From IMG/VR virus record IMGVR_UViG_3300007513_000001, positions 62,001-126,000 of that record: a stretch of DNA of 64,000 nucleotides. One strand, 5' to 3'. The notes below the pieces were generated by a model. The model made no database searches and was not told the DNA's origin. It saw only the letters and a list, made by a program, of their open reading frames with translations. Shown one piece after another: positions 1-64,000 of the stretch. Within the stretch, counting starts at the first letter, position 1; each line of letters starts with the position of its first letter. Position numbers and translations under genes: made by a program.

Positions 1-1
1 A

Positions 2-1384
2 ATTCTGCAAGATCAATACATTAAAGACTATTCTGCAGCCAAGGGCTTGATGGAGACAATTAAGTCATCTGCAAATTATTCATGCCGTCACCTCCGCGGG
101 AGTTCGTGTGCAGAAGGTTTGAGAGCACTTAAGGCTGCTGATAAAAAATCTCAGTTTTTTAAAACTTGTGCTTTCCGGTGCACATATAAAAAAGCAAAAG
201 AAAAATTTGTTGGAAGCAGTTATGGAATTACTAATTTTTCTTATTTTTTAGCAGAGACTCAATATGTCGGAAAAATTAAACCGCACCAACTCTTAGTTGT
301 CGATGAAGCTCATAATTCAGAATTAGAATTAAGTAAATTTATTGAAATTGGAATCTCTAAAAGATTTTGTGTTAGAGTGCTTAAGCTTACAATGCCAGAT
401 TTTTCTAGCCAAAAACAAGCTATAAACTGGGTAGAGCAAGTTTATGAACCAAGGTTGTCTTCGCACGTAAAGCATATCGAAAATATGCTAGAGAAATATG
501 TTGGATTAAAAGAAAAGATTAAAGAATTTGCTAATATAGCTAATAAATTTGAGATGTTAGATAAACATGCATGCAAACTTAGAAGATTTCTATCTCACTA
601 CTCTGAAGAAAATTGGGTCTTTAATTACGAAAAAGAGGGAGACAGCGCAAGACTAGAGTTTAAACCTGTGGATATATCTAAGTTTGCTCAAGAATATCTT
701 CTCAAATATGGCAAACAAGTTTTGATGATGTCTGCAACAATATTAAATAAAGATGCATTCTGCGAGCTGATGGGGATAAAAAAAGAAGAAGCTGCTTTTA
801 TTTCTATTCCATCTCCATTCCCAAAAGACAATCGCCCTATTATAGTCAGCCCTATTGGAAAAATGAGTTCGTCTTCTATTGATCAAACTCTGCCAAAGTT
901 GGCCATTGCTATCAAAGAAATTATTGATAACCATGAAGATGAAAAGGGGATTATTCATTGCCACTCTTACAAAATAGCAAATTATTTGAAAAAAAATATT
1001 AAATCTAACAGGTTTTTAATTCACGATTCTTCAAATAGGGATATGATTCTTGAAAAACATATGAAATCAAAAAAACCAACCATACTACTAAGCCCATCTA
1101 TGACGGAAGGAGTAGATTTAAAAGGCGATATGAGTAGATTCCAAATTTTGTGTAAGGTGCCTTATCCGTATCTTGGAGATAAGCTAATCAAAAAGAAAAT
1201 GAATAAATGGAATTGGTGGTATCCAATGCAAACAGCTAAGACTATAGTTCAATCTGTTGGTAGAAGCATAAGAAATAAAGAAGATTATGCCGCAACTTAT
1301 ATCTTAGATTCGGATTGGAATTATTTTTATAAAAGAAATTCTGCATACTTACCTACAGATTTTTCTTCTTGCATTCTTCAATAG
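2..1384 (+). CDS. DinG/Rad3-family SF2 helicase, 5'-truncated by the window edge
   Basis: The frame is open from base 2 (ILQDQY, motif Ia-like), so the track start at 47 is not the true start. Motifs: LLVVDEAH (II), MSAT (III), SMTEGVDLKG (V), QSVGRSIR (VI), plus a Cys cluster that could bind Fe-S. Confidence 0.9.
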   Translation: MLQDQYIKDYSAAKGLMETIKSSANYSCRHLRGSSCAEGLRALKAADKKSQFFKTCAFRCTYKKAKEKFVGSSYGITNFSYFLAETQYVGKIKPHQLLVVDEAHNSELELSKFIEIGISKRFCVRVLKLTMPDFSSQKQAINWVEQVYEPRLSSHVKHIENMLEKYVGLKEKIKEFANIANKFEMLDKHACKLRRFLSHYSEENWVFNYEKEGDSARLEFKPVDISKFAQEYLLKYGKQVLMMSATILNKDAFCELMGIKKEEAAFISIPSPFPKDNRPIIVSPIGKMSSSSIDQTLPKLAIAIKEIIDNHEDEKGIIHCHSYKIANYLKKNIKSNRFLIHDSSNRDMILEKHMKSKKPTILLSPSMTEGVDLKGDMSRFQILCKVPYPYLGDKLIKKKMNKWNWWYPMQTAKTIVQSVGRSIRNKEDYAATYILDSDWNYFYKRNSAYLPTDFSSCILQ

Positions 1385-1393
1385 GACATAACG

Positions 1394-1930
1394 ATGCCAG
1401 GCTTAGTTTACAAAAATATACACGAGCTCAAGAAAGAGTTAGATAACTGGGGATATTCTATCTTTACAATATCTGGTGGTTTTGATCCTATTCACGTGGG
1501 TCATATTAGATATATAACTTCCGCAGCAGAGGCTGCTCAAGTAGGATCTCCCGATACTGGTTTCTGGAACCCGGGGGTGTTGGTGGTTATTGTTAATAGC
1601 GATGGTTTTCTAAAGAGAAAGAAAGGATATTCGTTTATGCCCTTAGAAGAAAGAATGGAAATAATCTCCTCTATTGAAGGCGTCGATTTTGTTACTTGCT
1701 GGGATGATGGCACTCAAACAGTAATAGGCGCATTAGAAATACTGAAACCTCAATTCTTTTTAAAGGGCGGCGACAGATGCGATCCAGAGAGTGTACCAGA
1801 ATTCTCGACATGCGATAAAATTGGTTGCGAAGTGCTTTTTGACATAGGGGGAAAAGAAAAGGTTCAAAGCTCTTCAGAGCTGGTGCGGCAATATGAAAAC
1901 ATTAGACTCAAAAAAGATAAAAAGAAATAA
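1394..1930 (+). CDS. Cytidylyltransferase-like nucleotidyltransferase (TagD/RibL/RfaE-II superfamily)
   Basis: SGGFDPIHVGH (HxGH) motif, KGGDR, and a C-terminal SSSEL(V) motif. Confidence 0.85.
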   Translation: MPGLVYKNIHELKKELDNWGYSIFTISGGFDPIHVGHIRYITSAAEAAQVGSPDTGFWNPGVLVVIVNSDGFLKRKKGYSFMPLEERMEIISSIEGVDFVTCWDDGTQTVIGALEILKPQFFLKGGDRCDPESVPEFSTCDKIGCEVLFDIGGKEKVQSSSELVRQYENIRLKKDKKK

Positions 1931-2507
1931 AAAAACGACTGATATTCTAAGAGAATATATTAGATTCATACAAGAAGATGTAGGAGGAATCGACTCTGTT
2001 AATATTCTTTCACAATACGCGCATAGAGACCAAAAAAGAAGAACTGGAGAACCCTATTTTTTACACCCGCAAGAAGTTTCTAACATAGTAAAAAAATATT
2101 ACCCGGGAAATAAAGTAGCTTATTATTCTGCGCTTCTCCATGATTCAATGGAGGATGGATTAGATTTAGGCAACTTTGAAGATGAAGATGAGCTAATAGC
2201 TTTTATACTAGACGCGATATCGGATGATAAGGTTTCTAGTAGAGTAATAGAAGTGGTAAGCTTACTCACTAAAAGAAAAAATGCCCCCTATGATTTTTAT
2301 ATACGTGGTATAATGAATGATCCAGACGCAGTAATTGTTAAGCTCGCTGATATGCTCCACAACCTTTCTGATAACCCGTCGCCCAGGCAAATAGTCAAAT
2401 ATGGAAAAGCTGTTAGGGATATATCAGATTCTTCTCAGGGCCCACCGACGTTTGTTAATAGGTCGCACTGGAATGCTCTACTAAAATTAACGCAAACAGA
2501 AAAGTAG
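1893..2507 (+). CDS. Stand-alone RelA/SpoT-type HD hydrolase (small alarmone hydrolase, Mesh1-like)
   Basis: AHRDQKRRTGEPYFLHP, LLHDSMED and VKLADMLHN motifs; no synthetase domain; exact start uncertain. Confidence 0.85.
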   Translation: MKTLDSKKIKRNKKTTDILREYIRFIQEDVGGIDSVNILSQYAHRDQKRRTGEPYFLHPQEVSNIVKKYYPGNKVAYYSALLHDSMEDGLDLGNFEDEDELIAFILDAISDDKVSSRVIEVVSLLTKRKNAPYDFYIRGIMNDPDAVIVKLADMLHNLSDNPSPRQIVKYGKAVRDISDSSQGPPTFVNRSHWNALLKLTQTEK

Positions 2508-2555
2508 AATGCTAATTTAGTTTATTTCTAATCTAAAATTAACATAATTAGAAAT

Positions 2556-3737
2556 ATGTCGATATTCAAGCACCATAAATCCTCTGGCGATAGATCAGCT
2601 TCAGATCGCTCTCGTCATAAAGGAAAAATAGAGAAAGCTATAAAAGAAGGCATCCACCACATTGTTGCTGAAGAAAGCATCATTGGCCAGGATGGAAAAA
2701 AGAAATTTAAGATTCCTGTTAGAGGGATAAAAGAATATCGCTTTGTATATGGAAAAAACTCTAGTAAAAAAGTTGGAGCTGCGCCTGGAAAAAATATTAG
2801 AAAAGGTCAAACAATAGGAAAAAAAGATTCCAGCGACCAAGGACCCGGGCAGGGAAATAAGCCAGGAAATGAAAAGGGCGAAGAATACTATGAGGTAGAA
2901 ATAACTCTAGAAGAATTAGCTTCTTACTTGTTTGATAATCTTGAGTTGCCAGAGCTTGAAAAGAAGCAAATGAAGAAAATTCTTTCTGAAAAACCAAAGC
3001 GACATGGATATCGAAACAAGGGGATCCGTCCGCGGCTAGACAAAAAAGAAACAGTAAAAAGAATGCTTCGAAGAAAAAATATGTCTAAAAGGCATAAAGA
3101 AATCGAAGAAGAAGATGATTTTTCTTTTAACCAAAGAGACTTAAGATATAAACACATTAAAAAGAAGTTTAATCAGCATTCAAATGCAGTGATATTCTTT
3201 GTAATGGATATTTCAGGGTCGATGACGGAAAACAAAAAATATTTAGCTAGAAGCTTTTTCTTTCTTTTATATCATTTTGTAAGATCTAAATACGAAAATA
3301 CAGAATTAGTTTTTATTGCCCACGATTCGCAAGCTTATGAAGTGAGCGAAGACCAATTTTTTAAAAGAGGGTCTTCTGGAGGAACTATAGTTTCTTCTTC
3401 TACAGAGATGGTTTTAGACATTGTCAGCAAAAGGTACCACCCAAGCAGCTGGAATATCTACTTGTTCCAGTGTAGCGACGGAGACAACTGGCCGTCAGAC
3501 AATGAGAAATTAGCTGACCATATAATAAAATTAATACCGATGGTTCAGCTTTACGGATATTGCGAAATAGTGCCATCTGACGACAGGCTTAGATGGGCTG
3601 ATGATAGCAAAGGATTGGGGGCTATGGTGTTTAAGCCGTTGAGTGGTTTTAATCTAAAAGTTGCAGATATTAGTTCTCCCGAAGATATTTGGCCTGCTTT
3701 TAAATCATTTTTCGGAGGTAGGAGTTTAGATGTCTGA
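2556..3737 (+). CDS. yeaH: YeaH/YhbH (DUF444) family VWA-domain protein
   Basis: N-terminal DRSASDRSRH, Gly-rich linker, MIDAS-like MDISGSM...GGT...SDGDN. Confidence 0.9.
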   Translation: MSIFKHHKSSGDRSASDRSRHKGKIEKAIKEGIHHIVAEESIIGQDGKKKFKIPVRGIKEYRFVYGKNSSKKVGAAPGKNIRKGQTIGKKDSSDQGPGQGNKPGNEKGEEYYEVEITLEELASYLFDNLELPELEKKQMKKILSEKPKRHGYRNKGIRPRLDKKETVKRMLRRKNMSKRHKEIEEEDDFSFNQRDLRYKHIKKKFNQHSNAVIFFVMDISGSMTENKKYLARSFFFLLYHFVRSKYENTELVFIAHDSQAYEVSEDQFFKRGSSGGTIVSSSTEMVLDIVSKRYHPSSWNIYLFQCSDGDNWPSDNEKLADHIIKLIPMVQLYGYCEIVPSDDRLRWADDSKGLGAMVFKPLSGFNLKVADISSPEDIWPAFKSFFGGRSLDV

Positions 3738-5043
3738 TTGGAGTCTTAAAGATTTAGAATTCTGGGATGAAAAGATATGCAAAATTGCAGAAGAGTGTAA
3801 TTTAGACTGGTATCCTATCACTTATGAAACATGCGACTACTATGAGATGATAGGGCACATGTCATATCACGGCATGCCATCGCATTATAACCATTGGTCT
3901 TTTGGCAAAAGTTTCGAAAGAACTCATCAAATGTATAATCTTGGTATGGAAGGCTTGCCCTATGAATTGATTATTAATTCAAATCCTTCTATATCTTATC
4001 TCATGAGAGAAAACCCTCTATATTTACAAATTCTTATAATGGCACACTGCGTAGGGCATTCAGATTTCTTTAAAAATAATAGAACTTTTGAGCTTACACA
4101 TGCAGACACTATTGTTTCTTCTTTAAGGAACGCCAAAAAGAGAATTCAGTCTTATATTGAAGATCCCAGCATTGGAATAGAAGAAGTAGAAAAAATAATA
4201 GATGCGGCTCACACCCTGCAGTTTCAAACCTACAGATATCCAAAAGAATATATTTCCAATAAAAAGAAAAAAGAAGAGCTAAAACTTTATTTAAAATCTC
4301 AGAGCGAAGCAGGAAAAGATGTAGATTTTTCTGTTTTAGACAACACACCTCTCGAACCCGAATATGATATATTGGGCTTTTTATTAGAATATTCTGACTC
4401 TCTAGAAGAGTGGGAAAGAGATATATTAGAAATAGTTAAAGTAGAATCTAATTACTTTTTACCACAAATTAAAACTAAAATTATGAATGAGGGATGGGCT
4501 TCTTATTGGCATTATACTATTCTTCATAAATTAGATTTACCGCAAAAATATCATTTGCCATTTCTAAAAAGCCACAACCAAGTTATTAAGCCTCATATAG
4601 GTGCTATTAATCCTTATCATTTGGGGTTTGAAATATTTAGAAGAATTGAAGAACGCGATGGAATTGAAGAATGTTTTTTAGCTAGAGAAATTCATCACGA
4701 TGAATCTTTCATTCGCCAATATCTAACTGAGGAAGATTGTCGAGATTTAAATTTATTTTCTTATGCTAATTTTGGGGATAAAATTAAAATAACTGATGTT
4801 TCTGATAAAGAAAGTTGGAAAATAGTGAGAGATGATTTAATTAAAAGAACGGGAACCAACAACATACCAGTAATTTATGTTGATTCAATAGACTTAGGGA
4901 ACATGTTAGTTTTACATCACGAACACGACGGAAGAGATCTAGAAATAGACCATGCAGAAAAAGTAGTGGATCATATAACTACGCTCTGGAAAAATCCAGT
5001 TAAATTATTAACAATCATTGAAGATGAACCATTTGAAATTTAG
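3730..5043 (+). CDS. spoVR: SpoVR/YcgB family protein
   Basis: GMPSHYNHWSFGK, YELIINSNP, MAHCVGHSDFFKNN, KIMNEGWASYWH; 8-nt overlap with yeaH. Confidence 0.92.
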   Translation: MSDWSLKDLEFWDEKICKIAEECNLDWYPITYETCDYYEMIGHMSYHGMPSHYNHWSFGKSFERTHQMYNLGMEGLPYELIINSNPSISYLMRENPLYLQILIMAHCVGHSDFFKNNRTFELTHADTIVSSLRNAKKRIQSYIEDPSIGIEEVEKIIDAAHTLQFQTYRYPKEYISNKKKKEELKLYLKSQSEAGKDVDFSVLDNTPLEPEYDILGFLLEYSDSLEEWERDILEIVKVESNYFLPQIKTKIMNEGWASYWHYTILHKLDLPQKYHLPFLKSHNQVIKPHIGAINPYHLGFEIFRRIEERDGIEECFLAREIHHDESFIRQYLTEEDCRDLNLFSYANFGDKIKITDVSDKESWKIVRDDLIKRTGTNNIPVIYVDSIDLGNMLVLHHEHDGRDLEIDHAEKVVDHITTLWKNPVKLLTIIEDEPFEI

Positions 5044-5051
5044 AGGGGAAC

Positions 5052-6992
5052 ATGCCAAAAAAGAAAACAGAAGACTTTCTTAAAATAATAGAAAATCAGA
5101 GAAATACAAAAAAAGAAGAACGTTTCAATGGAACTTTTTTAGAATATCTAGAAGAAGTTCAGAACAATCCCTCTATAGCGGATCACGCTCATAAAAAACT
5201 TTATGACACTATTGCTAATTTTGGATTCGAGGTTTTATCTGATGAAGATCCTCGAAAACGAAAAATATTTGATGGTGAAAATATAAAGATTTATGATTAT
5301 TTCAAGAGCGAATTTTTTGGTATGGAGCAAGTTCTTTCTAGATTAATGAGATTTTTAAAAGCTGCTTCTCTCAAGGGAGAAGAAAGTAGACAAGTATTGC
5401 TCTTGATGGGTCCAGTTGGAGCTGGTAAATCTGCTCTAGTTGAACATATAAAAAGAGCTATGGAGCATGCTCCAAATTATTACCACTTAGCGGGAGATCC
5501 TCAAAGAGGAGAACCGCTTCAACTAGTGCCAAGAGCGCTTAGGGAACAATTTGAAAGCATGATCGGTGTAAAAATCGAAGGCGACATCAGTCCCGTGGCA
5601 AGATATAAGCTCTTAGAAGAACATGGCGGTAAGTACGAACAGTTCCCCATAGTACAATCATCGTATTCTCAAAGGGGTCGCCGCGGGATTGCTGTCGTTC
5701 CTCCAATGGATGCTAACAGTCAAGACGTTTCGGTCTTAATAGGCTCAGAAGATATATCTAAGCTAGACAAATATTCAGAAGACGACCCCCGGATTTTATC
5801 GCTCAACGGTGCATTCAACGTTGGAAATAGAGGCATTGTTGAACTTGTTGAAGTCTTTAAGAATGAGATCGAATTTCTTCACACTATTATTACAGCGACC
5901 CAGGAAAAAAGAGTTCCGTCTCCAGGGAAGCATGACATGGTGTTTTTTGACGGTGTTATTTTAGCACACTGTAACGAAGCAGAGTGGAATAGATTCAGAT
6001 CAGAGCATACTAACGAAGCTATTCTAGATAGAATTGTTAAAATTAATGTACCGTATGTTTTAGAGCTGAATAAAGAAATAAAGATTTACGAGAAAATATT
6101 GGGAAGATCAGACTTTAAAGCACATATAGCGCCCCACACTATTAAGATAGCTTCTATGTTTTCAATCATGTCGAGATTAAAAAGTTCTCAAAAATGTGAT
6201 CTTCTTACGAAGATGAAAATTTACAATGGCGAAGAAGTAATTGAAAAAGGAAGAGTCAAAAAGATTGATATTAGAGACTTAAGAGAAGAATCTAGAGGGG
6301 AGGGTATGAAAGGAATTTCTACTCGATTCATCATGAAATGCATTGATGCAGCGCTTACCGATTCTGATTCTGGGTACATTACTCCTATTTCCGTTATGGA
6401 ATCAATTAAAAAGCAAGTTAACGAACAGCTAATTGACGAAGATTTTAGAGAAAGATGTCAAGAAATTATTGGCGGAATTGTTAGAGAAGAATACCTTAAA
6501 ATTCTTGAAAACGAAATAGCCAAAGCGTTCGTCACCGCCTATGAAGAACAAGCTCAAGCTTTATTTGATACGTATCTTGATAATGCTGAAGCTCATACAA
6601 CTCATGCTAGGATCAAGGACAAGATCACTAAAGAAGAACGCGAGCCAGATGAGAAGTATATGAGAGCGATCGAAGAGCAAATTGGGATTACTGGATCTTC
6701 AAGAGACGGATTTCGATCTGACGTAACCGCTTATATGTTTGCTAAAATGAGAAGAGGCGAAAAAGTCAACTATACTTCTTATGAGCCACTAAAAGAAGCA
6801 ATTGAAAGTTATTTAGTTGGATCTGTTAAAGATATGGCGCGAATCGTTACTAAGTCAAAAACTCGTGATGACGACCAAAAGAAAAAATATAGTGACATGG
6901 TTCAAACTATGGTCGATGAATATGGATATTCCCCAGATTCTGCCGAAGAAGTTTTAACTTACGCCAGTAATAATCTTTGGCGAGATAGTTAA
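5052..6992 (+). CDS. prkA: PrkA/YeaG family AAA+ ATPase (annotated Ser kinase)
   Basis: FFGME, Walker A GPVGAGKS, RGIVELVEVFK, NEAILDRI, VPYVL, GMKGISTRF; 646 aa is typical of the family. Confidence 0.92.
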   Translation: MPKKKTEDFLKIIENQRNTKKEERFNGTFLEYLEEVQNNPSIADHAHKKLYDTIANFGFEVLSDEDPRKRKIFDGENIKIYDYFKSEFFGMEQVLSRLMRFLKAASLKGEESRQVLLLMGPVGAGKSALVEHIKRAMEHAPNYYHLAGDPQRGEPLQLVPRALREQFESMIGVKIEGDISPVARYKLLEEHGGKYEQFPIVQSSYSQRGRRGIAVVPPMDANSQDVSVLIGSEDISKLDKYSEDDPRILSLNGAFNVGNRGIVELVEVFKNEIEFLHTIITATQEKRVPSPGKHDMVFFDGVILAHCNEAEWNRFRSEHTNEAILDRIVKINVPYVLELNKEIKIYEKILGRSDFKAHIAPHTIKIASMFSIMSRLKSSQKCDLLTKMKIYNGEEVIEKGRVKKIDIRDLREESRGEGMKGISTRFIMKCIDAALTDSDSGYITPISVMESIKKQVNEQLIDEDFRERCQEIIGGIVREEYLKILENEIAKAFVTAYEEQAQALFDTYLDNAEAHTTHARIKDKITKEEREPDEKYMRAIEEQIGITGSSRDGFRSDVTAYMFAKMRRGEKVNYTSYEPLKEAIESYLVGSVKDMARIVTKSKTRDDDQKKKYSDMVQTMVDEYGYSPDSAEEVLTYASNNLWRDS

Positions 6993-7024
6993 TGTACAAT
7001 TAGCTTCTATTTATTATTTTTTTA

Positions 7025-7312
7025 ATGGAGGCTTATATGAATAATAAAGTAGTTTTTGGCATGCCAGAAGTTCTAGTGGCTGGATCTTTTTTGCTTTTAG
7101 TTTCTGGCTTAACTTGGCAGGGGTGGTCTATTTTTGTGCTCGGTATGTTTGGAGCATTTATGAGATTTAGCTTAGAAATACAGAAAGCAAAAGTAGCTGA
7201 AGAAAAACAAAAAGAAGTAGTTGATAAAGTTGAAAACTTTGGAAAAACAGTTGCAGAACTAGCTGCATTTGGTCAGGTGTTTGGAAGCAAGAATGACGGT
7301 AAACTTCACTAA
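7025..7312 (+). CDS. Small membrane protein
   Basis: Two hydrophobic segments followed by a charged C-terminal half. Confidence 0.6.
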   Translation: MEAYMNNKVVFGMPEVLVAGSFLLLVSGLTWQGWSIFVLGMFGAFMRFSLEIQKAKVAEEKQKEVVDKVENFGKTVAELAAFGQVFGSKNDGKLH

Positions 7313-8645
7313 TTTTTATAGAGTTGAAGACACTGAATCTTTTTTAATTAAATCTAAACCTACGATCAAGAATTTTGCTAGAAATTTTAAAAAGTTGTCT
7401 AGTGGAAAAATAGAATTTTTTCTTAAAGATACGGTTGTTAAAGCTTCTTGGATAGACGGACTTAGATTAATATTAGAGTGCTTCGAAGAAGATAACAAGA
7501 TCATTAGAGATATTGTAGCAGAAGGTTTTATCTCAGTAGAAAAAATGCATCCGGGATCGGGATATTTTTATTTAATCGCTTTTCTACAGGGGCTAATGTA
7601 TAATTCTAACGATTGCTATTATGAAGAAATCCACTCTATTTCTAAACTTGCGAAAAGAGCAGATCTTTCTGAGCTTAAAGCTAGCATCAACTTAAATGAA
7701 GACGAATTCATAAAAAGCTTCGTAGATTTTATTATCAATCAAGCTGGTTTTAATTGCTCTTTTTCTTTAAAAGAAACACCGCAGTTTAATTCTAGGTTTA
7801 TTGTTTCTTCTTCGTATGATTTTCCAATAGCAGCACCCGTTGAATTTCTTCACGGAATCAATGTTTCAAATATTTCTATTTTTGATTCTAAAGCTATTGT
7901 TTACGATGGAGTAATAGAAAGTGTGGGAGAAATTCATCATGTTTTAAGCTATTTTTCTGAAAATAAATTAGATTTAATATTAGTTGCAAGAGGGTTTTCA
8001 GATGATGTAATCAATACTTTGGCTGTAAATTATAATAGAAAATCTCTAAGAGTCATTCCTGCGAGACTACTTTTTTCACTAGAGAGCATAAACTCTCTTA
8101 AAGATTTTTCCGTTGCAGCAGACGCAGAATTTGTAGATTCAACAAGCGGAAAATCCATATCTAGTTTAGATTTTAAAGAATTAAGATCTATTCACCACAT
8201 AGAAATCGACCACTTAAAATGTGCCATGCGAAACTCTAGAACTTCTAGTCGCGTTTTATCTTTAGTCTTTCAAATAAACAAAAAAATAGAAGCGACTGAT
8301 ATAGAAGAAAAAAAGGAAATTCTTCGAAAAAGAGTGGCTTCATTAAATGGGAGAAAAACAACAATTTATTTAGGGCAGCATTTAAGAAACGCAAAAGGAA
8401 TAACTAGAGACAGAATACTTTCTACTATCGGTATTTTAAACACAATAAGCCGGCATGGAATACTTAATTTAAAAGAAATAGAAGGAGAGAATTTGATTAA
8501 TCTTCGGAGTATTGTTAACTTTCTGACGGATTCTAATATGGAATTAGTCCCTGCAGCGTGTTTTATTCATGGCACCCTGAATGGTTTTAAGACAGCAAAC
8601 CAAGTAAAAAATGGAAGTTATATGCTTTTGCTGGATAATCAATGA
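7269..8645 (+). CDS. Divergent GroEL/Cpn60-like protein (apical domain recognisable, ATP motif degenerate); likely start at ATG 7293
   Basis: [17 protein letters not shown]...[19 protein letters not shown] resembles GroEL ILLADKKIS...[40 protein letters not shown] resembles ERVAKLAGGVAVIKVG; no GDGTTT. Confidence 0.7.
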   Translation: [458 protein letters not shown]

Positions 8646-9124
8646 TAACCCCTCGAGACTCAAAGTGGTTTTGTGGAGGTGGAAAACCGGCTGCTTTTTG
8701 TCAAATATTAGATGAAATTATAAATTCAGACCCTTCAGCAGAAATATATGTTGGAACGGATTCAGATCCCAGTAGAAAAAAAGTTGCTTTCGTAACTGGT
8801 GTTGTAATAAGATATCCGGGCAATGGTGCAAACTATTATTGGTCTCGAAGATATATAGAGTCAAATAAATTTTTTAATTTAGGGCATCGGCTAGAGCTAG
8901 AAGTAGCGGACTCAATTGTAGTTGCAACTGTGCTAAGAAAAGAAACTGGAAGAGATAAAATAATAATTCATGCGGACTGTAGTAGCGATCCTAGAAATGC
9001 TAGTTTTGAATTCCTAAACAGGATCACTAGTTATTCTAGAGCTATGGGTTTCACTACTGTGGCTAAGCCTGATAGTTGGGCTGCCAGCTCTGTAGCTGAC
9101 AAGCACGCAAAATCAATTAGCTGA
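8642..9124 (+). CDS. Ribonuclease H-like YkuK (DUF458) family protein
   Basis: IYVGTDS, RLELEV, IHAD, KPDSWAASSVADKH acidic motif pattern. Confidence 0.8.
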   Translation: MITPRDSKWFCGGGKPAAFCQILDEIINSDPSAEIYVGTDSDPSRKKVAFVTGVVIRYPGNGANYYWSRRYIESNKFFNLGHRLELEVADSIVVATVLRKETGRDKIIIHADCSSDPRNASFEFLNRITSYSRAMGFTTVAKPDSWAASSVADKHAKSIS

Positions 9125-9171
9125 TTTTACTTAGAGTCAAAATTGATTAGTTTGATCTATGGAGGTTTGTC

Positions 9172-9426
9172 ATGCCTAGAAGTAAGAAAACAACAATAAA
9201 ATCAACACCACAGCCGCCCCAAATAAAAGAAGGCGTTGTTGGAAGAATGACTAGAGACGTCATCGAGCTCCACGGTCAGTATTTAAAAGAAGAGCTAGTA
9301 GGTAATCCGGAAGCGTATAGTTTAAATCGCGACCAATTACAGAAAGTGTGCGAGTTAGTAGATGCTATTACTGTAAGAACTCAAGATAAAGCTTTAAGAC
9401 AAGTAGTCTCTATTTTTAAATCTTAG
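9172..9426 (+). CDS. Hypothetical protein
   Basis: GGAGG Shine-Dalgarno 5 nt before the ATG; tiles with its neighbours. Confidence 0.65.
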   Translation: MPRSKKTTIKSTPQPPQIKEGVVGRMTRDVIELHGQYLKEELVGNPEAYSLNRDQLQKVCELVDAITVRTQDKALRQVVSIFKS

Positions 9427-9435
9427 CGCAAAATT

Positions 9436-9897
9436 ATGCACGGAATAAGGCATCTAATAAATTGTCATTGCATTTTACCGCAATTTAAAAAATCTACAAA
9501 CCCCCTATTTCATAAATTTGTCGTCTTTTCAATAATAGACGACGACGATAATGTTGTACCGTCATATGCACAATGTAATAATTGTTCTATAGTTCATAAA
9601 ATTATAGACTTATGCAATTCTGAAATTGTAAAAGGTAAAGAGCAACTAGCAAGTTTGCCAACCATTACAGATATTAAGCTAGAATTCCCAGATTCCTTGT
9701 CTGAATTGTTAGTTTCTTATAAATCGGATATAACCATATGGCAACATGCTCAGTTTATTCTGAGGCATCAGAGGTGGGGAGAAAAAATAATAATTCAAAG
9801 AGAAGAAGATGAATCAAGTGTTCAGGGTAAAATACTAACTTTTGTTTCGCCTATTCAATTTAGAATGGAAAGTTTTCAAGAGGATAACGATGTCTAA
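9436..9897 (+). CDS. Hypothetical protein with a putative Zn-binding CxC...CxxC...C set
   Basis: HLINCHCILPQF, AQCNNC, DLC. Confidence 0.65.
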   Translation: MHGIRHLINCHCILPQFKKSTNPLFHKFVVFSIIDDDDNVVPSYAQCNNCSIVHKIIDLCNSEIVKGKEQLASLPTITDIKLEFPDSLSELLVSYKSDITIWQHAQFILRHQRWGEKIIIQREEDESSVQGKILTFVSPIQFRMESFQEDNDV

Positions 9898-10129
9898 TAA
9901 AATTTATGGAAAAACTGAAGAAGAAGAAAAGCTTGAGAATGCTATTGAAGCACGCGAAATATCGCAGAAGATAATCCAACATGGGGTATCGCAATTTCAA
10001 ATAGCTAAAATTATATATTTGCTATCTTTAGAGCTAGAAGATAGAAATGTATTATCTGATGTGAGCGAGGCAATAAAGCCTTTACTATCAGAAGAAAATG
10101 ATAAAAATTCAAATATCATTATTTCTTAA
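9890..10129 (+). CDS. Hypothetical protein (start moved from 9842 to ATG 9890)
   Basis: AGGA RBS before ATG 9890; 8-nt overlap with the upstream gene. Confidence 0.6.
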   Translation: MSNKIYGKTEEEEKLENAIEAREISQKIIQHGVSQFQIAKIIYLLSLELEDRNVLSDVSEAIKPLLSEENDKNSNIIIS

Positions 10130-10140
10130 AGGAGAAAGTA

Positions 10141-10344
10141 ATGGCTAACAACGATATTCTTGAAAAGTGGCGAGAGCTTAAAGTAACAGTAGAAAGTTTA
10201 GAGCTTGATGTTCACAAGCACGCAAACGGAAATTCATCCGCTGGCGTAAGAGCTAGAAGAGGATTAAGACTTCTAAAAAGCACTACAGCTGAGCTTGTTA
10301 AATTATCTCTTACCCATGAAAAAGAAAAAAAGTCTAATAAGTAA
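10141..10344 (+). CDS. Histone H1-like Hc1-family small basic protein
   Basis: GNSSAGVRARRGLRLLK matches the Hc1 core pattern (GNKAAGxRARK...); GGAG RBS. Confidence 0.7.
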   Translation: MANNDILEKWRELKVTVESLELDVHKHANGNSSAGVRARRGLRLLKSTTAELVKLSLTHEKEKKSNK

Positions 10345-10353
10345 AAATATAGC

Positions 10354-10761
10354 GGGCCCGAAACGGCTTCGACGGGGTAGTAGAGAAAGAGAGTGCAGGT
10401 GGTCTCACGAAACAGGTGACCTTAAAATCGGTTTCAAAACTTTAATTGCCAATAACAATTATCACTTCGAAGCTGACCGCTTAGCGGCCTAATTCGCGGG
10501 GTTTCTTAAGACCTTGATACCCAACTTAAGATAACAGGTAGATCCCTGCGAAAACAAAAAATCACAATGGTTCCCTGGTACAAACTAGTACCACTTAGAG
10601 ATAAGTGAATACCTTTTGTAACAGGTGGATTTCCAAGGCTACATAGGAAAAGGGAACGTTTGTAGCTACCTTTCTAATTTGGGAATAAATTAGACAAACC
10701 TGTGAATGACTTGACTTTGAAGCTATTGCGGACGCGGGTTCGACTCCCGCCGGGTCCACCA
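10354..10761 (+). ncRNA. ssrA: tmRNA, 408 nt; tag ORF 10448-10492 encodes ANNNYHFEADRLAA*
   Basis: 5' GGGCCCG pairs with 3' CGGGTCC (10751-10757) including the G3-U alanine wobble; encoded ACCA end; T-arm GCGGG-TTCGACT-CCCGC (10734-10750); 5' TTCGACGGGG motif; internal ORF ending LAA-TAA. Confidence 0.96.
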
Positions 10762-10796
10762 TTTTATATGTTACGTAGACATGATATATTAAAAAT

Positions 10797-11513
10797 ATGC
10801 TTAACCTTCCAAGGAATCAAGTTCAGCTTATAAGTTTTCTTTTGTTTCATGCCGGCGCCTTAATTCTTATTATGGGAGGCTGGCACAATGAAATGGGGAG
10901 ATCTGTTGGTATAGCTCTTATGGCGGGATCTATATGGTTTGTCATGATGAGTGAATCTGTGTTCCTAACAAAGGTTCAAAACGAAATGCAACAAGCGCTT
11001 GACGGTTTTTCTCGAAAAAGAGAATGCGAAATTCAAGAACTTCTTTATTTTCTCAAACAATCTCAACTCTCGGCCGGGCCATTCGATAGTTGGGAGGGCG
11101 CAAAAGATTTATGCAATAAATTAAATCAACCCTCATTTGTAATGGGCCCAACATTTAACATTATAAAAGCAAACAAAGGGATGACAGATTTGCTGGGTTG
11201 GTCAGATGGTGGTTTAGATGGAATAGCAGGACATGTTATTAATGATAATTCTATAATGCCAATAGTTGGAGAAATCTGTACCCATCCACCGCATGACGAA
11301 AAAATAGAATTATCTTTAAGATATGTCTATTTGCACAAAAGCAAAAAAAGAGTTTTTGGACTCTTATCTTTAAGGAAAATAGTTGATGGCGGATTCTTTA
11401 TGATTTTTCAGCCTGATGAGCATTGCATAATAAAAGATGCAGATCTCAAGAAAATATTGAGTGAACATAATGGATCTGGAGAATACGAATCTGCTATATC
11501 AGAGAGCGAATAG
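10797..11513 (+). CDS. Membrane-anchored protein with a PAS-like domain and no output domain
   Basis: Two N-terminal TM segments, a helical linker, then PSFVMGPTFNIIKANKGMTDLLGWS, which resembles the PAS core. Confidence 0.55.
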   Translation: MLNLPRNQVQLISFLLFHAGALILIMGGWHNEMGRSVGIALMAGSIWFVMMSESVFLTKVQNEMQQALDGFSRKRECEIQELLYFLKQSQLSAGPFDSWEGAKDLCNKLNQPSFVMGPTFNIIKANKGMTDLLGWSDGGLDGIAGHVINDNSIMPIVGEICTHPPHDEKIELSLRYVYLHKSKKRVFGLLSLRKIVDGGFFMIFQPDEHCIIKDADLKKILSEHNGSGEYESAISESE

Positions 11514-11516
11514 ATT

Positions 11517-11771
11517 ATGGAAGATCCAGCAAAAGAAGATAGAATTCTAATATCAGCTATAGCTAGCTCTATATCTAAAATTGCTTTTTATATAAGCTTA
11601 TGCATCATTGCAGGAATGTTTTTCTCAAACTGTAAAGTAGATGCTGATGCTATCGAAACGTGTGAAAATGCTTGCGGAGTAGCTCAAGGAATAAAAGAAG
11701 TAACTGCATGGAGCTGTACATGTAATGACTTAAGTACTAACCCAGAATCAACGTGGGTTTTGCCCAATTAG
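11517..11771 (+). CDS. Small Cys-rich membrane or lipoprotein-like protein
   Basis: Hydrophobic stretch ending FFSNC, then CENACG...CTC. Confidence 0.55.
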   Translation: MEDPAKEDRILISAIASSISKIAFYISLCIIAGMFFSNCKVDADAIETCENACGVAQGIKEVTAWSCTCNDLSTNPESTWVLPN

Positions 11772-11833
11772 TCAATTGTTTTCTTTTGTTAATATTTACT
11801 ATTGTCCAAAGGTAATAAAATTAGGGGTAAAAT

Positions 11834-13006
11834 GTGGCTTCTAGAACTAATAACCTGTTTGGAAGAGATATAAATAAGAAAAAAAAGAAAAAAAAGGATA
11901 CAATTATGACAACCGATCCCAAAGATCCAAATATTGAAGATTCTAACGATGATTACATCAATACACCAGATGCTGGGGACGATTTCGATTTTGTCATGGC
12001 TTATGATGATGATCCCGCAGAAGCCGATGAGCGACTTCTTCAAGATAACTTAGCGCGCAGCGCTATTTCTTGCGGTTTTATTGGAGTCGGTGGAGGCGGT
12101 GGAAAGCTGGCTAAAGCTTTTTTAGATTTAGGGTTTAATAAAACTCTTTTAGTCAACACCACTAAAAAAGATCAGCCTGGTGGATTAGACGAGAATAATT
12201 TTGTTTTAGTTCCGGGCGCTGACGGCGTGGGGAAAGATATAGATCTTGGTAAAAAGGTTCTTCAAGAAAACAGTGCATTTGTAGAAGACGCAGTACGTAC
12301 GAGATTGGGGCAGTTAGACTGGTTGTTTGTTTGTGCGGGCGGTGGTGGTGGCACGGGGAGTGCTTCTTACGAACTGCATGATTCTTTAACTCGATATCTA
12401 TCTTCGATCGAAGCCTCAGGAAAAGTGGTTTATATTGTTTCGAAACCAACGGCGCAAGAAATGCTTAATCCAACAATTTCAAAAAACTATAAATCTCTAG
12501 CAAGTGATATATCTGATACTCCTCACATTATTATTGATAATGAAAAGCAGCTCCAGCTCTTAAGAGGTAAAGTTGGAATGATGAACATGTTCCCTGCTGC
12601 AAATAAAAACTTTGCTAAATTAATAGCTCAAGTTCTTAAATTAGCAGACGAGCACACCGAAATACAAACGTTTGATTCTAAAGATTTAGAAAAATGTTTA
12701 AGTGCTAATGGAAGAATAGTAGTGGGTAGCACTGTAGTGCGAGACGTTAATAGAAATGATTTAGGATCTTTGGTCTACCAAGGGTGCTTAAGATCTTCTC
12801 CATGTCCCACTCCATCTGGTAACGCAAAAACAGGAACTCTTCTTTTGGTTGTAGATAATAATATGGCTTCGGACCCGGACGTAAGTCGTAGACTTGAATC
12901 TGCTTTTTCTTACGTCGGTGGTAGAGCTTCTACTTTATTCTCCGGTGTATATGTAAAAGAAGGAATTCCTGGACTTATAGCTATCACACTTCTTGGCGGA
13001 TTATAA
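11834..13006 (+). CDS. Tubulin/FtsZ-family GTPase (TubZ/PhuZ/CetZ-like); likely start at ATG 11906
   Basis: GFIGVGGGGGK (T1 loop), AGGGGGTGS signature, NEKQ, FDSKDL (T7-like); acidic N-terminal extension; ends at the core with no C-terminal tail. Confidence 0.9.
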   Translation: MASRTNNLFGRDINKKKKKKKDTIMTTDPKDPNIEDSNDDYINTPDAGDDFDFVMAYDDDPAEADERLLQDNLARSAISCGFIGVGGGGGKLAKAFLDLGFNKTLLVNTTKKDQPGGLDENNFVLVPGADGVGKDIDLGKKVLQENSAFVEDAVRTRLGQLDWLFVCAGGGGGTGSASYELHDSLTRYLSSIEASGKVVYIVSKPTAQEMLNPTISKNYKSLASDISDTPHIIIDNEKQLQLLRGKVGMMNMFPAANKNFAKLIAQVLKLADEHTEIQTFDSKDLEKCLSANGRIVVGSTVVRDVNRNDLGSLVYQGCLRSSPCPTPSGNAKTGTLLLVVDNNMASDPDVSRRLESAFSYVGGRASTLFSGVYVKEGIPGLIAITLLGGL

Positions 13007-13196
13007 AATGAAAATAAAGTTTATAGAAGCCTTAAAAGCTAGAATCAGTACTAACATCGTAGAAGTTGAGCTAGAAGAAGACGAAGAAATAACTGATGAA
13101 ATTATTAAATCTCTGTACGAACTAAAGACAGCTTACGATTTGCCAACAGAAGAAGTAGAATTTGCTGTTAAATCTAGAGCTTTAAGAAATTCTTAA
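12993..13196 (+). CDS. Hypothetical acidic protein
   Basis: Overlaps the tubulin stop and fills the gap before the convergent gene. Confidence 0.55.
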   Translation: MADYKMKIKFIEALKARISTNIVEVELEEDEEITDEIIKSLYELKTAYDLPTEEVEFAVKSRALRNS

Positions 13197-13444
13197 ATTT
13201 GATTAAGCGTAGCTATAGTTTTCAATTTTTGGAAAATAGATTTTTCAATTTGACATATTCTCATTCTTGTTACATTAAAAATATCTCCAATTTCTTGAAG
13301 GGTGTGCGGGCCTTTTTTAGAAGCTATAATAGTGCAATTATAGTTCTTACTAGACGATATCCAATATTTACAAGACACTTTTTCGCAAGTAAAGCATTGC
13401 TTTTCGTATTCTTCAAAGCATATTTTATTTTTTTTCTCTTCCAT
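13193..13444 (-). CDS. Small protein: Cys-rich N-terminus plus sigma-70 region 4 HTH
   Basis: HTLQEIGDIFNVTRMRICQIEKSIFQKL closely follows the sigma region 4.2 pattern (TLEEIG..F.VTRERIRQIE.KAL.KL); five Cys upstream; AAGGA RBS on the minus strand. Confidence 0.85.
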   Translation of the reverse strand: MEEKKNKICFEEYEKQCFTCEKVSCKYWISSSKNYNCTIIASKKGPHTLQEIGDIFNVTRMRICQIEKSIFQKLKTIATLNQI

Positions 13445-13477
13445 GAACTAATCCTTAAGATCATATTTATGTTAACA

Positions 13478-13506
13478 AACATAATATTCGGTTTGAAATA
13501 TGTACA
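13478..13506 (-). promoter_or_regulatory. Sigma70-like promoter candidate for the minus-strand sigma-region-4 gene
   Basis: Minus strand reads TGTACA-N17-TATGTT, ~33 nt before the ATG. Confidence 0.4.
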
Positions 13507-13518
13507 GAGGAATATTGC

Positions 13519-14808
13519 ATGAACAATAGAAAAATGTTAGTAGTAGACACAAGCGTTCTACTTTATGATATGAAGTCTATTCATTCTTTTCCTGGTAATG
13601 ATGTTGTTATACCATTGATTGTGCTGGATGAATTAGATAGATTTAAAGAAAAGCCCGGGCTCTTGGGCGAATCTGCTAGATACATTAATCGATTCTTAGA
13701 TAACCTCAGAGAACACGGAAAGTTAGATCAAGGTATTACCATACCAGAGTTCGACCAGACCATCAGAGTAGCTCTGAAGACCCCCAGTTATGACATTCTG
13801 AACGATTGGGATCAAGACAAGGGAGATAACAGGATAATTTCTGTTGCTCTTGGTCTTAAGAACGAAAATCCAGATTTTCCAGTAAAGGTTATAACCAAAG
13901 ATATTAACCTTAGAGTAAAATGCGATGCGCTAGGAATACAGGCGGAAGATTATTTCGCAGATCATATCGATATTGAATCTGAGGGAGAGTATACTGGATG
14001 GAGAGAGATAGCTCTTATGCCAGAACAAATAGATAGATTTTATTCTTCTAATTTTGAAGCTCCCAAAGATTTAGCTTTAATAGAAAATGAATTTGTTGTT
14101 GCAAAATCTGGAAGTAGTTCTTTTATAGCCCAGCATAGAAATGGAAAGTTTAATAAATTAAATTGCAAAATTGAATCTATTTCTAAAATAGAACCAAAAA
14201 ATAAAGAGCAAAAATTTGCTATAGAGTCTTTATTACACGATGATATTCCACTAGTTACTTTAACTGGCTTAGCGGGTTCTGGAAAAACGTTTTTAACTTT
14301 AATGGCAGCACTAGAAGCTAAGAATCATGGGACTTACTCTAGAATTGTATTTACAAGGTCTATTCAAAGTGTCGGTAAAGATATGGGTTATTTGCCAGGA
14401 GACATTAAAGAAAAAATGGCTCCTTGGTTAGCTCCAATAGTAGATAACTTTAGACATGTATTTAAAGATGTGACTTATTTTGACATGATGATAGAAAGAG
14501 GCGAAATAGAAATAGCTCCGCTTTCTTACATTCGCGGAAGAACTTTTAACGATTGTTTCGTGATTGTCGATGAAGCTCAAAATGCTACTATTCATGAATT
14601 AAAAACTATCATAACTAGAATTGGCACAAATTCTAAAGTCGTTCTTCTTGGAGATACAGATCAAATAGACACTCCTTATATTGGAAAGAATTCTAACGGC
14701 TTAAGCATTGTAATCAGTAAATTTAAGAATAGCCCGCTACACTCGCATGTTCATTTAGCTAGAGGACAGAGGTCAGAACTTGCATCTGCAGCATCAAAAA
14801 TTCTGTGA
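13519..14808 (+). CDS. phoH: PIN-PhoH fusion (PhoH2/YlaK-like)
   Basis: PIN motifs VVDTSVLL, DNRII, TKDINLRVK; PhoH motifs GLAGSGKT, YIRGRTF, IVDEAQN, GDTDQID. Confidence 0.92.
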   Translation: MNNRKMLVVDTSVLLYDMKSIHSFPGNDVVIPLIVLDELDRFKEKPGLLGESARYINRFLDNLREHGKLDQGITIPEFDQTIRVALKTPSYDILNDWDQDKGDNRIISVALGLKNENPDFPVKVITKDINLRVKCDALGIQAEDYFADHIDIESEGEYTGWREIALMPEQIDRFYSSNFEAPKDLALIENEFVVAKSGSSSFIAQHRNGKFNKLNCKIESISKIEPKNKEQKFAIESLLHDDIPLVTLTGLAGSGKTFLTLMAALEAKNHGTYSRIVFTRSIQSVGKDMGYLPGDIKEKMAPWLAPIVDNFRHVFKDVTYFDMMIERGEIEIAPLSYIRGRTFNDCFVIVDEAQNATIHELKTIITRIGTNSKVVLLGDTDQIDTPYIGKNSNGLSIVISKFKNSPLHSHVHLARGQRSELASAASKIL

Positions 14809-14837
14809 GTGAGATAGTTATAACTAGGGAAAATTAA

Positions 14838-15155
14838 ATGGCCAAAATAATAAATAAAAATCAATATCGAAAAATTTATCCCAGAATAAGAAAACGCCCG
14901 GTCTATGCTTCGTTGGGAAGTGGCGACTGTAGTGTAGAAACAGCTATCTTAACTTTTTCAGGAGATAGCGAAGTATCTTATACTTTTAGTGGCGTTTATA
15001 ATGAAGGCTATCCCGTAGTGACAGTGGTAGCAGCAGGAACAGATAACAATGTAAATTTGTTTATATCTTCAATTTCTAAAACCTCAGTTACTATAAGCTC
15101 TAGCGCAGCATTTACTGGTACAGCTCACTTAGTTGCTGTAAAGAGGTCCACTTGA
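14838..15155 (+). CDS. Small beta-rich putative virion protein (paralog 1)
   Basis: PVVTV...NVNLFISSISKTSVTISSS..FTGTAH, similar to the next ORF. Confidence 0.55.
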   Translation: MAKIINKNQYRKIYPRIRKRPVYASLGSGDCSVETAILTFSGDSEVSYTFSGVYNEGYPVVTVVAAGTDNNVNLFISSISKTSVTISSSAAFTGTAHLVAVKRST

Positions 15156-15373
15156 TTGTTATTGAAGGTATTTTAGCAGATTTCAATGGAGAGTCTAGTA
15201 GAACTGTTTTCTTTTCACTAACGCACAAGACCACTCCAGTTATAACAGTTACTCCCGAAGGAGCAATTGCTGATGTTAATTTATATGTAGAGTCAGTTGA
15301 TAGCACCAAAGTAGTCTTAAAGTCTAGCGAAGACTTTTCTGGAAAAGTTCATATACAAGTTTGGTCTAAATAA
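15152..15373 (+). CDS. Small beta-rich putative virion protein (paralog 2), TTG start
   Basis: PVITV...DVNLYVESVDSTKVVLKSS..FSGKVH; TTGA start/stop overlap; AAGAGG RBS. Confidence 0.55.
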   Translation: MIVIEGILADFNGESSRTVFFSLTHKTTPVITVTPEGAIADVNLYVESVDSTKVVLKSSEDFSGKVHIQVWSK

Positions 15374-15423
15374 TTTTTTAATAGCTGTATCATATTTACT
15401 AACAGTTTAAGAAAGGTAATACA

Positions 15424-18400
15424 ATGGCATCAGATTTTAGAGCAGAAAGAGTAAGATTAAATAAAATTATTACTTCAGGAAGTGCACCCAACAGCAGACC
15501 AATGTTTGCGCTTTATCATTCTAGCGCTGCTACTAATTTTACTGGTGGAACAAATGTCGATCTATGGACCGGTGTCGGGAAAGATGTGTACGCATTCTTT
15601 TCTGGATCTAAAGATCACAAGAATGTTATAACTGGACGAGGAGTCACTCTTTTTGGAGGTGATGTTGTAGTCTCAGGTACCTTATATGCTGATAAGCAAG
15701 TTATCGAAATAGAAGAATCAGTTACGGGAAGCCTTACAGTTTCTGGATCTCTCATAGTTTCTCAAAGCATCACAGCTGGACAAAACTTACATGTAAATTC
15801 GGTCGGTGGAGCATTTGGATTCGCAAACTTTGGATCTACGGCAGGGACTGGTGGTTATGGTTTCCGAGATTCTGGTGGCACCATGCAATTTAAAAACAGC
15901 GGTGGTGCTTGGGCTGCGTTTGGAGCGTCTGGTGGCGGCAGCGCAAGTGATGTTGGCTGGATAGGACCACAGGCTGGCAAAATCATTACCACCGGATCTG
16001 TTGGAATATCTGGTTCTTTGGTTGTATCTGGAACAACGTTAGATATTCATGAATCTATCCGAGAGATTGGATTCGAGACTACGAATTATCATAAATTTAA
16101 TAATGACGGGCAGTCATTCTACGCCAAGGGCGGTAAGAGGATGCTTGACTTAACGTCAATAACTAGCCAAGATCAAGTCACCGTGAATATAGCTGGTCTG
16201 GATGTAGATTTTAGAGTAGAATCATTCAACAAGTCGAAAGCCCTTTATGTAGATGCGAGTGAAGATAGAGTATCAATTTTATCTGGTTCTTTAAATACTG
16301 ATGCGAATGGTGATGATGTTGCATTCTTCGTTTCAGGGTCTATAGGAGGCCAAGCCGCGGCCGACAGGGGAGTTTCACTCTTTGGTGGCGATTTAGTAAC
16401 GTCGGGTGTTCTACATGTTCAAGGTACAACAGATCTACCAGGGACCACTATTTCGGCAGGAATAGTTTTAGATTCTGCACCGGAAAGTGCTATTGTTTGG
16501 GATTCATCTCCAGCGCCAATCCCAGATGCTTACATTTACGAAAATGGTGGTAGCCTTTTTATAAGCGCTTCAAATCAAATTGAAATTGAAGCGCAAACAG
16601 CAGCCAAGATTCGAGGATATGGTCTTGAATATGCTGCTTTTGCTTCTTTTACCGGACAAAAAGCAGCTGCTTTCAACCGCTCCAACGAAGATATCGATTT
16701 TAGAGTCGGGAACACTTCATTGGATGCCACACTTTGGGTAAATGCCGCAGAAAAAACTGTAAACATCGATAGAGGCTTATCTGATTCTATACCCGGGCCC
16801 GATATCAACTTCTACGTCTCTGGAAGTATTGGCGGCAAAGATCAAGCCGCAAGAGGGGTATCATTATTTGGTGGAGATTTAGTCGTCAGTGGTGGTATGC
16901 ATGTTGACACTACTACATTCGTGGTTGATCAGAGTAACAACAGAGTTGGCGTTGGAACTAATTTACCAAACGCTAAAATGAATATCACTAGTGACGTTAG
17001 TGGCGAAACTATCCTATCAGTTGAACAGCATAATAATAACAGCGATGCACCCAATCTAGAATTTGTTAAAAGCAGAGGAACGTATGCTGCACCGGGTAAA
17101 GTTGGCTCTGGAGACTTTTTGGGTCATGTTCAATTTAAAGGGTATGACGGTAGCTCTGAAGAACAATTCGCGGCATTTTATGCTGAAACTTTTGGAACGA
17201 TTAATGCCGGTTCACACCCAGCTAAAATCGTGCTCAAGACGTGCCCAGCCGGCTCTACAACTTTGGGCAATTCTGCTATTTTCAATGGTGGACTCGGCGG
17301 AACAATATCTGGGTCTATTCATGAAACGGTTGATGGTGTATCATATCTTGTTGCAGGAACTAACGTAACAATAACCTCAGCTTCTAATGGTCAAGTTACG
17401 ATTAACTCCACAGCAGTAGGAACCGTTGATGGATCAGGTGTCGCTGGTAGGGTTGCTTTCTGGCAAGATTCAGATACCCTGACATCAGATGCTGACTTAA
17501 CATTCGACGGAACCGACTTGGGTGTCGGCAACAAAATAGTCCATGTGGGTGATGCAGATACCTATATCAACTTTACAGATGATGACATAAATATCTCGGT
17601 CGGTGGTGTCAACATGGTTGACTTTACTGAGAATGCTGTATCGCAAGACGAAATAACTTTTAATGAAGCTGGTGCTGATCTTGACTTTAGAGTTGAGTCC
17701 GATGATAATGATCACATGTTCTTTATCAATGCAGACGATAATAGAATCAGCATCGGTACTCAAGGAAACAACCCGCAGTCAGTTGTTCATATTAAAGATA
17801 CCTCTCCTGAAGTACGAATACAGAGAGCACTCAATGCACAAGATTCAGTAATAAGTTTTGCAGGTAGTGGTGGTGTTCGCGGAAGCATGACAGGTTTAGC
17901 GGGTGGAACAAATGATATAGTCTTTAAGACCTTTAATGGTGCCGCTCTAGAAGAAACAGCACGGTTTGGTGGTGATTACTCGGGCGAAGTAAGAAGAGTT
18001 ATATTCTTGTCCGGATCATCGATGCATGCAGGGGCAATGCAGCCAACAGAGACATCGGATATCAATTTCTTCGTATCTGGTTCAGAGGGCTCGATGGGTG
18101 GTGGGTCACGAGGAACAGCAACATTCGGTGGCGATTTAGTTGTTAGTGGCGGAATGGCGGTTGATGAGGACACATTCTTTGTTGATCAAGCAAACAATAG
18201 AATTGGTGTTGGAACTAGATCTCCCAACGCAAAAATAAATGTTACTAGTAATGTATCTGGTGAAACTTTAGTTTCAATTGAACAGCATAATAGTGACAAT
18301 GGCGATGCTCCAAACCTAGAATTTGTTAAAAGTAGAGGTACCTATGATGCACCTTCTGTTATTACTTCTGGAGATTTTCTTGGAGACGTTCAGTTTAAAG

Positions 18401-19815
18401 CTTACGACGGAAACAGCGAAGATCAATGGGCCGGATTTTATGTGCAGTCTTATGGTACTGTAAGCAATTCATCGCATCCTGCAAAATTAGTAGTTAGATC
18501 ATGCGCTGAAGGTTCAACCTTGCTTAGTACTGCGGCTATTTTCAATGGTGGGCTCGGAGGAACAATATCAGGCTCTATCCATGAAACAGTTGGTGGCGTA
18601 TCATACCTTGTTGCAGGAACTAACGTAACAATAACCTCAGCTTCTAATGGTCAAGTTACGATAGCTTCCACCGGAGGTGGAGGAAGCTCCCCATGGACAG
18701 ACGCGGGATCGTGGTTATATCCAACTGCTGATGAGTCTATTGTAGTTGGTGGAACCACCATGGCTAATAGCGATGCTGTAATTGGGGGTACTAATGGTGA
18801 TGCTGAATTTAATAAACAGCAGCAATCTACAGGTGATTTTAGAATTAGATCGCAGAATGCTCCATATGCATTTTTTGTTGATGCATCTACCAATGTAGTA
18901 AACGTCCATGCGGACGCTACCGAAATTCCTGGCACTGACGCAAACTTTTTTGTCTCTGGTAGTACTACTGGTGATTATGGTACAGCTGTATTTGGTGGCA
19001 ACGCAGTTGTCAGTGGTACTCTTTACGTAAAAGGTTCAACTAACGACGGATCTGGAGGCAACCGTGCTTGGTCTAGCCTTGTATTATCATATGGAATCGG
19101 TTTTGATGATGGTGATGCTTGGATATATGAAGATGGCAATGATTTATATGTAGCAGGAAGAACTGATACATTTATAAGCGCTTCTGATGATATCAGCCTC
19201 GAGGCCGGAGATGACTTATTTATTGATGTTGGTGATGACATTAAAATTAAATCAGGAAACGGTGGATTTTTTGCAGCAGGCACTGACACATATCTACATG
19301 TATCCGGAGCAATTGGTGGTCATAACACCACTGGATCTAATGGTATCGCTCAAAGCGTAGTTGCTTTTGGTGGAGATGTAGTAATATCTGGATCGATGAG
19401 ATCTAAACAGATTGAAATATTCAAATCTTCTTATGTTGAAGGTAGCACTGGAAATTCTGTATTTATTCCAATGATGGGTTCAAATGTCGAAGCCGCCGGT
19501 GCTGATTATCGAAGAATGTTTGTAGCTCCATTTAACGGAAGACTTATTAAAGTTCTTTGGCGGCCAGAAAATGCGCAATCAAATGATTTCATTTCTGAAA
19601 TTTGGGTAGGCAGCGATGGAGATTCAGACCCTGGCACTTTGGCCGAGAGAGTCCAAAAGCCGGCAGCTAATGCGGTTTGGACTACTAATCCAGCTGGATT
19701 TACAAGTACAAGTCACTTTATGGCTGGCCAAGTTGTAGGTGTTAAAATTAATCCATCAGATGCTCCAGGCGCATGCAACGTAACGATGATATTCGAATTT
19801 GATATGTTTATCTAG
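15424..19815 (+). CDS. Large repeat-built virion fibre/tail-associated protein (1463 aa)
   Basis: G/S/T/V/D-rich beta-strand composition; six F(F/Y)VSGS...FGGDxVxSG units, four DFR(V/I)xS units, and one ~200-aa duplicated block. Confidence 0.75.
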   Translation: MASDFRAERVRLNKIITSGSAPNSRPMFALYHSSAATNFTGGTNVDLWTGVGKDVYAFFSGSKDHKNVITGRGVTLFGGDVVVSGTLYADKQVIEIEESVTGSLTVSGSLIVSQSITAGQNLHVNSVGGAFGFANFGSTAGTGGYGFRDSGGTMQFKNSGGAWAAFGASGGGSASDVGWIGPQAGKIITTGSVGISGSLVVSGTTLDIHESIREIGFETTNYHKFNNDGQSFYAKGGKRMLDLTSITSQDQVTVNIAGLDVDFRVESFNKSKALYVDASEDRVSILSGSLNTDANGDDVAFFVSGSIGGQAAADRGVSLFGGDLVTSGVLHVQGTTDLPGTTISAGIVLDSAPESAIVWDSSPAPIPDAYIYENGGSLFISASNQIEIEAQTAAKIRGYGLEYAAFASFTGQKAAAFNRSNEDIDFRVGNTSLDATLWVNAAEKTVNIDRGLSDSIPGPDINFYVSGSIGGKDQAARGVSLFGGDLVVSGGMHVDTTTFVVDQSNNRVGVGTNLPNAKMNITSDVSGETILSVEQHNNNSDAPNLEFVKSRGTYAAPGKVGSGDFLGHVQFKGYDGSSEEQFAAFYAETFGTINAGSHPAKIVLKTCPAGSTTLGNSAIFNGGLGGTISGSIHETVDGVSYLVAGTNVTITSASNGQVTINSTAVGTVDGSGVAGRVAFWQDSDTLTSDADLTFDGTDLGVGNKIVHVGDADTYINFTDDDINISVGGVNMVDFTENAVSQDEITFNEAGADLDFRVESDDNDHMFFINADDNRISIGTQGNNPQSVVHIKDTSPEVRIQRALNAQDSVISFAGSGGVRGSMTGLAGGTNDIVFKTFNGAALEETARFGGDYSGEVRRVIFLSGSSMHAGAMQPTETSDINFFVSGSEGSMGGGSRGTATFGGDLVVSGGMAVDEDTFFVDQANNRIGVGTRSPNAKINVTSNVSGETLVSIEQHNSDNGDAPNLEFVKSRGTYDAPSVITSGDFLGDVQFKAYDGNSEDQWAGFYVQSYGTVSNSSHPAKLVVRSCAEGSTLLSTAAIFNGGLGGTISGSIHETVGGVSYLVAGTNVTITSASNGQVTIASTGGGGSSPWTDAGSWLYPTADESIVVGGTTMANSDAVIGGTNGDAEFNKQQQSTGDFRIRSQNAPYAFFVDASTNVVNVHADATEIPGTDANFFVSGSTTGDYGTAVFGGNAVVSGTLYVKGSTNDGSGGNRAWSSLVLSYGIGFDDGDAWIYEDGNDLYVAGRTDTFISASDDISLEAGDDLFIDVGDDIKIKSGNGGFFAAGTDTYLHVSGAIGGHNTTGSNGIAQSVVAFGGDVVISGSMRSKQIEIFKSSYVEGSTGNSVFIPMMGSNVEAAGADYRRMFVAPFNGRLIKVLWRPENAQSNDFISEIWVGSDGDSDPGTLAERVQKPAANAVWTTNPAGFTSTSHFMAGQVVGVKINPSDAPGACNVTMIFEFDMFI
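16801..17402 (+). repeat. Internal ~600-nt duplicated block, copy 1 (copy 2 at 18058-18662)
   Basis: Collinear protein repeat, e.g. DAPNLEFVKSRGTY, SGDFLG.VQFK.YDG, AIFNGGLGGTISGSIHETV.GVSYLVAGTNVTITSASNGQVTI. Confidence 0.9.
18058..18662 (+). repeat. Internal duplicated block, copy 2; the last 56 nt (18607-18662) are identical to 17347-17402
   Basis: Direct nucleotide comparison; the offset is 1257 at the start of the block and 1260 at the end (one-codon indel). Confidence 0.9.
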
Positions 19816-20008
19816 TACTGATCAGTATACTGATTATAGAAGCATCTAATATAGTTTATAGAAATATTAGAATAATAGAAGAACTAGTTCTGCAGTAACT
19901 GTAGTATCAGTATCAGTATATCTGTAGAACAGAATTATAGTAGCACTAGAAAAGAGTATTGTACAATATTTTTTTTCTAAATAGTTTTCTATTATCAGTA
20001 TTTCAGTG
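19816..20008. repeat. Intergenic cluster of palindromes and TCAGTA/TACTGA motifs
   Basis: TACTGATCAGTA (19816-27), ATCAGTATACTGAT (19821-34), AGAACTAGTTCT (19880-91), hairpin CTGCAGT-A-ACTGTAG (19890-904), TCAGTA at 19907, 19913 and 19995, TCAGTG at 20003. Confidence 0.8.
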
Positions 20009-20048
20009 TCACTAGACAAAGAAGCTATATTAGAAAAGAGGTTTTTAT

Positions 20049-21986
20049 ATGCTAAGCAATTCGCCGTTTGAGACACCTCAGTCTCCAAAACTTAAAGTTC
20101 CTGAAGATGCAGAAGTCGTTTTTGTTTCTGATATGTTTGTTGAAGATTATGTCGGTGGAGCCGAACTTACGTCAGAAGCTATTATATCTTCATCTCCACT
20201 AAAAGTATTTAAACTGCACAGCAAAGATGTGACCATCGAAACTCTAGAGCAGGGACACCAAAAGTATTGGATATTTGGTAATTTTTCTGCTCTTAATATG
20301 GATCTAATACCTTCAATCGTTTCAAACATGAATTATTCTATCTTAGAATATGATTATAAATTTTGTAGATATCGCTCTCCAGAAAAACATGAAACTGAAA
20401 CCGGAGCTCCATGCGATTGTATTGAAGATATTCATGGCAAAATGATATCTGCATTTTATTATGGATCTAAGTCTCTTTGGTGGATGTCTGAAAAACAGAT
20501 GGATTTGTATCTTGAAGCGTATCCATTTTTGGCTGAAAGAGAAAACACCGTTTTGAGTAGTGTTTTTGATGATGCTTTCTTTTATTCAGTTAAGATTTTG
20601 AGAGAAAAATATAAGGATCAAGAGAAAACAGGTTGGCTAGTTTTAGGATCTAATAGCTGGATCAAAGGCGCTGATCAAGCAGAGCAATGGTGTAAAGATA
20701 ACGAAAGAGAATATGAAGTTGTTTGGAATCTAAAGTATGAAGAGCTCTTAGAAAAGCTAGCACAATCTGAAGGTTTCGTTTATCTTCCTAAGGGAAACGA
20801 CACATGCCCAAGAATGGTAATTGAAGCCAAGCTACTTGGCTGTGATTTACACTTAAATGATTATGTTCAGCACAAAGATGAGATTTGGTTTGATACCGAA
20901 GATATGTTCGATACAGAAGCATATCTCTATGCAGCTAGAGAAAGATTTTGGAACGCTATTTTAGCGACAATGAATTATGTGCCGACTATTTCTGGTTATA
21001 CCACTACTTTAAACTGTATAAAGCACAAATATCCATTTGAGGCTTCTATTAAGAGTATGTTGGGTTTTTGCGAAGAAGTTATTGTAGTTGACGGTGGTAG
21101 CGATGATGGAACTTATGAAAGGCTTAGAGAGTTAGAAAAAGAAGATAAAAGAATAAAAGTAAGTTTAGTGCTTAGAGATTGGGAAGATACTAGATTCGCC
21201 GTTTATGATGGTGCTCAAAAAGCAGTATCCCGAGATCAGTGCACAATGGACTACTGCTGGCAGCAAGATGCAGATGAGGTTGTTCACGAAGAAGATTATC
21301 AAAAAATTATTCATACAACAAGAAACTTTCCAAGGCAGTACGATCTTCTTTCTTTACCGGTTATCGAATATTGGGGAAGTTCTTCTAAAGTTAGAGCAGA
21401 TATCAATCCGTGGAAGTGGAGATTATCAAAAAATAAACCATACATTTCTCATGGCATACCAAAAGCTTTAAGAAGAACAGACAGTGACGGAAAACTATAT
21501 GCTGCTCCAGGGACCGATGGGTGTGATTACATCCACAAAGAGTCTTACGAGCCAATTCCGCACATTGGCTTTTATACTGAAGAAATTCACAAAGTAAAAA
21601 TGATGGCGTTTTCTGGAAACTCTGAAGCTTTCGAAGCTTATGAAGCTTGGTTCAACAGAGTGGTAGAACTACTACCTTCAGTACACCACTACTCGTGGAT
21701 AGACATCGGAAGAAAGATTAGAACATACAGGGATTATTGGTCTCAACATTGGCAAAGTTTATATGATATACCTCAAGAAGACACCCCAGAAAATAACATG
21801 TTTTTAGATACTTCTTGGGCAGATTCAACTGAAGAAGATATAGAAAATACTGCGAAAAAGCTTTCTGAAGAAATGGGTGGATGGGTATTCCACTCCAAGG
21901 TAGATTATAGTAATCCTACTCCCCACTTCAAGATTGATCAGACTCAACCAGCTTTAGCTATTGAGCATTATGGTGAGGAAAAATAA
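20049..21986 (+). CDS. Two-domain glycosyltransferase (GT-B/GT4-like N-terminus, GT-A/GT2 C-terminus)
   Basis: CPRMVIEAKLLGC (GT4-type C-terminal motif); VIVVDGGSDDGT and QQDADE (GT2). Confidence 0.8.
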   Translation: MLSNSPFETPQSPKLKVPEDAEVVFVSDMFVEDYVGGAELTSEAIISSSPLKVFKLHSKDVTIETLEQGHQKYWIFGNFSALNMDLIPSIVSNMNYSILEYDYKFCRYRSPEKHETETGAPCDCIEDIHGKMISAFYYGSKSLWWMSEKQMDLYLEAYPFLAERENTVLSSVFDDAFFYSVKILREKYKDQEKTGWLVLGSNSWIKGADQAEQWCKDNEREYEVVWNLKYEELLEKLAQSEGFVYLPKGNDTCPRMVIEAKLLGCDLHLNDYVQHKDEIWFDTEDMFDTEAYLYAARERFWNAILATMNYVPTISGYTTTLNCIKHKYPFEASIKSMLGFCEEVIVVDGGSDDGTYERLRELEKEDKRIKVSLVLRDWEDTRFAVYDGAQKAVSRDQCTMDYCWQQDADEVVHEEDYQKIIHTTRNFPRQYDLLSLPVIEYWGSSSKVRADINPWKWRLSKNKPYISHGIPKALRRTDSDGKLYAAPGTDGCDYIHKESYEPIPHIGFYTEEIHKVKMMAFSGNSEAFEAYEAWFNRVVELLPSVHHYSWIDIGRKIRTYRDYWSQHWQSLYDIPQEDTPENNMFLDTSWADSTEEDIENTAKKLSEEMGGWVFHSKVDYSNPTPHFKIDQTQPALAIEHYGEEK

Positions 21987-22725
21987 GTTGGATAATAAGC
22001 TCACGACAAATAAGTTTGTTTTTATAATGCCTGCCTACAATGCAATTCAAACAATATCTAGAAGTATTTTATCTGTATGGTTTCAAACTCATCCTAATTG
22101 GAAAATTATAATTCGTGATGATCTATCTACAGACGGAACTTTTGAGGCTGTAGAAAATCTCAAAAAACAATTAGGAATTTCAGATGAAAAGATTAGCATT
22201 AAAAGGAACATAGAGAAAAAATGGGAAGTCGCCAACATTTTGGATATGCTCAAAGAGTGTGACTCTGACGATATTATATGTAGACTCGATGCTGATGATT
22301 GGCTTTGCGATTGCGATATCATTACTATCTTAAATCACAGATACAATGTTTTGGATGTCGGCGCTATTTGGACAAATCACCGATGGGATTTCAGCGGCAA
22401 TAATATATCAGCAGCACTTCCAACAAATGCAGACCCATACAAGCATCCATGGGTTTCTTCTCACTTAAAGACTTTTAGAAAAAAACTAATAGAAAATGTA
22501 GATGATAAAAATTTCCGAGGTGAAGACGGAGAATACTTTAAGAGAATTGGAGACCAAGCTATTTATCTTCCGGTTCTTAAAAACGCTGAAGGGAAATGGC
22601 ACCACGAGCCTATTTGTGCTTATCATTATACTATAGACATGAAACCAGAAACATTCCAGTCTGACGACGCAAAATTCCAAAGAGACGAAGGGATTTATCT
22701 CAGAACCAGAGGATTTATTTTGTGA
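21961..22725 (+). CDS. GT2 family glycosyltransferase (likely start at ATG 21970)
   Basis: IMPAYNA, DDLSTDGT, RLDADDWL. Confidence 0.9.
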   Translation: MSIMVRKNKLDNKLTTNKFVFIMPAYNAIQTISRSILSVWFQTHPNWKIIIRDDLSTDGTFEAVENLKKQLGISDEKISIKRNIEKKWEVANILDMLKECDSDDIICRLDADDWLCDCDIITILNHRYNVLDVGAIWTNHRWDFSGNNISAALPTNADPYKHPWVSSHLKTFRKKLIENVDDKNFRGEDGEYFKRIGDQAIYLPVLKNAEGKWHHEPICAYHYTIDMKPETFQSDDAKFQRDEGIYLRTRGFIL

Positions 22726-23651
22726 TTATGGCTGACAAAAAACAGATGAAACTATTAGTAAATAGAAAACCGGTTCAGGGCCCATGGGGAGGTGGAAATC
22801 ATTTCATTAAATCTCTTCATGATAATGCTAGAAATTATGACATAGAGTTAAAACATAAGCTTGAGCCAGGACTTGATGGAATTTTTCTTATTGATCCGAG
22901 ATACGATGAGCTTGGTATTTCTATAAACGAAGTAGTAGCTTATAAGCAGGCATTTCCTAAAACTAAGATATTCTATAGGGCTAATGAGTGTGATAAAAGA
23001 AAGGGGGAAGTGAATCAAATGGATCCGTGCATTGCTGCAATGGGTCAAATCTCAGACATCTGCTTTTTCATTTCTAATTGGATAAAAAATTATCATTTAG
23101 ATTTTAATTGGAAATGCCCTACAAATATTGTGATTCCGAATGGAACTAATACTGCAATATTTAAAGATCACAATCAGAAAAAAAATAATAAAAAAACCAA
23201 TATAGTTACGCATCATTGGTCCAATAATGCTATGAAGGGCCATGATATATACGCAGCTATAGATGAGTGGATTAAAAACAAAGAAGGGTATTCTTTTACC
23301 TATGTTGGTAGGAGCCATGCCCCTCTGCCAAACTCAGAAATAGTCTCTCCTATGGCTGGTTCCGAGTTGGGTAAACTATTATCTTCCTTTGACGTATATA
23401 TCTCAGCCTCAAGATGGGACCCAGGACCCAATCATATAATAGAAAGCTTGGCTTGCGGATTACCAACTTATGCCCACGTCGACGGTGGAGGCGCTAGTGA
23501 ATTCGTTGGAAGCTCTCATGTTTATTCTAATGAAAAGGAATTAATAGAATTACTAGAAAGTAACTCTTTTATAAAAAACGCTAGTTTTACTCCAAATAGC
23601 TGGGATGAAACTATAAAAGTTTATCTTGAAAATATTGCTAGAATAATTTAA
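22722..23651 (+). CDS. GT4 family glycosyltransferase
   Basis: GPWGGGN, DVYISASRWDPGPNHIIESLACGLP. Confidence 0.85.
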   Translation: MIMADKKQMKLLVNRKPVQGPWGGGNHFIKSLHDNARNYDIELKHKLEPGLDGIFLIDPRYDELGISINEVVAYKQAFPKTKIFYRANECDKRKGEVNQMDPCIAAMGQISDICFFISNWIKNYHLDFNWKCPTNIVIPNGTNTAIFKDHNQKKNNKKTNIVTHHWSNNAMKGHDIYAAIDEWIKNKEGYSFTYVGRSHAPLPNSEIVSPMAGSELGKLLSSFDVYISASRWDPGPNHIIESLACGLPTYAHVDGGGASEFVGSSHVYSNEKELIELLESNSFIKNASFTPNSWDETIKVYLENIARII

Positions 23652-23659
23652 ATTTTATA

Positions 23660-24448
23660 ATGTATGCTATTTGTGGAGTGGGAAATTGGGGAACTAAGCT
23701 TTTAAGAGAGTTTTCTCAAACTCAAGAATTTAAATATTTTTGCTGCAAATCTTCTGAAAAAGCTGATCTGATTAATCAAGAATTTGAAAATTTAGCTAGG
23801 GCATCTTTAGAGCAAATTTGTGCAGATGATCAAATAACCGATGTTTTAGTTTCCGTTCCAATAAAAAATCTTGCAGAATTTTCACGAAAGCTTTTGCTTA
23901 GTAATAAGAATATATTTCTCGAGAAACCAGGCTCGCAATCTTTAAATGAAATAAAAAAGCTTCAAGATATAAAATCTAGCTCTTTCGTTCATGTGAATTA
24001 TAAGTTTTTATTCCACGAAAAAATTTTAGAATTAAAAAGAAATGTCGCTGCTGGAGAAAAAATTGTAAGATTTAATTTCGAATGGCTTAAATATGGAAGT
24101 TTTGGCAACGACATTAAGCTAAACCTGTTAACGCACATACTTTCTATTTTAGAGTTTGTGTTTCCAGAAGAAAAATTTTATATGGAATATCTGACTCTCC
24201 AAAAAGATTCTCTTTTGGTAAGCTGCTTTTCAGACAATATAAGAGGCAGAATTTTAATTTGTAGAAAATCTCAAAATAGAAAGTTTCATTTAAGCGTTGA
24301 GAACTCTAATAAAACAATTAAAAAGCTTGATTTGAATTCTCAAAACGTCTTGAAAAAGTCAGCAGACTGTTTTATAAATAAAACAAATCAGAGTTTTAGA
24401 TTAGAATTTGCTAGCAAAGTTTTAAATAATTTGGAGAACATAAGATGA
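23660..24448 (+). CDS. Gfo/Idh/MocA-like NAD(P)-dependent oxidoreductase
   Basis: ICGVGNWG Rossmann motif, IFLEKP. Confidence 0.75.
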   Translation: MYAICGVGNWGTKLLREFSQTQEFKYFCCKSSEKADLINQEFENLARASLEQICADDQITDVLVSVPIKNLAEFSRKLLLSNKNIFLEKPGSQSLNEIKKLQDIKSSSFVHVNYKFLFHEKILELKRNVAAGEKIVRFNFEWLKYGSFGNDIKLNLLTHILSILEFVFPEEKFYMEYLTLQKDSLLVSCFSDNIRGRILICRKSQNRKFHLSVENSNKTIKKLDLNSQNVLKKSADCFINKTNQSFRLEFASKVLNNLENIR

Positions 24449-25488
24449 AAATTGCGGTGGTTGGTGCGGGTTTTTTTGGGATTACCGCCGCACTCAAATT
24501 AAGCGAGCTCTATGAAGTCGATTTGTTTGATTTTAGTGGAGATATTTTAACTTCTGCTTCTCGTACTAACCAGCTGAGACTTCATCGAGGATACCATTAC
24601 CCACGAAGTGAAGAAACAGTCGATTCTTTATTAAGTTCTCTTCCGAAGTTTCTTGATTTTTATGGCGAAGCAGCTATTGAAGATTATGATCATCATTATG
24701 CTATAGCTAAAGAAGGTTCATTTTTAAGCGCATCTCAATATATTGATTTTCTAGAAAGGTGTAATTTAGAATACGAAGAAATTTCTGTTGGTGGATTTGT
24801 GAATCCAGGAAAAATAGAACTACTTGTAAAAGTAAAAGAAACTCTATTAGATTATCATAAAATTTATGATATGTGTAAAGAAAGATTAATCAACTCTAAA
24901 GCTAATTTAAGATTGAATGAAATGTTTAAGCCAGTTGCGTTAAAAGACTATGACTATGTTATTAATTGCACATATTCGACGCTGAATGAGTTAACCCCCT
25001 GGGAAAAAAGAAGAGAGTATCAATTTGAAGTTTGTGAAAAAATATGCGTACAACCTCCAAAAAGTTTAGCTGGAGTAAGTTTAGTAGTTATGGATGGGCC
25101 ATTCATGTGCATTGATCCATACGCCAAGACGGGAAAGTCTTTGCTTGGAAATGTTGTCCACGCAATTCACACTTCTAACATTGGTCAAATGCCAATCGTT
25201 CCAGAAAATATAGTTCCGTATTTAAACAAGGGCATAGTAAACGTAAGAAATTTATCTAATTTTGATAAGTTCGTAGATGCAGGAAAACTCTATATTAATG
25301 ATTTCGAAAATTGCGAATATTTCGGATCGATGTTTACTGTAAGGACTGTTCTTCCCTATGTAGAAGACAGTGATGAGCGTCCGACCATAGTAACATCGAT
25401 GGATGAAAAAGTAATTAACGTATTTTCTGGAAAAATAGATACATGCGTTCAGGCTGCTGACGAAATATTAAAGGAAATAATATTATGA
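24445..25488 (+). CDS. FAD-dependent oxidoreductase (DAO-like)
   Basis: KIAVVGAGFFG, NQLRLHRGYHYPRS, VMDGPF, FSGKI. Confidence 0.85.
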   Translation: MKIAVVGAGFFGITAALKLSELYEVDLFDFSGDILTSASRTNQLRLHRGYHYPRSEETVDSLLSSLPKFLDFYGEAAIEDYDHHYAIAKEGSFLSASQYIDFLERCNLEYEEISVGGFVNPGKIELLVKVKETLLDYHKIYDMCKERLINSKANLRLNEMFKPVALKDYDYVINCTYSTLNELTPWEKRREYQFEVCEKICVQPPKSLAGVSLVVMDGPFMCIDPYAKTGKSLLGNVVHAIHTSNIGQMPIVPENIVPYLNKGIVNVRNLSNFDKFVDAGKLYINDFENCEYFGSMFTVRTVLPYVEDSDERPTIVTSMDEKVINVFSGKIDTCVQAADEILKEIIL

Positions 25489-26399
25489 AAATACATTTTT
25501 CTAATGTAGATTTTTCTTCTAGATCAGGCCCAAATACTTTTGGAACAAGGCTAGCAAGACAATTTGTGAAGCTTGGTCACGATATAGTCGGGCCGAATGA
25601 TCCATATGAAGTATTTTTAGCATTTATTGAACCTGCATCCCAGCCTCGTGCAGGGAGCAAATTTATTCATAGATTAGATGGAATCTGGTTTAAGCCAGAA
25701 CAATTTCATACGCACAACCAGCTTATAAAATGGGCTTATGACCGTGCTGATAAAGTAATTTGCATTTCTGAATTTAATAAAAAAATGGCTGCATATCATT
25801 GGGGAAATGTAGATGCTTCTGTAATAAACAATGGAATAGAGTTAATACAGCATAAAGTCGAAGATCCACAAATTAAAAAACTAAGAAATCAATATTCAAA
25901 AATATTTGTATCTTCAGCCAATTGGCATAGACAAAAAAGACTAAAAGAAAATGTCGAATGCTTTAAGCTAATTCAAGAAACTTACCCTGATTCGTGTCTT
26001 ATAGTATTGGGAAGCACGCCGGATCACGTAGTAAAAGATCCCAATATATTTTATGTTGGAAATATGCCTCATGAAATATGTTTGCAAGTTTTTTCTGCAG
26101 CGGATTGGATGATACATTTAGCTTGGTTAGACCATTGCCCCAATTCAGTAGTAGAAGGAATGTCTCAAGGGTGCGGTATTATTTGTGCTAGCTCTGGAGG
26201 AACTTACGAAGCTGTCGGAAAAAATGGAATAGTGGTTCAAGAAAAAGAAGAGTATCAATATCAATTGGCTGATTACGACTCTCCTCCTGAAATAGATTTT
26301 TCCAATATTGTTGTGCCGGATAAGATAGAAGTAGATAATTCTATTTTGGATATTGAAATTATTGCTAAAAAATACCTTAATGTTATAGAGAGTGTATGA
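25485..26399 (+). CDS. GT4 family glycosyltransferase
   Basis: SGPNTFG, RLDG, DHCPNSVVEGMSQG, GGTYE. Confidence 0.85.
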   Translation: MKIHFSNVDFSSRSGPNTFGTRLARQFVKLGHDIVGPNDPYEVFLAFIEPASQPRAGSKFIHRLDGIWFKPEQFHTHNQLIKWAYDRADKVICISEFNKKMAAYHWGNVDASVINNGIELIQHKVEDPQIKKLRNQYSKIFVSSANWHRQKRLKENVECFKLIQETYPDSCLIVLGSTPDHVVKDPNIFYVGNMPHEICLQVFSAADWMIHLAWLDHCPNSVVEGMSQGCGIICASSGGTYEAVGKNGIVVQEKEEYQYQLADYDSPPEIDFSNIVVPDKIEVDNSILDIEIIAKKYLNVIESV

Positions 26400-27253
26400 T
26401 GGGACTTGGTGGATATTTATTTTGGACTGCTGTAGCTCGGGAAATAAGTGAAAAACACATTGGTCATGACCAAATTAAGTTTCTTCCGATAGAAATGCAC
26501 GACAACGGAATAATAAAACTAATAAAAAGCGAAATATTCAGAAGCAATCCTAGATTTGTGCAAGAGTTCGAAGCTGATCAATTTTCATTTCCGCTAGTAT
26601 TGAATAACCAAGAGCTTAATTATTGTAAAAGAGATACTCCAAAGCGCGCGTACCACAGATATGATAAGCATGTTGTCGCACAAATCTGTGAATATTACGG
26701 AATTCAAAATCCAAGATTAAATTGTGAAATATATTTCTCTTCAAGTGAAGTTAATTCAATAAACAGTTTGATAAGCAGAAATAATTTAGATGAATTTGTA
26801 GTAATAGAACCTCAATCTAACGATGAATATTCTTGTAACAAAGTTTATCCTTTTGAGAAATGGCAAAATATAACTAATGATTTGATTGCTTCGGGAATAA
26901 CAGTGGTGCAAGTGGGAAGAGAAACAAGTTCTAAAAATCTAGAAGGTGCAGTTAACTTGACTGGAAAAACTTCTTTTAAAGAAGCAGCAGGAATAATATC
27001 AAAATCTAAGATGTTTATTTCTTCTGAGGGCGGATTAATGCACGCTGCAAATGGTTTAGGTGTGTTTTCTATAATAATCTACACAGGATATATCCACCCC
27101 AGAATGACCGGATATCCAGACAACATCAATATTTGGCTAAACCATGGTGACGAACCCTGTGGCATGAAAACAAAATGCCAAAATTGTGAAACTGTAGTTT
27201 CTTCACACGATCCGAGAGAAATAACAAGAATAATTTTGGAGAACTTGTCATGA
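26396..27253 (+). CDS. GT9 family (ADP-heptose heptosyltransferase-like)
   Basis: GLGGYL, KVYPFEKWQ, NLTGKTSFKEAAGII, SEGGLMHAA. Confidence 0.8.
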   Translation: MMGLGGYLFWTAVAREISEKHIGHDQIKFLPIEMHDNGIIKLIKSEIFRSNPRFVQEFEADQFSFPLVLNNQELNYCKRDTPKRAYHRYDKHVVAQICEYYGIQNPRLNCEIYFSSSEVNSINSLISRNNLDEFVVIEPQSNDEYSCNKVYPFEKWQNITNDLIASGITVVQVGRETSSKNLEGAVNLTGKTSFKEAAGIISKSKMFISSEGGLMHAANGLGVFSIIIYTGYIHPRMTGYPDNINIWLNHGDEPCGMKTKCQNCETVVSSHDPREITRIILENLS

Positions 27254-28209
27254 TTATTATTACTGGTGCGTGCGGCTTCATAGGCTCGAGAATTCTCTCA
27301 GGCCTTTTTGAGGCTGGGTGCAACGAAAGAGTAATTTTAGTAGATCATTTATCTGATGAAAATGTCAAAAAAATATCTAAATTCCCAATATATGATTTTT
27401 TGACACCGGCTCAATTTTTGAAAAAAAGTAAAGTTATAACTGCAGATGCTTCGTGTGTATTTCACCAAGGCGCAATAACAAACACTACGCATCCAGACAT
27501 TTCTGAAATAATGGAATTAAATTATCGTTACACTAAAATGTTAGTATCTAGTTGCATTTTAAATAAAACAAAAATTGTGTGTGCTTCTTCGGCTGCTGTT
27601 TACGGTAATGGCGATGCAGGTTTTAAAGAGCACGCTGATTGTGAATCTCCTTTAAATGTTTATGGATTTACTAAGCTTTTAGCAGATAATTGGATTAGAC
27701 AAAATGATTTTTTCTCGAATTATGAAGTATTTAGCCTTAGATATTTTAATGTTTATGGAATGGGCGAAGAACACAAGGGAGATATGAGCTCTCCTATTTT
27801 AAAATTTTTTAAAAATGCAAATCACCATGAAAGACAAATCAATATATTTGAAGGTTCAGATAATTTTTTTAGAGATTTTGTTGCTGTGGAAGATGTCGTG
27901 AAAGTAAATCTACAGTGTGCTTTTGATGATATAACACCAGGCGTTTACAACGTGGGATCAGGTAAAAAGATTTCTTTTAGTGATGTAGCTAAAATCACCC
28001 AAGGCTATTTTTCAGATAAAGAATTAGCAATATGCGAAATTAAATTTCCGGAAAAATTAAAAGGAAGATACCAAAGATCGACTCACGCAAACTTGATTAA
28101 TCTTAGAGCTGCAGGATATAAAGAAAAAATGATAGAGCCAGAAGTTGGAATCAAAAAATATCTTTTAGATTTGGATCAAGCAAAAGAAAATGAAAAAAGT
28201 ATTTACTAA
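27250..28209 (+). CDS. hldD: ADP-L-glycero-D-manno-heptose 6-epimerase
   Basis: IIITGACGFIGS, FHQGA, ASSAAVYG, PLNVYGFTK, RYFNVYG.GE.HKG.M.S, RDFV, KGRYQ..T.A. Confidence 0.88.
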   Translation: MIIITGACGFIGSRILSGLFEAGCNERVILVDHLSDENVKKISKFPIYDFLTPAQFLKKSKVITADASCVFHQGAITNTTHPDISEIMELNYRYTKMLVSSCILNKTKIVCASSAAVYGNGDAGFKEHADCESPLNVYGFTKLLADNWIRQNDFFSNYEVFSLRYFNVYGMGEEHKGDMSSPILKFFKNANHHERQINIFEGSDNFFRDFVAVEDVVKVNLQCAFDDITPGVYNVGSGKKISFSDVAKITQGYFSDKELAICEIKFPEKLKGRYQRSTHANLINLRAAGYKEKMIEPEVGIKKYLLDLDQAKENEKSIY

Positions 28210-28582
28210 TGGTTGTTTTGATATACTCCACCGAGGGCATTTAGAGCTTTTGTGGTTTTGCAAATCAGCAGGAGATACCGTCACAGTCGGCCTTAATTCT
28301 GATAAAAGCGTTAAAAAACTGAAGGGCACATCACGGCCAATAAATAGCCAAGAAGATAGAAAATTTCTTTTAGAATCTTTGGCTTGTGTTGATAAAGTAG
28401 TTATTTTTGATGAAGAAACGCCTATCGATCTTATAAAACAATTAAAACCTGATATAATAGTGAAGGGAGGAGACTATTCTCCCGAAGAAGTAGTCGGCTA
28501 TAATCTTGCCGAAGTTATAATTTTTGATACAATAGATGGATATTCAACAACTAACATCGCTAACAATACTGGTGCTGGGTGA
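28190..28582 (+). CDS. rfaE2: Heptose-1-phosphate adenylyltransferase (RfaE/HldE domain II)
   Basis: VFTNGCFDILHRGH, GLNSDKSV..LKG..RPIN, VKGGDY, GYSTT. Confidence 0.9.
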   Translation: MKKVFTNGCFDILHRGHLELLWFCKSAGDTVTVGLNSDKSVKKLKGTSRPINSQEDRKFLLESLACVDKVVIFDEETPIDLIKQLKPDIIVKGGDYSPEEVVGYNLAEVIIFDTIDGYSTTNIANNTGAG

Positions 28583-29321
28583 ATCTTGCATAGATCGATA
28601 CCACGTCGGTTCTTGCGATAGACTAAGTCCGGAATTCCCCGTCCCCGTGTTTAAGAAAAAAGAAACCTTCGACAAACCCGGGATGGCTTCTAACGTCTTA
28701 AGCGGATTTACTAACGTTGGAGTAAACGCAGAGTTAGTTTCTCCGTCTAAAGCTTGTTTAAAAGAAAGGTTTATAGAAGAAAAAACTGGATATCACTTGT
28801 TAAGAGTAGACAGTTTTGATGAAGTAGAAGAGCTTACTGATTCTGAAATTAAAAGCATAAACTTACAAAAATATTCCTGTATAGTAATTTCTGATTATGG
28901 CAAAGGATTTTTAAGCGATGAAATGGCTGTTTATATAAGGAAAAATTTTCCAGGCCCAATTTTTGTTGATACCAAAAAGACAGATCTTTCTTGTTTTTCG
29001 GGATGTATCGTAAAAATAAATGAATTAGAAAGAAATTCTCTTAAAAAACAAAATCCAAAAGCAAAACTTGTTACCACTTTGGGCGCGAGGGGTGCTGAAT
29101 ACGAAGGTGAGGTTTATAGTCCGAATTTTGAAAGAAGCGTGTTCGATGTATGCGGCGCTGGAGATACTTTCTTAACTGCTCTTGTGATAGGGTATATGAT
29201 GTATGGAGATATTAGAGCGGCAATTCCGTTAGCAAATTATTGCGCTGGAATTGCTGTAGAGCAGCGCGGAACATATAAATTAACTTTAAAAAATCTCCAG
29301 GAGTATAAAAATGCCATTTGA
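28536..29321 (+). CDS. rfaE1: Heptose-7-phosphate kinase (RfaE/HldE domain I, PfkB family)
   Basis: LGESCIDRY, RLSPE.PVPV, ISDYGKG, DVCGAGDTF. Confidence 0.85.
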   Translation: MDIQQLTSLTILVLGESCIDRYHVGSCDRLSPEFPVPVFKKKETFDKPGMASNVLSGFTNVGVNAELVSPSKACLKERFIEEKTGYHLLRVDSFDEVEELTDSEIKSINLQKYSCIVISDYGKGFLSDEMAVYIRKNFPGPIFVDTKKTDLSCFSGCIVKINELERNSLKKQNPKAKLVTTLGARGAEYEGEVYSPNFERSVFDVCGAGDTFLTALVIGYMMYGDIRAAIPLANYCAGIAVEQRGTYKLTLKNLQEYKNAI

Positions 29322-30198
29322 GAACGACGCGATAGACACCGTAATAAGTGTTCTTACATTTTGTAATTCAGAAAAAATGACTGAAAGATACGAAATGATG
29401 CAGAAAGCACTTCCAACTCTAGAATCGCTATCAAATGACCCATCTGTGTTTTTAATGCTTTGGGACAATGGATCGAGTAATGATGTAAAAGATTATTTGA
29501 AAACTTTAGATTTCTTTAATTTTCAGTATTTCTCTGAAGAAAATTTATACGATGTTCCAGTCTTGAGAGCTATAGCAGAAGCAGCAAATATCTTGGACGC
29601 AAAATACGTTTGCCACGTGGAAGATGACTTAGAGTTAATAGAGCCAAATAGTTTGTCATCTTTGAAAAAGTTTTTAGAAGAAAATGACGATGTGGGTGGT
29701 GTAAGATTATTAAAATTTGACTTTTATAATAAGAGAAAATATGATAAAAGAAATCCATCTTCAGATGTAGACCGTTCAAATTTTATGACATTAGCAAATA
29801 CTGTTTCTGGCGCTAAACTAAAATGGAGTGAGCCAATCGAGGTAGATCAATACACTTTTTTCAAAGTGAATTGGCATTGGTATAACTTTCCAATATTTAC
29901 CAAATTAGAAACATTTGAAAGGGTAGTTGTGAAGGGAGATATTGAGCCGTTACAAGCCCAAGAGGGAGCGATGGCTAAAAATTTTAATAATCTAGATTTA
30001 AATTTAGCTATTTTAAATGGCGGAGTGTTTAACCATTTAGGATCTTTTAACACCAAGGGGTCTGCTCGATTGTTTGCTAGAGATAATTTAGTAAACAAAA
30101 AAGAGGTTTCCGGTCAATTTCCGGTTTTTGAAGATGGAGAAATCCAATCCGCAGTACAAAAATTTAAACATTCTCTTAACGAGTTTTTGAAAAAATAA
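29311..30198 (+). CDS. GT-A-fold glycosyltransferase-like protein
   Basis: WDNGS and HVEDD (DxD-like); island context. Confidence 0.6.
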   Translation: MPFENDAIDTVISVLTFCNSEKMTERYEMMQKALPTLESLSNDPSVFLMLWDNGSSNDVKDYLKTLDFFNFQYFSEENLYDVPVLRAIAEAANILDAKYVCHVEDDLELIEPNSLSSLKKFLEENDDVGGVRLLKFDFYNKRKYDKRNPSSDVDRSNFMTLANTVSGAKLKWSEPIEVDQYTFFKVNWHWYNFPIFTKLETFERVVVKGDIEPLQAQEGAMAKNFNNLDLNLAILNGGVFNHLGSFNTKGSARLFARDNLVNKKEVSGQFPVFEDGEIQSAVQKFKHSLNEFLKK

Positions 30199-30620
30199 TG
30201 ATTCCAAAACTTCAAAAATTGCAAACATTTAGTACTTCCGAAGGAGAAATGGTACCCATCTATAAAGACTGGGAAGAGTGGCACGAGGGATATGTTCCAA
30301 AAATGGCTTATTTGACGTCAATAGCGCCCAACACCGCCAAAGGCCCAATTCTTCATGAAAAGCGCCGCGGATTTATGATGGCATTCCGCGGAGAGGTCGA
30401 AGTAGAATGTTTGGTAGGAAACAAGATACAAAAATACAATTTGAGAAATAACAAAAACGAGAAATCAGTACTCATCATTCCAGCTGGCGTGCCAAATAGA
30501 ATCTGTAATCTATCTCACGAAGAAGCTATAATTCTAAATTTACCAGATCGTGCTTGGCGGCCCGATGATGAAGATACTCAAAAATTTAATGGATGGGAAG
30601 ATTATTATGGGAAGACTTGA
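30198..30620 (+). CDS. Cupin, RmlC/WxcM-like sugar epimerase or isomerase
   Basis: AKGPILHEKR and IIPAGV cupin motifs; lies next to the dTDP-glucose dehydratase. Confidence 0.7.
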   Translation: MIPKLQKLQTFSTSEGEMVPIYKDWEEWHEGYVPKMAYLTSIAPNTAKGPILHEKRRGFMMAFRGEVEVECLVGNKIQKYNLRNNKNEKSVLIIPAGVPNRICNLSHEEAIILNLPDRAWRPDDEDTQKFNGWEDYYGKT

Positions 30621-31572
30621 TAAAAAACTTACTATTGTAGTTACAGGCGGCCTTGGATTTATTGGTAGCCACTTTGTTGACCGCGCTTTAGATCTCGGTC
30701 ATCGAGTAATAAATTATGATAAAGAAACATACGCTGCACACACTAATTTAAAATTTAAAGGTAACTATGAATATGTCAAAACAGACATAGCAGAACTTAA
30801 ATCAATACCGTACTGTGACGTTATTGTTAATTTTGCTGCTGAATCTCACGTGGATAATTCTATAGAAGAAAGCTTTGCTTTTATGAAATCTAATATTCTT
30901 GGCGTGTATAACATTTTAGAAATCCTTAAGAACACCAAGATAAACAGTTTGGTTTCAGCGTGGGAATATAATTTTCCCTTGTTTGTGCAAATTAGTACAG
31001 ATGAAGTTTTTGGAGATATTGAAGAAGGATTTTTCAAAGAAGAAGCTGTTCACACACCAAGTAATCCATATTCAGCTACTAAATCAGCGGCTGAGCAATT
31101 AGTAGTTGCGTGGGCCAGAACTTTTGACATACCGTTCTTACTAACTAGAACAACCAACAATTACGGTCCGCGGCAAAATTCTGAAAAATTAATTCCACGA
31201 GCCATAACGGACATCATTAAAGGTGAGAAAGTCCCTATTCATGGCGGTGGCTCTTACGTAAGAAACTGGATTCACGTAGAAGATAATGTTGGTGCTATAT
31301 TAAAAATAATAGATGCAGGAGAGGTTAATGAATCATATCATATAGCATCTGACGAAGAATATTCAGTGAAAGAAATAGTTGAAATGATTTGTGAAGAAAT
31401 GAAAGTAAAGTATGAGAATGTTACGGATACTTCTTTGGATAGATCTGGTGCCGATGTAAGATATGCTTTAAATTGCGACAAGCTTAAAGCGCTGGGTTGG
31501 AAGCAAGATAAAAAATTGAAACAAAGTTTGCCAGAAATTATAGAATATTATAGGAAAGCTTTAAATGTCTGA
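30607..31572 (+). CDS. rmlB: dTDP-glucose 4,6-dehydratase (start moved from 30550 to ATG 30607)
   Basis: TGGLGFIGSHF, NFAAESHVDNSI, ISTDEVFG, PSNPYSATK, NNYGPRQ..EKLIP. Confidence 0.9.
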   Translation: MGRLDKKLTIVVTGGLGFIGSHFVDRALDLGHRVINYDKETYAAHTNLKFKGNYEYVKTDIAELKSIPYCDVIVNFAAESHVDNSIEESFAFMKSNILGVYNILEILKNTKINSLVSAWEYNFPLFVQISTDEVFGDIEEGFFKEEAVHTPSNPYSATKSAAEQLVVAWARTFDIPFLLTRTTNNYGPRQNSEKLIPRAITDIIKGEKVPIHGGGSYVRNWIHVEDNVGAILKIIDAGEVNESYHIASDEEYSVKEIVEMICEEMKVKYENVTDTSLDRSGADVRYALNCDKLKALGWKQDKKLKQSLPEIIEYYRKALNV

Positions 31573-32602
31573 TGAAAATAAAATAACCGGGTCAAGGATT
31601 TTAATTTTCGGTGGAACTGGCTCACTCGGAAAAACTTTGATTAAAAGGTTTTTAAAAGACAATAAAGTCTGCGCTTATTCTAGAGACGAATCTAAGCACT
31701 GGACACTCAAGAACGAGATAGATGATAGTAACCTAACGTTTTTTATTGGAGATATCAGAGATAAGCAGAGATGCTTAGAAGCCTTGCTTTCTTTTAGGCC
31801 AACGCATATTATAATAGCTTCAGCCCTTAAGCATGTAGATGTTTGTGAGAGATCTCCATATGAAAGTGTTTTAACCAACATAGAAGGAGTGGCAAACATA
31901 GTCAAGTGTGTAAATGAAAATATTCAGTCTCTTGACTATCTTGAAACAGTTCTTATGGTTAGTACAGACAAAGCGTGTTCGCCAATAAATGTTTATGGAA
32001 TGTGCAAAGCTATAGCAGAGCGAATGGTCACTTCTTGTGCAGCGCTAGAATCTAAAATTAAGTTTGTTGCAGTTAGATATGGAAATGTTTTAGAGTCTAG
32101 AGGAAGCATCATTCCGCTGTTCAAGTATCAAGCCGAAAATAAAGACAGCATAACAATAACTCATAATGAAATGACAAGATATGTTATGACTCTAGACGAA
32201 AGTGTTGATTTAATAGAGACAGCTATGCTGGAAGGCAACTCTGGAGAAACGTGGATACCAGCACTTCCAGCTATGAAAATATTAGATCTCGCAGAAATAT
32301 ATTCAGAGATGTATGGAAAACCAATTAAAGTGATTGGCATGCGACCAGGAGAAAAACTTCATGAGTCGTTAATAAACGATTCTGAGTCTTTAAGAACAAA
32401 TAAGGGTAAAAAATATTCTGTAGTGCTACCCTCATATACAAAACCATTTAACGGTAAAGAGTTCAGCATGAGAAGTGATGATTCTTTAATGACAAAAGAA
32501 GAACTTAGAAATCACTTAGAAGACTTAGATATATTACAAAAACCGCTTTCACAATTTATCGGAAAAAATATAGAAGACATAAATGTAGGGAAAAAGACAT
32601 GA
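31565..32602 (+). CDS. UDP-GlcNAc 4,6-dehydratase (PseB/FnlA/CapE family)
   Basis: FGGTGSLG, ALKHV, STDKAC.P.NVYG..K, RYGNVL.SRGSIIP, MTRY, RPGEKLHE. Confidence 0.9.
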   Translation: MSDENKITGSRILIFGGTGSLGKTLIKRFLKDNKVCAYSRDESKHWTLKNEIDDSNLTFFIGDIRDKQRCLEALLSFRPTHIIIASALKHVDVCERSPYESVLTNIEGVANIVKCVNENIQSLDYLETVLMVSTDKACSPINVYGMCKAIAERMVTSCAALESKIKFVAVRYGNVLESRGSIIPLFKYQAENKDSITITHNEMTRYVMTLDESVDLIETAMLEGNSGETWIPALPAMKILDLAEIYSEMYGKPIKVIGMRPGEKLHESLINDSESLRTNKGKKYSVVLPSYTKPFNGKEFSMRSDDSLMTKEELRNHLEDLDILQKPLSQFIGKNIEDINVGKKT

Positions 32603-33726
32603 AGTATCCATTATTTAAAGTGCATATTGACATTGAAGATGCTTTAAGCAGAATTAGAGAAGTGTTTGAATCTGGTTTTTTAAACGAAGGAAGAGAAGTA
32701 CTTCAAATTAGGCAAATGCTACGAGAGATATGGGGCTTAGAAAATATAACAATGACTAGTTCTTGTACTGGTTCTTTGATAATGGCTCTTAAAATAGCTG
32801 GAGTTAAATCGGGAGACGAAGTAATAGCACCCTCCATGACTTGCGTAGCAACCAATGTTTCGACAGAATGGTTAGGTGCAAAAACTGTTTGGGCTGATAT
32901 AGATCCAAAAACTGGAAACGTAGACCCGAATGATGTAGCTAAAAAAATAACAGAAAAAACTAAAGCTATTATATGCGTCGACTGGGCTGGTATTCCTTGT
33001 AAGCTAGAAGAGCTTCAAAAAATATGTACAGAAAATGGAATAAAATTAATTCAAGATGCTGCGCATGGATTTGGAAGTGAGTACAAAGGAAAAGAAATCT
33101 GCCATTGGGCAGATATAACTTGCTATAGCTTCCAAGCGATCAAACATATAACAACTGGAGACGGCGGAGCCATTGTATGCTTAAGCGACGAAGATCATGA
33201 AAAAGCCGGTCGTTTAAAATGGTATGGATTTGATAGAGATCGGCTTAAGGACGAAGACGGAAACTGGAAAGGGAAAAGGTGGGATTCGAACATCGAAGAA
33301 GTTGGCTGGAAGCTTAATATGAACAATATGTCAGCTGTTTTGGGCATGTCTAATCTAGAAAGGCGAGAGAAGATTATAGGTTCCCACAAGAAAAATGCTT
33401 CAATATACAAAGAAATGTTTTTGCAAACTTCTAATATAACATCTTTAGAAGTTGAAGAATATATGGATCCATCTTACTGGATTTACACTGTTATTTTGGA
33501 TGAATCTATAGATAGAGATTCTATAATTGAGAAACTTTCTGAAAAGGAAATCCATTCAGGAATGGTTCATATACCTAACCACCCTTACGATTGCTTTGAA
33601 GAAAGCCCGAAATTAGAACATACTGAAAAATTTGCTATGCATCAAATTTGTATACCTTGCGGTTGGTGGCTTTCAGAAGAAGATGTTCGCTACATTGGAA
33701 ATAGCTTAATAGAACTTTGCGGGTAG
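32599..33726 (+). CDS. DegT/DnrJ/EryC1/StrS PLP-dependent sugar aminotransferase
   Basis: IQDAAH, YSFQAIKHITTGDGG (PLP lysine). Confidence 0.92.
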   Translation: MKYPLFKVHIDIEDALSRIREVFESGFLNEGREVLQIRQMLREIWGLENITMTSSCTGSLIMALKIAGVKSGDEVIAPSMTCVATNVSTEWLGAKTVWADIDPKTGNVDPNDVAKKITEKTKAIICVDWAGIPCKLEELQKICTENGIKLIQDAAHGFGSEYKGKEICHWADITCYSFQAIKHITTGDGGAIVCLSDEDHEKAGRLKWYGFDRDRLKDEDGNWKGKRWDSNIEEVGWKLNMNNMSAVLGMSNLERREKIIGSHKKNASIYKEMFLQTSNITSLEVEEYMDPSYWIYTVILDESIDRDSIIEKLSEKEIHSGMVHIPNHPYDCFEESPKLEHTEKFAMHQICIPCGWWLSEEDVRYIGNSLIELCG

Positions 33727-34484
33727 CTGTGGATCAATTAAAAAAAATTAATTGCGGAATTCTTTTTAACGCTAAAGAAAATAATTTTTCTGAATATTTG
33801 TCTTGGCTCAATGATTATGCTTTAGAAAATAAAGACGTAGACTTAAAAATATTCACCAACGATATTTCTTTTGTGGAGAAACATTTTCTGATAGAAAAAT
33901 CTCAAATATTAGATTCCTTTAATGAAATTTTAGATTTTTCTGATTTGCTAATTTCTTTGGGTTTTTGGAAGATAATAAAGAAAGAAAACATAGAAAAAGT
34001 TCCTTTGGGAATAGTAAATTTTCATCATTCTTATAGACTAAAATATAGGGGAAGGCATTGTTCTACTTGGGTTTTAAAAAATAATGAAACGCACCATGGA
34101 AGTACGATGCATTACTTAGATGAAAATTTAGATCAAGGCAAAATTATAGATTCAAAAAAATTTAAAATTAGTTGCGATGATGTAGCAGAAGATCTTTTTG
34201 AAAAAGCAAATGATGCTGGATTGCAAATCCTAAAAGAAAATTTTGGTTTATTAATACGGGGAAAAGTTGACAATAAAATAAACTTAAGTGAAAAACAACA
34301 TCTTTATAAGAAAAATGATTTAAGGCACGAAATATCTAATAGTTTCATAAATCATGAAAATGACCTTTTAAGAGAGATAAGGTCACTTACGTTTAGCAAT
34401 AAGCCCTCTCCATACATAATGCTTAACAACAAAAAAGTGTATCTAAAGTTAGAAGATTATGACTCAGGAATTTTAGGAAAATAA
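33717..34484 (+). CDS. Sugar N-formyltransferase (Fmt-like fold)
   Basis: NFHHS...RG, GSTMHYLDENLDQGKI. Confidence 0.8.
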   Translation: MRVAVDQLKKINCGILFNAKENNFSEYLSWLNDYALENKDVDLKIFTNDISFVEKHFLIEKSQILDSFNEILDFSDLLISLGFWKIIKKENIEKVPLGIVNFHHSYRLKYRGRHCSTWVLKNNETHHGSTMHYLDENLDQGKIIDSKKFKISCDDVAEDLFEKANDAGLQILKENFGLLIRGKVDNKINLSEKQHLYKKNDLRHEISNSFINHENDLLREIRSLTFSNKPSPYIMLNNKKVYLKLEDYDSGILGK

Positions 34485-34487
34485 ATA

Positions 34488-35177
34488 ATGAATTTTAAAA
34501 AGAGCAATCCATTTAGTCTAAAATACTATAAAGAGATTATTGGTGGAGCTAAAAAAGCCGGGTATGAGTTTTGCACAGTTTCTGAATTTTATCAAAAGGG
34601 GTGTCCTAGCAAAAAACATTTTATTCTTAGACATGATATAGACATTGTGCCAAACTCAGTTCAACAAATGATAGATATCGAGAATGATGAAAAAGTTAAG
34701 GCTACTTATTACGTAAGAGTTTTTGGTTCTCCGTATAACCCGTTTGATTACAATATATTCAACTGCTTAAAAGTTGCGGAATCTCAAGGCCATGAAATCG
34801 GTCTCCACACAAATCCAGTAGAGTTTGCCGAAATAAATGGAATAAATCCTATTGATGTAGTAATAACAGAGTACAACGTTTTAAAAAGCCAATTTAACGT
34901 AAAGAGCATATCAACACATAGAGATTTAAACTACATGTATAATTCTTTACCGTGGCTAGAAGAAAATTGGGAAAAAATTAAAACCGCAACAAAGCTAGAG
35001 TGCCAAGCTTACGACGCTGCAATTTTTGAGAATTCTGTGTACGTTAATGAAGGATTAAATCCTCATATTTGCTGGAGAAACCATCGGCCAGAAGATGTTA
35101 TAAAGACTGACGAATCAATTTATATGCTAACGCATAATCACTGGTGGTACAACAAGCATCCGTTTGAGATAAGGTAG
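34488..35177 (+). CDS. Polysaccharide deacetylase-like (NodB fold) protein
   Basis: ILRHDID, KATYY, GHEIGLH, LTHNHWW. Confidence 0.7.
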   Translation: MNFKKSNPFSLKYYKEIIGGAKKAGYEFCTVSEFYQKGCPSKKHFILRHDIDIVPNSVQQMIDIENDEKVKATYYVRVFGSPYNPFDYNIFNCLKVAESQGHEIGLHTNPVEFAEINGINPIDVVITEYNVLKSQFNVKSISTHRDLNYMYNSLPWLEENWEKIKTATKLECQAYDAAIFENSVYVNEGLNPHICWRNHRPEDVIKTDESIYMLTHNHWWYNKHPFEIR

Positions 35178-35179
35178 TT

Positions 35180-35860
35180 ATGGCATTAGAAAAAGAAAAA
35201 AAAGATGTGATCATATTTTGTGGATATCGCTCTTGGGCAGAAAGTATTTTCACAGAGCTAAAAGAAAAATACAGTAGCTTTAATTGGTATTCTGCAAATA
35301 AGCCAGATCAACTAGAAAATTTATTGCAAATAAAAGAAGTAAAGCTCGTAATACTTGCGGGGTGGAGTTGGATTATTTCAAAAGATGTGGTTGAAAAAAA
35401 CTTTATAGTAGGATTGCACCCTTCAGATTTGCCCAATTATGCGGGTGGATCTCCAATACAAAATCAAGTTTTAGATGGAATAGAAAATACCAAAATGTCT
35501 TTATTTAAAGTAAGCCCTAAAATAGATAAAGGAGAAATTTTATATAAGTCTAACCTTAGTTTGTCTGGCGGCATGGAAGACATTTTTAAAAATTTAGCTT
35601 CTTCTAGTTTGCAAGTCTTAGATCTCATGTTTGCAGATTACCCGAACATAAAGCTTCACTCGCAAGTTGGAGAGGGTAAAAGCTGCAGAAGACTTAAGCC
35701 AAAAGATAGTAAGATTGATTTTAAATTTAGCGAAATGACAGCAAAAGAAATGTATGACTTTATAAGATGTAGAGAAGATCCATACCCCAATGTTTATCTA
35801 GAAGATGAAACAGGAATATTATATTTTAAAAAAGTAGACTTTGTAGAAAAAAGGAATTAA
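35180..35860 (+). CDS. Second formyltransferase-like protein
   Basis: LAGWSWII, GLHPSDLPNYAGGSPIQNQ, DKGEI, DPYPN. Confidence 0.82.
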   Translation: MALEKEKKDVIIFCGYRSWAESIFTELKEKYSSFNWYSANKPDQLENLLQIKEVKLVILAGWSWIISKDVVEKNFIVGLHPSDLPNYAGGSPIQNQVLDGIENTKMSLFKVSPKIDKGEILYKSNLSLSGGMEDIFKNLASSSLQVLDLMFADYPNIKLHSQVGEGKSCRRLKPKDSKIDFKFSEMTAKEMYDFIRCREDPYPNVYLEDETGILYFKKVDFVEKRN

Positions 35861-35862
35861 AA

Positions 35863-36606
35863 ATGAAAACATGCTTAGTAGTTCCGTTTTATTTCGGCGC
35901 AAGAAGAATACGTTCTGGGCACCAAACATTTAAATGCGCTAAAGACGTAATTGATCTTGCTAGAGTGTGTTTTGAAAAATACACCGCTTGGGATTCTGGC
36001 TGCGATACAGATATAATCTTTGTTAATAATTCTCCGGAAGTAGAAGAATCTGCAGAATTTTTAAAAAAAATAAATGGTTCTAAAGTAAAAAACGGAAAAT
36101 TAATTGTAATAGAAGGCAATAATATTGGCATGGGCTTCGGCGCTCATAGTTTAGCTTATGACACTTTCAGAGATGATTACGATTATTGGATGTTTACAGA
36201 AGACGATACTATTATCACTAAGAAAAATTTAATGAAGATCGCGATAGACCAACTTAGGTCTAGTTCTAAAATAGGGTTTATCGCTTGTTATGGCTTAGCG
36301 GGAAATCATGCCCACGGAGGAATAGGTTGTACCTCTAGAGAAAACTTAGAAAAAGTATGGAAAGTTCACGGAAAGTTACCTCACCACGAATCTATACCAG
36401 ATCTTACTGATAATGTAAAATTTAAAAATACTCATATAATCCATGGAGAAATAGCTTTTACTAAATGTTATGTTGACTTGGGCATGAAGATAGAAAAAGT
36501 AGCTAGTGATGGTGTTCCCTTTTGCAGGTGGGATAAAGATGAGTCGCCTTATAACGATAAAAGAGACAAAAAAAATTGGGGAGAGATAGCGCAGTGTTTG
36601 AAGTAA
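35863..36606 (+). CDS. Putative GT-A glycosyltransferase-like protein
   Basis: IIFVNN, FTEDD (DxD-like); island context. Confidence 0.5.
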   Translation: MKTCLVVPFYFGARRIRSGHQTFKCAKDVIDLARVCFEKYTAWDSGCDTDIIFVNNSPEVEESAEFLKKINGSKVKNGKLIVIEGNNIGMGFGAHSLAYDTFRDDYDYWMFTEDDTIITKKNLMKIAIDQLRSSSKIGFIACYGLAGNHAHGGIGCTSRENLEKVWKVHGKLPHHESIPDLTDNVKFKNTHIIHGEIAFTKCYVDLGMKIEKVASDGVPFCRWDKDESPYNDKRDKKNWGEIAQCLK

Positions 36607-37337
36607 ATAACAAAAAATTGCTAAGCGAGGGCTACATTGTTTTAGACAAATTTTTAACTGTAGAAGAATGTAGAAAGATTGAAGAAGAATTTTTAAATTT
36701 ATTAGAGACAATTGATATTTCTAAAACTGCTAATCATCCTAAGCTTAAAGTGGCTAACCATACAAAAACTAGAGAAGTTTCGGGAAATTTAGGAAATCTT
36801 TCTATGCCAGTCTTGCTCATTAGAGGCCATAACGGCTTTGATGATAATATGATAGAGCTTTTTAAAGCAGAAAAGTTGATTAATTTACCCGTAGAAAAAA
36901 TAAAGGCAGCAATTTCTTCTGCTGGCTTTTATGATTGCCGTTTAAGTTTTTCTTTATATTACAACGATAGTATTTCTAACACTCGAGGTTACCACCGCGA
37001 CGCCTCTCCATTGCCGCATCCCTTATATCCACGCGAAACTAAAAAGCTATATAAGTTTTTTATGTATGTAACCGACGTTTTTTCTATAGACCAGGGACCA
37101 TATTCTTATATTTCTAATACGCACTCGTGGGAAGGAAGTTTAAAAATTGCAGATCAGTTTAATGGGTCATATCTTAAACCTGGTGAAAAAGAAGAGCACG
37201 ATATAGATTTAGATCCTAAAATATTTTTAGGAAAAGCTGGCCTTGCTTTAATATCTGATCAAGCTGGATTCCATCGGGGGCTCCCACAAAGCAAGGGGTC
37301 TAAAAGAATTATGCTGGTATGTAAAATAAGGAGTTAA
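36576..37337 (+). CDS. 2OG-Fe(II) oxygenase (PhyH-like)
   Basis: EGYIVL, YHRDA (HxD), GPYSY, GFHRG (distal His), R-x-x-L strand. Confidence 0.78.
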   Translation: MGRDSAVFEVNNKKLLSEGYIVLDKFLTVEECRKIEEEFLNLLETIDISKTANHPKLKVANHTKTREVSGNLGNLSMPVLLIRGHNGFDDNMIELFKAEKLINLPVEKIKAAISSAGFYDCRLSFSLYYNDSISNTRGYHRDASPLPHPLYPRETKKLYKFFMYVTDVFSIDQGPYSYISNTHSWEGSLKIADQFNGSYLKPGEKEEHDIDLDPKIFLGKAGLALISDQAGFHRGLPQSKGSKRIMLVCKIRS

Positions 37338-37346
37338 GGAAAGACA

Positions 37347-38330
37347 ATGGGCGAGAAAATAAAATTTGAGCAAGTTCCAATCGATAAAATAGCTCTCGAC
37401 ATAAGAGACGATATTAATTTAAGAACTTATGTATTGCTAAATCGCGCTGGACATATTTGGAAGCATTTTCTAAGGGGCGCTAATGAGTACAACATTCGTC
37501 CAAGGACTTACGAAAAGTTTCTAGAGCTTTATCAAGACATTAGAGTAAACGGAATAAAAGATCCAATAAAAGCTCAGAAGATTAATGGGAGATTTTATTT
37601 AGAAGACGGCGCTCATCGGCTTGCTGCCGCTCGAGCGCTGGGAATGAAATTTATTGATGTAGAAATAGTAACTAATTGCGGAATACCTTCTGTGTTTGTG
37701 GCAAAACCAAAAACTGTAGAAATACCATTTCCGATAGATCAAAATAATCCAAGAATCTTAAAAATATTCAAGTATATTGATAGCGATATTATAGAAAAAT
37801 TTGCTGACTTAGAGCTTTCTACTGATACTGAAAAAGAGCCAATGAAAGGAGCTTCAGTTTTTTGGCCCATGTGCTACGATCACTGGCCAGCCATGCTAGA
37901 AGAATTAAAAAAATTCCATAATGTAACTAAAAAAATAGAAATTACATGTGGCTCAAGAGATGTACTGCATGAGATGATAGTCGACTTTTACAAATCAGAC
38001 GATGTAGCTCCTTGGAAGGTGGAAGCTAAATTTCCATATTGTGATAATGCTCCTATGAAATTTTTAGTTTTAGAATTTGATATTGAAGATGCTAGGCACA
38101 GAATTAAAAGAAAAACTGGAAATGAAATTTCTATGGCAATAGAAGATTTAAAAAGTTATATAAGAAAAACTTTTCGTCCAATTGTTGCGAATTATCCTGC
38201 TAATGGTCAACCAGACCTTATCATTCACGCTGGAGACAACGAATATCAAACTTCAGAAATATTGAAAACTGTAATAAGGTTTAAAGATAATCAATCTGTA
38301 GAAATAAAAGATTTAACTGCGAGTGAATAA
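37347..38330 (+). CDS. ParB/Srx-like N-terminal domain fused to an uncharacterised C-terminal domain
   Basis: IRVNGIKDPI...YLEDGAHRLAAARALG; C-terminal IIHAGDN is weakly NDK-like. Confidence 0.7.
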   Translation: MGEKIKFEQVPIDKIALDIRDDINLRTYVLLNRAGHIWKHFLRGANEYNIRPRTYEKFLELYQDIRVNGIKDPIKAQKINGRFYLEDGAHRLAAARALGMKFIDVEIVTNCGIPSVFVAKPKTVEIPFPIDQNNPRILKIFKYIDSDIIEKFADLELSTDTEKEPMKGASVFWPMCYDHWPAMLEELKKFHNVTKKIEITCGSRDVLHEMIVDFYKSDDVAPWKVEAKFPYCDNAPMKFLVLEFDIEDARHRIKRKTGNEISMAIEDLKSYIRKTFRPIVANYPANGQPDLIIHAGDNEYQTSEILKTVIRFKDNQSVEIKDLTASE

Positions 38331-38955
38331 AACCATGTTTTTAGATTTAGTCGGCTTTTTTAATTCGATAAAAAACCTTAGATATTTTGCCACAAAAATT
38401 GAAACACCGTTTTTTAATGATCATTTTCCAGAAGATTATCCAGTTGGAAGAGATGTAGATCTTATTTGCCATCCCGAAGACTTTAGTCGTATATGTTGTT
38501 TATGTGAAGAGTTCATTCAACCAAAAGAGCCATTTTTACGAAGAATAGCCAAAGACACGCCAAAGCATTTTAGATATCGTATTGAATCTGCGAATTACTT
38601 TGTGAGACCAAACCCCAGCTCATACGACAAACTTATCCACGGTTTACCCATGACCAAACTACATTTTCAAGTTGATATATCGGCAATATCTGAAAAAGAA
38701 TACAGCTGTTTTTCAGATAATTTTATTAGTTCTATATTTGATGACTTGGATACTAAAAACGGAATCAATATTTTAGACAAAGATAGGGAGTCTACATTTC
38801 GGTTAATGTTTTGGAAAAAATCTCCAGCCGCAGTTCACCATTCAGATTATATTAGCAAAAATTTTGATAGAGAAATTTTGATGAATTTTAGAGATGGAGA
38901 AATAAAAGAATTTGCTAAAAACATTTTAGAGAGACTGGAAAAAGAAAGTGCGTAA
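38323..38955 (+). CDS. Hypothetical protein, possibly nucleotidyltransferase-fold
   Basis: GRDVDLIC (G-x-D-x-D) and a third acidic strand in QVDI. Confidence 0.45.
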   Translation: MNKTMFLDLVGFFNSIKNLRYFATKIETPFFNDHFPEDYPVGRDVDLICHPEDFSRICCLCEEFIQPKEPFLRRIAKDTPKHFRYRIESANYFVRPNPSSYDKLIHGLPMTKLHFQVDISAISEKEYSCFSDNFISSIFDDLDTKNGINILDKDRESTFRLMFWKKSPAAVHHSDYISKNFDREILMNFRDGEIKEFAKNILERLEKESA

Positions 38956-39574
38956 AGTAGTTTTAGTTGGCAACTCTGGAGAAGCCCTTAATTCTAGGGC
39001 TGGAACTAGTATCGATTCGTCAGATGTAGTAATTAGAATGAACGATTTTGCAGTTTATGGATATGAAGCTTTTGTTGGTTCTAAGACTGATGTAGTTGTC
39101 TGCGCTTTTAGTGGAGATAATAAAATATGCGATATCAAAAACTACCCAAGCTACCCAACTAGAGACTTAGCTAAAAATAGTACAGTGTGGAGCGCTAGAT
39201 TTTTCGAACATCAGCATGATCCTCGAGGCCCGCAAAGAAGAAAGCTTTGCGAAGATCTTCTCGGTCATTCTAACGTAAGACAGCCAACTTTAGACCAGTG
39301 GAATAGAGCGCTAAATAATGCGTATTCTAATTTTTGGAGAAAGCAACCCTCTACTGGGTTAATGGCTATAGAAATGTCACTAGAAAAATATGAGGGTGAA
39401 GAGATATATCTTTATGGTTTTGATTTTAATGTTGAAAAAACTCATTATTTTGATAAAGATTATCTAGATAAAGATTATCCTGGCGATCGATGCGGTCATA
39501 ATTGGGAAGGAGAGTCGTTGTATATTCAACGTTTAATAAACCAAGGAAAAATAAAACTCCTAAAAGGTGTTTAA
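38948..39574 (+). CDS. GT29 (eukaryote-type) sialyltransferase family
   Basis: Sialylmotif L (VVLVGNSG...IDSSDVVIRMN...VGSKTD), motif S (PSTGL...LYGFDF), motif III (HYFD), motif VS (HNW.GE). Confidence 0.82.
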   Translation: MRKVVLVGNSGEALNSRAGTSIDSSDVVIRMNDFAVYGYEAFVGSKTDVVVCAFSGDNKICDIKNYPSYPTRDLAKNSTVWSARFFEHQHDPRGPQRRKLCEDLLGHSNVRQPTLDQWNRALNNAYSNFWRKQPSTGLMAIEMSLEKYEGEEIYLYGFDFNVEKTHYFDKDYLDKDYPGDRCGHNWEGESLYIQRLINQGKIKLLKGV

Positions 39575-40222
39575 ATGTATTGGATAGTCATTCCTGCTCG
39601 CCGCGGATCTAAAGGTCTTCCCTTTAAAAATAGAAAATTATTCAGGTTCACATCAGGCATAGTACCTTCTGATCGTTTGTCAAACACTATAGTGACATCA
39701 GATGATGAAATAATTTTAGAAGGTGCTGTTAATGCAGGTTTCTTAAGCCACAAAAGAGACAAGTCGCTTGCAAAAGACGAGACTTCGGTTCGCGAAGTTT
39801 TAAAAGACGTCATATCTAAATTTAATATTCCAGCCAATGATACTATAATCATGCTGTATTTAACATACCCGCAGAGAACTTGGTTTGATGTTTCTAGAGC
39901 CATATCGTTTTATGAAATTTCTAATGGTAAATCCCTTCTTTGTCGAAAAGAATTAGAAAGTTCTCCATATCTTTGTTTTTATGAAGAACATGAATGGAAG
40001 GGGACGAAAATAATAGAACATGATTTCTGCCGTCGCCAAGATTATAGAGTTTGTTTTGAAGCATCTCATTTTATAGCGATGATGGAAGTCTCTAAAATTA
40101 ATGAACTAGATACAAATCTATATTGTAAAGATACAATATTCTTACCAATAGATTCTTGTATAGACGTTGACGAAGAAAAAGATTTAAGGAAATATTTTAA
40201 TGAAAACCAAGATAATAGCTGA
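39575..40222 (+). CDS. neuA: CMP-nonulosonic acid synthetase (acylneuraminate cytidylyltransferase)
   Basis: IPARRGSKGLPFKN, TSDD, LTYPQR, RRQD, IDVDEEKD. Confidence 0.88.
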   Translation: MYWIVIPARRGSKGLPFKNRKLFRFTSGIVPSDRLSNTIVTSDDEIILEGAVNAGFLSHKRDKSLAKDETSVREVLKDVISKFNIPANDTIIMLYLTYPQRTWFDVSRAISFYEISNGKSLLCRKELESSPYLCFYEEHEWKGTKIIEHDFCRRQDYRVCFEASHFIAMMEVSKINELDTNLYCKDTIFLPIDSCIDVDEEKDLRKYFNENQDNS

Positions 40223-41021
40223 AATTGGGATTAATCATAATGGTGATATTGATATTGCAAAAAGGTTAATAGACATAGCGGTGGTAGCAGGGTGCGACTA
40301 TGCAAAGTTTCAAAAAAGAACTCCAGATATATGCGTACCAGAAGCTCAAAAAAATAAAATGAGAAACACCCCATGGGGTGAAATGAAATATATTGACTAT
40401 AAGAAGAAGATTGAATTTGAAAAAGAAGAATATGAAGAACTTTATGATTATGTTAAAGACAAGCCCATTGAGTTATTTTCTTCTGTTTGGGACAAGCCTT
40501 CTGTAGACTTTATGTCAAACTACACAAATGTTACAAAAATCGGATCAGCTCTAATTACCGACCTAGAATTATGCAGATATGCCAGAGATAATTCAAAGAC
40601 GCTTATTGTATCTACCGGGATGAGTACAGAAGAAGAAATTGATGCTTGCATTGCTGCATGCAGCCCCGATGTTATAATGCACACAAATTCGACTTATCCA
40701 TCTCCTGTTGACGAATTAAACTTAAATTATATCAATTGGCTATCTAATAAATGGCCTGGTGTAGATATCGGTTATAGCGGTCATGAATTTGGTTTGGTTA
40801 CCACCTTTGCCGCAGTCGCAATGGGAGCTACTTGGATAGAGCGCCACATAACACTCGACCGAGTTATGTGGGGAAGCGACCAACTTTCTTCTGTAGAACC
40901 AGGAGGATTAATTAAGCTTGTAAAAGGAATTAGAGATATTGAAAAATCTTTTGGCAAGAGTGGTCCAAGAAAACCTCTCGGTTCCGAGCTAGAAAAGAGA
41001 AAAAGCTTGAGGGGTATATAG
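40200..41021 (+). CDS. neuB: Nonulosonic acid synthase, short form without a C-terminal SAF/AFP domain
   Basis: IAEIGINHNGD, KFQKR, STGMS, MHTNSTYP, GYSGHE, ERHITLDR. Confidence 0.92.
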   Translation: MKTKIIAEIGINHNGDIDIAKRLIDIAVVAGCDYAKFQKRTPDICVPEAQKNKMRNTPWGEMKYIDYKKKIEFEKEEYEELYDYVKDKPIELFSSVWDKPSVDFMSNYTNVTKIGSALITDLELCRYARDNSKTLIVSTGMSTEEEIDACIAACSPDVIMHTNSTYPSPVDELNLNYINWLSNKWPGVDIGYSGHEFGLVTTFAAVAMGATWIERHITLDRVMWGSDQLSSVEPGGLIKLVKGIRDIEKSFGKSGPRKPLGSELEKRKSLRGI

Positions 41022-41735
41022 ATGAATTATGTTTTCGATATAGACGGCACTATATGCAGAGTCTCTGGAACCGATTATAGTACTGCTTCTCCTTTAGAAG
41101 AAAGAATAGAATACATAAATGATTTGTATGATTCTGGAAACAATATAACATATATGACCGCAAGAGGAATGGGTAGGCATAATGGAAATAGAGAAAAAGC
41201 ATGCAGTCAATTTTACGAATTTACTAAAAATCAATTAGCGTCTTGGGGAGCAAAACACCACCGACTTTTGTTGGGAAAACCAGCGGCCGATATTTACGTT
41301 GATGACAAAGGAATGTTAGATAAAGATTTTTTTAGCGGAATAAAGAAAAATAAAAATTCTGCTAGATTTTTGCCAAGAAAAACTAACTTAGAGATGAACC
41401 ATGTAGAAAAAGGATGGGGCTGGGAACGCTGGATATGTAATGGCCCAGAATATTGCGGCAAACTTCTTTTTTTTAATAAGGGAAAAATGTGTTCTTGGCA
41501 TCGTCATGCTCTCAAAGACGAAGTGTTTTATCTACAGTCTGGAAAGATGCTAGTAAAATATTCAGAGCAAGATGATATTTCTAAAGCCGAAGAGCTTATA
41601 CTAAACCCAGGTGACAATTTTCACGTTTATAGAGGTCTTCGGCATAGGATGATAGCCCTAGAAGATTCAGAGTTGTTCGAATTTTCAACTCAGCACTTTG
41701 ACACAGACAGCTATAGAATTATAAAGGGCGATTAA
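41022..41735 (+). CDS. HAD phosphatase fused to a cupin (sugar-phosphate isomerase-like)
   Basis: FDIDGTI and GKPAADIYVDDK (HAD); VEKGWG.E.WI, SWHRH..KDE.F, HRM (cupin). Confidence 0.82.
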   Translation: MNYVFDIDGTICRVSGTDYSTASPLEERIEYINDLYDSGNNITYMTARGMGRHNGNREKACSQFYEFTKNQLASWGAKHHRLLLGKPAADIYVDDKGMLDKDFFSGIKKNKNSARFLPRKTNLEMNHVEKGWGWERWICNGPEYCGKLLFFNKGKMCSWHRHALKDEVFYLQSGKMLVKYSEQDDISKAEELILNPGDNFHVYRGLRHRMIALEDSELFEFSTQHFDTDSYRIIKGD

Positions 41736-42770
41736 ATGAGAGTACTAGTTACAGGTTCTGGGGGCTTAATAGGTAGCGAAGCTGCTGAATATTTTTTAAA
41801 AAAGCAGAATGTTACAGTGAAGGGCGTTGACAACAATATGCGGATGGTTTTCTTTGGTCCGGGCGGAGATGTAAGCTCTACAATTTTAAGACTTTCAGCT
41901 TATAAAAATTATAGCCACACAAATATTGACATAACAAATAAGCTGGCTGTCGATGAAGCTATTTCATCATTTCAGCCCGATCTTTTGATTCATTGTGCAG
42001 CACAACCCAGCCATGACAAGGCTGCAGATATTCCGCATTTAGATTTTGAAGTTAACGCAAATGGAACATTAAATCTTTTAGAATCTTTTCGAAACCACTG
42101 TAGCGAATCTTCAGTTTTTATACACGTGAGCACTAATAAAGTGTATGGAGACGGGCCTAACTATCTTGATTTAACAGAGGGGCAAACTCGATATGATTTT
42201 GCTGATGAAAAATATAAAAACGGCATCGCTGAAGATTTTTCTATAGATAGTTGTCTGCATTCTCTTTTCGGGGCCTCTAAGGTCGCTGGAGATATCTTGG
42301 CGCAAGAGTATGGTAGATACTTTGGCTTGAACGTTGGAGTCTTCAGAGGCGGCTGTCTAACCGGACCGCAACATGCTGGGGTAGAGCTGCATGGTTTTCT
42401 TTCTTACATCATAAAGTGCGCAAAATCTGGTAATCCATATACTATTTTTGGCTATAAAGGAAAACAGGTTAGAGACCAAATTCACTGTTACGATGTGGTA
42501 AGAGTTTTTGAAGAGTTTGCCGCAGATCCTAAAAAGGGAGAAGTATACAATCTCGGTGGAGGCGTGCACAATAGCGCGTCTGTATTAGAAGTGATAAGTT
42601 TAATACAAGAAATTTCTGGATACGAATTGAATTATTCGCACTCTAGTGAAGCAAGAATTGGTGATCACATATGTTACTACACCGATATGTCTAAATTTAA
42701 ATCTCACTATCCTTCTTGGAGCATGAAATATAGCTTGAATGCGATAATAGAGGAAATGATAAATGGATAA
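41736..42770 (+). CDS. NAD-dependent epimerase/dehydratase (CDP-paratose 2-epimerase-like SDR)
   Basis: TGSGGLIG, AAQPSHD, STNKVYG, SLFGASK, QVRDQIH, GDHICY. Confidence 0.85.
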   Translation: MRVLVTGSGGLIGSEAAEYFLKKQNVTVKGVDNNMRMVFFGPGGDVSSTILRLSAYKNYSHTNIDITNKLAVDEAISSFQPDLLIHCAAQPSHDKAADIPHLDFEVNANGTLNLLESFRNHCSESSVFIHVSTNKVYGDGPNYLDLTEGQTRYDFADEKYKNGIAEDFSIDSCLHSLFGASKVAGDILAQEYGRYFGLNVGVFRGGCLTGPQHAGVELHGFLSYIIKCAKSGNPYTIFGYKGKQVRDQIHCYDVVRVFEEFAADPKKGEVYNLGGGVHNSASVLEVISLIQEISGYELNYSHSSEARIGDHICYYTDMSKFKSHYPSWSMKYSLNAIIEEMING

Positions 42771-43521
42771 AAACGTTCTATCTCCTGCGCATATTTCTTC
42801 TATCAAGAGAATGTTAGGTGTGGATGAATCTTTTCGAGACCACGATAAGAAGAAAAAGCCGATTAAAAGAAAAACTACCAAGCCATTAGTATGCGGTCCA
42901 GACTATCTAGAGTATCTTACAAAAAATCTAGTGTCTCCAGCAGGGGTTCGCTCTCCATATGAAGTTCCACATGTGGTAAAAAATTTAATCAAAGATAAAG
43001 TGGTGGTAGATCTCGGATGCGGATCAGGAGATCTATCTTTTGGATTTTCGAAATATGCAAAAATGGTGTATGGTATTGAAATATCGTCGAAAGTCAGGAG
43101 TAATCCAAGATGCGATAAAATAAAAAACATAAAATTGTATAAAAAACAAAATTTTTGGGAAGCGATAGAAGAAAAGGAGCTTTATGCAGACGGCGACGTA
43201 TATTATGTTTGGGGTTTCGCGCACTGTCCTCTTGGGGGCCGTAAAATAAACTTTCAAGAAAAAAAATTCCTGACAGCTAAGCATATTAAAGAAAATTTTC
43301 CCAAAGTTGTAGATAATGAAAATAGAATAATTTTAAGTTTTGCAAATATGTCAGATGTTTCTACCTGGCCATTCGATCAAATAATACCTTTTAAAACACG
43401 CGAACGTCCGATAAAGAAAATCAGACTGTTTGGAGAAGACTGGCAAAATCTATGCATAACAGTTTTAAGGTTTGATAATCCCGCAATAGAAAGTTTAGCC
43501 ACTCTTCGAACAAGAAGATAA
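42763..43521 (+). CDS. Class I SAM-dependent methyltransferase-like protein
   Basis: VVVDLGCGSG, VYGIE. Confidence 0.7.
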   Translation: MDKNVLSPAHISSIKRMLGVDESFRDHDKKKKPIKRKTTKPLVCGPDYLEYLTKNLVSPAGVRSPYEVPHVVKNLIKDKVVVDLGCGSGDLSFGFSKYAKMVYGIEISSKVRSNPRCDKIKNIKLYKKQNFWEAIEEKELYADGDVYYVWGFAHCPLGGRKINFQEKKFLTAKHIKENFPKVVDNENRIILSFANMSDVSTWPFDQIIPFKTRERPIKKIRLFGEDWQNLCITVLRFDNPAIESLATLRTRR

Positions 43522-43538
43522 AAAGTTTTAACTCGAGC

Positions 43539-43567
43539 TTGTTCATGAATATGTTTTTTAATAAAAT
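43539..43567 (+). promoter_or_regulatory. Sigma70-like promoter candidate
   Basis: TTGTTC-N17-TAAAAT in the intergenic gap before the GT2 gene at 43586. Confidence 0.45.
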
Positions 43568-43585
43568 TATACAACTGAGAGAAAC

Positions 43586-44608
43586 ATGACCGATTTACCG
43601 AAAGTGTCCGTTGGATTCGTTAATTGCAACAGGCTTCACTATCTTAAAAGCTGCGTAGAATCTTTTCTTTATTGTACTCAAGATTACCCAAATAAAGAAT
43701 TGATAATTGTAGATAATAATTCTGTTGAAGAAGGCACAGAAGAATATTTGAAAGAAAAAGAAGGCCAAGGGTTCATTGTTTTTAGGAGCGAACATAGAGA
43801 TCCTTCTAACGAGTTTGCTAGAGGTCTAAACAAGATAGTAGAAAACTCTACGGGAGATTACGTAATCTTACTCCAGGGCGATATGCAGTTTATATTAAAG
43901 GGCGGCTGGCTAAAAGATTACGTCGAGCTAGCTATTCAATACGGCCCGCAAGTTGGATGCATATCTCTTGACGCGCAAAGAAGAGTTACACACGATTCTC
44001 ATAAATTAACAGAACCAGTCTCTGTAAACGATTATTCTTTCGTTGCCGATTTAGATAGGCCTCCTGTCGCTGGCGCGGCAGATGCTTTCTTTTCTAGAGA
44101 AGTGTTAAGAGAAATGTATCCTTGGGAAATAAGAAATAGTAGTCACGAAGGTTCTGATGACTCTGAAACAAAAATGCTACAAAAAGCTGCCGCGCTAGTT
44201 TACCGCAGAAAGCTAAAGTGGAAAACTATTATGCCTATATTTCCGCCGGCTGCTGCCATATACACAGATTCTCGAGGAACCAACGCTAGAGTAAGGGGTA
44301 ATCGTAGATACGGCGATTATTGGCCGGCAAAATCAGATTTTAGATACTATGAAATATTAGATTATGAAAAATTGATTCAAGATAAAACCGCAACAGGAGG
44401 CCGCCCTTGGAGTATAGAAGAAGTAGTAAAAACTATAGGATTTAATGCGCCTATAGACGAACATGGTTCTTGGTTAAAAAATCCAATACGTCCTGACACA
44501 GCCTTGCCTGGAGAATGGGTAGAGCTAAATTATTTTGACTATTCAAACACAGAACCACTCACTACTAGTGAAGAAGATAAATTTTTAGAAGACTGGCTAA
44601 ACAGTTAA
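43586..44608 (+). CDS. GT2 family glycosyltransferase
   Basis: LIIVDNNSVEEGT, GLNKIV, LQGD. Confidence 0.8.
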   Translation: MTDLPKVSVGFVNCNRLHYLKSCVESFLYCTQDYPNKELIIVDNNSVEEGTEEYLKEKEGQGFIVFRSEHRDPSNEFARGLNKIVENSTGDYVILLQGDMQFILKGGWLKDYVELAIQYGPQVGCISLDAQRRVTHDSHKLTEPVSVNDYSFVADLDRPPVAGAADAFFSREVLREMYPWEIRNSSHEGSDDSETKMLQKAAALVYRRKLKWKTIMPIFPPAAAIYTDSRGTNARVRGNRRYGDYWPAKSDFRYYEILDYEKLIQDKTATGGRPWSIEEVVKTIGFNAPIDEHGSWLKNPIRPDTALPGEWVELNYFDYSNTEPLTTSEEDKFLEDWLNS

Positions 44609-44620
44609 ATTGGAGTTATA

Positions 44621-46258
44621 ATGAAAATAGCGGGACTTTGGTCGGGTCACGACTGTTCTTTTTGCGTTTTAGAAGATGGGAAACCTTTAATTCACGCTGA
44701 ATATGAACGCTACAATAGAGAAAAATCCCCGCCGGGAGATTCTTCTAACTTTATGTTTGACAGGTATCCAGAGTGGCCTGCTATAACTCATTTTGCTTCT
44801 GTATATCCAAAGAAAAAACTAACGGAAAGAGAAGAATCTTATAGTTTATTAAAAAACCACATAGACGCCAATGGTGGAAAGCTATATTTTTGCTCACATC
44901 ATAAAGCTCACGCAGCAAACGCTTTTTATTCTAGTAATTTTGAGAAATCTATAATCGTCACTTTAGATGGTGGTGGTGTAGAAGACGACCGCGGTGGAGA
45001 GTCTGCATGTACGATCTGGAGGGGTGATGGAACAGAATTGAAGCATCTAAAGACCTTTCGGCCTAACGAGATTAATATCGGAGGTGTGTGGACACGAGTA
45101 ACAAGGTATGTATTTAAGCTTCAGAACGGGTGGCCAAGAGGAGGCCAAGAGGGTTCTGTAATGGCCATGGCTGCTTTTGGTGATGCATCTATCTGGGCTC
45201 AAGACTGCTGGAATTGGTTAACCAAAGACAAGATGTCTGCTGGGTTTAAGCCTCCAAACCAACCAGTTGGAGCAACTTCAGACCGTGATCCACCCCACCC
45301 TTATTTAGAACCGTGGGCCGCTCATGCTAGAGAGTCAGAGCAAAATAGATTTGATATAGCTGCTGGTTTGCAAGAAGCGACCGAAGCTCTTATAAGACAA
45401 ATAATAGAATATGCGCTAAGCTTTGATAGCGATATAGATTCAATTTGTTTAGCTGGTGGTGTCACTTTAAATTCTGTTGCCATGGGAAAATTATTGAAGT
45501 GGTTCCCGCAATTAAAGAGAGTCTATATACCCCCTGTACCTTATGACGGTGGATTGTGTATAGGAGCGGCACAGGCTCTGTGGCACGAAGAGCTTGGAAA
45601 TCCGAGAATTAAATGGGAGCATAATTTTACTCCATATTTAGGAGAAACTTGGACTGAAGAACATTTTAATGAAGTTTTAGAAAATAGAAAAAATGACATA
45701 GAAGTTTTAGAATCAAGCGTAGAAGATATAGTTTCAAAGCTTCAAGAGGGAAATATAGTGTCGGTATTCAACGGCTCGTCTGAATCTGGCCGGCGAGCTC
45801 TTGGAAATAGAAGCATATTAGTAGATCCAAGATCAACGACAATGAAAGATACTATCAATGAAAAGGTCAAGCATCGGCAATGGTATCGCCCTTTTGCTCC
45901 CTCTATATTAGAGTCTGAAGCCTCAGATTGGTTCGAAGAATATCAAGAGAGTCCGTACATGCAGTTTGTTTTAAAATTTAAAAAAGAAAAAGTTGATTTA
46001 GTACCAGCTGTGGTTCATTTAGATGGAACAGCAAGACTACAAACGGTTAGAGAGACTGATAATAAGTGGTACTATGATTTTTTGCAAGCTTGGCATAAGG
46101 CATCTGGAGTACCAATCATACTTAACACAAGCTTCAATGATAGAGAGCCCATTTGCGAAAATGTTGAGCATGCTCTAAACTGCTTTTTAGGAACCAACAT
46201 TGACTATCTTTATTTTCCAGAATATAAGAAGCTCATAAAACGAAAAGGTGCAGAGTAA
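44621..46258 (+). CDS. Carbamoyltransferase (NodU/CmcH family)
   Basis: GHD, HHKAHAANAF, TLDGGG, LAGGVTLNS, GRRALGNRSIL, KHRQWYRPFAP, LNTSFN. Confidence 0.93.
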   Translation: MKIAGLWSGHDCSFCVLEDGKPLIHAEYERYNREKSPPGDSSNFMFDRYPEWPAITHFASVYPKKKLTEREESYSLLKNHIDANGGKLYFCSHHKAHAANAFYSSNFEKSIIVTLDGGGVEDDRGGESACTIWRGDGTELKHLKTFRPNEINIGGVWTRVTRYVFKLQNGWPRGGQEGSVMAMAAFGDASIWAQDCWNWLTKDKMSAGFKPPNQPVGATSDRDPPHPYLEPWAAHARESEQNRFDIAAGLQEATEALIRQIIEYALSFDSDIDSICLAGGVTLNSVAMGKLLKWFPQLKRVYIPPVPYDGGLCIGAAQALWHEELGNPRIKWEHNFTPYLGETWTEEHFNEVLENRKNDIEVLESSVEDIVSKLQEGNIVSVFNGSSESGRRALGNRSILVDPRSTTMKDTINEKVKHRQWYRPFAPSILESEASDWFEEYQESPYMQFVLKFKKEKVDLVPAVVHLDGTARLQTVRETDNKWYYDFLQAWHKASGVPIILNTSFNDREPICENVEHALNCFLGTNIDYLYFPEYKKLIKRKGAE

Positions 46259-47109
46259 TGCAGACAACTATTGGAATTCTGGGCCAAGGGTTTGTCGGGT
46301 CTTCTGTGAAGCTAGGATTAGAAAAAGCTTATAAAATAGAAACTTACGATCTAATACCTGAAAAAGCCACGGTTGAATCTATCGGTGAGCTAGTTTGGAA
46401 ATCAGATGTTTTGTTTGTTTGTTTGCCTACCCCAATGAGAAAAGACGGAAGTTGCGACACTAGAATTATTGAATCCGCGCTGAAAGAAATAAACAATTGC
46501 TTATTAGAAATAAATAAAAGCAAGTTGGTAATCACGAAATCTACGGTCCCGCCTCAGACTCACTCAGGCTGGAGCAGCGAATATAGAAATTTAAACCTTG
46601 TTTTCAATCCAGAGTTTCTTACTGAAGCCAATGCCGCAGAAGATTTTAAGAATCAAAATAGAATAGTACTTGGTGGCCATCCATCCGATTGTGAAAAAGC
46701 TCAAAAAGTATTTCAAAAAGTATTTCCAAATATAAGTTATTTTACCACAACATACGTAACTGCAGAACTTGTGAAATATTTCATAAACTGCTTCTTAGCT
46801 GCAAAAGTCTCATTTGCTAATGAATTCTATCAACTATGTGAATCTTTAAATGCAGATTATTCTAGAGTGGTGTCTGGAGCTCTTTTGGATAAAAGAATAG
46901 GAACATCACATCTTCAGGTCCCTGGCCCAGATGGTGATTTTGGTTTCGGCGGCCACTGTTTTCCAAAAGACCTTAATGCTATGATTTATATGGCTAAAAA
47001 ACTAGACATTGATCCCAAAGTTCTTAAAGCGGCTAAACTAAAAAATTCAGAAGTTAGAAATAATAAAGACTGGGAATCTATGAAAGGGCGAGCCGTTAGT
47101 GAAGATTAA
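46258..47109 (+). CDS. UDP-glucose/GDP-mannose 6-dehydrogenase family (short form)
   Basis: GQGFVG, VCLPTP, KSTVPP, FNPEFL, GFGGHCFPKD. Confidence 0.9.
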   Translation: MQTTIGILGQGFVGSSVKLGLEKAYKIETYDLIPEKATVESIGELVWKSDVLFVCLPTPMRKDGSCDTRIIESALKEINNCLLEINKSKLVITKSTVPPQTHSGWSSEYRNLNLVFNPEFLTEANAAEDFKNQNRIVLGGHPSDCEKAQKVFQKVFPNISYFTTTYVTAELVKYFINCFLAAKVSFANEFYQLCESLNADYSRVVSGALLDKRIGTSHLQVPGPDGDFGFGGHCFPKDLNAMIYMAKKLDIDPKVLKAAKLKNSEVRNNKDWESMKGRAVSED

Positions 47110-47983
47110 TACAGATAAAAATATTTTAGTTACAGGCGGTCTAGGTTTTGTCGGCTCTAATTTAGTAGACGAATTAATATCTTCTGGTTATAAAAACATA
47201 ACTGTTATAGACGATCTATCTTCAGAGTCTGCATCTTCCGAATATATGAGAAGTGAAGTAAAGTATCTTATTAAAGATATAGTGGATCTTCCAAAGATAG
47301 AAAAAGAATTAGATCATTATGATATAGTGTTTCATCTAGCCGCTTTAGCAAGACTTCAACCATCTTTTTCAGATCCAGTTAGATATTTTGAAGTAAATTC
47401 TTTAGGAACTTTTTATCTTTTAGATTTTATGAGAAGAAAGAATAAAGATGCAAAAATAGTTTATGCAGGTTCAAGCACCGCGTTCGGAGGACCACTTTTA
47501 AATCCATATGCATTTGCCAAGCATACTGGAGAAGACATATGCCGGCTCTTTTCAGAAAATTATAAAATGAATACTGCGGTGGCTAGATTTTTTAATGTAT
47601 ACGGCCCCAGACAGCCAATCACTGGAGAGTGGGCTACAGTTATAGGAAAATTTGAGCAGCAATACATAAGCGGTGAATCGCTTACTGTGGTAGGAGACGG
47701 AACGCAGAGAAGAGACTTCACACATATTTCAGATATTGTTCTTGGGTTGATATGCCTAACAGACGGAAATCATAATGGAGAAGTCTTTTCTTTGGGCACC
47801 GGCCAAAATCACTCTCTGTTTGACGTAGCATTTGAGTTTAGTGATAATATTATATTCATTCCTGCAAGGCCAGGAGAAGCAAGAGAGACCCTTGCAGATA
47901 TATCAGCTATGACTTCAGCTACGCTCTGGAGACCGAAAACAAATTTACTAGAATATATAGCTGATTTTAAGAAAGAAATGTGA
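47099..47983 (+). CDS. NAD-dependent epimerase (UDP-glucose 4-epimerase-like SDR)
   Basis: TGGLGFVGS, HLAALAR, PYAFAK, RFFNVYGPRQ, RDFTH. Confidence 0.88.
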   Translation: MKINTDKNILVTGGLGFVGSNLVDELISSGYKNITVIDDLSSESASSEYMRSEVKYLIKDIVDLPKIEKELDHYDIVFHLAALARLQPSFSDPVRYFEVNSLGTFYLLDFMRRKNKDAKIVYAGSSTAFGGPLLNPYAFAKHTGEDICRLFSENYKMNTAVARFFNVYGPRQPITGEWATVIGKFEQQYISGESLTVVGDGTQRRDFTHISDIVLGLICLTDGNHNGEVFSLGTGQNHSLFDVAFEFSDNIIFIPARPGEARETLADISAMTSATLWRPKTNLLEYIADFKKEM

Positions 47984-48009
47984 ACAATTGCCATGTTTTT
48001 GTTTATGAT
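47981..48009 (+). promoter_or_regulatory. Sigma70-like promoter candidate
   Basis: TGAACA-N17-TATGAT directly upstream of the nuclease gene. Confidence 0.4.
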
Positions 48010-48017
48010 TTTATATA

Positions 48018-48839
48018 ATGAATTTTCCTACTGAAAAACCACACATCTCTTATTCTGAAGTAAAAAACTGGAAAGAGTGTCCGTATAGACACAAACTGGC
48101 GTATATTGATAAAATTGACCTTGGAACTCCTTCTCCCTATTTGGATTTCGGGACTAACGTCCATGAAGGGTGCGAAAGTTTTTTAAACACTGGCGAAATA
48201 CCAAAAGAAAGATTACTTCAAAATATTCGAGATGCCTGGAACAAGCACGGTTTTGATAAGCCAGAATGGTATGAAAAGATGCCGAAATGGTACAAGCATG
48301 TTCCGGTAGAAGAGTGGTGTGAGTGGGCTTCGAACATGTGGGATGATGTTCCTGATTTTTTAGATGAAAATTTTCCAGAGTGGGAAAGAGTCAGCGCAGA
48401 AGAAATGCTATACGAAGAGATAGATAGCGCAGACATTAAATTTAAAGGTTATATCGACGCAATCATCAAAGTTCCTAGAAAAAATGGAACATATAAATAT
48501 TGGATTTTGGATTGGAAAACAGCAAAATCTTATGGTTGGGACAAGAGAAAAAGAAGAGATTTCATGATGCAGGCACAGCTTGTTCTCTACAAATATTACT
48601 GGGCTTCGAAAAACAATATTCCGTTTAAAGATGTTGGGTGTGCGTTTGTTCTTCTAAAGAGGGGCGGAAAGCCGGGCAATATGTGCGGATTATTAAAAGT
48701 TTCCGCTGGTCCCAAAGCTTTAGAACAAGCTAATAAAATGGTTTCTAGCATGATCAAAAATGTCTACAGGGGATTTTTTGTTAAAAATAGAATGAGTTGC
48801 ACTTTTTGCGACTACAAAGATACAGAATACTGCACATAG
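48018..48839 (+). CDS. PD-(D/E)XK nuclease (RecB/Cas4-like exonuclease superfamily)
   Basis: HISYSE..W..CP, FGT.VH, GYID, ILDWKT, Q...Y, C-terminal C..C......C. Confidence 0.88.
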   Translation: MNFPTEKPHISYSEVKNWKECPYRHKLAYIDKIDLGTPSPYLDFGTNVHEGCESFLNTGEIPKERLLQNIRDAWNKHGFDKPEWYEKMPKWYKHVPVEEWCEWASNMWDDVPDFLDENFPEWERVSAEEMLYEEIDSADIKFKGYIDAIIKVPRKNGTYKYWILDWKTAKSYGWDKRKRRDFMMQAQLVLYKYYWASKNNIPFKDVGCAFVLLKRGGKPGNMCGLLKVSAGPKALEQANKMVSSMIKNVYRGFFVKNRMSCTFCDYKDTEYCT

Positions 48840-48862
48840 CAGTTTAAAAAATTAAAGTTTCT

Positions 48863-48897
48863 AAGGGCCATTTTTTACCGTTTGGCCCTTTTTTATT
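48863..48897 (+). terminator. Rho-independent terminator
   Basis: Stem AAGGGCCA (48863-70) / TGGCCCTT (48883-90), 12-nt loop, followed by TTTTATT. Confidence 0.7.
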
Positions 48898-48902
48898 AAA
48901 AT
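48874..48902 (+). promoter_or_regulatory. Sigma70-like promoter candidate overlapping the terminator
   Basis: TTTACC-N17-TAAAAT, 32 nt before ATG 48935. Confidence 0.45.
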
Positions 48903-48934
48903 GAATTAGTTCGAAGGGAGAGGTTAATTTCGAA

Positions 48935-50185
48935 ATGAAAAAAAAGAAAAAAATTCTAATTTTATCAGATCATGCCTTGAGTACCTCGGGAGTCGGTACT
49001 CAAACTCGCCATTTAGTGAATGGCTTATTAGCTAAGGGCGAATGGTCTTTTAGACAATTTGGTGCGGCAATAAAGCATGAAAATTACGATGTAGTTCAAG
49101 TGAGCGAAGATTTCATAATCAAGCCCATTGATGGTTTTGGAAATCCCGATATGCTTAGGTTAGCTTTAATTACTGAAAAACCAGACATATTGTTTATTTT
49201 TACTGATCCGAGATTTTTCATCTGGCTATTTGAAATGGAGGATGAAATTCATCAAATTTGCCCTATAGTTTGGTGGCATGTTTGGGACAATTATCCATAT
49301 CCCCAGTTTAATAACGAGTTTTATCAATCAACTGATTTAATCAACTGCCACTCTCACTTAACTTATAAGATGGTCGGAGAAAAGTTTCCAGAAAAAACTA
49401 ATTTTGTTCCTCACGCTTTACCACCAAATGTATTTTTCCCTATGCAAAAATCTCAAATTTTAAGCTTGAAAGAGCAGGCTCTTGGAAAAGAAAAGAAAGA
49501 TAACTTTGTCGTATTTTGGATGAACAGAAACGCGCGTAGAAAAAGAACAAACGATGTCTTGGTATCTTGGAGCTTGTTTGTGAAACAACTTGAAGAAAAA
49601 CATGGGAAAAGGGACGTTACTTTATTGATGCACACAGACCCCCAAGACCCGGAAGGACCCAATCTTTTTGCCACGGGAGAGATGCTCGGAATACAAGATA
49701 CAGTAGTTTTCTCTAATCAAAGAGTTGGTTTCGAGCAAATAAACATAATGCACAATATCAGTGATGCTTGTTTGAATATATCTTATGCTGAAGGTTTCGG
49801 TTTAGCTACTTTAGAATCGATGCAAGCTGGTACTCCTATAATAGCTGCAAAAACCGGGGGATTAACTCGCCAAGTTGTTGATCATCGAGATGGCTCCGAA
49901 AATGGTGTTGCCCTTGATATAGATTTAAAAACTTTGGTTGGGTCACAGAGTGTTCCATACATTTATGAAGATTACTGCTCAAACGAGAGTGTGGCAAACG
50001 CCATTATGAAAATGTATGAAAAAACACCAGAAGAAAAAGAGCAGCTATCGCAAAAGGTTATAGATTACGTAGATTCTGAATTTTCTTATCAAAAAACAAT
50101 TGATCTCTGGAACGATACTCTCAATGACACCTTAGAAAACTGGAAATCAAAATATCAGAGAAAATTCTTAGGAGAAGTAAAATGA
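48935..50185 (+). CDS. GT4 family glycosyltransferase
   Basis: SGVGTQ, NRNARRK, AEGFGLATLESMQAGTPII. Confidence 0.9.
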   Translation: MKKKKKILILSDHALSTSGVGTQTRHLVNGLLAKGEWSFRQFGAAIKHENYDVVQVSEDFIIKPIDGFGNPDMLRLALITEKPDILFIFTDPRFFIWLFEMEDEIHQICPIVWWHVWDNYPYPQFNNEFYQSTDLINCHSHLTYKMVGEKFPEKTNFVPHALPPNVFFPMQKSQILSLKEQALGKEKKDNFVVFWMNRNARRKRTNDVLVSWSLFVKQLEEKHGKRDVTLLMHTDPQDPEGPNLFATGEMLGIQDTVVFSNQRVGFEQINIMHNISDACLNISYAEGFGLATLESMQAGTPIIAAKTGGLTRQVVDHRDGSENGVALDIDLKTLVGSQSVPYIYEDYCSNESVANAIMKMYEKTPEEKEQLSQKVIDYVDSEFSYQKTIDLWNDTLNDTLENWKSKYQRKFLGEVK

Positions 50186-51345
50186 AAAAAGCTATTATTA
50201 GAGGACCGCTTCTTACTCTTTCTGGATATGGAGTCCACACTCGCCAGATATTCAAGTGGCTCCATGAAAGAGACGATATAGAAATAAAAGTTCAAACATT
50301 GCCATGGGGCATTACTCCTTGGTTACTTGATGAAAATCGACAAGATGGATTAATCAAAGAGATTTTTAAGAGAACAGATTACAACCCTCAAGCAGAAAGA
50401 TTTGATTATTCGTTTCAGGTTCAGCTTCCAAATGAGTGGGATTCGTCTTTAGCTTCTTACAACGTGGGTGTAACTGCCGCTGTAGAAACTGATCGGTGTT
50501 CACCCAAGTGGATCGAAGCATGCAATAAAATGAACCACATAATAGTTCCTTCAGAACACACTAAAAAAGTACTGCAGAACTCAGGAAACTTGTCAGTTCC
50601 AATTTCAGTAATACCAGAAAGTTATCCAGACGCTTTAGTTAACTGCGAAGAAAATCAGCCGTTATCTCTTGATACCAGCTTTAACTTTCTTCTATTCGGT
50701 CAGATAACTGGAAACAATCCTTTTAACGACAGAAAAAATACTTTCTTCGCCATAAAGTGGCTTTGCGAAACTTTTAAAGACGATCCAGATGTGGGCATTG
50801 TTGTTAAAACTAATCACGGAAAGAATACTAAAGTAGATAGAAGAATAACGATGAGTCTATTAAAAAATCTTATAGACGAAGTCCGCACTGGTGAATATCC
50901 TAAAATATATTTGCTTCATGGAGATTTAACAGAACAAGAATTATCAGATGTTTATCGAGAAAAATCGATAAAAGCTCTTGTAGCTCCATCAAGAGGCGAA
51001 GGTTTTGGATTGCCTCTTTTAGAAGCTGCCGCTTCTGAACTTCCAATAATAGCCACTAACTGGTCAGGCCATTTAGATTTTCTAAACAAGGGAAAATTTA
51101 TAAAACTTAATTATAGTTTGGTGCCAATCCATAAGTCTAGAGTAGATAATAGTATTTTTGTAGAGGGTTCTTGTTGGGCAGATGTAATAGAGTCTGATTT
51201 TAAAAAGAAAGTTTCTAAATTTAGAAAAGCTTCCGATATACCAAAGAGTTGGGCTAAAGATTTAGCAAAAATAATAAAAGAAGAGTTTTCTCATAAAGCG
51301 ATCAGTAAAAAATATGATGAATTTTTGGACGAAATAGAAAAGTGA
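50182..51345 (+). CDS. GT4 family glycosyltransferase
   Basis: SGYGVH, DRKN, SRGEGFGLPLLEAAAS.LPIIATNWSG. Confidence 0.9.
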   Translation: MKKAIIRGPLLTLSGYGVHTRQIFKWLHERDDIEIKVQTLPWGITPWLLDENRQDGLIKEIFKRTDYNPQAERFDYSFQVQLPNEWDSSLASYNVGVTAAVETDRCSPKWIEACNKMNHIIVPSEHTKKVLQNSGNLSVPISVIPESYPDALVNCEENQPLSLDTSFNFLLFGQITGNNPFNDRKNTFFAIKWLCETFKDDPDVGIVVKTNHGKNTKVDRRITMSLLKNLIDEVRTGEYPKIYLLHGDLTEQELSDVYREKSIKALVAPSRGEGFGLPLLEAAASELPIIATNWSGHLDFLNKGKFIKLNYSLVPIHKSRVDNSIFVEGSCWADVIESDFKKKVSKFRKASDIPKSWAKDLAKIIKEEFSHKAISKKYDEFLDEIEK

Positions 51346-51653
51346 ACACCTTAACCATAATTTTAGCGGGCTGTCTTTGTGTGTCTACAGTATTACTATC
51401 TTTCTCAGTTTATTATAATATTAAGTTTGGAAAACTTATTTTAAAATACATCGACCAAATTGAGGAAACTCTTGACGTTTTTGATACAAAATACGCTAGT
51501 ATATCGACAATAGTCGAAATGCCGCTATTTTATGATAGCCAAGAAATTAGATCTGTAATAACAGATATAAAAGACTGCAGAGATCAAATTTTAAAAACAG
51601 CTAATATTTTGGGAGACGTAGAAGAAGTAGAAGAAGCAGAACCAGAAAAATAA
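51342..51653 (+). CDS. Small protein with an N-terminal TM helix
   Basis: Hydrophobic N-terminus; overlaps the upstream stop. Confidence 0.55.
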   Translation: MNTLTIILAGCLCVSTVLLSFSVYYNIKFGKLILKYIDQIEETLDVFDTKYASISTIVEMPLFYDSQEIRSVITDIKDCRDQILKTANILGDVEEVEEAEPEK

Positions 51654-51666
51654 TTGGAGTTTTTAA

Positions 51667-52410
51667 GTGGAAAAAAAGAAAAAAGTCAGAAAGAAAAGAG
51701 TAATAAGAAGAAGAAAAAAGGGTTCTACTACGAAACTTTATTTTGATGAAAATACCCAGAAAGCTATTTGCGAATTTCAGCAAACAGAATCTGCTGATGA
51801 CCGCGGCGTAATCTATAAAGACAGAATCTCTCCCGCATTTAATAAATTGGCCGAAAATTTAATTCTTATCTACGGATTTGCCAAAAAGGGTGAGAATTTT
51901 GGAGTTCTAAAAAATGATTGTGTGACTTTTATGTATGAAACTCTTTATAAGTTTGATAACTCTAGAGGCACAAAAGCTTTTTCATATTTTAATGTAGTTG
52001 CAAAAAACTGGTTGATATTAAATTCTAGAAGAAGAAAGAAGATTACTGGATCCCATGTCAGCATCGAAGACGTTACTAGCTTAAGCGCAAATGATAAAAT
52101 AGCTATAGCGAGTTCTCAAGTAGCGCCATCTCCAGATGACTTAATGATAGACCAGGAATTTAAAGCTGAGATAATGATAATACTTTATCAAATTCAAGAT
52201 AAGGTAGATGGAAAAAATGAAATTGCGTGTATAAGTGCAATTATTAAAATTTTCGAAATGGTAGATCAGCTAGACTTCTTAAACAAAAGAGCTATCTTTG
52301 TATACGTAAGAGATATATCTGGGTTAAATTCCAAACAGCTTTCTGCTTCAATGTCTTCAATTCGAAAGTTGTATAGAGAGATTAAACAAGAAGATCCATT
52401 TTTTATGTAG
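51667..52410 (+). CDS. Phage sigma factor-like protein (T4 gp55-like late sigma)
   Basis: YFDE motif; KFDNSRGTKAFSYFNVVAKN resembles sigma region 2 (FD....AFAYF); GTG start with GGAG RBS. Confidence 0.7.
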   Translation: MEKKKKVRKKRVIRRRKKGSTTKLYFDENTQKAICEFQQTESADDRGVIYKDRISPAFNKLAENLILIYGFAKKGENFGVLKNDCVTFMYETLYKFDNSRGTKAFSYFNVVAKNWLILNSRRRKKITGSHVSIEDVTSLSANDKIAIASSQVAPSPDDLMIDQEFKAEIMIILYQIQDKVDGKNEIACISAIIKIFEMVDQLDFLNKRAIFVYVRDISGLNSKQLSASMSSIRKLYREIKQEDPFFM

Positions 52411-52418
52411 GTAAGCAA

Positions 52419-52784
52419 ATGTCAGAAGAGCAAAAAGACATTCTTAAGAGAATTCAAGAAAAAGAGAAAAAAATAAAAGAATTTGGAGATTTATTAGATT
52501 CTCTTACGAGCACAGAAGACAAGAAAAAGCTTTTGTGGAAAGAGATCTATGAAAACGCAGTTACAGATAGAGAAAATGCTTATATACTTTTTCATGAAGT
52601 ATATTCAATAATGACCCAAACTGCCGCAGAGCATATTGCTGTGGGTCCTATAATGAACAAATATCTAGAGAGGATGAATAAAGCTAACGACCAATTACTT
52701 AAATTAGCAGAGTTAATATCTAAAGCTGAAGAACAAAATTCTAAAATAGATCCAGATGATATTTTTAACAAAATAAGTGGATAA
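52419..52784 (+). CDS. Hypothetical helical phage protein
   Basis: Coiled-coil-like ORF between the sigma factor and the baseplate genes. Confidence 0.65.
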   Translation: MSEEQKDILKRIQEKEKKIKEFGDLLDSLTSTEDKKKLLWKEIYENAVTDRENAYILFHEVYSIMTQTAAEHIAVGPIMNKYLERMNKANDQLLKLAELISKAEEQNSKIDPDDIFNKISG

Positions 52785-52795
52785 GAGAAAAAAAT

Positions 52796-54502
52796 ATGGG
52801 TAGTCAAGATTCCAGAACAAGAATGATGGGTCGACAAACAGTCGAATCAGCAACACCACCGCCTCCGGCGCCGGCAAGAATTTTATTTAAAGCAGTTGTA
52901 AAAGACTGTATTCAAGATTTAGCTCTTTGGGAATACCAGGCAGATAGAAGAGAAAATGCAAAATATTTCGTTTCAAATGCTCAATATGTAGACTCGGCTC
53001 CAAGAAACGCCTTGATTGTCCAGCCTATATCTGATGGAAAAAAAGGCAGCCCTCAATTGATAGCTTATCCATTTTTTCCACCGCACATCTGTATGCCAGT
53101 TAAGCCCGGCGAAACTGTTTGGTTAATGGGCGAAAAAGCTGGAGACTTAGGTACTTTGCCGTATTGGATATCAAGATGCCCAGAGAAAGCTGAAGTAGAC
53201 GATCTCAATTTTACTCATGGAGATCGCAAGCTCTATACGACGACCACGCTTAGCACTAGCGCACAATTAGAATCAGCTCAAGCAACTAGACCAATAATTT
53301 TACCAAAATTTCAAAATGGAGACGGTACGAGATCTGGAGTTTCAATAAGTTCATTTGGTTTAGAAAATAGTAATGAAGCTTATTCTTTAATTAAAGAAAT
53401 TTCTTTTTGGTATCCTTATGTAAAAATGGAGCCAGTTCCAAGATTAAGTAAGAGGCCTCAAGATCTTGTGGTGCAGGGTTCTAATAACACTGCTATTATT
53501 TTAGGAGAAGACAGAGGATGGACTTGGCAAGATCGTCCAGATTCAAATATGCCAAGAGATGTTAGAAACACTTTGGGTACTATAACGCCATCTGAAGATG
53601 CTGGGGGAACAAGAAGCTTTAATGGAACTATTGACATTGTTGCTGGTCGTGGCAGATTTTTACCGACAAACCCAACTTTAACTGGATCTCTTGGTGATGC
53701 ACCAGAAGCTACTGCGCCTAGAACTATAGAAAATTACCACGACACCACACGCCCAGACTTAGTCCCAGCGACAATAGAGACTGATAAAAATCCGCAAATA
53801 AACAACGAAACCGTTCCCCCGTATGAGGGAGACCCTGATTTTAAATATGATTCAGCCCGAGTGTATGTTTCAATGGCTACAGATGGAGATAAAAATTTTG
53901 GAATAGATACTGGAAACGAAAATCTAGCAACACCATTCGGGGAAGAGTTCACTGATAGAGAGGGAGAACCATTCGTTATAATGTGCTCTGATAACGTTAG
54001 ATTGGTTGCTAGAAAAGACGAAGAAAAAGAAATCAATGGTTCTATTAGAATAGTGAAGCAGGGTGATTTAGCTGGCGATCATGCTTCTATTTGCTTACAG
54101 CCAGATGGGACTATTCAAATTTCGGGCAGTAGAATTTATTTGGGCCGAGTTCCTGATAATGAGCATCGAGCAGGAGCTGGAGAAACTAATGTGCTGCAAG
54201 TCGCCCAAGATGGCGGCCGCGGCGGCGGTCCAGATGGAACTAAATCTGGCTCTGGAAGATTGGATTATATGACCGAAAAAGGCTCTAATCCAGTAGTTCG
54301 ATATCAACAACTAGAAAATCTTTTAAATGCAATATGTGATACAATGCAGAATGCTGGCTCGTCGCTAATGGGTAACAAAACACCGGGCTTCGGCCGCGAA
54401 TGTACTCAGGTGAGCAATGGGGGCGACTGTCTTGTTACTGGAGCTGCATCTGTAAGAGCGATGATCACCGGTCTTGCATCAGAAAGAGTTTTCACTGAAT
54501 AA
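52796..54502 (+). CDS. Baseplate hub/spike-like protein (gp5/Vgr-like)
   Basis: N-terminal PFFPP...PVKPGETVWL (OB-fold-like); C-terminal short beta repeats (QPDGTIQISGSRIYLG); lies upstream of gp25-like and J-like genes. Confidence 0.6.
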   Translation: MGSQDSRTRMMGRQTVESATPPPPAPARILFKAVVKDCIQDLALWEYQADRRENAKYFVSNAQYVDSAPRNALIVQPISDGKKGSPQLIAYPFFPPHICMPVKPGETVWLMGEKAGDLGTLPYWISRCPEKAEVDDLNFTHGDRKLYTTTTLSTSAQLESAQATRPIILPKFQNGDGTRSGVSISSFGLENSNEAYSLIKEISFWYPYVKMEPVPRLSKRPQDLVVQGSNNTAIILGEDRGWTWQDRPDSNMPRDVRNTLGTITPSEDAGGTRSFNGTIDIVAGRGRFLPTNPTLTGSLGDAPEATAPRTIENYHDTTRPDLVPATIETDKNPQINNETVPPYEGDPDFKYDSARVYVSMATDGDKNFGIDTGNENLATPFGEEFTDREGEPFVIMCSDNVRLVARKDEEKEINGSIRIVKQGDLAGDHASICLQPDGTIQISGSRIYLGRVPDNEHRAGAGETNVLQVAQDGGRGGGPDGTKSGSGRLDYMTEKGSNPVVRYQQLENLLNAICDTMQNAGSSLMGNKTPGFGRECTQVSNGGDCLVTGAASVRAMITGLASERVFTE

Positions 54503-54534
54503 CAAACTAACACAACACCAACAAGGATAACAAA

Positions 54535-55035
54535 ATGTCAGACGATTTATTAGGCGTAGTAAAAGAAACGGCGCAAGAAGTAACTCAACTCCCTGGAGAA
54601 GTTGGAAATCTCGTAGGTGAAGGGATCGGCGATTTTACGGGCTGGAACGATAGATACGAATCGGGAGTACCACCAGGGGTTCAGAATAGATGGAGAATAT
54701 CTGAAAGGAGAGCAATCAACGCCGGAATGGCGGCCAAAGTCCGGCCGGGTGGCACAAATGCTGGGCTACAAGCAATGGTTTTGGGTTTTTCAATTCAATT
54801 AACTAATGCTTTCAAAGCAGCAGCAGATACTTCAGACGGCGCAGATTACGCAGCCAATTGTAAAGATTTAGGTGAGGCTATTGCGGAGGCTACTATGAAT
54901 TTTGTTCTCAACGCCCAATTAAATGGCCCCGTTAAGTCAGCGGGCACTGGTTTTTCTTTTGGCTCTCCATTTTTTCACATGGTTGTTCTACCGTTTGGAG
55001 ACGCAGAACTTACACCGTTGTGTCACTTATCTTAA
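54535..55035 (+). CDS. Hypothetical protein in the baseplate module
   Basis: AAGGA RBS; positional context. Confidence 0.55.
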   Translation: MSDDLLGVVKETAQEVTQLPGEVGNLVGEGIGDFTGWNDRYESGVPPGVQNRWRISERRAINAGMAAKVRPGGTNAGLQAMVLGFSIQLTNAFKAAADTSDGADYAANCKDLGEAIAEATMNFVLNAQLNGPVKSAGTGFSFGSPFFHMVVLPFGDAELTPLCHLS

Positions 55036-55099
55036 ATTAATATCAGATAAAATTATGTTGAGGAATATTTAATACAGCGGCAAAAAGTAGGGTCTGAAA

Positions 55100-55591
55100 A
55101 TGTCTAACTCAAGAACATATAAATTTAAGTCTGTTGGTGAGACTATCGAGGAATACGGACAGACTCGTCGTACGGACATCAAAAGACGTCCACCGATTGG
55201 AATTAAGACTCCTGTAGCGCTTGATTATGATTTCGGAAATCTTTTCGAGATGCACCATGACAAGGCGTCTTTAATAAAAGATAATTTTAAAAATTTAATT
55301 CTTACTAATCACGGTGAAAGAATTGGAATGTATGATTTTGGTGCTAATTTGCAAGAGCTTGTAATGGAGCTAGGTTCGGAAAGCACAGACACCGAAGCAA
55401 TGTTGAGAATCACTAAAGCAACAAAAAAATATATGCCGTTTATAACTTTACATAATTTTGAAACTTTTTCTACTCCAAGAGATGGCACCACGGGTGGCAC
55501 TGCACCGAATGGAATAAGAATAACTTACTCGGCTCCAGTTGCTGGAATTAACCAGCAAGCAATGGAAGTCATTTTATATATGGGAGGATAA
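55100..55591 (+). CDS. Baseplate wedge subunit, gp25/GPW family
   Basis: GIKTP, IKDNFKNLILTNHGER...DFGANL. Confidence 0.85.
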   Translation: MSNSRTYKFKSVGETIEEYGQTRRTDIKRRPPIGIKTPVALDYDFGNLFEMHHDKASLIKDNFKNLILTNHGERIGMYDFGANLQELVMELGSESTDTEAMLRITKATKKYMPFITLHNFETFSTPRDGTTGGTAPNGIRITYSAPVAGINQQAMEVILYMGG

Positions 55592-55593
55592 TT

Positions 55594-57441
55594 TTGTCAG
55601 TCGACTCTTCAAAAATAGTAGCCAAAACATCACAAAAATCTTATCTTGCAAAAGATTTCGTTGCTTTCAGACGAGATTTGATAAAGTATGCCAAAACTTT
55701 CTTTCCTGATAAGATTCAAGATTTTTCAGAAGCAAGCCTCGGAGGCCTTTTAGTCGAAATGGCTGCTTACGTTGGCGATACAATGTCGTTTTATTTAGAT
55801 TATCAGTTTAACGAGCTAAATCCGATTACTGCTATTGAGCCTTCTAATATCATAATGCATGCAAAAAATGCGGGGGTTCCAATCGCAGGCGCAGCACCCT
55901 CAGTTTGCACGCTAACGTTTTACATATCTGCCCCAGCTGAAATTTCTGATTCTGGCGATTATACGCCTGTAATATCCGCTCTTCCCATGATTAAAAAAGA
56001 AACTCAATTAAAATCTAATTCTGGAATCGTTTTTACTTTAGTAGAAGATTGTGATTTTGCAGAAACTGATGATTATGGAAATTTAATAGCGACGTATACT
56101 ACTTCAGAAGTAGACGACTCTAATAATCCGACAAGTTTTATCCTTACTAAAGAAGCAACAATTATATCTGGGAAAATTATAACTCAATCTTTTAAAATAC
56201 CCAACGTTCTTAAACCATTTAGAAAAATTACTTTATCTAATCAAGATGTAAGTCAAATTATTAGAGTAAAAGATTCAGAAAGAAACTTATATTATAAAGT
56301 AGAATCCTTAGCAGAAGATACCGTTTTTAAAGCAGTCCAAAATTTAGATGATGAAAAAAATCTTGTAACTTCTAATTTAGAAGTCATACCAGCACCGTAT
56401 CGATACGTAACTAACACCGATTTCAGAACTAGGATTACAACTATTCAGTTTGGCTCTGGAGACGCGAGCGCGCCAGATGACGACATTATTCCAGACCTTA
56501 GTGTTTTAGCTCTCCCACTTTACGGCACAACAACAATGCCTCGATTTTCTATAGATCCGAATGCTTTATTAAGAACCTCCACACTTGGAATAGCGCCAGT
56601 TAACACTTCAATTGAGGTCATGTATCGATATGGTGGAGGGTCCACTCACAACGTATCTGCAGAGTCTATTAGAACTATCAAATCTTTAGAGATTATGTTT
56701 CCAGAAAATCCGAGCTCTTCAGTTCAGGATTCTGTAATTCAATCTTTGGATGTTAAAAACTTAGTTCCCGCTTCCGGTGGAGCGCCTCCATTATCTATTG
56801 AAGGGCTCAAAGCTTTAATTCAATCAGCTAGAAACCAACAAGCTAGAATTGTTACGCAGCAAGATTTATTAGCTAGACTCTACACTCTTCCAAATACTTT
56901 TGGGAGAATTTTTAGAGCAGGAATTCACCATAACCCCGATAATCCACTGTCGTCTAATCTTTACATTATAGCTAGAGACGCTAATTTAAATTTAGTAATT
57001 GCTCCCGACGCTCTAAAAATAAATATTTCAAAATATCTCAACGAGTTCCGATTAGTTTCTGATGCGGTAGATATTTTAGATGCCACTGTTATAAATTATG
57101 GAGTTAATTTTTCTGTTGTTTGCTCACCAGATGCAAATAAAAGTACGGTTATCCAAAATGTGATAAATGCTATAAAAGAAGTTTCTGATATAAAATATTT
57201 TCAGATAGACCAGCCAATTGTAGAGAGCGATGTAATTAATGCGATTATTAATACAGACGGAGTTTTATCTTTAGTAGATTTAGAATTCATCAACTATTCA
57301 GGTACAGTGGGGGCTAATTCATACAGCGACTACGAGCATGATTTAGAAGAAAACAAGCATAAAGGCCTTTTCATCGGGCCAGAAGGCTGCATATTCGAAA
57401 TGAAGTATCCTGATTCTGTAATAATAGGAACGGCGCAATAG
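55594..57441 (+). CDS. Baseplate wedge protein, gp6/baseplate-J-like (TTG start)
   Basis: YLAKDF...LIKYAKTFFP...DFSEASLGGLLVEMAAYVGD.MSFYLD; IQFGSG; R.VT.QD. Confidence 0.85.
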   Translation: MSVDSSKIVAKTSQKSYLAKDFVAFRRDLIKYAKTFFPDKIQDFSEASLGGLLVEMAAYVGDTMSFYLDYQFNELNPITAIEPSNIIMHAKNAGVPIAGAAPSVCTLTFYISAPAEISDSGDYTPVISALPMIKKETQLKSNSGIVFTLVEDCDFAETDDYGNLIATYTTSEVDDSNNPTSFILTKEATIISGKIITQSFKIPNVLKPFRKITLSNQDVSQIIRVKDSERNLYYKVESLAEDTVFKAVQNLDDEKNLVTSNLEVIPAPYRYVTNTDFRTRITTIQFGSGDASAPDDDIIPDLSVLALPLYGTTTMPRFSIDPNALLRTSTLGIAPVNTSIEVMYRYGGGSTHNVSAESIRTIKSLEIMFPENPSSSVQDSVIQSLDVKNLVPASGGAPPLSIEGLKALIQSARNQQARIVTQQDLLARLYTLPNTFGRIFRAGIHHNPDNPLSSNLYIIARDANLNLVIAPDALKINISKYLNEFRLVSDAVDILDATVINYGVNFSVVCSPDANKSTVIQNVINAIKEVSDIKYFQIDQPIVESDVINAIINTDGVLSLVDLEFINYSGTVGANSYSDYEHDLEENKHKGLFIGPEGCIFEMKYPDSVIIGTAQ

Positions 57442-57448
57442 GAATAAA

Positions 57449-58984
57449 ATGTATTTAATTTTGACAGCTAGCAAAAGCACTTATATTACTAATAAAATAA
57501 TAGACAATAAGTTTAGAGCTACTGATGCGAATGTTGGAAGAGCCGGAACCTTAGACCTTTTTAAGCTATACAACGAGTCTTCTCTTTCTGGATCAAATTA
57601 CCCTATTGAGCTTTCTAGAATTCTTTTAAAGTTTAATTTCGACACCATTCAAAGCTTGACAGCTTCTAAATTAGACGTAAATTCTAATACATTTAGGGCT
57701 AGACTTAGACTGTTCGACGTTTACGCTGGACAAGGGGTGCCAAAAAACTTTAAAGCGATAGTGTATCCACTTTCAAAATCTTTCGACGAGGGTGTCGGAA
57801 GAGATGTAGCAGCATTTCAAGACATAGATGTTGCTAATTGGATAACCGCCTCTTATTCTAATAGCTCAGCCAATGTTTGGGAAGTTACGGGCGCTAACCA
57901 CGGTGGCCTACTTGGATCTACTGATATAGACTATATTTCTTCTGGGTCTTTGGGCTCTGGAGTAGTAGACCTTGGAAAAGTTCAGCTTTTCAAAAAAGGC
58001 AGCGAAGATTTAGATATTGATATTACTACTATAGTTTCTGGTGTATTGAGCGATCAAATACCGAATATGGGGCTCAGGATTTCTTTTAGTGGCTCTCAAG
58101 AAACGGATACGAAAACTAGATTTGTTAAGAGGTTTGGATCAAGACACGTGTCAGATCCATTTAAAGCTCCACAGCTTCATATTAGCTATGATGACAGTAT
58201 TATCGACCACCACGAAGACTTTATTTTTGACGTGAGTGGATCTATATTTTTAAATAATTTTCACCGGGGAACTCCTGCTAATATCTTATCTGGAACTGCT
58301 GCTTCCGAGCTTTCTGGCAATAACTGCATAATGCTTAGGTTAGAAAAACAAGATCTAGCTCTTTATTTTACCGGATCTCAACATACAGATGGCACTTCTA
58401 GCACTGGAGCTAAGGGTTTATATTCTGCTTCTTTCGCTGTTTCTTTAAACGAAGCTACAAAAGTTAACACTACTCAAAGATTATTAGACCTCGCGTACAA
58501 GAGCGGCTCTGTTGAATTTGACGAATATTGGACATCGATAGACGGAACAGTTGGGTATTATACAGGCAGCTTAGAAGTAAAGCTACCCTATAGAACATCT
58601 TACAATTATGCTCCAGCTGATTTATTTTTCCACTTTACCAATATGGAAAAATCTTATAACTCTTTAGATGTAGCTAAGCTCAATATTTTTATAAGAAATT
58701 TTGAAATAAAAGATAAAGCTAGTAAACTTCCGTATTCTAGAAAGAGTATAATTTTATCGCAAGTTTATTATAGGATAAGAAATCAGAGTACTGGTAAAAC
58801 AGTTATTCCTTTTGATTCATCTACCGGAGGCACTAAACTTTCTTCTAATAGCGGAGGATTAAGTTTTGAGCTCCGTTGTGAATCGCTCCCACGCGGCCAT
58901 GTATACGTAATAGATTTGTTAGTAAAAGACTTTGATCAAAATAGAATATATGAAGCAGCGAGCCCAAGCTTTAAGGTGAACTAA
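57449..58984 (+). CDS. Virion structural protein (SGS-rich)
   Basis: Position after baseplate J; beta-rich; 11 [S/T][G/A]S motifs. Confidence 0.6.
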   Translation: MYLILTASKSTYITNKIIDNKFRATDANVGRAGTLDLFKLYNESSLSGSNYPIELSRILLKFNFDTIQSLTASKLDVNSNTFRARLRLFDVYAGQGVPKNFKAIVYPLSKSFDEGVGRDVAAFQDIDVANWITASYSNSSANVWEVTGANHGGLLGSTDIDYISSGSLGSGVVDLGKVQLFKKGSEDLDIDITTIVSGVLSDQIPNMGLRISFSGSQETDTKTRFVKRFGSRHVSDPFKAPQLHISYDDSIIDHHEDFIFDVSGSIFLNNFHRGTPANILSGTAASELSGNNCIMLRLEKQDLALYFTGSQHTDGTSSTGAKGLYSASFAVSLNEATKVNTTQRLLDLAYKSGSVEFDEYWTSIDGTVGYYTGSLEVKLPYRTSYNYAPADLFFHFTNMEKSYNSLDVAKLNIFIRNFEIKDKASKLPYSRKSIILSQVYYRIRNQSTGKTVIPFDSSTGGTKLSSNSGGLSFELRCESLPRGHVYVIDLLVKDFDQNRIYEAASPSFKVN

Positions 58985-61900
58985 TGGCAAAACGCCCCAC
59001 AAGCTTTTTCACTAGGGGAGGTCTTTTTTCTCCTCGGCTTGTAACAAAAATAACAGAAGAAGATCCAACAGTTCTAAAGAAAGACACTGGGGATTTATCT
59101 GGGTCTTTAATTGGCGGAGATTCATTTGAGTTTGATGCTCCTGGCGCACCTTTAAAAAGCACGCAACAAATACCTTTAGATTGGTCTGATTTTGTTAATC
59201 ACACATTTTTTAATTCAGCCGAGTCAAAAGTAAACGTTACTTTTGATACAGTTATTAACTACTTTCCATTCGATGGAAAACAGGGCGACATTGATCTTTT
59301 TATGGAAAATCTCACGGGATTTGAAAAATGGGTATTTGATAAATGGCCAAAGCATCTGGGGTGGCTTTTCTTTTCGGGGTCTGATGACGGACCCCCAACA
59401 GAGGGAAGCTACATCAGAATAAAAGATACCGCGGGTATTCTTTATCCTTCGCTTTCTACGAGAAGAGACGCCGCAACTGTTTTAGACCCCGGAACAAAAA
59501 GCTTTTCAATAGAGTTTTATATTCATGTTCCGAATGAAGCCAATGGCAGGCAAGTTGTATTTCAAAAAATAAATGATCCCAATGGGGTGGCCTCGGTCGG
59601 TGGATACACTATCGGCTTATCGCCTAGCGCCCATTTAAAGAATACACAGCTGAAGTTCGGAATATCAAGCGGATCAACATCTCAAACAGTTACTGCACGC
59701 ATCCCTCGGGGTGGGTGGAGACACATCGCGTGTGTTTATGATAGAAATACGACTGACATACCACAGATGAGAATATATCTTTCTGGTAATTTAGTAGCTT
59801 CATCTTCAAACTCCGCAGCGATGGGATCTTTTGCGGGCGGCGCTAGCGATCTATTGATTGGTTCTGGGTCTAAGCATCTCTCGATCGGCTTTTGGCCAAA
59901 CCAAACTTTTTCTGGTTCCTTAGACGAAGTAAAAATATTCCAAGGGCTAAGAACTCAAAAACAGATTAAGACCGAAATGAGCGCTAGCGTACAGCCATCG
60001 CCGCAGCTAAAGGCTTATTTTAAGTTTAATGAAGCTACTGGTTCTTATCCAAACAACAATATAGTCCTCGATGCGTCAGGAAATTCTCTTCATTCTAGAA
60101 TAGAAAATTTTGATTATACGCTTCGGGACTTACGTGATCTAACTCGGCCTGTATTATACGAATACGAGTCAAAAAACCCAGTTTTATTCCCGGCACAACC
60201 CGATGTCGTAGCTCTTAATGTTGACTTATTATATTCTGCAAGTTTATATGATGCTAATAACCCAAACTTAATCACTAAGTTAATACCAGCACATTATTTA
60301 TTAGAAGCTTCAACAACAGAAGGCTACGATGACGAATATGCTGGTAGAGGCGACGCATATTCTTATACGAAAGATTTTCCAGGTGGCGGCAAGATGGGAT
60401 CACCGCAAATTATTGCATCTTTACTTTTTACTTGGGCAAAATTTTTCGATGAAATAAAAGTTTATATAGATCAATTTGGTGACTTGCTTAAAATGGATTA
60501 CGATAGCGAAGGCACAATTTCAGATCAAATGTTGCTGTTTTTTGCTAACCATTATGGGTTCGATCTTCCTACTAATTTTGCCAATGCTAATATAGCTCAG
60601 TTTCACTTTGGTAAAAATCTTAATTATGAGCCATCTCTTTCTCAAAAAACACTGAGAAGAATTCAGGATGAAATATGGCGTAGGATGCTCACAAACCTCA
60701 ATCACGTTATTAGATCCAAGGGGACAATGCATGGTATAAAAGCCTTGATGCGTGCTTCTGGCATAAATCCAGAAAGTAATTTTAGATTTAGGGAGTTCGG
60801 AGGATCTAAGACTGTAACTACCGCTGACTCTAGAAGAAAATTAACGCAAGTCTCAAAGATGCTCAGTTTAACTGGATCTTTTTCTTCTATTAAATCTCCA
60901 TTTTTGAGCGGTTCGAGAAATACTGTTGGCTGGCCAACTCCGCAAGGGACGTTCATGAAAACAGCCGCAGATATTAAAACTTATGGAATCCACGGAGTTT
61001 CTAACGCTAGAAGTGATGGATTGTTTACTACTGCGTCTTGGACTTATGAAGGAATATATTCATTTTCTAACTTAAATAGATCTACAACACCGCCCACTCA
61101 AAGCTTGATGAGAATGTATACAACCGGAGCTCATGTCTCTACTGCAAACGAGGGCTGTATCATGAATTTAGTGGCTTGTGGTACTGGATCTGGTCTTTAT
61201 GAATCAGGGTCAATAAATTTATTTGTTCGCTCAGGAAGAAATGCAGATTCTCCATTACTTCACTTATACGTTCACGGAGTTAATTTATTTGATGGAAACA
61301 AGTGGCATGTTTCAGCAGGAAGAGATATAGGAACTTCTACTGGTTCATATACTTCCGCTTCTTATTTTGTTAGGGCTGGTAGACAGAGTGGCGGAACGAT
61401 AGAAGAATATCATTACACATCTTCATATTGGAAAGCTGATGCGCCAATCCATGATGTTTTTAGCACATACTCAGAAGATTATAATTCTTCTGGATGTTTT
61501 TTCGTAGTTGGCTCTTCTTCTTTTAGCAATACTTCTGGCGATAGATTTCTAAATTCAACTTCAAAAGTTGGTAACAATCTAGCAAGAACTTCAGTTACTG
61601 CTGGTGAAACGGCAAGAATAAGGTTTTGGACTAAAGCTTTGACGCACAACGAAACAAAAGAGCACTTAAGAAACTTTAAGTCTTTGGGCGTCGAAAATCC
61701 ATTAGTAAATTTCAACTTTGATACAGTGGTTTCGGGTGCATTTGAAAGGTTAAGAATAGATGCGGGCATCGATCAAATAGTTACGAGATCAGGACCGACT
61801 GGAGAAATTGCTATTTTTGATTTTAGCCAAAACAAGATGCACCTCTCAGGAACACAGTTTGAGCCTTCTGTTAGAGTGATTCATCCGAGATATTTTCAAT

Positions 61901-62475
61901 TTTCAACTTTAGACCCTAAGTGGGACGAAAGATCTGCAGAAAACAAGATAAGAGTCCAAGGCTTTAAGAAAGACATAAACATAGAGCAGTTTAACGCCAT
62001 GAAAGCTCCTGTGAGTAAAGTCAGAGCTGAGAACGCGGCATTCGACGATACCAGGTTTAGTATTGAAGTTTCCGCTGTTCGAGCTTTAAATGAAGACATT
62101 GTTCTCATTATGTCTTCATTAGACTTTTTTAATAATGCTATCGGAAGTCCAGAGCTTCAGTTTGCTGTATCTTATCCCGAGTTAGAAAAAATGCGAAGGA
62201 TATATTTTAATAGGCTAGATAAAAAAATGAGTTTCAAACAACTGTTTGAATTCTTTAAATGGTTTGATGATTCTCTTTCAATCATGATTGAAAGGCTAGT
62301 ACCACGCCACACTAATTTCCTCGGCATTAACTTTGTAATAGAGTCTCATATGCTAGAAAGAAATAAGATGTGCTATGCATCTCAAGCTGCCGTATATCTC
62401 GGAGAAGAAGATAGAAGACAGCTACAGACTGATTTGCTGCTTAGACAAATTGTGATAAACTTGAGGAAGATGTAA
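58984..62475 (+). CDS. Large baseplate/tail protein with LamG-like jellyroll domains
   Basis: FSIEFYIH, WRHIACVYD, FSGSLDEVKIF (LamG); KGTMHGIKALMR (baseplate wedge-like); C-terminal GINFVIESH.LER. Confidence 0.7.
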   Translation: MAKRPTSFFTRGGLFSPRLVTKITEEDPTVLKKDTGDLSGSLIGGDSFEFDAPGAPLKSTQQIPLDWSDFVNHTFFNSAESKVNVTFDTVINYFPFDGKQGDIDLFMENLTGFEKWVFDKWPKHLGWLFFSGSDDGPPTEGSYIRIKDTAGILYPSLSTRRDAATVLDPGTKSFSIEFYIHVPNEANGRQVVFQKINDPNGVASVGGYTIGLSPSAHLKNTQLKFGISSGSTSQTVTARIPRGGWRHIACVYDRNTTDIPQMRIYLSGNLVASSSNSAAMGSFAGGASDLLIGSGSKHLSIGFWPNQTFSGSLDEVKIFQGLRTQKQIKTEMSASVQPSPQLKAYFKFNEATGSYPNNNIVLDASGNSLHSRIENFDYTLRDLRDLTRPVLYEYESKNPVLFPAQPDVVALNVDLLYSASLYDANNPNLITKLIPAHYLLEASTTEGYDDEYAGRGDAYSYTKDFPGGGKMGSPQIIASLLFTWAKFFDEIKVYIDQFGDLLKMDYDSEGTISDQMLLFFANHYGFDLPTNFANANIAQFHFGKNLNYEPSLSQKTLRRIQDEIWRRMLTNLNHVIRSKGTMHGIKALMRASGINPESNFRFREFGGSKTVTTADSRRKLTQVSKMLSLTGSFSSIKSPFLSGSRNTVGWPTPQGTFMKTAADIKTYGIHGVSNARSDGLFTTASWTYEGIYSFSNLNRSTTPPTQSLMRMYTTGAHVSTANEGCIMNLVACGTGSGLYESGSINLFVRSGRNADSPLLHLYVHGVNLFDGNKWHVSAGRDIGTSTGSYTSASYFVRAGRQSGGTIEEYHYTSSYWKADAPIHDVFSTYSEDYNSSGCFFVVGSSSFSNTSGDRFLNSTSKVGNNLARTSVTAGETARIRFWTKALTHNETKEHLRNFKSLGVENPLVNFNFDTVVSGAFERLRIDAGIDQIVTRSGPTGEIAIFDFSQNKMHLSGTQFEPSVRVIHPRYFQFSTLDPKWDERSAENKIRVQGFKKDINIEQFNAMKAPVSKVRAENAAFDDTRFSIEVSAVRALNEDIVLIMSSLDFFNNAIGSPELQFAVSYPELEKMRRIYFNRLDKKMSFKQLFEFFKWFDDSLSIMIERLVPRHTNFLGINFVIESHMLERNKMCYASQAAVYLGEEDRRQLQTDLLLRQIVINLRKM

Positions 62476-64000
62476 TGGCTAGTACTGTATATCCGCCACT
62501 AACAGCGTCTTACCCATTCGTCCAAGGATTAAATGTAAAGACTTTTAACATTTTCTCTCAACGACTCATCGGGACCGTGGGTAGAAACTCTAGATCTAAA
62601 ATAGTGTCTCTCAAGACAGTGGTTTCAAGTTCTACTAGAGGCCATAATTTACCCGCTGGAGGCTCTGGTTACAAGATAATAAACCAATCTATGCCTGGGT
62701 ATTTCGATGATTCTCTCTATTCGCAACAGGGAGTTACTGTAGAAAAAGGCTCGGGCCCAGCAACTAATTCTTATGTCACGATCGAAGTATTAACCGCTTC
62801 ATGGACGCAGACCGGCTCTCCATTTATTGAAATTCAGGTTTGGGATAATTCAAATCTTTCTTCTGGTGGAGCAGAAGAAATGACTCACGGAACTGGATCT
62901 GGTGGAACAGAAATCGATGGAGTACAAAGATGGACTAATGACTCTAGTGCATATACAGTTAATGACGGCATGTTTGGGGTGTATGGAAGCGAAACTGGGA
63001 CGGACGCGGGGTTCGGTGATGCACATAGGTACACCATAGGAACACCGGTATTTTGCATAACTGGAAGTGATGGAACAACAGTTACAGGCTCACAACATGT
63101 GGCGCAAGATTTATGGACTGTGCTGTCGGGAGCCGTGTATTATGGCAGGGATGGCTATGGTATACCAGGCTATTCTAGTGGATGGAATAATGGTCCGGTT
63201 TTCGAAATGGCCAGTCGCTGGTCTGGATTACCTTTAAATGTTGAATATGCACCAAACGGCTTAAGAAATGTAGTAAGAGTATCCGCAGCATCAGGCAGCA
63301 TTACAATTGGCATTACTTCTTCTTTTCCAGAAGATGCAATAAGAGTAACTTCTGTACCTGCTGGCACGGCCGAAGCATCATTTGCCTCCGAAGTAGGGAT
63401 CGCTTCCTTTTCAGAAACTGAAGGCTCTCTAACCTTTTTGCCACAGTATAATTTAGAAATTGCAAATTTTGGGTACGATCAACCAGAAACTTATGAACCA
63501 TTCGTAGAAAAAGTTTCTCTCCTCGGCCGTGGTTTGTCGGACGGAGGAGGCTTATTTACGAGTGTGGGATCTGGATCTGAAAAGGGCGCTGTTTCTGTAA
63601 GAGCTTCTCAAATGTTCGCTAAAAAATCGGACAATTATTCTGCTGGGGTAGCTAGCTCTAAACATCCCTTTGCCGAGAAGGAAGCTTTCCTGAGGACGAA
63701 ATTTAATAAAGCAGTAAATGTAGAGCATCCTGGAAAACTTTATCTTGTCAGTCAATTTATTTCTGGCGCAGAGTTAAACTATGGCACCGAAGGTTCACCA
63801 TCTTATTTTTATACAGAGGGATTAAAATTCTTTCATTACGATTATGATATAGCTCAAATACCGGGCAGTCGATATGATATAAAAAATAAATTCTATTGGA
63901 ATGGAATAATAGAGCCTTTGGACATAAGAAAAGAAATAACGGGCCTGCATACTTTTGTTGGCGATTTCTATGATCCAATTTCAAACACTCTTAAAGGGTC
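62475..64000 (+). CDS. Virion structural protein, 3'-truncated and absent from the supplied ORF track
   Basis: TAATG stop/start overlap at 62473-62477; hand translation (MASTVYPPLTASYPF...NGIIEPLDIR...) finds no stop in ~508 codons to the window end. Confidence 0.8.
   Translation, partial: MASTVYPPLTASYPFVQGLNVKTFNIFSQRLIGTVGRNSRSKIVSLKTVVSSSTRGHNLPAGGSGYKIINQSMPGYFDDSLYSQQGVTVEKGSGPATNSYVTIEVLTASWTQTGSPFIEIQVWDNSNLSSGGAEEMTHGTGSGGTEIDGVQRWTNDSSAYTVNDGMFGVYGSETGTDAGFGDAHRYTIGTPVFCITGSDGTTVTGSQHVAQDLWTVLSGAVYYGRDGYGIPGYSSGWNNGPVFEMASRWSGLPLNVEYAPNGLRNVVRVSAASGSITIGITSSFPEDAIRVTSVPAGTAEASFASEVGIASFSETEGSLTFLPQYNLEIANFGYDQPETYEPFVEKVSLLGRGLSDGGGLFTSVGSGSEKGAVSVRASQMFAKKSDNYSAGVASSKHPFAEKEAFLRTKFNKAVNVEHPGKLYLVSQFISGAELNYGTEGSPSYFYTEGLKFFHYDYDIAQIPGSRYDIKNKFYWNGIIEPLDIRKEITGLHTFVGDFYDPISNTLKG

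Follow-up and report, generated by a model that had tools for sequence, protein, structure and literature searches.

Stand-alone small alarmone hydrolases (SAHs) are encoded by many phages and prophages (Jimmy et al. 2020, PMC7229694). In E. coli, the SAHs of the Salmonella phages PVP-SE1 (PbcSpo) and SSU5 (PaSpo) neutralized all five toxSAS tested, and it has been proposed that phages use such enzymes to bypass alarmone-based abortive infection (PMC7229694). ATfaRel, the SAH antitoxin of the FaRel toxSAS (a type IV toxin-antitoxin), is likewise a PbcSpo-type stand-alone hydrolase that detoxifies the products of an alarmone synthetase, and is encoded beside its own toxSAS. Alarmone-lowering genes have been proposed in cyanophages as well, namely, MazG and a spoT-like gene of the Synechococcus phage S-CRM01, along with the idea that such genes mimic nutrient repletion. 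A different side of the starvation response involves the YeaH-SpoVR-PrkA (YeaG/SpdA) module: starving E. coli cells depend on YeaG/SpdA for the breakdown of cytoplasmic proteins, which is largely non-specific (PMC13684143), and a PrkA homologue of Bacillus is an ATP-dependent protease (PMC9512850). In the literature that we searched, a phage-borne trio of these genes appears only in the description of the Ralstonia phage RsoM2USA, and none was found for marine phages.

Here, we describe P0001, a further member of the established class of phage stand-alone SAHs and, possibly, the representative of a new subfamily, which is encoded immediately upstream of a phage-borne YeaH-SpoVR-PrkA trio. The window, that is, the whole stretch of 64,000 nucleotides analyzed here, comprises bases 62,001-126,000 of a 293,409-bp IMG/VR virus record (IMGVR_UViG_3300007513_000001) that has direct terminal repeats and is rated 100% complete, so that the phage origin assumed in the initial annotation of this DNA is borne out. 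The genome has a G+C content of 39% and eight tRNA genes, nearly all open reading frames of the window lie on the plus strand, and a baseplate-wedge homologue suggests that the phage is a myovirus. A megablast search with positions 1-8000 of the window against isolated phages gave no match, and the nearest matches of the structural genes, in Microcystis and Flavobacterium phages, are about 30% identical.

The P0001 gene (1893..2507, plus strand) starts with ATG and encodes a protein of 204 amino acids, in which the only domain matches are to HD_4/HD. The HD_4 profile of Pfam (PF13328) matches residues 39-161 with 34.1 bits against a cut-off of 27.2, and the match to the NCBIfam profile TIGR00691 (spoT_relA; E 1.3e-13) is confined to positions 5-120 of 687, that is, to the hydrolase part, whereas the synthetase domain (RelA_SpoT, PF04607) is absent both from this open reading frame and from the entire 293,409-bp genome. 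The catalytic core, at about residues 39-160, is flanked by an N-terminal helix and a C-terminal helical extension that are specific to the P0001 family, the latter with conserved P162, Q166, K169, Y170, P185 and W193. Within the core, the motifs that can be read from the sequence are H44-R45..K48-R49-R50, H58-P59, H83-D84..E87-D88 and K150..D153..H156-N157, and they line up with those of Bacillus subtilis Rel in the basic patch, H58, H83-D84, E87-D88 and D153..N157. The metal-binding H...HD...D signature and the catalytic ED pair, the roles of which are known from the structures of Rel and Mesh1, are accordingly represented by H58, H83-D84 and D153, and by E87-D88, respectively. Across 40 homologues with 37-82% identity to P0001, A43, H44, R49, H58, H83, D84, E87, D88, K150, D153 and N157 are invariant, and the retention of the catalytic residues in so diverged a set implies that the active site is under selection. 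The initial annotation's description of a full set of Rel/SpoT HD motifs unaccompanied by a synthetase domain thus holds for profiles and motifs alike and, judging from the sequence, P0001 is very probably an active RSH-type small alarmone hydrolase of a phage.

Structural comparison leads in the same direction. The AlphaFold2 model of P0001, built on the alignment of its homologues, is all-helical, with a pLDDT of 91.8, and its top 43 Foldseek matches in the PDB, down to an E-value of 0.06, are without exception RSH hydrolases (Mesh1, RelH, other SAHs, Aph1, Rel and SpoT), the first HD proteins outside the RSH group, Ddi2 and YpgQ, appearing only at E > 0.09 and TM < 0.4. When the PDB is searched by sequence, the sixteen top-ranking matches are all N-terminal regions of Rel/SpoT, Mesh1 or bacterial SAHs. 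Grouping with non-RSH HD proteins, which would have spoken against the assignment, is thus seen in neither the structural, the profile nor the PDB sequence matches. The structurally solved SAHs, namely, Mesh1 (3nr1, 5vxa), Corynebacterium glutamicum RelH (7qoc), Pseudomonas aeruginosa SAH (6yvc) and Leptospira SAH (7qoe), belong to the same size class as P0001, share its all-helical HD fold and lead the Foldseek ranking (TM-scores of 0.56-0.62 by query and 0.59-0.71 by target), but are only 18-25% identical to it and are cellular, whereas P0001 is viral.

The best structural matches of the model are complexes of human Mesh1, an enzyme that prefers NADPH, with NADPH and with PAPS. In an alternative explanation, the main substrate of P0001 would be some other nucleotide phosphorylated at the 3' or 2' position, as for metazoan Mesh1 or promiscuous bacterial SAHs, and the enzyme would serve nucleotide or cofactor metabolism rather than alarmone signaling. 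The family's own conserved C-terminal extension could be accommodated by such a role, and metabolic promiscuity has been reported for an orphan bacterial SAH (PMC9765508). However, Mesh1, the SAHs and Rel obtain much the same TM-scores (0.55-0.62), and the fold thus gives no particular preference to Mesh1; the sequence search ranks the hydrolase domains of long Rel/SpoT proteins first (E 1e-9 to 1e-7) and Mesh1 far lower (E 1e-4 to 1e-3); and every residue involved in (p)ppGpp hydrolysis is retained in P0001. A primary substrate other than an alarmone accordingly seems quite improbable.

The long Rel/SpoT proteins whose HD domains are the best PDB sequence matches, at E 1e-9 to 1e-6 (B. subtilis Rel, 8acu; Thermus thermophilus Rel, 6s2t; SpoT, 7qpr) have all the catalytic motifs and the fold in common with P0001 but, in addition, carry synthetase and regulatory C-terminal domains, both of which P0001 lacks. 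The Aph1 (p)ppApp hydrolases (7smg; PMC10083569) also possess a related HD fold (Foldseek E 7e-4), although they are shorter, at about 149 amino acids, and their sequence match to P0001 is not significant (phmmer E 0.12 for 7smg). The nearest tested relative is gp220 of PVP-SE1, like P0001 a single-domain phage HD_4 protein without a synthetase, with 35% identity over residues 43-157 of P0001 (pairwise E 8e-14; hhalign probability 98%); the two proteins share the H..HD..ED..D..N motifs and the LLTK...VKLAD..HN stretch. At 169 amino acids, gp220 lacks the N-terminal helix of the P0001 family as well as its C-terminal extension (P162, Q166, K169-Y170, P185, W193), and it adjoins a thymidylate kinase gene in an enterobacterial phage, whereas P0001 adjoins the PrkA module. 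In a maximum-likelihood tree of 28 HD domains, five of them from long RSH proteins, the P0001 family forms one clade (82/82 support). A 91/90 branch divides this clade, along with PVP-SE1, phiM12, Javan180 and Weasels2, from the five long-RSH domains and from another SAH group. With respect to PbcSpo, for which PVP-SE1 gp220 was the single named reference in the tree, the family is a candidate member at most, being a separate clade on long branches. Taken together, sequence, profile, fold and tree provide good support for P0001 being an RSH-type hydrolase.

In another explanation, the SAH would mainly serve to disarm toxSAS of the host or of its prophages (CapRel, PhRel and FaRel types) that are triggered upon infection. 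It would achieve this through degradation of (pp)pApp or removal of pyrophosphate from tRNA 3' ends, and its position next to the trio would be incidental. Both the proximity of P0001 to the PVP-SE1 group and the neutralization of all five tested toxSAS by the PVP-SE1 and SSU5 enzymes, for which this very role was proposed by the authors of that study (PMC7229694), speak in its favor. An arrangement like that of ATfaRel is not seen for P0001: no RelA_SpoT synthetase domain is encoded in the 293-kb phage genome, and the neighbors of the gene are a cytidylyltransferase-like gene and yeaH, which do not make a toxSAS-SAH toxin-antitoxin module.

The P0001 family is purely environmental. It includes 52 clusters, many of them from Tara and other marine data, on contigs of up to 299 kb, and wherever long contigs exist, its members reside on large phage contigs. 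A tblastn search with P0001 brought up relatives in 189 phage records, none of them reaching 36% identity. Some more distant family members, of 249-332 amino acids and with C-terminal extensions, are found on other large phage contigs; in the parts searched, the trio is not nearby. The S-CRM01 spoT-like gene, with which P0001's phage shares an aquatic nutrient-poor habitat and a putative (p)ppGpp-degrading enzyme, shows 33% identity to P0001 in a match that is split across two short annotated open reading frames. The cyanophage MazG, in contrast, has an unrelated fold and is absent from the genome analyzed here. Indeed, neither NUDIX nor MazG nor an RSH synthetase was detected elsewhere in the 293-kb genome, which makes the SAH its only recognizable alarmone-type hydrolase.

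The gene neighborhood is compact. On the left lies the C-terminal part of a DinG/Rad3-like helicase (2..1384, plus strand; PF13307, E 2.6e-21), which in 44 related loci is the conserved left border of a variable slot. It is followed by a cytidylyltransferase-like gene, resembling the nucleotidyltransferase of RfaE domain II (1394..1930, plus strand; PF01467, E 6.8e-10; TIGR02199, E 1.5e-16), the last 38 nt of which overlap the start of the SAH gene, a layout that is consistent with translational coupling, as far as can be judged from the sequence. Between the stop codon of the SAH, ending at 2507, and the ATG of yeaH at 2556 is an AT-rich spacer of 48 nt (2508..2555, plus strand), the length reported in the initial annotation, which also correctly placed the trio directly downstream, given the very strong profile matches of all three genes. 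These are YeaH/YhbH (DUF444; 393 amino acids; 2556..3737, plus strand; PF04285, E 6.4e-110; TIGR02877, E 2.5e-116), SpoVR/YcgB (3730..5043, plus strand; PF04293, E 8.9e-123, together with SpoVR_C), the start of which overlaps the end of yeaH by 8 nt, and, after a gap of 8 nt, PrkA/YeaG (SpdA), with an AAA+ domain and a PrkA C-terminal domain (5052..6992, plus strand; PF08298, E 4.6e-137; PF06798, E 7.3e-79; NF011999, E 6e-116). All genes of this neighborhood are on the plus strand, with spacings from -38 to +48 nt, and no terminator-like site was found on the plus strand in positions 1-9500 of the window. Contigs from two samples that are not flagged as the source of the record run across the boundary between the SAH and yeaH, differing from the window in one base at most, so the adjacency is not an assembly artefact.

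The spacer shares a short, GTTTAT-like motif with that of the nearest relative, L002, which was not found as a genome-wide upstream motif, and contains a 9-bp inverted repeat. A promoter or regulatory hairpin of its own was considered for the spacer and dropped, scans for sigma-70 promoters and terminators being at chance level and the 9-bp repeat not being conserved in L002. We also rejected a role in NAD salvage, with the cytidylyltransferase and the NUDIX proteins of relatives forming a pair of the kind of the KVP40 NatV-like NMN adenylyltransferase/Nudix: the genome encodes no Nampt or NAPRTase, and the best match of the transferase is RfaE domain II. Other genes in the vicinity of the trio include the starvation-related phoH (13519-14808) and a chaperonin-like gene, and a large nucleotide-sugar island is located downstream.

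The trio itself is widespread in relatives of this phage. A search based on an alignment of PrkA proteins recovered 474 viral contigs, and the best 80 of the 474 are 69-79% identical to the PrkA of the window; in these best 80, the order yeaH-spoVR-prkA is maintained wherever the contig reaches far enough upstream. Conservation of the trio across PrkA-bearing relatives identifies it as a core block of a large, abundant clade of marine jumbo phages. The SAH shows a different pattern. In this survey, which covered the best 80 of the 474 contigs, 84 PrkA loci of the clade were searched with the family HMM within 10 kb, and the SAH was found in eight: just upstream of yeaH in six, 1.8 kb away in one and 6 kb away in one. 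The block helicase/cytidylyltransferase/SAH/(NUDIX)/YeaH/SpoVR/PrkA is retained in L002, L004, L009, L049 and L063, with an SAH identity of 45-70%, and in L022, L037 and G003 the SAH lies at other distances from the trio. Mapped on the PrkA tree, the distribution of the SAH requires at least 3-5 changes; L015-17 and L029, the nearest sisters of phages that have the SAH, lack it, and no HD_4 was detected in the 96%-complete relative G001. In addition, the sister phage G003 has an HD_4 SAH of another, unrelated type, located 15 kb upstream of the trio. In a comparison of the window with L002, for which dN alone was used because dS is saturated, the dN of the SAH is 0.227 against 0.064-0.112 for all five neighbors, that is, amino acid change is 2-3.5 times faster.

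Patchiness, absence from close sisters, fast evolution and the presence of a second SAH type are typical of anti-defense genes, and a rapidly changing SAH fits the profile of an arms-race gene. The accessory status of the SAH in a variable slot, its accelerated amino acid evolution and the independent arrival of an unrelated SAH in G003 thus add to the case for toxSAS neutralization. Set against it is the lack of any other recognizable anti-defense gene beside the SAH; furthermore, hydrolysis of (p)ppGpp and neutralization of toxSAS are not mutually exclusive, given the broad specificity of the tested phage SAHs. As the main function of P0001, counter-defense appears unlikely, albeit considerably less so than the recruitment of the enzyme to cofactor metabolism.

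The same survey bears on the significance of the adjacency itself. Among 79 loci, the content of the interval between the helicase and yeaH varies widely, with the cytidylyltransferase present or absent, a small open reading frame, one or two NUDIX genes, the SAH and other open reading frames. A NUDIX gene scoring above the Pfam cut-off is directly upstream of yeaH in at least 44 of these 79 relatives, and some relatives have both the SAH and NUDIX, whereas the window and L002 have the SAH alone. It is conceivable, then, that the interval is simply a hot spot for accessory genes and that the SAH acts independently of the trio, a possibility that concerns only the coupling of the two and is compatible with suppression of the host starvation response as well as with counter-defense. 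The variability of the slot and the displaced SAHs of L022, L037 and G003 are in line with this possibility. Two observations speak against it, namely, that two kinds of nucleotide pyrophosphohydrolase, NUDIX and SAH, recur directly upstream of yeaH, and that the genes are tightly spaced on the same strand without a terminator. Indeed, NUDIX in at least 44 of 79 relatives, together with the second SAH type in G003, indicates that a nucleotide hydrolase of one kind or another recurs in this region.

Outside the clade, the association does not hold up. No SAH-family match was found within 8 kb of prkA in any of 79 bacterial loci, a search for which the sensitivity of the SAH HMM was adequate because the same HMM detects the HD domains of long RSH proteins at E-values of 1e-18 to 1e-20. 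The order prkA-yeaH-spoVR also occurs among the bacterial loci, and the closest cellular PrkA proteins, at about 58% identity, are clostridial. Among other phages, the trio of Thermus phage TMA comes without any HD_4; RsoM2USA encodes the two at a distance of 70 kb; and in a 635-kb metagenomic phage (LR745206) the two are about 11 kb apart, on opposite strands. The linkage wherever the module occurs that would characterize a conserved partner of PrkA-YeaH-SpoVR is thus not observed for the SAH. With no linkage in bacteria or in other trio-bearing phages, an outcome that also agrees with an independently acting SAH, and with eight positive loci of 84 within the clade, the adjacency is a single, lineage-specific one rather than a recurrent, independently established linkage. 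The tie to YeaH-SpoVR-YeaG implied in the initial annotation, therefore, stands as far as the adjacency is concerned, which is real and kept in a few relatives, but has to be qualified in that the SAH is an accessory insert that close sisters lack. A functional tie between the SAH and the trio is weakly supported, and the chance that their proximity carries no functional meaning comes close to even.

What, then, does P0001 do? Judging by what its sequence encodes, removal of host alarmones during phage infection is the most likely role. From this, and from the gene context, we infer, rather than directly observe, the substrate, the timing of action, the co-transcription and the functional coupling with the trio. 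Under the best overall explanation, which we favor tentatively and would put somewhat short of an even chance, P0001 is an active, metal-dependent SAH that lowers host alarmones and thereby overrides the starvation response, beside the trio. Specifically, the accessory SAH of this marine jumbo myovirus would remove the 3'-pyrophosphate from host (p)ppGpp during infection, and (p)ppApp is probably a substrate as well because the tested phage SAHs are broad in specificity. The resulting fall of the alarmone pool could allow a starved host to keep ribosome synthesis, translation and replication going while the phage multiplies. With the SAH embedded in what may be a single expression unit, one same-strand, terminator-free gene string with the YeaH-SpoVR-PrkA module, the phage might turn on the useful arm of starvation, the supply of amino acids from host protein, and cancel the harmful one, the stringent shutdown. 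The recurrence of NUDIX in the slot of the SAH fits loosely with this scenario. The override of starvation and the neutralization of toxSAS, the two roles named in the initial annotation, are those already proposed for phage SAHs (PMC7229694), and the breadth of the tested enzymes implies that they do not exclude each other; we rank the former slightly ahead of the latter because of the gene context, with modest confidence.

A stronger version of the starvation scenario holds that the SAH, or the NUDIX protein that replaces it in most relatives, forms a dedicated "starvation override" cassette with the phage YeaH-SpoVR-PrkA(SpdA). In such a cassette, SpdA-type bulk proteolysis would feed the phage with amino acids and energy in a starved marine cell, and the hydrolase would remove the alarmone signal that couples starvation to growth arrest. 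We consider this version doubtful, well below the more general explanation in likelihood.

Phage alarmone hydrolases are among the few known viral means of interfering directly with the stringent response or with immunity based on alarmones, and P0001 would define a distinct, purely environmental SAH subfamily located beside a phage YeaG/SpdA starvation-proteolysis module. In this neighborhood, the phage-borne YeaG/SpdA trio is a more unusual object than the SAH: the link of the module with the bulk turnover of protein dates from as recently as 2026, and here it belongs to the core gene set of a very abundant clade of marine jumbo phages. Should the SAH and the trio act separately, P0001 would still be a good candidate for an anti-toxSAS factor from an uncultured phage group. 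Should they act together, the exploitation of starved oligotrophic hosts by large phages could be cast into a model that is open to testing. If the cassette proves to be real, it would represent a new viral strategy for the infection of starving cells, as well as a naturally occurring case in which the two arms of the bacterial response to starvation are uncoupled.

The interval between the helicase gene and yeaH presents a variable facet of the block that contains the YeaH-SpoVR-PrkA trio. At least 44 of the 79 related phages carry a NUDIX hydrolase gene, scoring above the Pfam cut-off, immediately 5' of yeaH; this set comprises loci L004 (8509-8994), L009 (8567-8983) and L015 (7063-7482), together with about 40 further loci on related viral contigs. 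In the whole genome of the phage studied here, no NUDIX gene was found, and the position is occupied by the small alarmone hydrolase (SAH) gene (1893-2507, + strand). The spacer that separates the SAH gene from yeaH (2508-2555) contains a short motif, AGTTTATTTCTAA...ACATAATTA, that is common to the nearest relative, L002, and was not found elsewhere in a genome-wide search; the spacer also contains a 9-bp AT-rich inverted repeat that adjoins the start codon and is not kept in L002.

The start of the SAH gene is overlapped by a cytidylyltransferase-like gene (1394-1930, + strand), the presence of which may be accounted for by a nucleotide-sugar and polysaccharide gene island of roughly 28 kb farther along the same strand (about 21961-50185, +). 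This island encodes GT2 and GT4 glycosyltransferases, a PseB-like Polysacc_synt_2 dehydratase, a DegT-family aminotransferase, several epimerases/dehydratases, and a Nol-like carbamoyltransferase.

Alarmone hydrolases of this kind are also encoded in sister and other large phages. Within the clade, the sister phage G003 has an HD_4 SAH of a different type (L095, G003:C1:20330-20686), about 15 kb upstream of its own trio, that groups with a Methylobacterium SAH, apart from the family of the window SAH, and looks like a second, independent acquisition within the clade. More distant members of the window family (L005, L007 and L010), encoded on other large phage contigs (64-299 kb), reach lengths of 249-332 aa, exceeding that of the window SAH, and their C-terminal extensions vary; their neighbors include zeta-toxin-like/AAA_33 genes, GroEL, a sigma factor and peptide deformylase, and no PrkA trio was found near these SAHs.

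Downstream of the trio, all on the + strand, lie a chaperonin-like ORF (7269-8645; matching only the PHROG 'GroEL' family, with no Pfam match) and an RNaseH-like gene (8642-9124), both syntenic in relatives, as well as a PhoH-like gene (13519-14808). A 390-aa ORF (11834-13006, +) matches the Tubulin/FtsZ GTPase domain weakly, scoring 24.8 bits where the cut-off is 33, and may encode a PhuZ-like phage tubulin.

The trio itself (2556-6992; loci L015-L094) belongs to the core of a marine jumbo-phage clade that is very abundant, and is syntenic there. A PrkA relative is encoded on 474 IMG/VR contigs, the best 80 of which show 69-79% identity to the PrkA of the phage studied here. The nearest cellular PrkA proteins, from clostridia, show about 58% identity; the gene order in the clade is yeaH-spoVR-prkA, in contrast to prkA-yeaH-spoVR in bacteria. 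Contig L098 (NHDW01000006.1, 305,838 bp) is filed under the 'Methylococcaceae bacterium TMED69' MAG. It carries the same helicase/cytidylyltransferase/NUDIX/YeaH/SpoVR/PrkA block as the clade, with a PrkA that is 77% identical, and probably represents the genome of a jumbo phage that binning assigned to a bacterium. In the literature searched, we found no report of the trio in marine phages. A 2026 paper (PMC13684143) links YeaG (SpdA) of E. coli to the bulk proteolysis that starvation induces, and this role offers a possible explanation of why phages carry the trio.

What the first reader, a model, noticed from the sequence alone, without database searches (positions are those of the whole stretch)
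1893..14808. Clustered starvation and proteostasis override cassette
Seen within ~13 kb: alarmone hydrolase, YeaH/SpoVR/YeaG, GroEL-like protein, Hc1-like protein, tmRNA and PIN-PhoH. Established: each counterpart acts in stationary phase, ribosome rescue, protein quality control or phosphate stress. Inference: the block is a co-selected toolkit for productive infection of starved or dormant hosts rather than a random set of auxiliary genes.
Basis: inference. Interest (0 to 1): 0.6.

Follow-up and report, generated by a model that had tools for sequence, protein, structure and literature searches.

The report
Stress-gene neighbourhood in marine jumbo phage
The listed stress-type genes really do sit side by side in this 293-kb marine T4-like phage, but related phages show two separately inherited gene modules plus movable extras, not one purpose-built starvation cassette.

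Summary
Observation confirmed. Window 1893-14808 encodes, all on the + strand: a small RelA/SpoT-type HD hydrolase, YeaH-SpoVR-PrkA, a GroEL-fold protein, an Hc1-like protein, a full-length tmRNA and PIN-PhoH.

Interpretation only partly supported.
- The strictly co-inherited unit is the trio YeaH-SpoVR-PrkA. It is contiguous in 80/80 related loci, in 5/5 distant phages and in bacteria. PrkA ranks 2nd-5th most conserved of all shared proteins.
- A second module (GroEL-like, Zn-protein, small ORF, Hc1, PIN-PhoH) stays together. In one nested clade of 18 loci it is separated from the trio, by 130-150 kb in the two records of that clade read whole.
- The HD hydrolase is next to the trio in 5/63 scorable loci and lies 64 kb away in another relative.
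- The tmRNA sits in the block in 12/53 loci and lies 18-180 kb away in four relatives.
- The phage's canonical GroEL and its ClpP lie 140-190 kb from the block. The in-block GroEL-like protein lacks the GDGTTT ATP loop.
- Genome-wide, 69-80% of conserved neighbour pairs stay neighbours, so the block's synteny is not exceptional.
- Co-expression and starved-host benefit remain untested.

The parts
1394..1930 (+). Cytidylyl/adenylyltransferase-like protein (resembles HldE domain II). Upstream neighbour, not a stress gene.
   Evidence: Pfam CTP_transf_like 39.7 bits. NCBIfam rfaE_dom_II E 1.5e-16, below cut-off. Syntenic with the helicase in 18 loci.
1893..2507 (+). Small alarmone hydrolase-like HD protein (204 aa, single domain). 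Accessory gene.
   Evidence: HD_4 34.1 bits. Matches Rel/SpoT hydrolase domains and MESH1 in the PDB with catalytic motifs kept. Present next to the trio in only 5/63 loci.
2556..3737 (+). YeaH/YhbH (DUF444, vWA-like). First gene of the trio.
   Evidence: DUF444 368.5 bits. Closest curated model is spore_yhbH at 388.8 bits. Found in 77/80 loci; the 3 without it are cut off upstream of the trio.
3730..5043 (+). SpoVR/YcgB family protein. Overlaps the yeaH stop by 8 nt.
   Evidence: SpoVR 410.4 bits plus SpoVR_C. Found in 79/80 loci.
5052..6992 (+). PrkA/YeaG AAA+ serine kinase/protease-family protein. Starts 9 nt after spoVR.
   Evidence: AAA_PrkA 457 bits plus PrkA_C 265 bits. Walker A invariant. 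68-79% identical across 80 loci. Ranks 2nd-5th most conserved of the shared proteome.
7025..7312 (+). Small ORF upstream of the GroEL-like gene. Probably a membrane protein, not GroES.
   Evidence: No Pfam or PHROG hit. Atlas structural neighbours are small membrane proteins and its own model is weak. Present in 34 loci.
7269..8645 (+). Divergent GroEL-fold protein (likely start ATG 7293). The ATP loop is not conserved.
   Evidence: AF2 pLDDT 91.5. Foldseek matches GroEL/Hsp60 at E 1e-24. Has PGSGYFY where the phage's canonical GroEL has AGDGTTT. Only 15-31% identity among relatives.
8642..9124 (+). RNaseH_like (PF04308) protein. Accessory.
   Evidence: 88.7 bits. Present in 15/59 loci with 7 changes on the tree.
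9436..9897 (+). Conserved Zn-binding protein of unknown function.
   Evidence: Invariant H6 C10 C12 H26 C47 C50 H54, with C60 nearly invariant. AF2 pLDDT 90.6. No significant PDB fold match. Present in 58 loci.
9842..10129 (+). Small conserved ORF of unknown function.
   Evidence: Present in 57 loci, always between o9436 and Hc1.
10141..10344 (+). Hc1-like histone H1-type basic protein.
   Evidence: Pfam Hc1 32.7 bits against 23.5. Present in 57 loci.
10354..10761 (+). tmRNA with tag ANNNYHFEADRLAA.
   Evidence: ARAGORN. Rfam 107.3 bits covering the full model. Homologous tags in relatives at other genome positions. No SmpB in the genome.
10797..11771 (+). Two accessory ORFs of unknown function (238 and 84 aa).
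   Evidence: No family hits. A homologue in only 1 of 80 loci.
11834..13006 (+). FtsZ/tubulin-family GTPase. Accessory, tends to travel with the tmRNA.
   Evidence: Tubulin 24.8 bits, below cut-off. FtsZ in the PDB at E 4e-8. Present in 11/53 loci. Co-varies with the tmRNA in about 3 of 4 independent pairs, p 0.25.
13199..13522 (+). Small ORF overlapping the PIN-PhoH start.
   Evidence: Present in 25 loci directly upstream of PIN-PhoH.
13519..14808 (+). PIN-PhoH (PhoH2-type predicted RNA helicase/RNase).
   Evidence: PhoH 188.6 bits plus PIN_4 106.7 bits. NCBIfam PhoH2 278 bits, below the equivalog cut-off. PDB 3b85 at E 1e-35. Linked to the trio in 35/44 loci.
14838..19815 (+). Downstream conserved neighbours: small ORFs and a 1463-aa protein with no family hit.
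   Evidence: Syntenic in about 40 loci. No Pfam hit. This shows that the synteny extends beyond the 'stress' genes.

Best explanation
The block is a stretch of the conserved, same-strand gene order of a cosmopolitan family of marine T4-like jumbo phages. It is not a dedicated cassette. It is a composite of three layers.

1. A captured bacterial prkA-yeaH-spoVR operon, re-ordered to yeaH-spoVR-prkA with overlapping or abutting ORFs. It has become a near-core gene set of the family and most likely acts as one unit, as it does in bacteria. In bacteria it is a signalling/AAA+ pathway switched on by (p)ppGpp, sigma-N or RpoS at growth arrest. Inference: a phage copy would make that pathway independent of the host's regulatory state.

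2. A separately inherited module: a GroEL-fold protein with a degenerate nucleotide loop, a Zn-binding protein, a small ORF, an Hc1-like DNA-binding protein and a PIN-PhoH RNA helicase/nuclease.

3. Position-labile accessories dropped into plastic junctions. A small alarmone hydrolase sits upstream of the trio. A tmRNA (with or without an FtsZ-like gene) sits between Hc1 and PIN-PhoH.

The window phage carries the fullest combination. The adjacency of the three layers is historical. Selection acts on each layer, and probably on the genome-wide repertoire, but not on their physical clustering.
For: Shown by tool results:
- The phage is T4-like (Gp23 major capsid protein, S77 prohead protease), 293 kb with terminal repeats.
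- The trio is contiguous in 80/80 IMG/VR loci, in five distant phages with either gene order, and in bacteria as PrkA-YeaH-SpoVR.
- PrkA ranks 2nd-5th in identity among all shared proteins. It is present in 3/3 large relatives chosen by capsid protein rather than by PrkA.
- A nested clade of 18 loci has the trio without the rest. In G004 and G005, GroEL-like, o9436, helicase, Hc1 and PIN-PhoH remain clustered 130-150 kb from the trio.
- Accessories flip repeatedly on the tree: HD 5/63, tmRNA 12/53 (at least 6 changes), FtsZ-like 11/53, RNaseH-like 15/59.
- tmRNAs with homologous tags lie elsewhere in G001, G002, G003 and G006. HD_4 lies 64 kb from PrkA in G006.
- Canonical Cpn60 (with AGDGTTT) is at G000:254.8 kb and ClpP at 213.8 kb.
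- Null expectation: 69-80% of all conserved neighbour pairs remain within 5 kb in relatives.

From the literature:
Against: - Several accessory traits co-occur in the same genomes. All four HD-bearing loci also carry the in-block tmRNA, and L241 repeats the full window architecture. This could reflect co-selection, but the independent-pair tests are underpowered (p 0.25-0.5).
- In the unrelated 595-kb phage LR756511 a tmRNA lies 1.9 kb downstream of PrkA-YeaH-SpoVR on the same strand.
- In G004 the relocated trio sits within 2-8 kb of the canonical GroEL and ClpP.
- These are hints of a recurrent trio-proteostasis/ribosome-rescue neighbourhood.
- No expression data resolve transcription units, and no function of any of these phage genes has been tested.
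Confidence: 0.65

Rival explanations
1. The whole 13-kb block is a co-selected toolkit that keeps translation, proteostasis and nutrient signalling running, so that the phage can replicate in starved or dormant marine hosts. The SAH removes (p)ppGpp, the trio replaces the host's alarmone-dependent pathway, the tmRNA rescues stalled ribosomes, and the GroEL-like protein and PIN-PhoH handle proteins and RNA.
For: - All components are real.
- The full architecture recurs in at least one other relative, L241, and partly in L020, L027 and L035.
- Bacterial prkA operons are induced by (p)ppGpp and starvation.
- A tmRNA lies next to a trio in the unrelated phage LR756511.
- The trio lies near GroEL and ClpP in G004.
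- The relatives keep a tmRNA and PhoH somewhere in the genome, so a genome-level toolkit is possible.
Against: - Linkage is not maintained. The trio is unlinked in a persisting clade of 18 loci. The tmRNA and HD lie elsewhere or are absent in most relatives.
- The real GroEL and ClpP are 140-190 kb away in this genome.
- The in-block GroEL-like protein lacks the ATP loop.
- The block's synteny is no higher than the genome background.
- PhoH is reported in about 40% of marine phages and has no demonstrated starvation role in phages (statement in PMC12484599).
- The R. etli prkA mutant has no stress phenotype.
Confidence: 0.17
2. Counter-defence and host-takeover reading. The HD protein hydrolyses products of toxic alarmone synthetases ((pp)pApp, or pyrophosphorylated tRNA made by CapRel/FaRel-type toxSAS). 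PIN-PhoH degrades host RNA. The tmRNA clears the ribosomes that this, or host abortive-infection RNases, leave stalled. The trio and the GroEL-like protein are unrelated neighbours.
For: - SAH-type HD motifs are kept.
- toxSAS systems act in antiphage immunity and are neutralised by SAHs, and phage-encoded SAHs are already annotated (abstracts and text found).
- The patchy, position-labile distribution of HD and tmRNA is typical of accessory arms-race genes.
Against: - No substrate information exists.
- No toxSAS or host is known.
- PIN-PhoH is a stable family-wide gene rather than a patchy one.
- This reading explains only three of the components.
Confidence: 0.1
3. Functional pairing of the trio with the GroEL-like protein. 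The degenerate chaperonin is an adaptor or substrate platform for the PrkA AAA+ kinase/protease, and the two were selected to be adjacent.
For: - The GroEL-like gene starts within 0-0.4 kb of the prkA stop in most loci of two large clades (58/75 scorable loci).
- RNA-library contigs lie on both genes.
Against: - The adjacency was broken once, and that lineage diversified into 18 loci.
- In G004 and G005 the GroEL-like gene stays with Hc1 and PhoH, not with the trio.
- Evolutionary rates differ strongly: PrkA 70-79% identity against 15-31% for the GroEL-like protein.
- No binding test was run.
Confidence: 0.08

Closest known systems
Bacterial prkA(yeaG)-yeaH(yhbH)-spoVR(ycgB) operon
   Same: - The same three Pfam families, full length.
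- Contiguous and co-directional.
- Walker A kept.
- Closest bacterial homologues are 51-57% (PrkA) and 41-49% (YeaH, SpoVR) identical.
   Different: - Gene order is rotated to yeaH-spoVR-prkA.
- It is encoded by a lytic-type T4-like jumbo phage, as a near-core gene set.
- It scores below NCBIfam equivalog cut-offs.
- It has no recognisable sigma-N or RpoS regulatory context.
Trio in cultured and huge phages (Thermus phiYS40/TMA/MN1, Ralstonia RsoM2USA, LR756511, LR756502)
   Same: - PrkA, DUF444 and SpoVR are adjacent in each.
- Thermus phages share the YeaH-SpoVR-PrkA order.
   Different: - Only about 30% identity, so these are probably independent acquisitions.
- Their neighbours differ.
- PhoH is absent or 26-45 kb away.
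- A tmRNA is nearby only in LR756511.
Phage-encoded small alarmone hydrolases (e.g. Pseudomonas Pakpunavirus Adele gp032) and bacterial SAH/MESH1
   Same: A single HD domain of about 200 aa with Rel/SpoT hydrolase motifs.
   Different: - Substrate unknown.
- Here it is placed directly upstream of a (p)ppGpp-regulated-type operon, but only in a few relatives.
Phage chaperonins (GroEL homologues of jumbo phages, PHROG 5725) and bacterial GroEL
   Same: A three-domain GroEL fold at high model confidence.
   Different: - About 12-15% identity to GroEL.
- 458 aa.
- The GDGTTT loop is replaced.
- No Cpn10 in the genome.
- It co-exists with a canonical phage Cpn60 that keeps AGDGTTT.
tmRNAs of huge phages and megaphages (e.g. 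phage G)
   Same: One-piece tmRNA with a tag ending in AA, and no phage SmpB.
   Different: The tag family ANNN...LAA is specific to this phage family, and the gene occupies different positions in different relatives.

Membership tests
PrkA-YeaH-SpoVR stress-signalling operon | All three families present, full length | tested here: met
   DUF444 368 bits, SpoVR 410 bits, AAA_PrkA 457 bits plus PrkA_C 265 bits.
PrkA-YeaH-SpoVR stress-signalling operon | Genes contiguous and co-directional, conserved as a unit | tested here: met
   An 8-nt overlap and a 9-nt gap. Contiguous in 80/80 loci, in 5 distant phages and in the bacterial loci.
PrkA-YeaH-SpoVR stress-signalling operon | Canonical order prkA-yeaH-spoVR | tested here: not met
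   The order here is yeaH-spoVR-prkA. The bacterial loci L244-L252 have prkA first.
PrkA-YeaH-SpoVR stress-signalling operon | AAA+ Walker A of PrkA | tested here: met
   GPVGAGKS is invariant across 13 phage sequences.
PrkA-YeaH-SpoVR stress-signalling operon | Induction by (p)ppGpp, RpoS or sigma-N at growth arrest; kinase or protease activity | not testable with these tools
   Known only from bacterial literature.
Small alarmone hydrolase (SAH) | HD_4 domain above threshold, with H..HD..ED..D/N hydrolase motifs | tested here: met
   34.1 bits against 27.2. The alignment to Rel hydrolase domains shows LHP, HD, ED and DMLHN.
Small alarmone hydrolase (SAH) | Single-domain protein without a synthetase domain | tested here: met
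   204 aa with only HD families hit.
Small alarmone hydrolase (SAH) | Hydrolysis of (p)ppGpp or (p)ppApp | not testable with these tools
   Needs an enzyme assay.
Group I chaperonin (GroEL) | Equatorial-intermediate-apical fold | tested here: met
   AF2 pLDDT 91.5. Foldseek E 1e-24 with TMq 0.72 to GroES-bound forms.
Group I chaperonin (GroEL) | Passes the Cpn60_TCP1 / GroEL family thresholds | tested here: not met
   No Pfam hit. NCBIfam 47 bits against a cut-off of 397. A genome-wide PF00118 search finds only the canonical copy.
Group I chaperonin (GroEL) | GDGTT(T) nucleotide-binding loop | tested here: not met
   The window has PGSGYFY and relatives have PYLGDYF at the corresponding helix-loop-helix. 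The canonical phage copy has AGDGTTT. The positional equivalence is inferred from the model, not from a superposition.
Group I chaperonin (GroEL) | Co-chaperonin GroES | tested here: not met
   No Cpn10 in the genome. The upstream small ORF looks like a membrane protein.
tmRNA | Covariance-model match over the gathering score, full length, with a tag reading frame | tested here: met
   107.3 bits against 47, model positions 1-374. ARAGORN tag ANNNYHFEADRLAA*.
tmRNA | SmpB partner | tested here: not met
   No PF01668 in the phage genome. It would have to use the host's SmpB.
PhoH2 (PIN-PhoH) | N-terminal PIN plus C-terminal PhoH P-loop ATPase | tested here: met
   PIN_4 106.7 bits and PhoH 188.6 bits. 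The NCBIfam PhoH2 model is covered end to end but scores below the equivalog cut-off (278 against 680).
Co-selected gene cassette | Linkage of all members kept across relatives beyond background synteny | tested here: not met
   The trio is unlinked in a clade of 18 loci. HD is present in 5/63 and the in-block tmRNA in 12/53. Background neighbour retention is 69-80%.
Co-selected gene cassette | Co-expression as one unit | tested here: inconclusive
   Promoter and terminator scans give no excess over shuffles. No family-specific promoter motif lies between genes in the block. Only two short RNA-library contigs lie on it.

The most novel reading that the evidence does not exclude
The PrkA-YeaH-SpoVR pathway is an essential, family-defining infection function of a cosmopolitan group of marine T4-like jumbo phages. 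It is as conserved as their prohead protease and tail tube. These phages repeatedly assemble around it a changing set of alarmone, ribosome-rescue and chaperonin-like genes. If so, the phages would offer a tractable handle on the still unknown biochemical role of this widespread bacterial starvation operon.
Probability: 0.2. Interest if true: 0.65.

Novelty: new member of a known kind. Interest (0 to 1): 0.4.

Why it matters
The prkA-yeaH-spoVR triad is one of the most widely conserved bacterial starvation-induced operons, and its mechanism is still unknown. The window shows it as a near-core, very slowly evolving gene set in a large family of uncultured marine jumbo phages. It sits beside a phage tmRNA, a small alarmone hydrolase and a degenerate second chaperonin. 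This suggests these phages manipulate growth-arrest physiology.

The comparative data caution against reading gene neighbourhoods in large phages as purpose-built cassettes. Background synteny explains the clustering, and the individual parts move independently.

Tried and rejected
- Megablast of the block against 50,697 phage records: no match. The family is known only from metagenomes.
- Sigma-70 promoter and intrinsic-terminator scans: no excess over shuffles, so uninformative.
- T4 late-promoter motif TATAAATA: 3 sites against 8 expected.
- De novo upstream motif search: found an early-like promoter motif elsewhere in the genome, with no copy between genes in the block.
- o7025 as a GroES-like co-chaperonin: rejected. 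There is no Cpn10 hit in the genome, and its Atlas neighbours are membrane-like proteins.
- Fold of o9436: a confident model but no significant PDB match (Foldseek E at least 0.18; VIA Z at most 4.1). It stays a Zn-binding protein of unknown function.
- Host inference from 'MAG' labels: rejected. Contigs L239-L243, labelled Methylococcaceae, Legionellales, Halobacteriovorax, Luteolibacter and Bdellovibrionota, carry the phage synteny and are mis-binned phage DNA.
- Metatranscriptome check: one RNA run holds two short contigs, at 5404-5559 and 7215-7453. This is compatible with transcription, but DNA carry-over is not excluded and there is no timing information.
- The marine jumbo-phage survey paper PMC9123017 mentions none of these genes.
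- Correlated gain and loss of tmRNA with the FtsZ-like gene, and of HD with tmRNA: same direction but underpowered.
- Not run: the large protein searches and the complex predictor. The family scans settled the identities, and no binding claim is made.
- Only genetic code 11 was used. Read laying was given 6,000 bases.

Full report
**Context.** The window is positions 62,001-126,000 of a 293,409-bp IMG/VR virus record with direct terminal repeats. The genome encodes a T4-type major capsid protein (Gp23 family, 254 bits), a gp21-like prohead protease, a gp19-like tail tube protein, RecA, ThyX, thymidine kinase and ClpP, plus eight tRNAs. It is therefore a T4-like jumbo myovirus. The DNA occurs in marine and seawater metagenomes. 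GC content is about 35%, and almost all genes in the region are on the + strand.

**Observation.**
- HD_4 / RelA-SpoT hydrolase-like protein, 1893-2507. Pfam scores above threshold, and the Rel/SpoT/MESH1 hydrolase motifs are kept.
- YeaH (DUF444), 2556-3737; SpoVR, 3730-5043; PrkA, 5052-6992. All are full-length matches of 265-457 bits.
- GroEL-like protein, 7269-8645.
- Hc1-like protein, 10141-10344.
- tmRNA, 10354-10761. ARAGORN gives the tag ANNNYHFEADRLAA, and Rfam scores 107 bits over the full model.
- PIN-PhoH, 13519-14808.

**The GroEL-like protein.** Sequence evidence is weak and limited to residues 116-370. An AlphaFold2 model built on 48 family sequences is confident (pLDDT 91.5). 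It matches full-length GroEL/Hsp60, with Foldseek E 1e-24 and TM up to 0.72 to GroES-bound conformers. Several features argue against a working chaperonin:
- The family evolves very fast. Members are 15-31% identical to the window protein, while PrkA in the related loci is 68-79% identical.
- The position of the GDGTTT nucleotide loop reads PGSGYFY here and PYLGDYF in many relatives.
- The same genome has a canonical Cpn60 at G000:254,782-256,401 that keeps AGDGTTT.
- There is no Cpn10 in the genome, and the small upstream ORF does not look like GroES.

So the in-block gene is a degenerate second chaperonin paralogue, not the phage's main chaperonin.

**Relatives.** A PrkA-based scan of IMG/VR returned 175 related stretches, and the best 80 were kept (68-79% identity). 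tblastn, iterated HMM searches and ARAGORN over these loci give a common linear order in about 58 loci:

helicase - (NTase) - (HD) - YeaH - SpoVR - PrkA - (o7025) - GroEL-like - (RNaseH-like) - o9436 - o9842 - Hc1 - (tmRNA, FtsZ-like) - (o13199) - PIN-PhoH - o14838 - 1463-aa protein.

Genes in brackets are variably present. On a PrkA tree the counts among scorable loci are as follows:

| Feature | Present / scorable | Minimum changes on tree |
|---|---|---|
| HD next to the trio | 5/63 | 2 |
| tmRNA in the block | 12/53 | at least 6 |
| FtsZ-like | 11/53 | 5 |
| RNaseH-like | 15/59 | 7 |
| GroEL-like directly after PrkA | 58/75 | 2 |
| PIN-PhoH within 10 kb | 35/44 | 2 |

The loci that have only the trio form one well-supported nested clade of 18 rows. 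This points to a single translocation that then persisted and diversified.

**Whole-genome comparisons.** Five large related records were read whole.
- In G001-G003 the arrangement matches the window.
- In G004 (298 kb, terminal repeats) and G005, the trio lies 130-150 kb from a still-clustered GroEL-like, o9436, helicase, Hc1, PIN-PhoH group.
- tmRNAs with homologous ANNN...LAA tags exist in G001, G002 and G003. They lie at least 18 kb, 28 kb and 180 kb from PrkA. None was found in G004 or G005.

Relatives chosen independently, by capsid protein, give a consistent picture.
- PrkA is present in all three large records.
- PIN-PhoH lies about 5 kb from PrkA in all three.
- A tmRNA is present only in G006, 57 kb from PrkA.
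- An HD_4 gene is present only in G006, 64 kb from PrkA.

In the window's own genome, ClpP (213.8 kb) and canonical GroEL (254.8 kb) are 140-190 kb from the block. In G004 those two genes flank the relocated trio, interspersed with UvdE, Fpg, a GDSL hydrolase, a SpoU methylase and a glycosyltransferase.

**Null expectation.** Of all G000 gene pairs that are 5 kb or less apart and conserved in a relative, 69-80% are still within 5 kb in that relative. The helicase upstream and the 1463-aa protein downstream are as syntenic as the 'stress' genes. Conserved order across relatives is therefore the background state of this phage family. It cannot by itself show co-selection of the block.

**What is selected.** PrkA ranks 2nd-5th in identity among 84-131 shared proteins. 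That places it alongside the prohead protease and tail-tube proteins. SpoVR and YeaH are 55-64% identical, against a proteome mean of about 43%. The trio is contiguous in Thermus phages phiYS40 and MN1, in Ralstonia phage RsoM2USA, and in two huge phages of about 600 kb whose PrkA is about 30% identical.

Bacterial homologues found in the genome collection are 51-57% identical and have the order PrkA-YeaH-SpoVR. This phage family has YeaH-SpoVR-PrkA.

[quoted passage not shown] Yet its mutant shows no stress phenotype (PMC3188799).

**Mechanism.** Shown: the trio is one inherited unit under strong purifying selection. The second module is a separate inherited unit. HD, tmRNA, FtsZ-like and RNaseH-like genes are accessories at plastic junctions.

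Inferred:
- A phage copy of the trio would make a growth-arrest pathway independent of the host's alarmone, RpoS and sigma-N control.
- A small alarmone hydrolase beside it could lower (p)ppGpp or related nucleotides. Alternatively it could undo toxSAS-type defence.
- The tmRNA, which needs host SmpB, could relieve ribosome stalling. Such stalling might be caused in part by RNA cleavage from the PIN-PhoH enzyme.

None of this has been tested. The starvation labels of PhoH and Hc1 are names inherited from bacteria. One paper states that phoH occurs in about 40% of marine phages and has no demonstrated function there (PMC12484599).

- The full window architecture recurs in L241.
- All four HD-bearing loci also have the in-block tmRNA.
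- tmRNA and the FtsZ-like gene change together in about 3 of 4 independent pairs.
- An unrelated huge phage has a tmRNA 1.9 kb downstream of its trio.
- The relocated trio of G004 sits near GroEL and ClpP.

These are suggestive, but they are few events and statistically underpowered.

**Expression.** The promoter and terminator scans, and the T4 late-promoter motif, were uninformative. A conserved early-like motif, TGGTATAATAnTACTATAAGG, occurs upstream of genes at window -48.5 to -17.6 kb and near the genome end. It does not occur between genes in the block. One bare TGGTATAAT lies inside the HD gene, 250 nt before yeaH. One metatranscriptome from the source study holds two short contigs, on prkA and on the o7025/GroEL-like junction. 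That is compatible with transcription, but it gives no timing and does not exclude DNA carry-over.

**Verdict.** The interpretation as one co-selected starvation cassette is only partly supported. There are two co-inherited modules and several mobile accessories, and their juxtaposition in this phage is largely historical. The genuinely notable point is that the bacterial PrkA-YeaH-SpoVR operon is a near-core, highly conserved gene set of a widespread marine jumbo-phage family. Phage copies of this trio were annotated before (phiYS40, RsoM2USA), but I found no analysis of them in the searched literature.

Noticed in passing
G000:254782-256401 and G000:213758-214360 (outside the window): The same phage genome encodes a canonical GroEL (Cpn60 215 bits, AGDGTTT kept) and a ClpP protease, 140-190 kb from the block. 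There is no GroES and no SmpB anywhere in the genome.
   Followed up: yes
window 11834-13006: An FtsZ/tubulin-family GTPase, closer to FtsZ than to PhuZ/TubZ by PDB sequence matches. It is present in only 11/53 relatives and tends to come and go together with the adjacent tmRNA.
   Followed up: partly
window 20049-33726 (and the NTase at 1394-1930): A long run of tightly packed sugar-modification genes: GT2, GT1/GT4, a GT9 heptosyltransferase, epimerases, GDP-mannose 4,6-dehydratase, a DegT aminotransferase, a PfkB kinase and oxidoreductases. Together with the HldE-domain-II-like nucleotidyltransferase, this suggests a phage-encoded nucleotide-sugar/glycan pathway.
   Followed up: partly
window 15424-19815: A 1463-aa ORF with no Pfam hit. 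It is GC-richer (0.41-0.43) than its surroundings (0.35) and is conserved (37-70% identity) in all large relatives, though at varying positions.
   Followed up: no
window 9436-9897: A conserved 153-aa protein with invariant His and Cys residues (H6 C10 C12 H26 C47 C50 H54). The AF2 model is confident, but there is no significant match to any solved structure.
   Followed up: yes
L239-L243 (GenBank MAG contigs NHDW01000006, PBNF01000027, PBIO01000025, CAZMUK010000072, JBBAUR010000009): Contigs filed under bacterial MAGs (Methylococcaceae TMED69, Legionellales, Halobacteriovorax, Luteolibacter, Bdellovibrionota) carry this phage family's gene order. One is 305,838 bp. They look like jumbo-phage DNA mis-binned into bacterial genomes.
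   Followed up: partly
L151 (LR756511.1 337944-357968, reverse complement), tmRNA at 16337-16689: An unrelated 595-kb huge phage has PrkA-YeaH-SpoVR followed 1.9 kb downstream by a tmRNA (tag ANPEFAMAA) on the same strand, then an AAA ATPase.
   Followed up: partly
L081 840-15628 (G004 about 145.7-160.5 kb): In the clade where the trio moved, its new neighbours are canonical GroEL, UvdE, an AAA ATPase, Fpg, a GDSL hydrolase, a SpoU methylase, a glycosyl/methyltransferase, ClpP and UDPGP. This looks like a mixed island of host-like genes.
   Followed up: partly
G000 13.4-44.4 kb and 245-280 kb (outside the window); window 2306: A conserved extended -10-type motif, TGGTATAATAnTACTATAAGG, lies 34-58 nt upstream of nine genes and is a likely early promoter class. 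A bare TGGTATAAT lies inside the HD gene, 250 nt before yeaH.
   Followed up: partly
window 2556-6992 against the bacterial loci L244-L252: The gene order of the trio is rotated in this phage family and in Thermus phages (YeaH-SpoVR-PrkA), relative to the bacterial operon (PrkA-YeaH-SpoVR).
   Followed up: yes

What the first reader, a model, noticed from the sequence alone, without database searches (positions are those of the whole stretch)
2556..6992. Complete YeaH-SpoVR-YeaG(PrkA) trio carried by a probable jumbo phage
Seen: three tightly coupled genes (8-nt overlap, 8-nt gap) with intact family motifs: MIDAS in YeaH, the SpoVR signature, and Walker A in PrkA. They sit in the same co-oriented contig as baseplate genes. 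Established: in bacteria these three families co-occur and are linked to nitrogen starvation, stationary phase and sporulation. They resemble an AAA+/VWA chaperone system, and the mechanism is unresolved. The usual bacterial arrangement has prkA/yeaG before yeaH; here the ATPase comes last. Inference: the phage uses the complex to remodel or degrade host proteins, or to steer host dormancy during infection. This would be a phage dormancy-control system I cannot match to a characterised one.
Basis: partly seen in the sequence, partly recalled or inferred. Interest (0 to 1): 0.8.

Follow-up and report, generated by a model that had tools for sequence, protein, structure and literature searches.

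The report
Starvation-proteolysis gene trio in marine jumbo phage
A complete 293-kb marine T4-like phage carries intact copies of three bacterial genes (yeaH, spoVR, prkA) that bacteria use together during starvation, most likely to break down host proteins and feed virus production; other phages have them too, but nobody has studied them there.

Summary
Window 2556-6992 encodes YeaH/YhbH (DUF444), SpoVR/YcgB and PrkA/YeaG at E 1e-110 to 1e-137, with an 8-nt overlap and an 8-nt gap. Walker A/B, the MIDAS motif and the SpoVR signature blocks are all intact. The host record is a complete 293,409-bp virus with T4-type capsid, portal, terminase and baseplate genes.

The trio is not unique to this phage. 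It is kept in the same rotated order (ATPase last) in about 80 related marine viral contigs under strong purifying selection (dN/dS 0.04-0.14). It also occurs in Thermus phages (deposited since 2006), Ralstonia phage RsoM2USA and huge metagenomic phages. Trees of all three proteins agree on capture as a block and at least four independent captures by large phages. PHROGs already has families for all three, but I found no paper that treats them as a phage system.

Function is inferred. A 2026 paper shows that E. coli YeaG drives bulk starvation-induced proteolysis that fuels new protein synthesis. My best reading is that the phage uses the module to recycle host proteins.

A new lead: an AlphaFold model of SpoVR (pLDDT 94) matches only zincin metallopeptidase folds, though without the catalytic Glu of HExxH. 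Verdict: a new member of a known kind, of moderate interest.

The parts
2508..2555 (+). 48-nt AT-rich spacer upstream of yeaH; possible promoter or translation-start region of the trio
   Evidence: Read directly from the sequence. The sigma-70 consensus scan found nothing above the shuffle expectation. Function not shown.
2556..3737 (+). yeaH/yhbH homologue, 393 aa: DUF444 protein with a VWA-type MIDAS metal site
   Evidence: PF04285 E 6e-110. Best NCBIfam match is sporulation protein YhbH, 388.8 bits over the full length but below the equivalog cut-off. phrog_19072 E 6e-100. D218, S220, S222, T277 and D308 are invariant in 45 sequences.
3730..5043 (+). spoVR/ycgB homologue, 437 aa: N-domain (1-345) with a predicted zincin-like fold, plus the small SpoVR_C domain. 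Start overlaps the yeaH stop by 8 nt; GGAGG lies 12 nt upstream of the ATG
5052..6992 (+). prkA/yeaG homologue, 646 aa: AAA+ ATPase domain plus PrkA C-terminal (kinase-like) domain. GAGGGG lies 5 nt upstream of the ATG, 8 nt after the spoVR stop
   Evidence: PF08298 E 5e-137 and PF06798 E 7e-79. PDB 9xip 'Serine protein kinase' E 6e-84 over residues 24-640. Walker A K126 corresponds to E. coli K116; K429 corresponds to E. coli K426. Invariant AAA+ core residues.
7269..8645 (+). Divergent viral GroEL-family chaperonin-like protein, 458 aa. Possibly associated: it follows prkA in 58 of 80 related loci
   Evidence: Seven NCBIfam GroEL models, E 1e-12 to 9e-5. ESM Atlas structural match TM 0.78 to a viral Cpn60 cluster. 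Synteny. No Pfam hit. A functional link to the trio is inference only.

Best explanation
The three genes are a complete, functional PrkA-YeaH-SpoVR module. An ancestor of a cosmopolitan clade of roughly 270-305 kb marine T4-superfamily phages captured it as a block from a bacterium with a Firmicute-type prkA-yhbH-spoVR operon. The order was rotated so that the ATPase comes last, and the module has been inherited vertically since.

Shown: intact domains and catalytic motifs, translationally coupled arrangement, strong purifying selection, monophyly, and congruent trees for all three proteins.

Inferred: during infection the three proteins assemble into an ATP-driven protein-remodelling or degradation machine. 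PrkA would be the AAA+ hexameric motor, YeaH a VWA/MIDAS adaptor, and SpoVR a metal-dependent zincin-like partner that may supply the peptidase. The machine would turn over host cytoplasmic proteins largely nonspecifically, as E. coli YeaG/SpdA does in starvation-induced protein degradation. That would free amino acids and energy for phage protein synthesis in nutrient-poor, slow-growing marine hosts. In effect the phage switches on a starvation self-digestion programme on its own schedule, independent of host RpoS/NtrC control.
For: Families and motifs.
Phage identity.
Conservation: same order in 77 of 80 related viral loci, the rest being cut by contig ends. ORFs intact and far better conserved than their flanks: PrkA median 72% identity against 26-60% for neighbours. 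dN/dS medians are 0.137, 0.040 and 0.049. PrkA is at least as conserved as TerL on the same contigs: 78% vs 71%, and 90% vs 87%.
Repeated capture: congruent PrkA, SpoVR and YeaH trees give at least four independent phage captures, which argues for a general benefit to large phages.
Published function: yeaG, yeaH and ycgB are mutually cofit in six bacteria (10.1101/072470). YeaG is required for bulk, largely nonspecific degradation of cytoplasmic proteins that supplies amino acids and ATP for new synthesis (PMC13684143). B. subtilis PrkA shows Walker-A-dependent casein degradation (PMC9512850).
SpoVR fold: zincin-like.
Neighbourhood: proteostasis and starvation themes, with a GroEL-like gene, a tmRNA, a RelA/SpoT-type HD hydrolase and PhoH2.
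Against: There is no functional data for any phage copy.
Whether PrkA itself is a protease is disputed: purified B. anthracis PrkA had no protease activity (PMC13001217).
SpoVR lacks the catalytic Glu of HExxH (its motif is H-C/V-x-G-H). Foldseek found no PDB match and hhalign against DUF885 gave 0.7% probability, so the peptidase role is a lead only.
E. coli YeaG R232, which is needed for function, is Ser in the marine clade.
The host is unknown, so it is unknown whether it has its own trio.
RNA evidence is only three or four short contigs.
The neighbouring starvation genes are variable: the HD hydrolase accompanies the trio in only 4 of 80 loci.
Confidence: 0.45

Rival explanations
1. Host-state signalling, the first reader's 'dormancy control'. 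The trio acts as a kinase or signalling pathway that pushes the infected cell into, or holds it out of, a stationary-phase-like or persister-like state, for example to keep a starving host metabolically competent or to delay lysis. It would not act as a bulk degradation machine.
For: Price et al. proposed a conserved signalling pathway on the basis of cofitness. E. coli yeaG mutants change metabolic heterogeneity, lag time and toxin-antitoxin expression under N starvation (PMC4664914). K429, the counterpart of the required C-domain K426, is conserved. A RelA/SpoT-type (p)ppGpp-hydrolase-like gene lies directly upstream in this genome.
Against: Kinase activity could not be demonstrated for B. 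subtilis PrkA or B. anthracis PrkA. The lag and viability phenotypes are now explained by proteolysis. The HD hydrolase is next to the trio in only 4 of 80 related loci.
Confidence: 0.2
2. A chaperone or assembly factor directed at phage proteins. Like MoxR-VWA pairs, the AAA+/VWA/metal-binding trio would remodel or mature phage proteins or large phage assemblies (very large capsid, metal cofactor insertion), working alongside the adjacent GroEL-like chaperonin.
For: The AAA+ plus VWA-MIDAS pairing resembles MoxR-type chaperone systems (established knowledge). A GroEL-family gene follows prkA in 58 of 80 loci. All carriers are large phages of 69-642 kb. Purified PrkA lacked protease activity in one study.
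Against: The cellular trio works in bacteria with no phage and has starvation phenotypes. The trio sits about 100 kb from the structural module. The Thermus phages with the trio are only 69-178 kb, so an unusually large capsid is not required.
Confidence: 0.15
3. Targeted counter-defence or host takeover. The module would degrade or inactivate a small set of specific host proteins (defence systems, regulators, competing proteases) rather than the bulk proteome.
For: Phages often carry dedicated takeover factors. A VWA/MIDAS adaptor could confer client specificity. B. subtilis PrkA affects specific regulators, though indirectly.
Against: There is no match to defence or anti-defence families in PADLOC beyond a weak P-loop hit. 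The very high conservation of all three proteins across a diverse clade and four independent captures fits a generic biochemical role better than an arms-race factor. YeaG-dependent degradation is reported as largely nonspecific.
Confidence: 0.1
4. Artefact: the trio is cellular DNA joined to a phage contig by misassembly or binning, or a decaying passenger with no function.
For: One deposited 'phage' example is such an artefact. Enterobacter phage LAU1 has YeaG/YeaH at 98/93% identity to E. coli at the very edge of the record.
Against: For this window: a complete virus record; the same gene string in about 80 viral contigs up to 298 kb; an uninterrupted 4.7-kb exact contig across the region in a DNA run, and presence in samples from two studies; GC identical to the rest of the genome; monophyletic phage clade; dN/dS well below 1.
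Confidence: 0.01

Closest known systems
Bacterial PrkA/YeaG - YhbH/YeaH - SpoVR/YcgB stress operon (E. coli yeaGH + ycgB; B. subtilis prkA-yhbH + spoVR; single operon in most bacteria)
   Same: The same three families with full-length domain architecture and all conserved motifs. Closest cellular copies are Clostridia/Bacillota and a mixed Gram-negative group at 52-58% (PrkA), 41-46% (YeaH) and 41-49% (SpoVR) identity.
   Different: Carried by a virus. Gene order is rotated to YeaH-SpoVR-PrkA, against PrkA-YeaH-SpoVR in 54 of 56 cellular loci. It scores below NCBIfam equivalog cut-offs. E. coli R232 is replaced by Ser. It is presumably expressed from phage promoters rather than RpoS/NtrC promoters (inference).
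E. coli starvation-induced protein degradation (SPD) dependent on YeaG/SpdA (PMC13684143)
   Same: A homologous AAA+ protein with conserved Walker A Lys and C-domain Lys. The proposed role is the same: ATP-dependent bulk turnover of cytoplasmic proteins to fuel new synthesis.
   Different: Only about 31% identity to YeaG, because the phage copy is of the Firmicute PrkA subtype. No functional test exists for the phage copy. The paper itself does not address YeaH or YcgB.
Trio in Thermus phages phiYS40, TMA, YS40_Isch, MN1, Lalka, phiLo
   Same: Phage-borne, and in the same rotated order YeaH-SpoVR-PrkA. These phages are cultured and their host is tractable.
   Different: An independent capture: a separate clade in all three trees, about 29-32% identity, grouping with a Sulfobacillus locus. 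TMA and phiYS40 have an extra 616-aa ORF between spoVR and prkA. C-domain K426 is replaced by Asp. The genomes are 69-178 kb, so not jumbo.
Trio in Ralstonia jumbo phage RsoM2USA and huge metagenomic phages LR756502, LR745206 and LR756511
   Same: Large phages (344-642 kb) carrying the trio. RsoM2USA and LR745206 have all three genes adjacent, and LR756511 does too.
   Different: They keep the bacterial order PrkA-YeaH-SpoVR. RsoM2USA, LR756502 and LR745206 are of the proteobacterial YeaG type (59-65% to E. coli), and LR756511 is of a Myxococcota/Planctomycetota type. The RsoM2USA paper lists the genes only in a table.
Zincin (gluzincin) metallopeptidases: M1 aminopeptidases/LTA4H, thermolysin M4, M32, M3, DUF885
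   Same: The predicted fold of SpoVR residues 1-345: a beta-sheet, then a helix bearing H106-x3-H110, then a later NEGWA block that resembles the NEGFA/EGWA third-ligand motif of M1 and DUF885 (the M1 motif is from my own knowledge).
   Different: No Glu follows the first His. About 140 residues separate HxxxH from NEGWA. There is no significant Foldseek or hhalign similarity. Peptidase activity has never been shown for any SpoVR.
MoxR-type AAA+ / VWA-MIDAS chaperone pairs, and Lon-type AAA+ proteases
   Same: An AAA+ ATPase encoded next to a VWA-MIDAS protein. The PrkA P-loop region gives weak matches to the Lon AAA+ module.
   Different: PrkA is a distinct AAA+ family with its own C-terminal domain. 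The Lon similarity covers only residues 84-140, and no Lon protease domain was detected.

Membership tests
PrkA/YeaG family | N-terminal AAA_PrkA domain plus PrkA C-terminal domain, full length | tested here: met
   PF08298 residues 28-383 (profile 2-358 of 358) E 5e-137; PF06798 residues 385-637 (1-255 of 255) E 7e-79. PDB 9xip E 6e-84.
PrkA/YeaG family | Walker A lysine required for ATP binding and function (B. subtilis K108, E. coli K116), plus the rest of the AAA+ catalytic core | tested here: met
   K126 aligns with E. coli K116. G120, P121, G123, K126, S127, E264, E267, N308, D326 and R327 are invariant across E. coli and phage copies. Naming these as Walker B, sensor and Arg finger is my reading of the alignment.
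PrkA/YeaG family | E. coli residues R232 and K426, shown to be needed for complementation | tested here: inconclusive
   K426 corresponds to K429 and is kept. R232 corresponds to S236 and is not kept in the marine clade.
PrkA/YeaG family | ATPase activity; ATP-dependent proteolysis or kinase activity | not testable with these tools
   Biochemistry is needed. The published data conflict.
YeaH/YhbH (DUF444) | DUF444 domain with a complete VWA MIDAS motif (DxSxS...T...D) | tested here: met
   PF04285 E 6e-110. D218, S220, S222, T277 and D308 are invariant in 45 sequences. TIGR02877 YhbH 388.8 bits, below the equivalog cut-off of 468.
SpoVR/YcgB | SpoVR N-domain plus SpoVR_C domain with the family's invariant His/Glu/Asn blocks | tested here: met
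   PF04293 E 9e-123 and PF24755 E 6e-8. Invariant residues. AFDB and Atlas structural matches to SpoVR clusters, TM 0.8-0.93.
PrkA-YeaH-SpoVR operon | The three genes adjacent and co-oriented | tested here: met
   8-nt overlap and 8-nt gap on one strand. SD-like motifs at both internal junctions.
PrkA-YeaH-SpoVR operon | Canonical order prkA > yeaH > spoVR | tested here: not met
   The order here is yeaH > spoVR > prkA. The canonical order holds in 54 of 56 cellular loci. The rotated order is shared by 77 of 80 marine viral loci and by the Thermus phages.
Starvation-induced protein degradation (SpdA/YeaG-dependent) | Bulk degradation of cytoplasmic proteins that depends on the gene; induction by RpoS or starvation | not testable with these tools
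   Defined physiologically in E. coli. Only homology is shown here.
Zincin/gluzincin metallopeptidase (for SpoVR) | Zincin catalytic-domain fold | tested here: inconclusive
Zincin/gluzincin metallopeptidase (for SpoVR) | HExxH motif with catalytic Glu | tested here: not met
   The motif is A-H106-C-V-G-H110 (family consensus AHVxGH). Both His are invariant, but the residue after the first His is Cys or Val.
Jumbo phage (tailed phage over 200 kb) | Genome over 200 kb with virion hallmark genes | tested here: met
   293,409 bp, terminal repeat, CheckV 100%. gp23-family genes in two copies, T4 portal and TerL. Baseplate wedge.
Anti-phage defence systems (PADLOC) | Match to a known defence protein family | tested here: not met
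   YeaH and SpoVR have no hit. PrkA gives only a 22-bit P-loop match to DolB.

The most novel reading that the evidence does not exclude
SpoVR/YcgB is the missing hydrolase of the PrkA system: a divergent zincin-like metalloenzyme, with H106/H110 plus E254 or E154 binding the metal. The trio would then be a previously unrecognised three-part AAA+ unfoldase / VWA adaptor / metallopeptidase machine. Large phages have captured it at least four times to impose an autophagy-like self-digestion of the host proteome that pays for virion synthesis in starved cells. This would settle the dispute over whether PrkA is a protease, and would define a new class of phage auxiliary function, namely host-proteome recycling.
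Probability: 0.25. Interest if true: 0.85.

Novelty: new member of a known kind. Interest (0 to 1): 0.55.

Why it matters
The PrkA/YeaG-YeaH-SpoVR trio is one of the most widespread bacterial stress modules whose mechanism is still unresolved. Only in late 2026 was YeaG tied to bulk starvation proteolysis.

Large phages have taken the whole module at least four separate times, and one cosmopolitan marine jumbo-phage clade preserves it more strictly than its terminase. That suggests the module does something generically useful for a virus in a nutrient-limited cell. If so, it would be a new type of auxiliary gene: one that recycles the host's own proteome rather than boosting photosynthesis or nutrient uptake. 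That has consequences for how viral production is sustained in oligotrophic oceans.

The phage copies are compact and always encode all three partners side by side. This makes them good material for reconstituting the complex and for testing whether SpoVR is the hydrolase. The cultured Thermus and Ralstonia phages offer immediate genetic tests.

Tried and rejected
1. DNA-level search of the trio against 50,697 deposited phages found no match. Relatives are visible only at the protein level.
2. Sigma-70 promoter and intrinsic terminator scans over 1-9500 found nothing above the shuffle expectation. The T4 late-promoter motif TATAAATA is absent near the trio. Transcription units remain undefined.
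3. Expression: metatranscriptome runs hold only 156-190 nt exact contigs inside prkA and one just downstream. That is too little to claim transcription, and DNA carry-over is not excluded.
4. 'Core gene' test using TerL-selected large contigs: one positive. The four negatives are uninformative, because in each the trio would lie beyond the contig end.
5. I suspected the 95-aa ORF before the GroEL-like gene was a GroES. I rejected this: it has no family hit and its predicted shape is that of a small membrane protein.
6. SpoVR against PDB by sequence, as a single sequence and as a 65-sequence profile: nothing.
7. SpoVR against PDB by Foldseek, full length and N-domain: nothing significant.
8. 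hhalign of the SpoVR profile against three Sorangium DUF885 paralogues: 0.7% probability.
9. I could not measure distances within the putative metal site, because model coordinates are not exposed to scripts.
10. Enterobacter phage LAU1 was rejected as a phage precedent: its genes are host flank.
11. Ten literature searches found no paper that treats the trio as a phage system.

Full report
**1. Observation**

The window has three + strand ORFs at 2556-3737 (393 aa), 3730-5043 (437 aa) and 5052-6992 (646 aa).

Pfam assigns them as follows:
- DUF444/YeaH, E 6e-110.
- SpoVR, E 9e-123, plus SpoVR_C.
- AAA_PrkA, E 5e-137, plus the PrkA C-terminal domain, E 7e-79.

NCBIfam gives the same families but below the equivalog cut-offs. 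YeaH scores best against the Firmicute sporulation protein YhbH.

- PrkA has GPVGAGKS. G120, P121, G123, K126, S127, E264, E267, N308, D326 and R327 are invariant in an alignment with E. coli YeaG and five other phage copies.
- YeaH has the complete MIDAS set D218, S220, S222, T277 and D308, invariant in 45 phage and cellular sequences.
- SpoVR has AHCVGHSDFF and NEGWASYWH. H106, H110, E154, N253, E254 and D324 are invariant in 65 sequences.
- SD-like GGAGG and GAGGGG motifs precede the two internal start codons, which fits translational coupling.

**2. It is a phage, and complete**

- The window is positions 62,001-126,000 of a 293,409-bp IMG/VR virus record with a terminal repeat, rated 100% complete. 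I found an exact 38-bp end repeat.
- The genome encodes two gp23-family capsid proteins, a T4-type portal and a large terminase. Within the window it encodes a baseplate wedge protein.
- The nearest cultured phages are Flavobacterium phage vB_FspM_immuto and Microcystis phage Mel-JY01, at only 37-47% identity for TerL and the capsid. This makes it a deep-branching T4-superfamily myovirus with an unknown host.
- GC content is flat at about 0.35 across the trio and its surroundings.
- The same DNA occurs in marine metagenome runs from two studies, and a DNA run holds an exact 4.7-kb contig spanning 1935-6651.
- The chimera, cellular-chromosome and pseudogene objections are therefore refuted.

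**3. How common it is and how it evolves**

- The 120 best protein-database matches to PrkA are all 74-93% identical. They come from marine metagenomes, and several sit on contigs of 260-306 kb.
- A scan of IMG/VR found 175 relatives. Of the 80 loci fetched, 77 show YeaH>SpoVR>PrkA, and the other three are cut by contig ends.
- Full-length ORFs are present in 75 of 76 (YeaH), 77 of 79 (SpoVR) and 79 of 79 (PrkA) loci.
- Median identities are 57%, 60% and 72% respectively. Flanking genes are patchy and reach only 26-60%.
- Pairwise dN/dS (NG86, pairs with dS 0.05-1.5) has medians of 0.137, 0.040 and 0.049.
- Where PrkA and TerL lie on the same contig, PrkA is the more conserved: 78% vs 71%, and 90% vs 87%.
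- A test of core-gene status using terminase-selected contigs gave one informative positive and four uninformative fragments.

**4. Origin**

- A scan of one genome per prokaryotic species found the closest cellular PrkA proteins at 52-58% identity. They are in Clostridia/Bacillota and in a mixed set of Gram-negative lineages. E. coli YeaG is only 31% identical.
- YeaH (41-46%) and SpoVR (41-49%) point to the same loci.
- In trees of PrkA, SpoVR and YeaH, the marine phage sequences form one clade with SH-aLRT 99-100. It sits beside the Bacillota group and the mixed Gram-negative group. These are quick LG+G4 trees, so deep branch order should be read with care.
- A 306-kb contig filed as 'Methylococcaceae bacterium TMED69' falls inside the phage clade and is evidently a misbinned phage.
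- Among cellular loci containing all three genes, 54 of 56 are ordered PrkA>YeaH>SpoVR. The rotated order is therefore a real derived feature.

**5. Precedent in phages**

- tblastn against deposited phages finds PrkA in 17 records.
- Thermus phages TMA/phiYS40, MN1 and phiLo have YeaH-SpoVR-PrkA. TMA has an extra ORF inserted.
- Ralstonia jumbo phage RsoM2USA and huge phages LR745206 and LR756511 have PrkA-YeaH-SpoVR.
- In the trees these fall in three further, separate positions: the Thermus phages with a Sulfobacillus locus, RsoM2USA with two huge phages among the YeaG-type sequences, and LR756511 with Myxococcota/Planctomycetota-type sequences. That implies at least four captures, each of them as a block.
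- Enterobacter phage LAU1 is a false example, since its genes are host flank.
- PHROGs has dedicated families for all three proteins, two labelled 'unknown function'.
- The only paper I found that mentions them in a phage lists them in a table. Ten literature searches found no treatment of the trio as a phage system.

**6. What the module does in bacteria**

- yeaG and yeaH mutants share N-starvation phenotypes. YeaG K116A, R232A and K426A are inactive (PMC4664914). The phage protein keeps K116 (as K126) and K426 (as K429) but has Ser at the R232 position.
- B. subtilis PrkA is an ATPase with slow, Walker-A-dependent casein degradation and no detectable kinase activity (PMC9512850).
- Stringently purified B. 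anthracis PrkA has no protease activity and is modelled as a clade-III AAA+ hexamer (PMC13001217).
- In October 2026, E. coli YeaG (renamed SpdA) was shown to be required for starvation-induced, largely nonspecific degradation of cytoplasmic proteins. That degradation supplies amino acids and ATP for stress-protein synthesis (PMC13684143).

**7. A new lead on SpoVR**

- SpoVR has no sequence relative in the PDB.
- AlphaFold2 with a 65-sequence alignment gives a confident model: pLDDT 94.2, pTM 0.91. Residues 1-345 alone give pLDDT 93.6.
- Foldseek finds no significant PDB match.
- Below the SpoVR family itself, the AlphaFold-cluster search lists only weak hits, and these too are zincin-like families: DA1, SprT-like, DUF2268 and DUF4157.
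- The model's topology fits a zincin. A beta-sheet is followed by helix 97-116 carrying H106-x3-H110, and later the invariant NEGWA block. That block resembles the NEGFA third-ligand motif of M1 enzymes (from my own knowledge) and the VEGWALYAE block I saw in DUF885.
- I therefore treat 'SpoVR has a zincin-like fold' as probable, at about 0.6. I treat 'SpoVR is the hydrolase of the system' as a hypothesis, at about 0.25-0.35.
- Some bacterial SpoVR genes carry LAGLIDADG inteins. Inteins usually sit in conserved catalytic cores, which fits an enzymatic role.

**8. Most likely mechanism**

Shown: the phage encodes an intact, co-translated, strongly constrained AAA+ / VWA-MIDAS / SpoVR set.

Inferred: the three proteins form a complex that uses ATP to unfold host cytoplasmic proteins and hand them on for degradation. 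This reproduces the YeaG-dependent starvation programme under phage control, freeing amino acids and energy for virion synthesis in oligotrophic hosts.

The neighbourhood fits a proteostasis and starvation theme but is variable:
- a RelA/SpoT-type HD hydrolase with intact motifs, directly upstream;
- a divergent GroEL-family protein downstream, present in 58 of 80 related loci;
- a full-length tmRNA with an ...LAA tag at 10354-10761;
- a PhoH2 helicase.

Rivals are host-state signalling, a chaperone for phage assembly, and targeted counter-defence. PADLOC gives no support for a defence relationship.

**9. Verdict**

It overstates uniqueness, because phage-borne trios have sat in databases since the phiYS40 genome.

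What this analysis adds:
- the scale and constraint of the marine clade;
- capture as a block, at least four separate times;
- the conserved rotated order;
- the link to the newly described starvation proteolysis;
- the zincin-like prediction for SpoVR.

I rate it a new member of a known kind, with interest 0.55.

Noticed in passing
window 10354-10761 (+): A full-length phage-encoded tmRNA (Rfam RF00023, 107 bits, E 1.5e-41; ARAGORN tag peptide ANNNYHFEADRLAA). It lies 3.4 kb downstream of prkA, and the tag ends in the canonical LAA degradation signal. It could help with host assignment and may tie into the proteolysis theme.
   Followed up: partly
window 1893-2507 (+): A 204-aa stand-alone RelA/SpoT-type HD hydrolase domain (TIGR00691 positions 5-120, E 1.3e-13; Pfam HD_4) with intact HRDQ...HP...LLHDSMED motifs, making it a candidate small alarmone ((p)ppGpp) hydrolase. 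It is directly upstream of the trio here, but in only 4 of 80 related loci.
   Followed up: partly
window 7269-8645 (+) and 7025-7312 (+): The 458-aa protein is a divergent, shortened viral GroEL-family chaperonin (NCBIfam GroEL models E 1e-12; Atlas TM 0.78 to a viral Cpn60 cluster; no Pfam hit). It follows prkA in 58 of 80 loci at only 21-32% identity. The preceding 95-aa ORF is not GroES-like and looks like a small membrane protein.
   Followed up: partly
window 11834-13006 (+) and 13519-14808 (+): An FtsZ/tubulin-like protein (TIGR00065 E 9e-8; Pfam Tubulin E 3e-5, below cut-off) in a T4-like rather than a nucleus-forming phage, and a PhoH2 RNA helicase (E 1e-82).
   Followed up: no
window ~20000-52500 (+): An unbroken run of about 30 co-oriented, tightly packed ORFs of 210-375 aa. 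It includes a NodU/CmcH-type carbamoyltransferase (44621-46258, phrog_1601 E 4e-106) and a weak glycosyltransferase match (20049-21986). It looks like a very large glycan or modification cluster, or an expanded paralogue family.
   Followed up: no
window 15424-19815 (+): A 1463-aa ORF in the only stretch of raised GC (0.41-0.43 against 0.35), with only a weak PHROG match (phrog_5906, unknown function).
   Followed up: no
L087 (NHDW01000006.1, 305,838 bp) and protein P0067: A contig filed as 'MAG: Methylococcaceae bacterium TMED69' carries the phage-type trio (PrkA 77%) in the phage order and nests inside the phage clade, so it is almost certainly a misbinned jumbo-phage genome. Another clade member is labelled 'archaeon' in NCBI.
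   Followed up: partly
L171 (MN688132.1, Enterobacter phage LAU1, positions 1-3308): The YeaG/YeaH genes annotated in this 30.8-kb 'phage' are 98% and 93% identical to E. coli K-12 and sit at the very start of the record. They are probably host flank from a prophage excision or prediction, not phage genes.
   Followed up: yes
L135 (Sulfobacillus benefaciens MAG, PXYT01000011.1): The only apparently cellular locus with the phage-like order YeaH>SpoVR>PrkA. It groups with the Thermus-phage clade in all three trees. It could be the donor lineage, a prophage or a long-branch artefact.
   Followed up: no
G000:C1:176269-178167 and 178261-180150 (outside the window; L172): Two adjacent gp23-family capsid paralogues of 632 and 629 aa. 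Each matches the Pfam Gp23 model in two pieces (positions 4-66 and 115-356), which suggests a large insertion relative to T4 gp23.
   Followed up: no
AFDB cluster A0A535QG73; ESM Atlas SpoVR cluster of 907 aa: Some bacterial SpoVR proteins carry LAGLIDADG/DOD homing-endonuclease (intein-type) insertions, which usually mark conserved catalytic cores of enzymes.
   Followed up: no
whole genome G000: Strong strand asymmetry: 261 ORFs of at least 100 aa on the + strand against 65 on the - strand, with GC skew positive across the entire window. The terminal repeat is only 38 bp, as expected from an assembly overlap of a circularly permuted genome rather than a true long DTR.
   Followed up: partly
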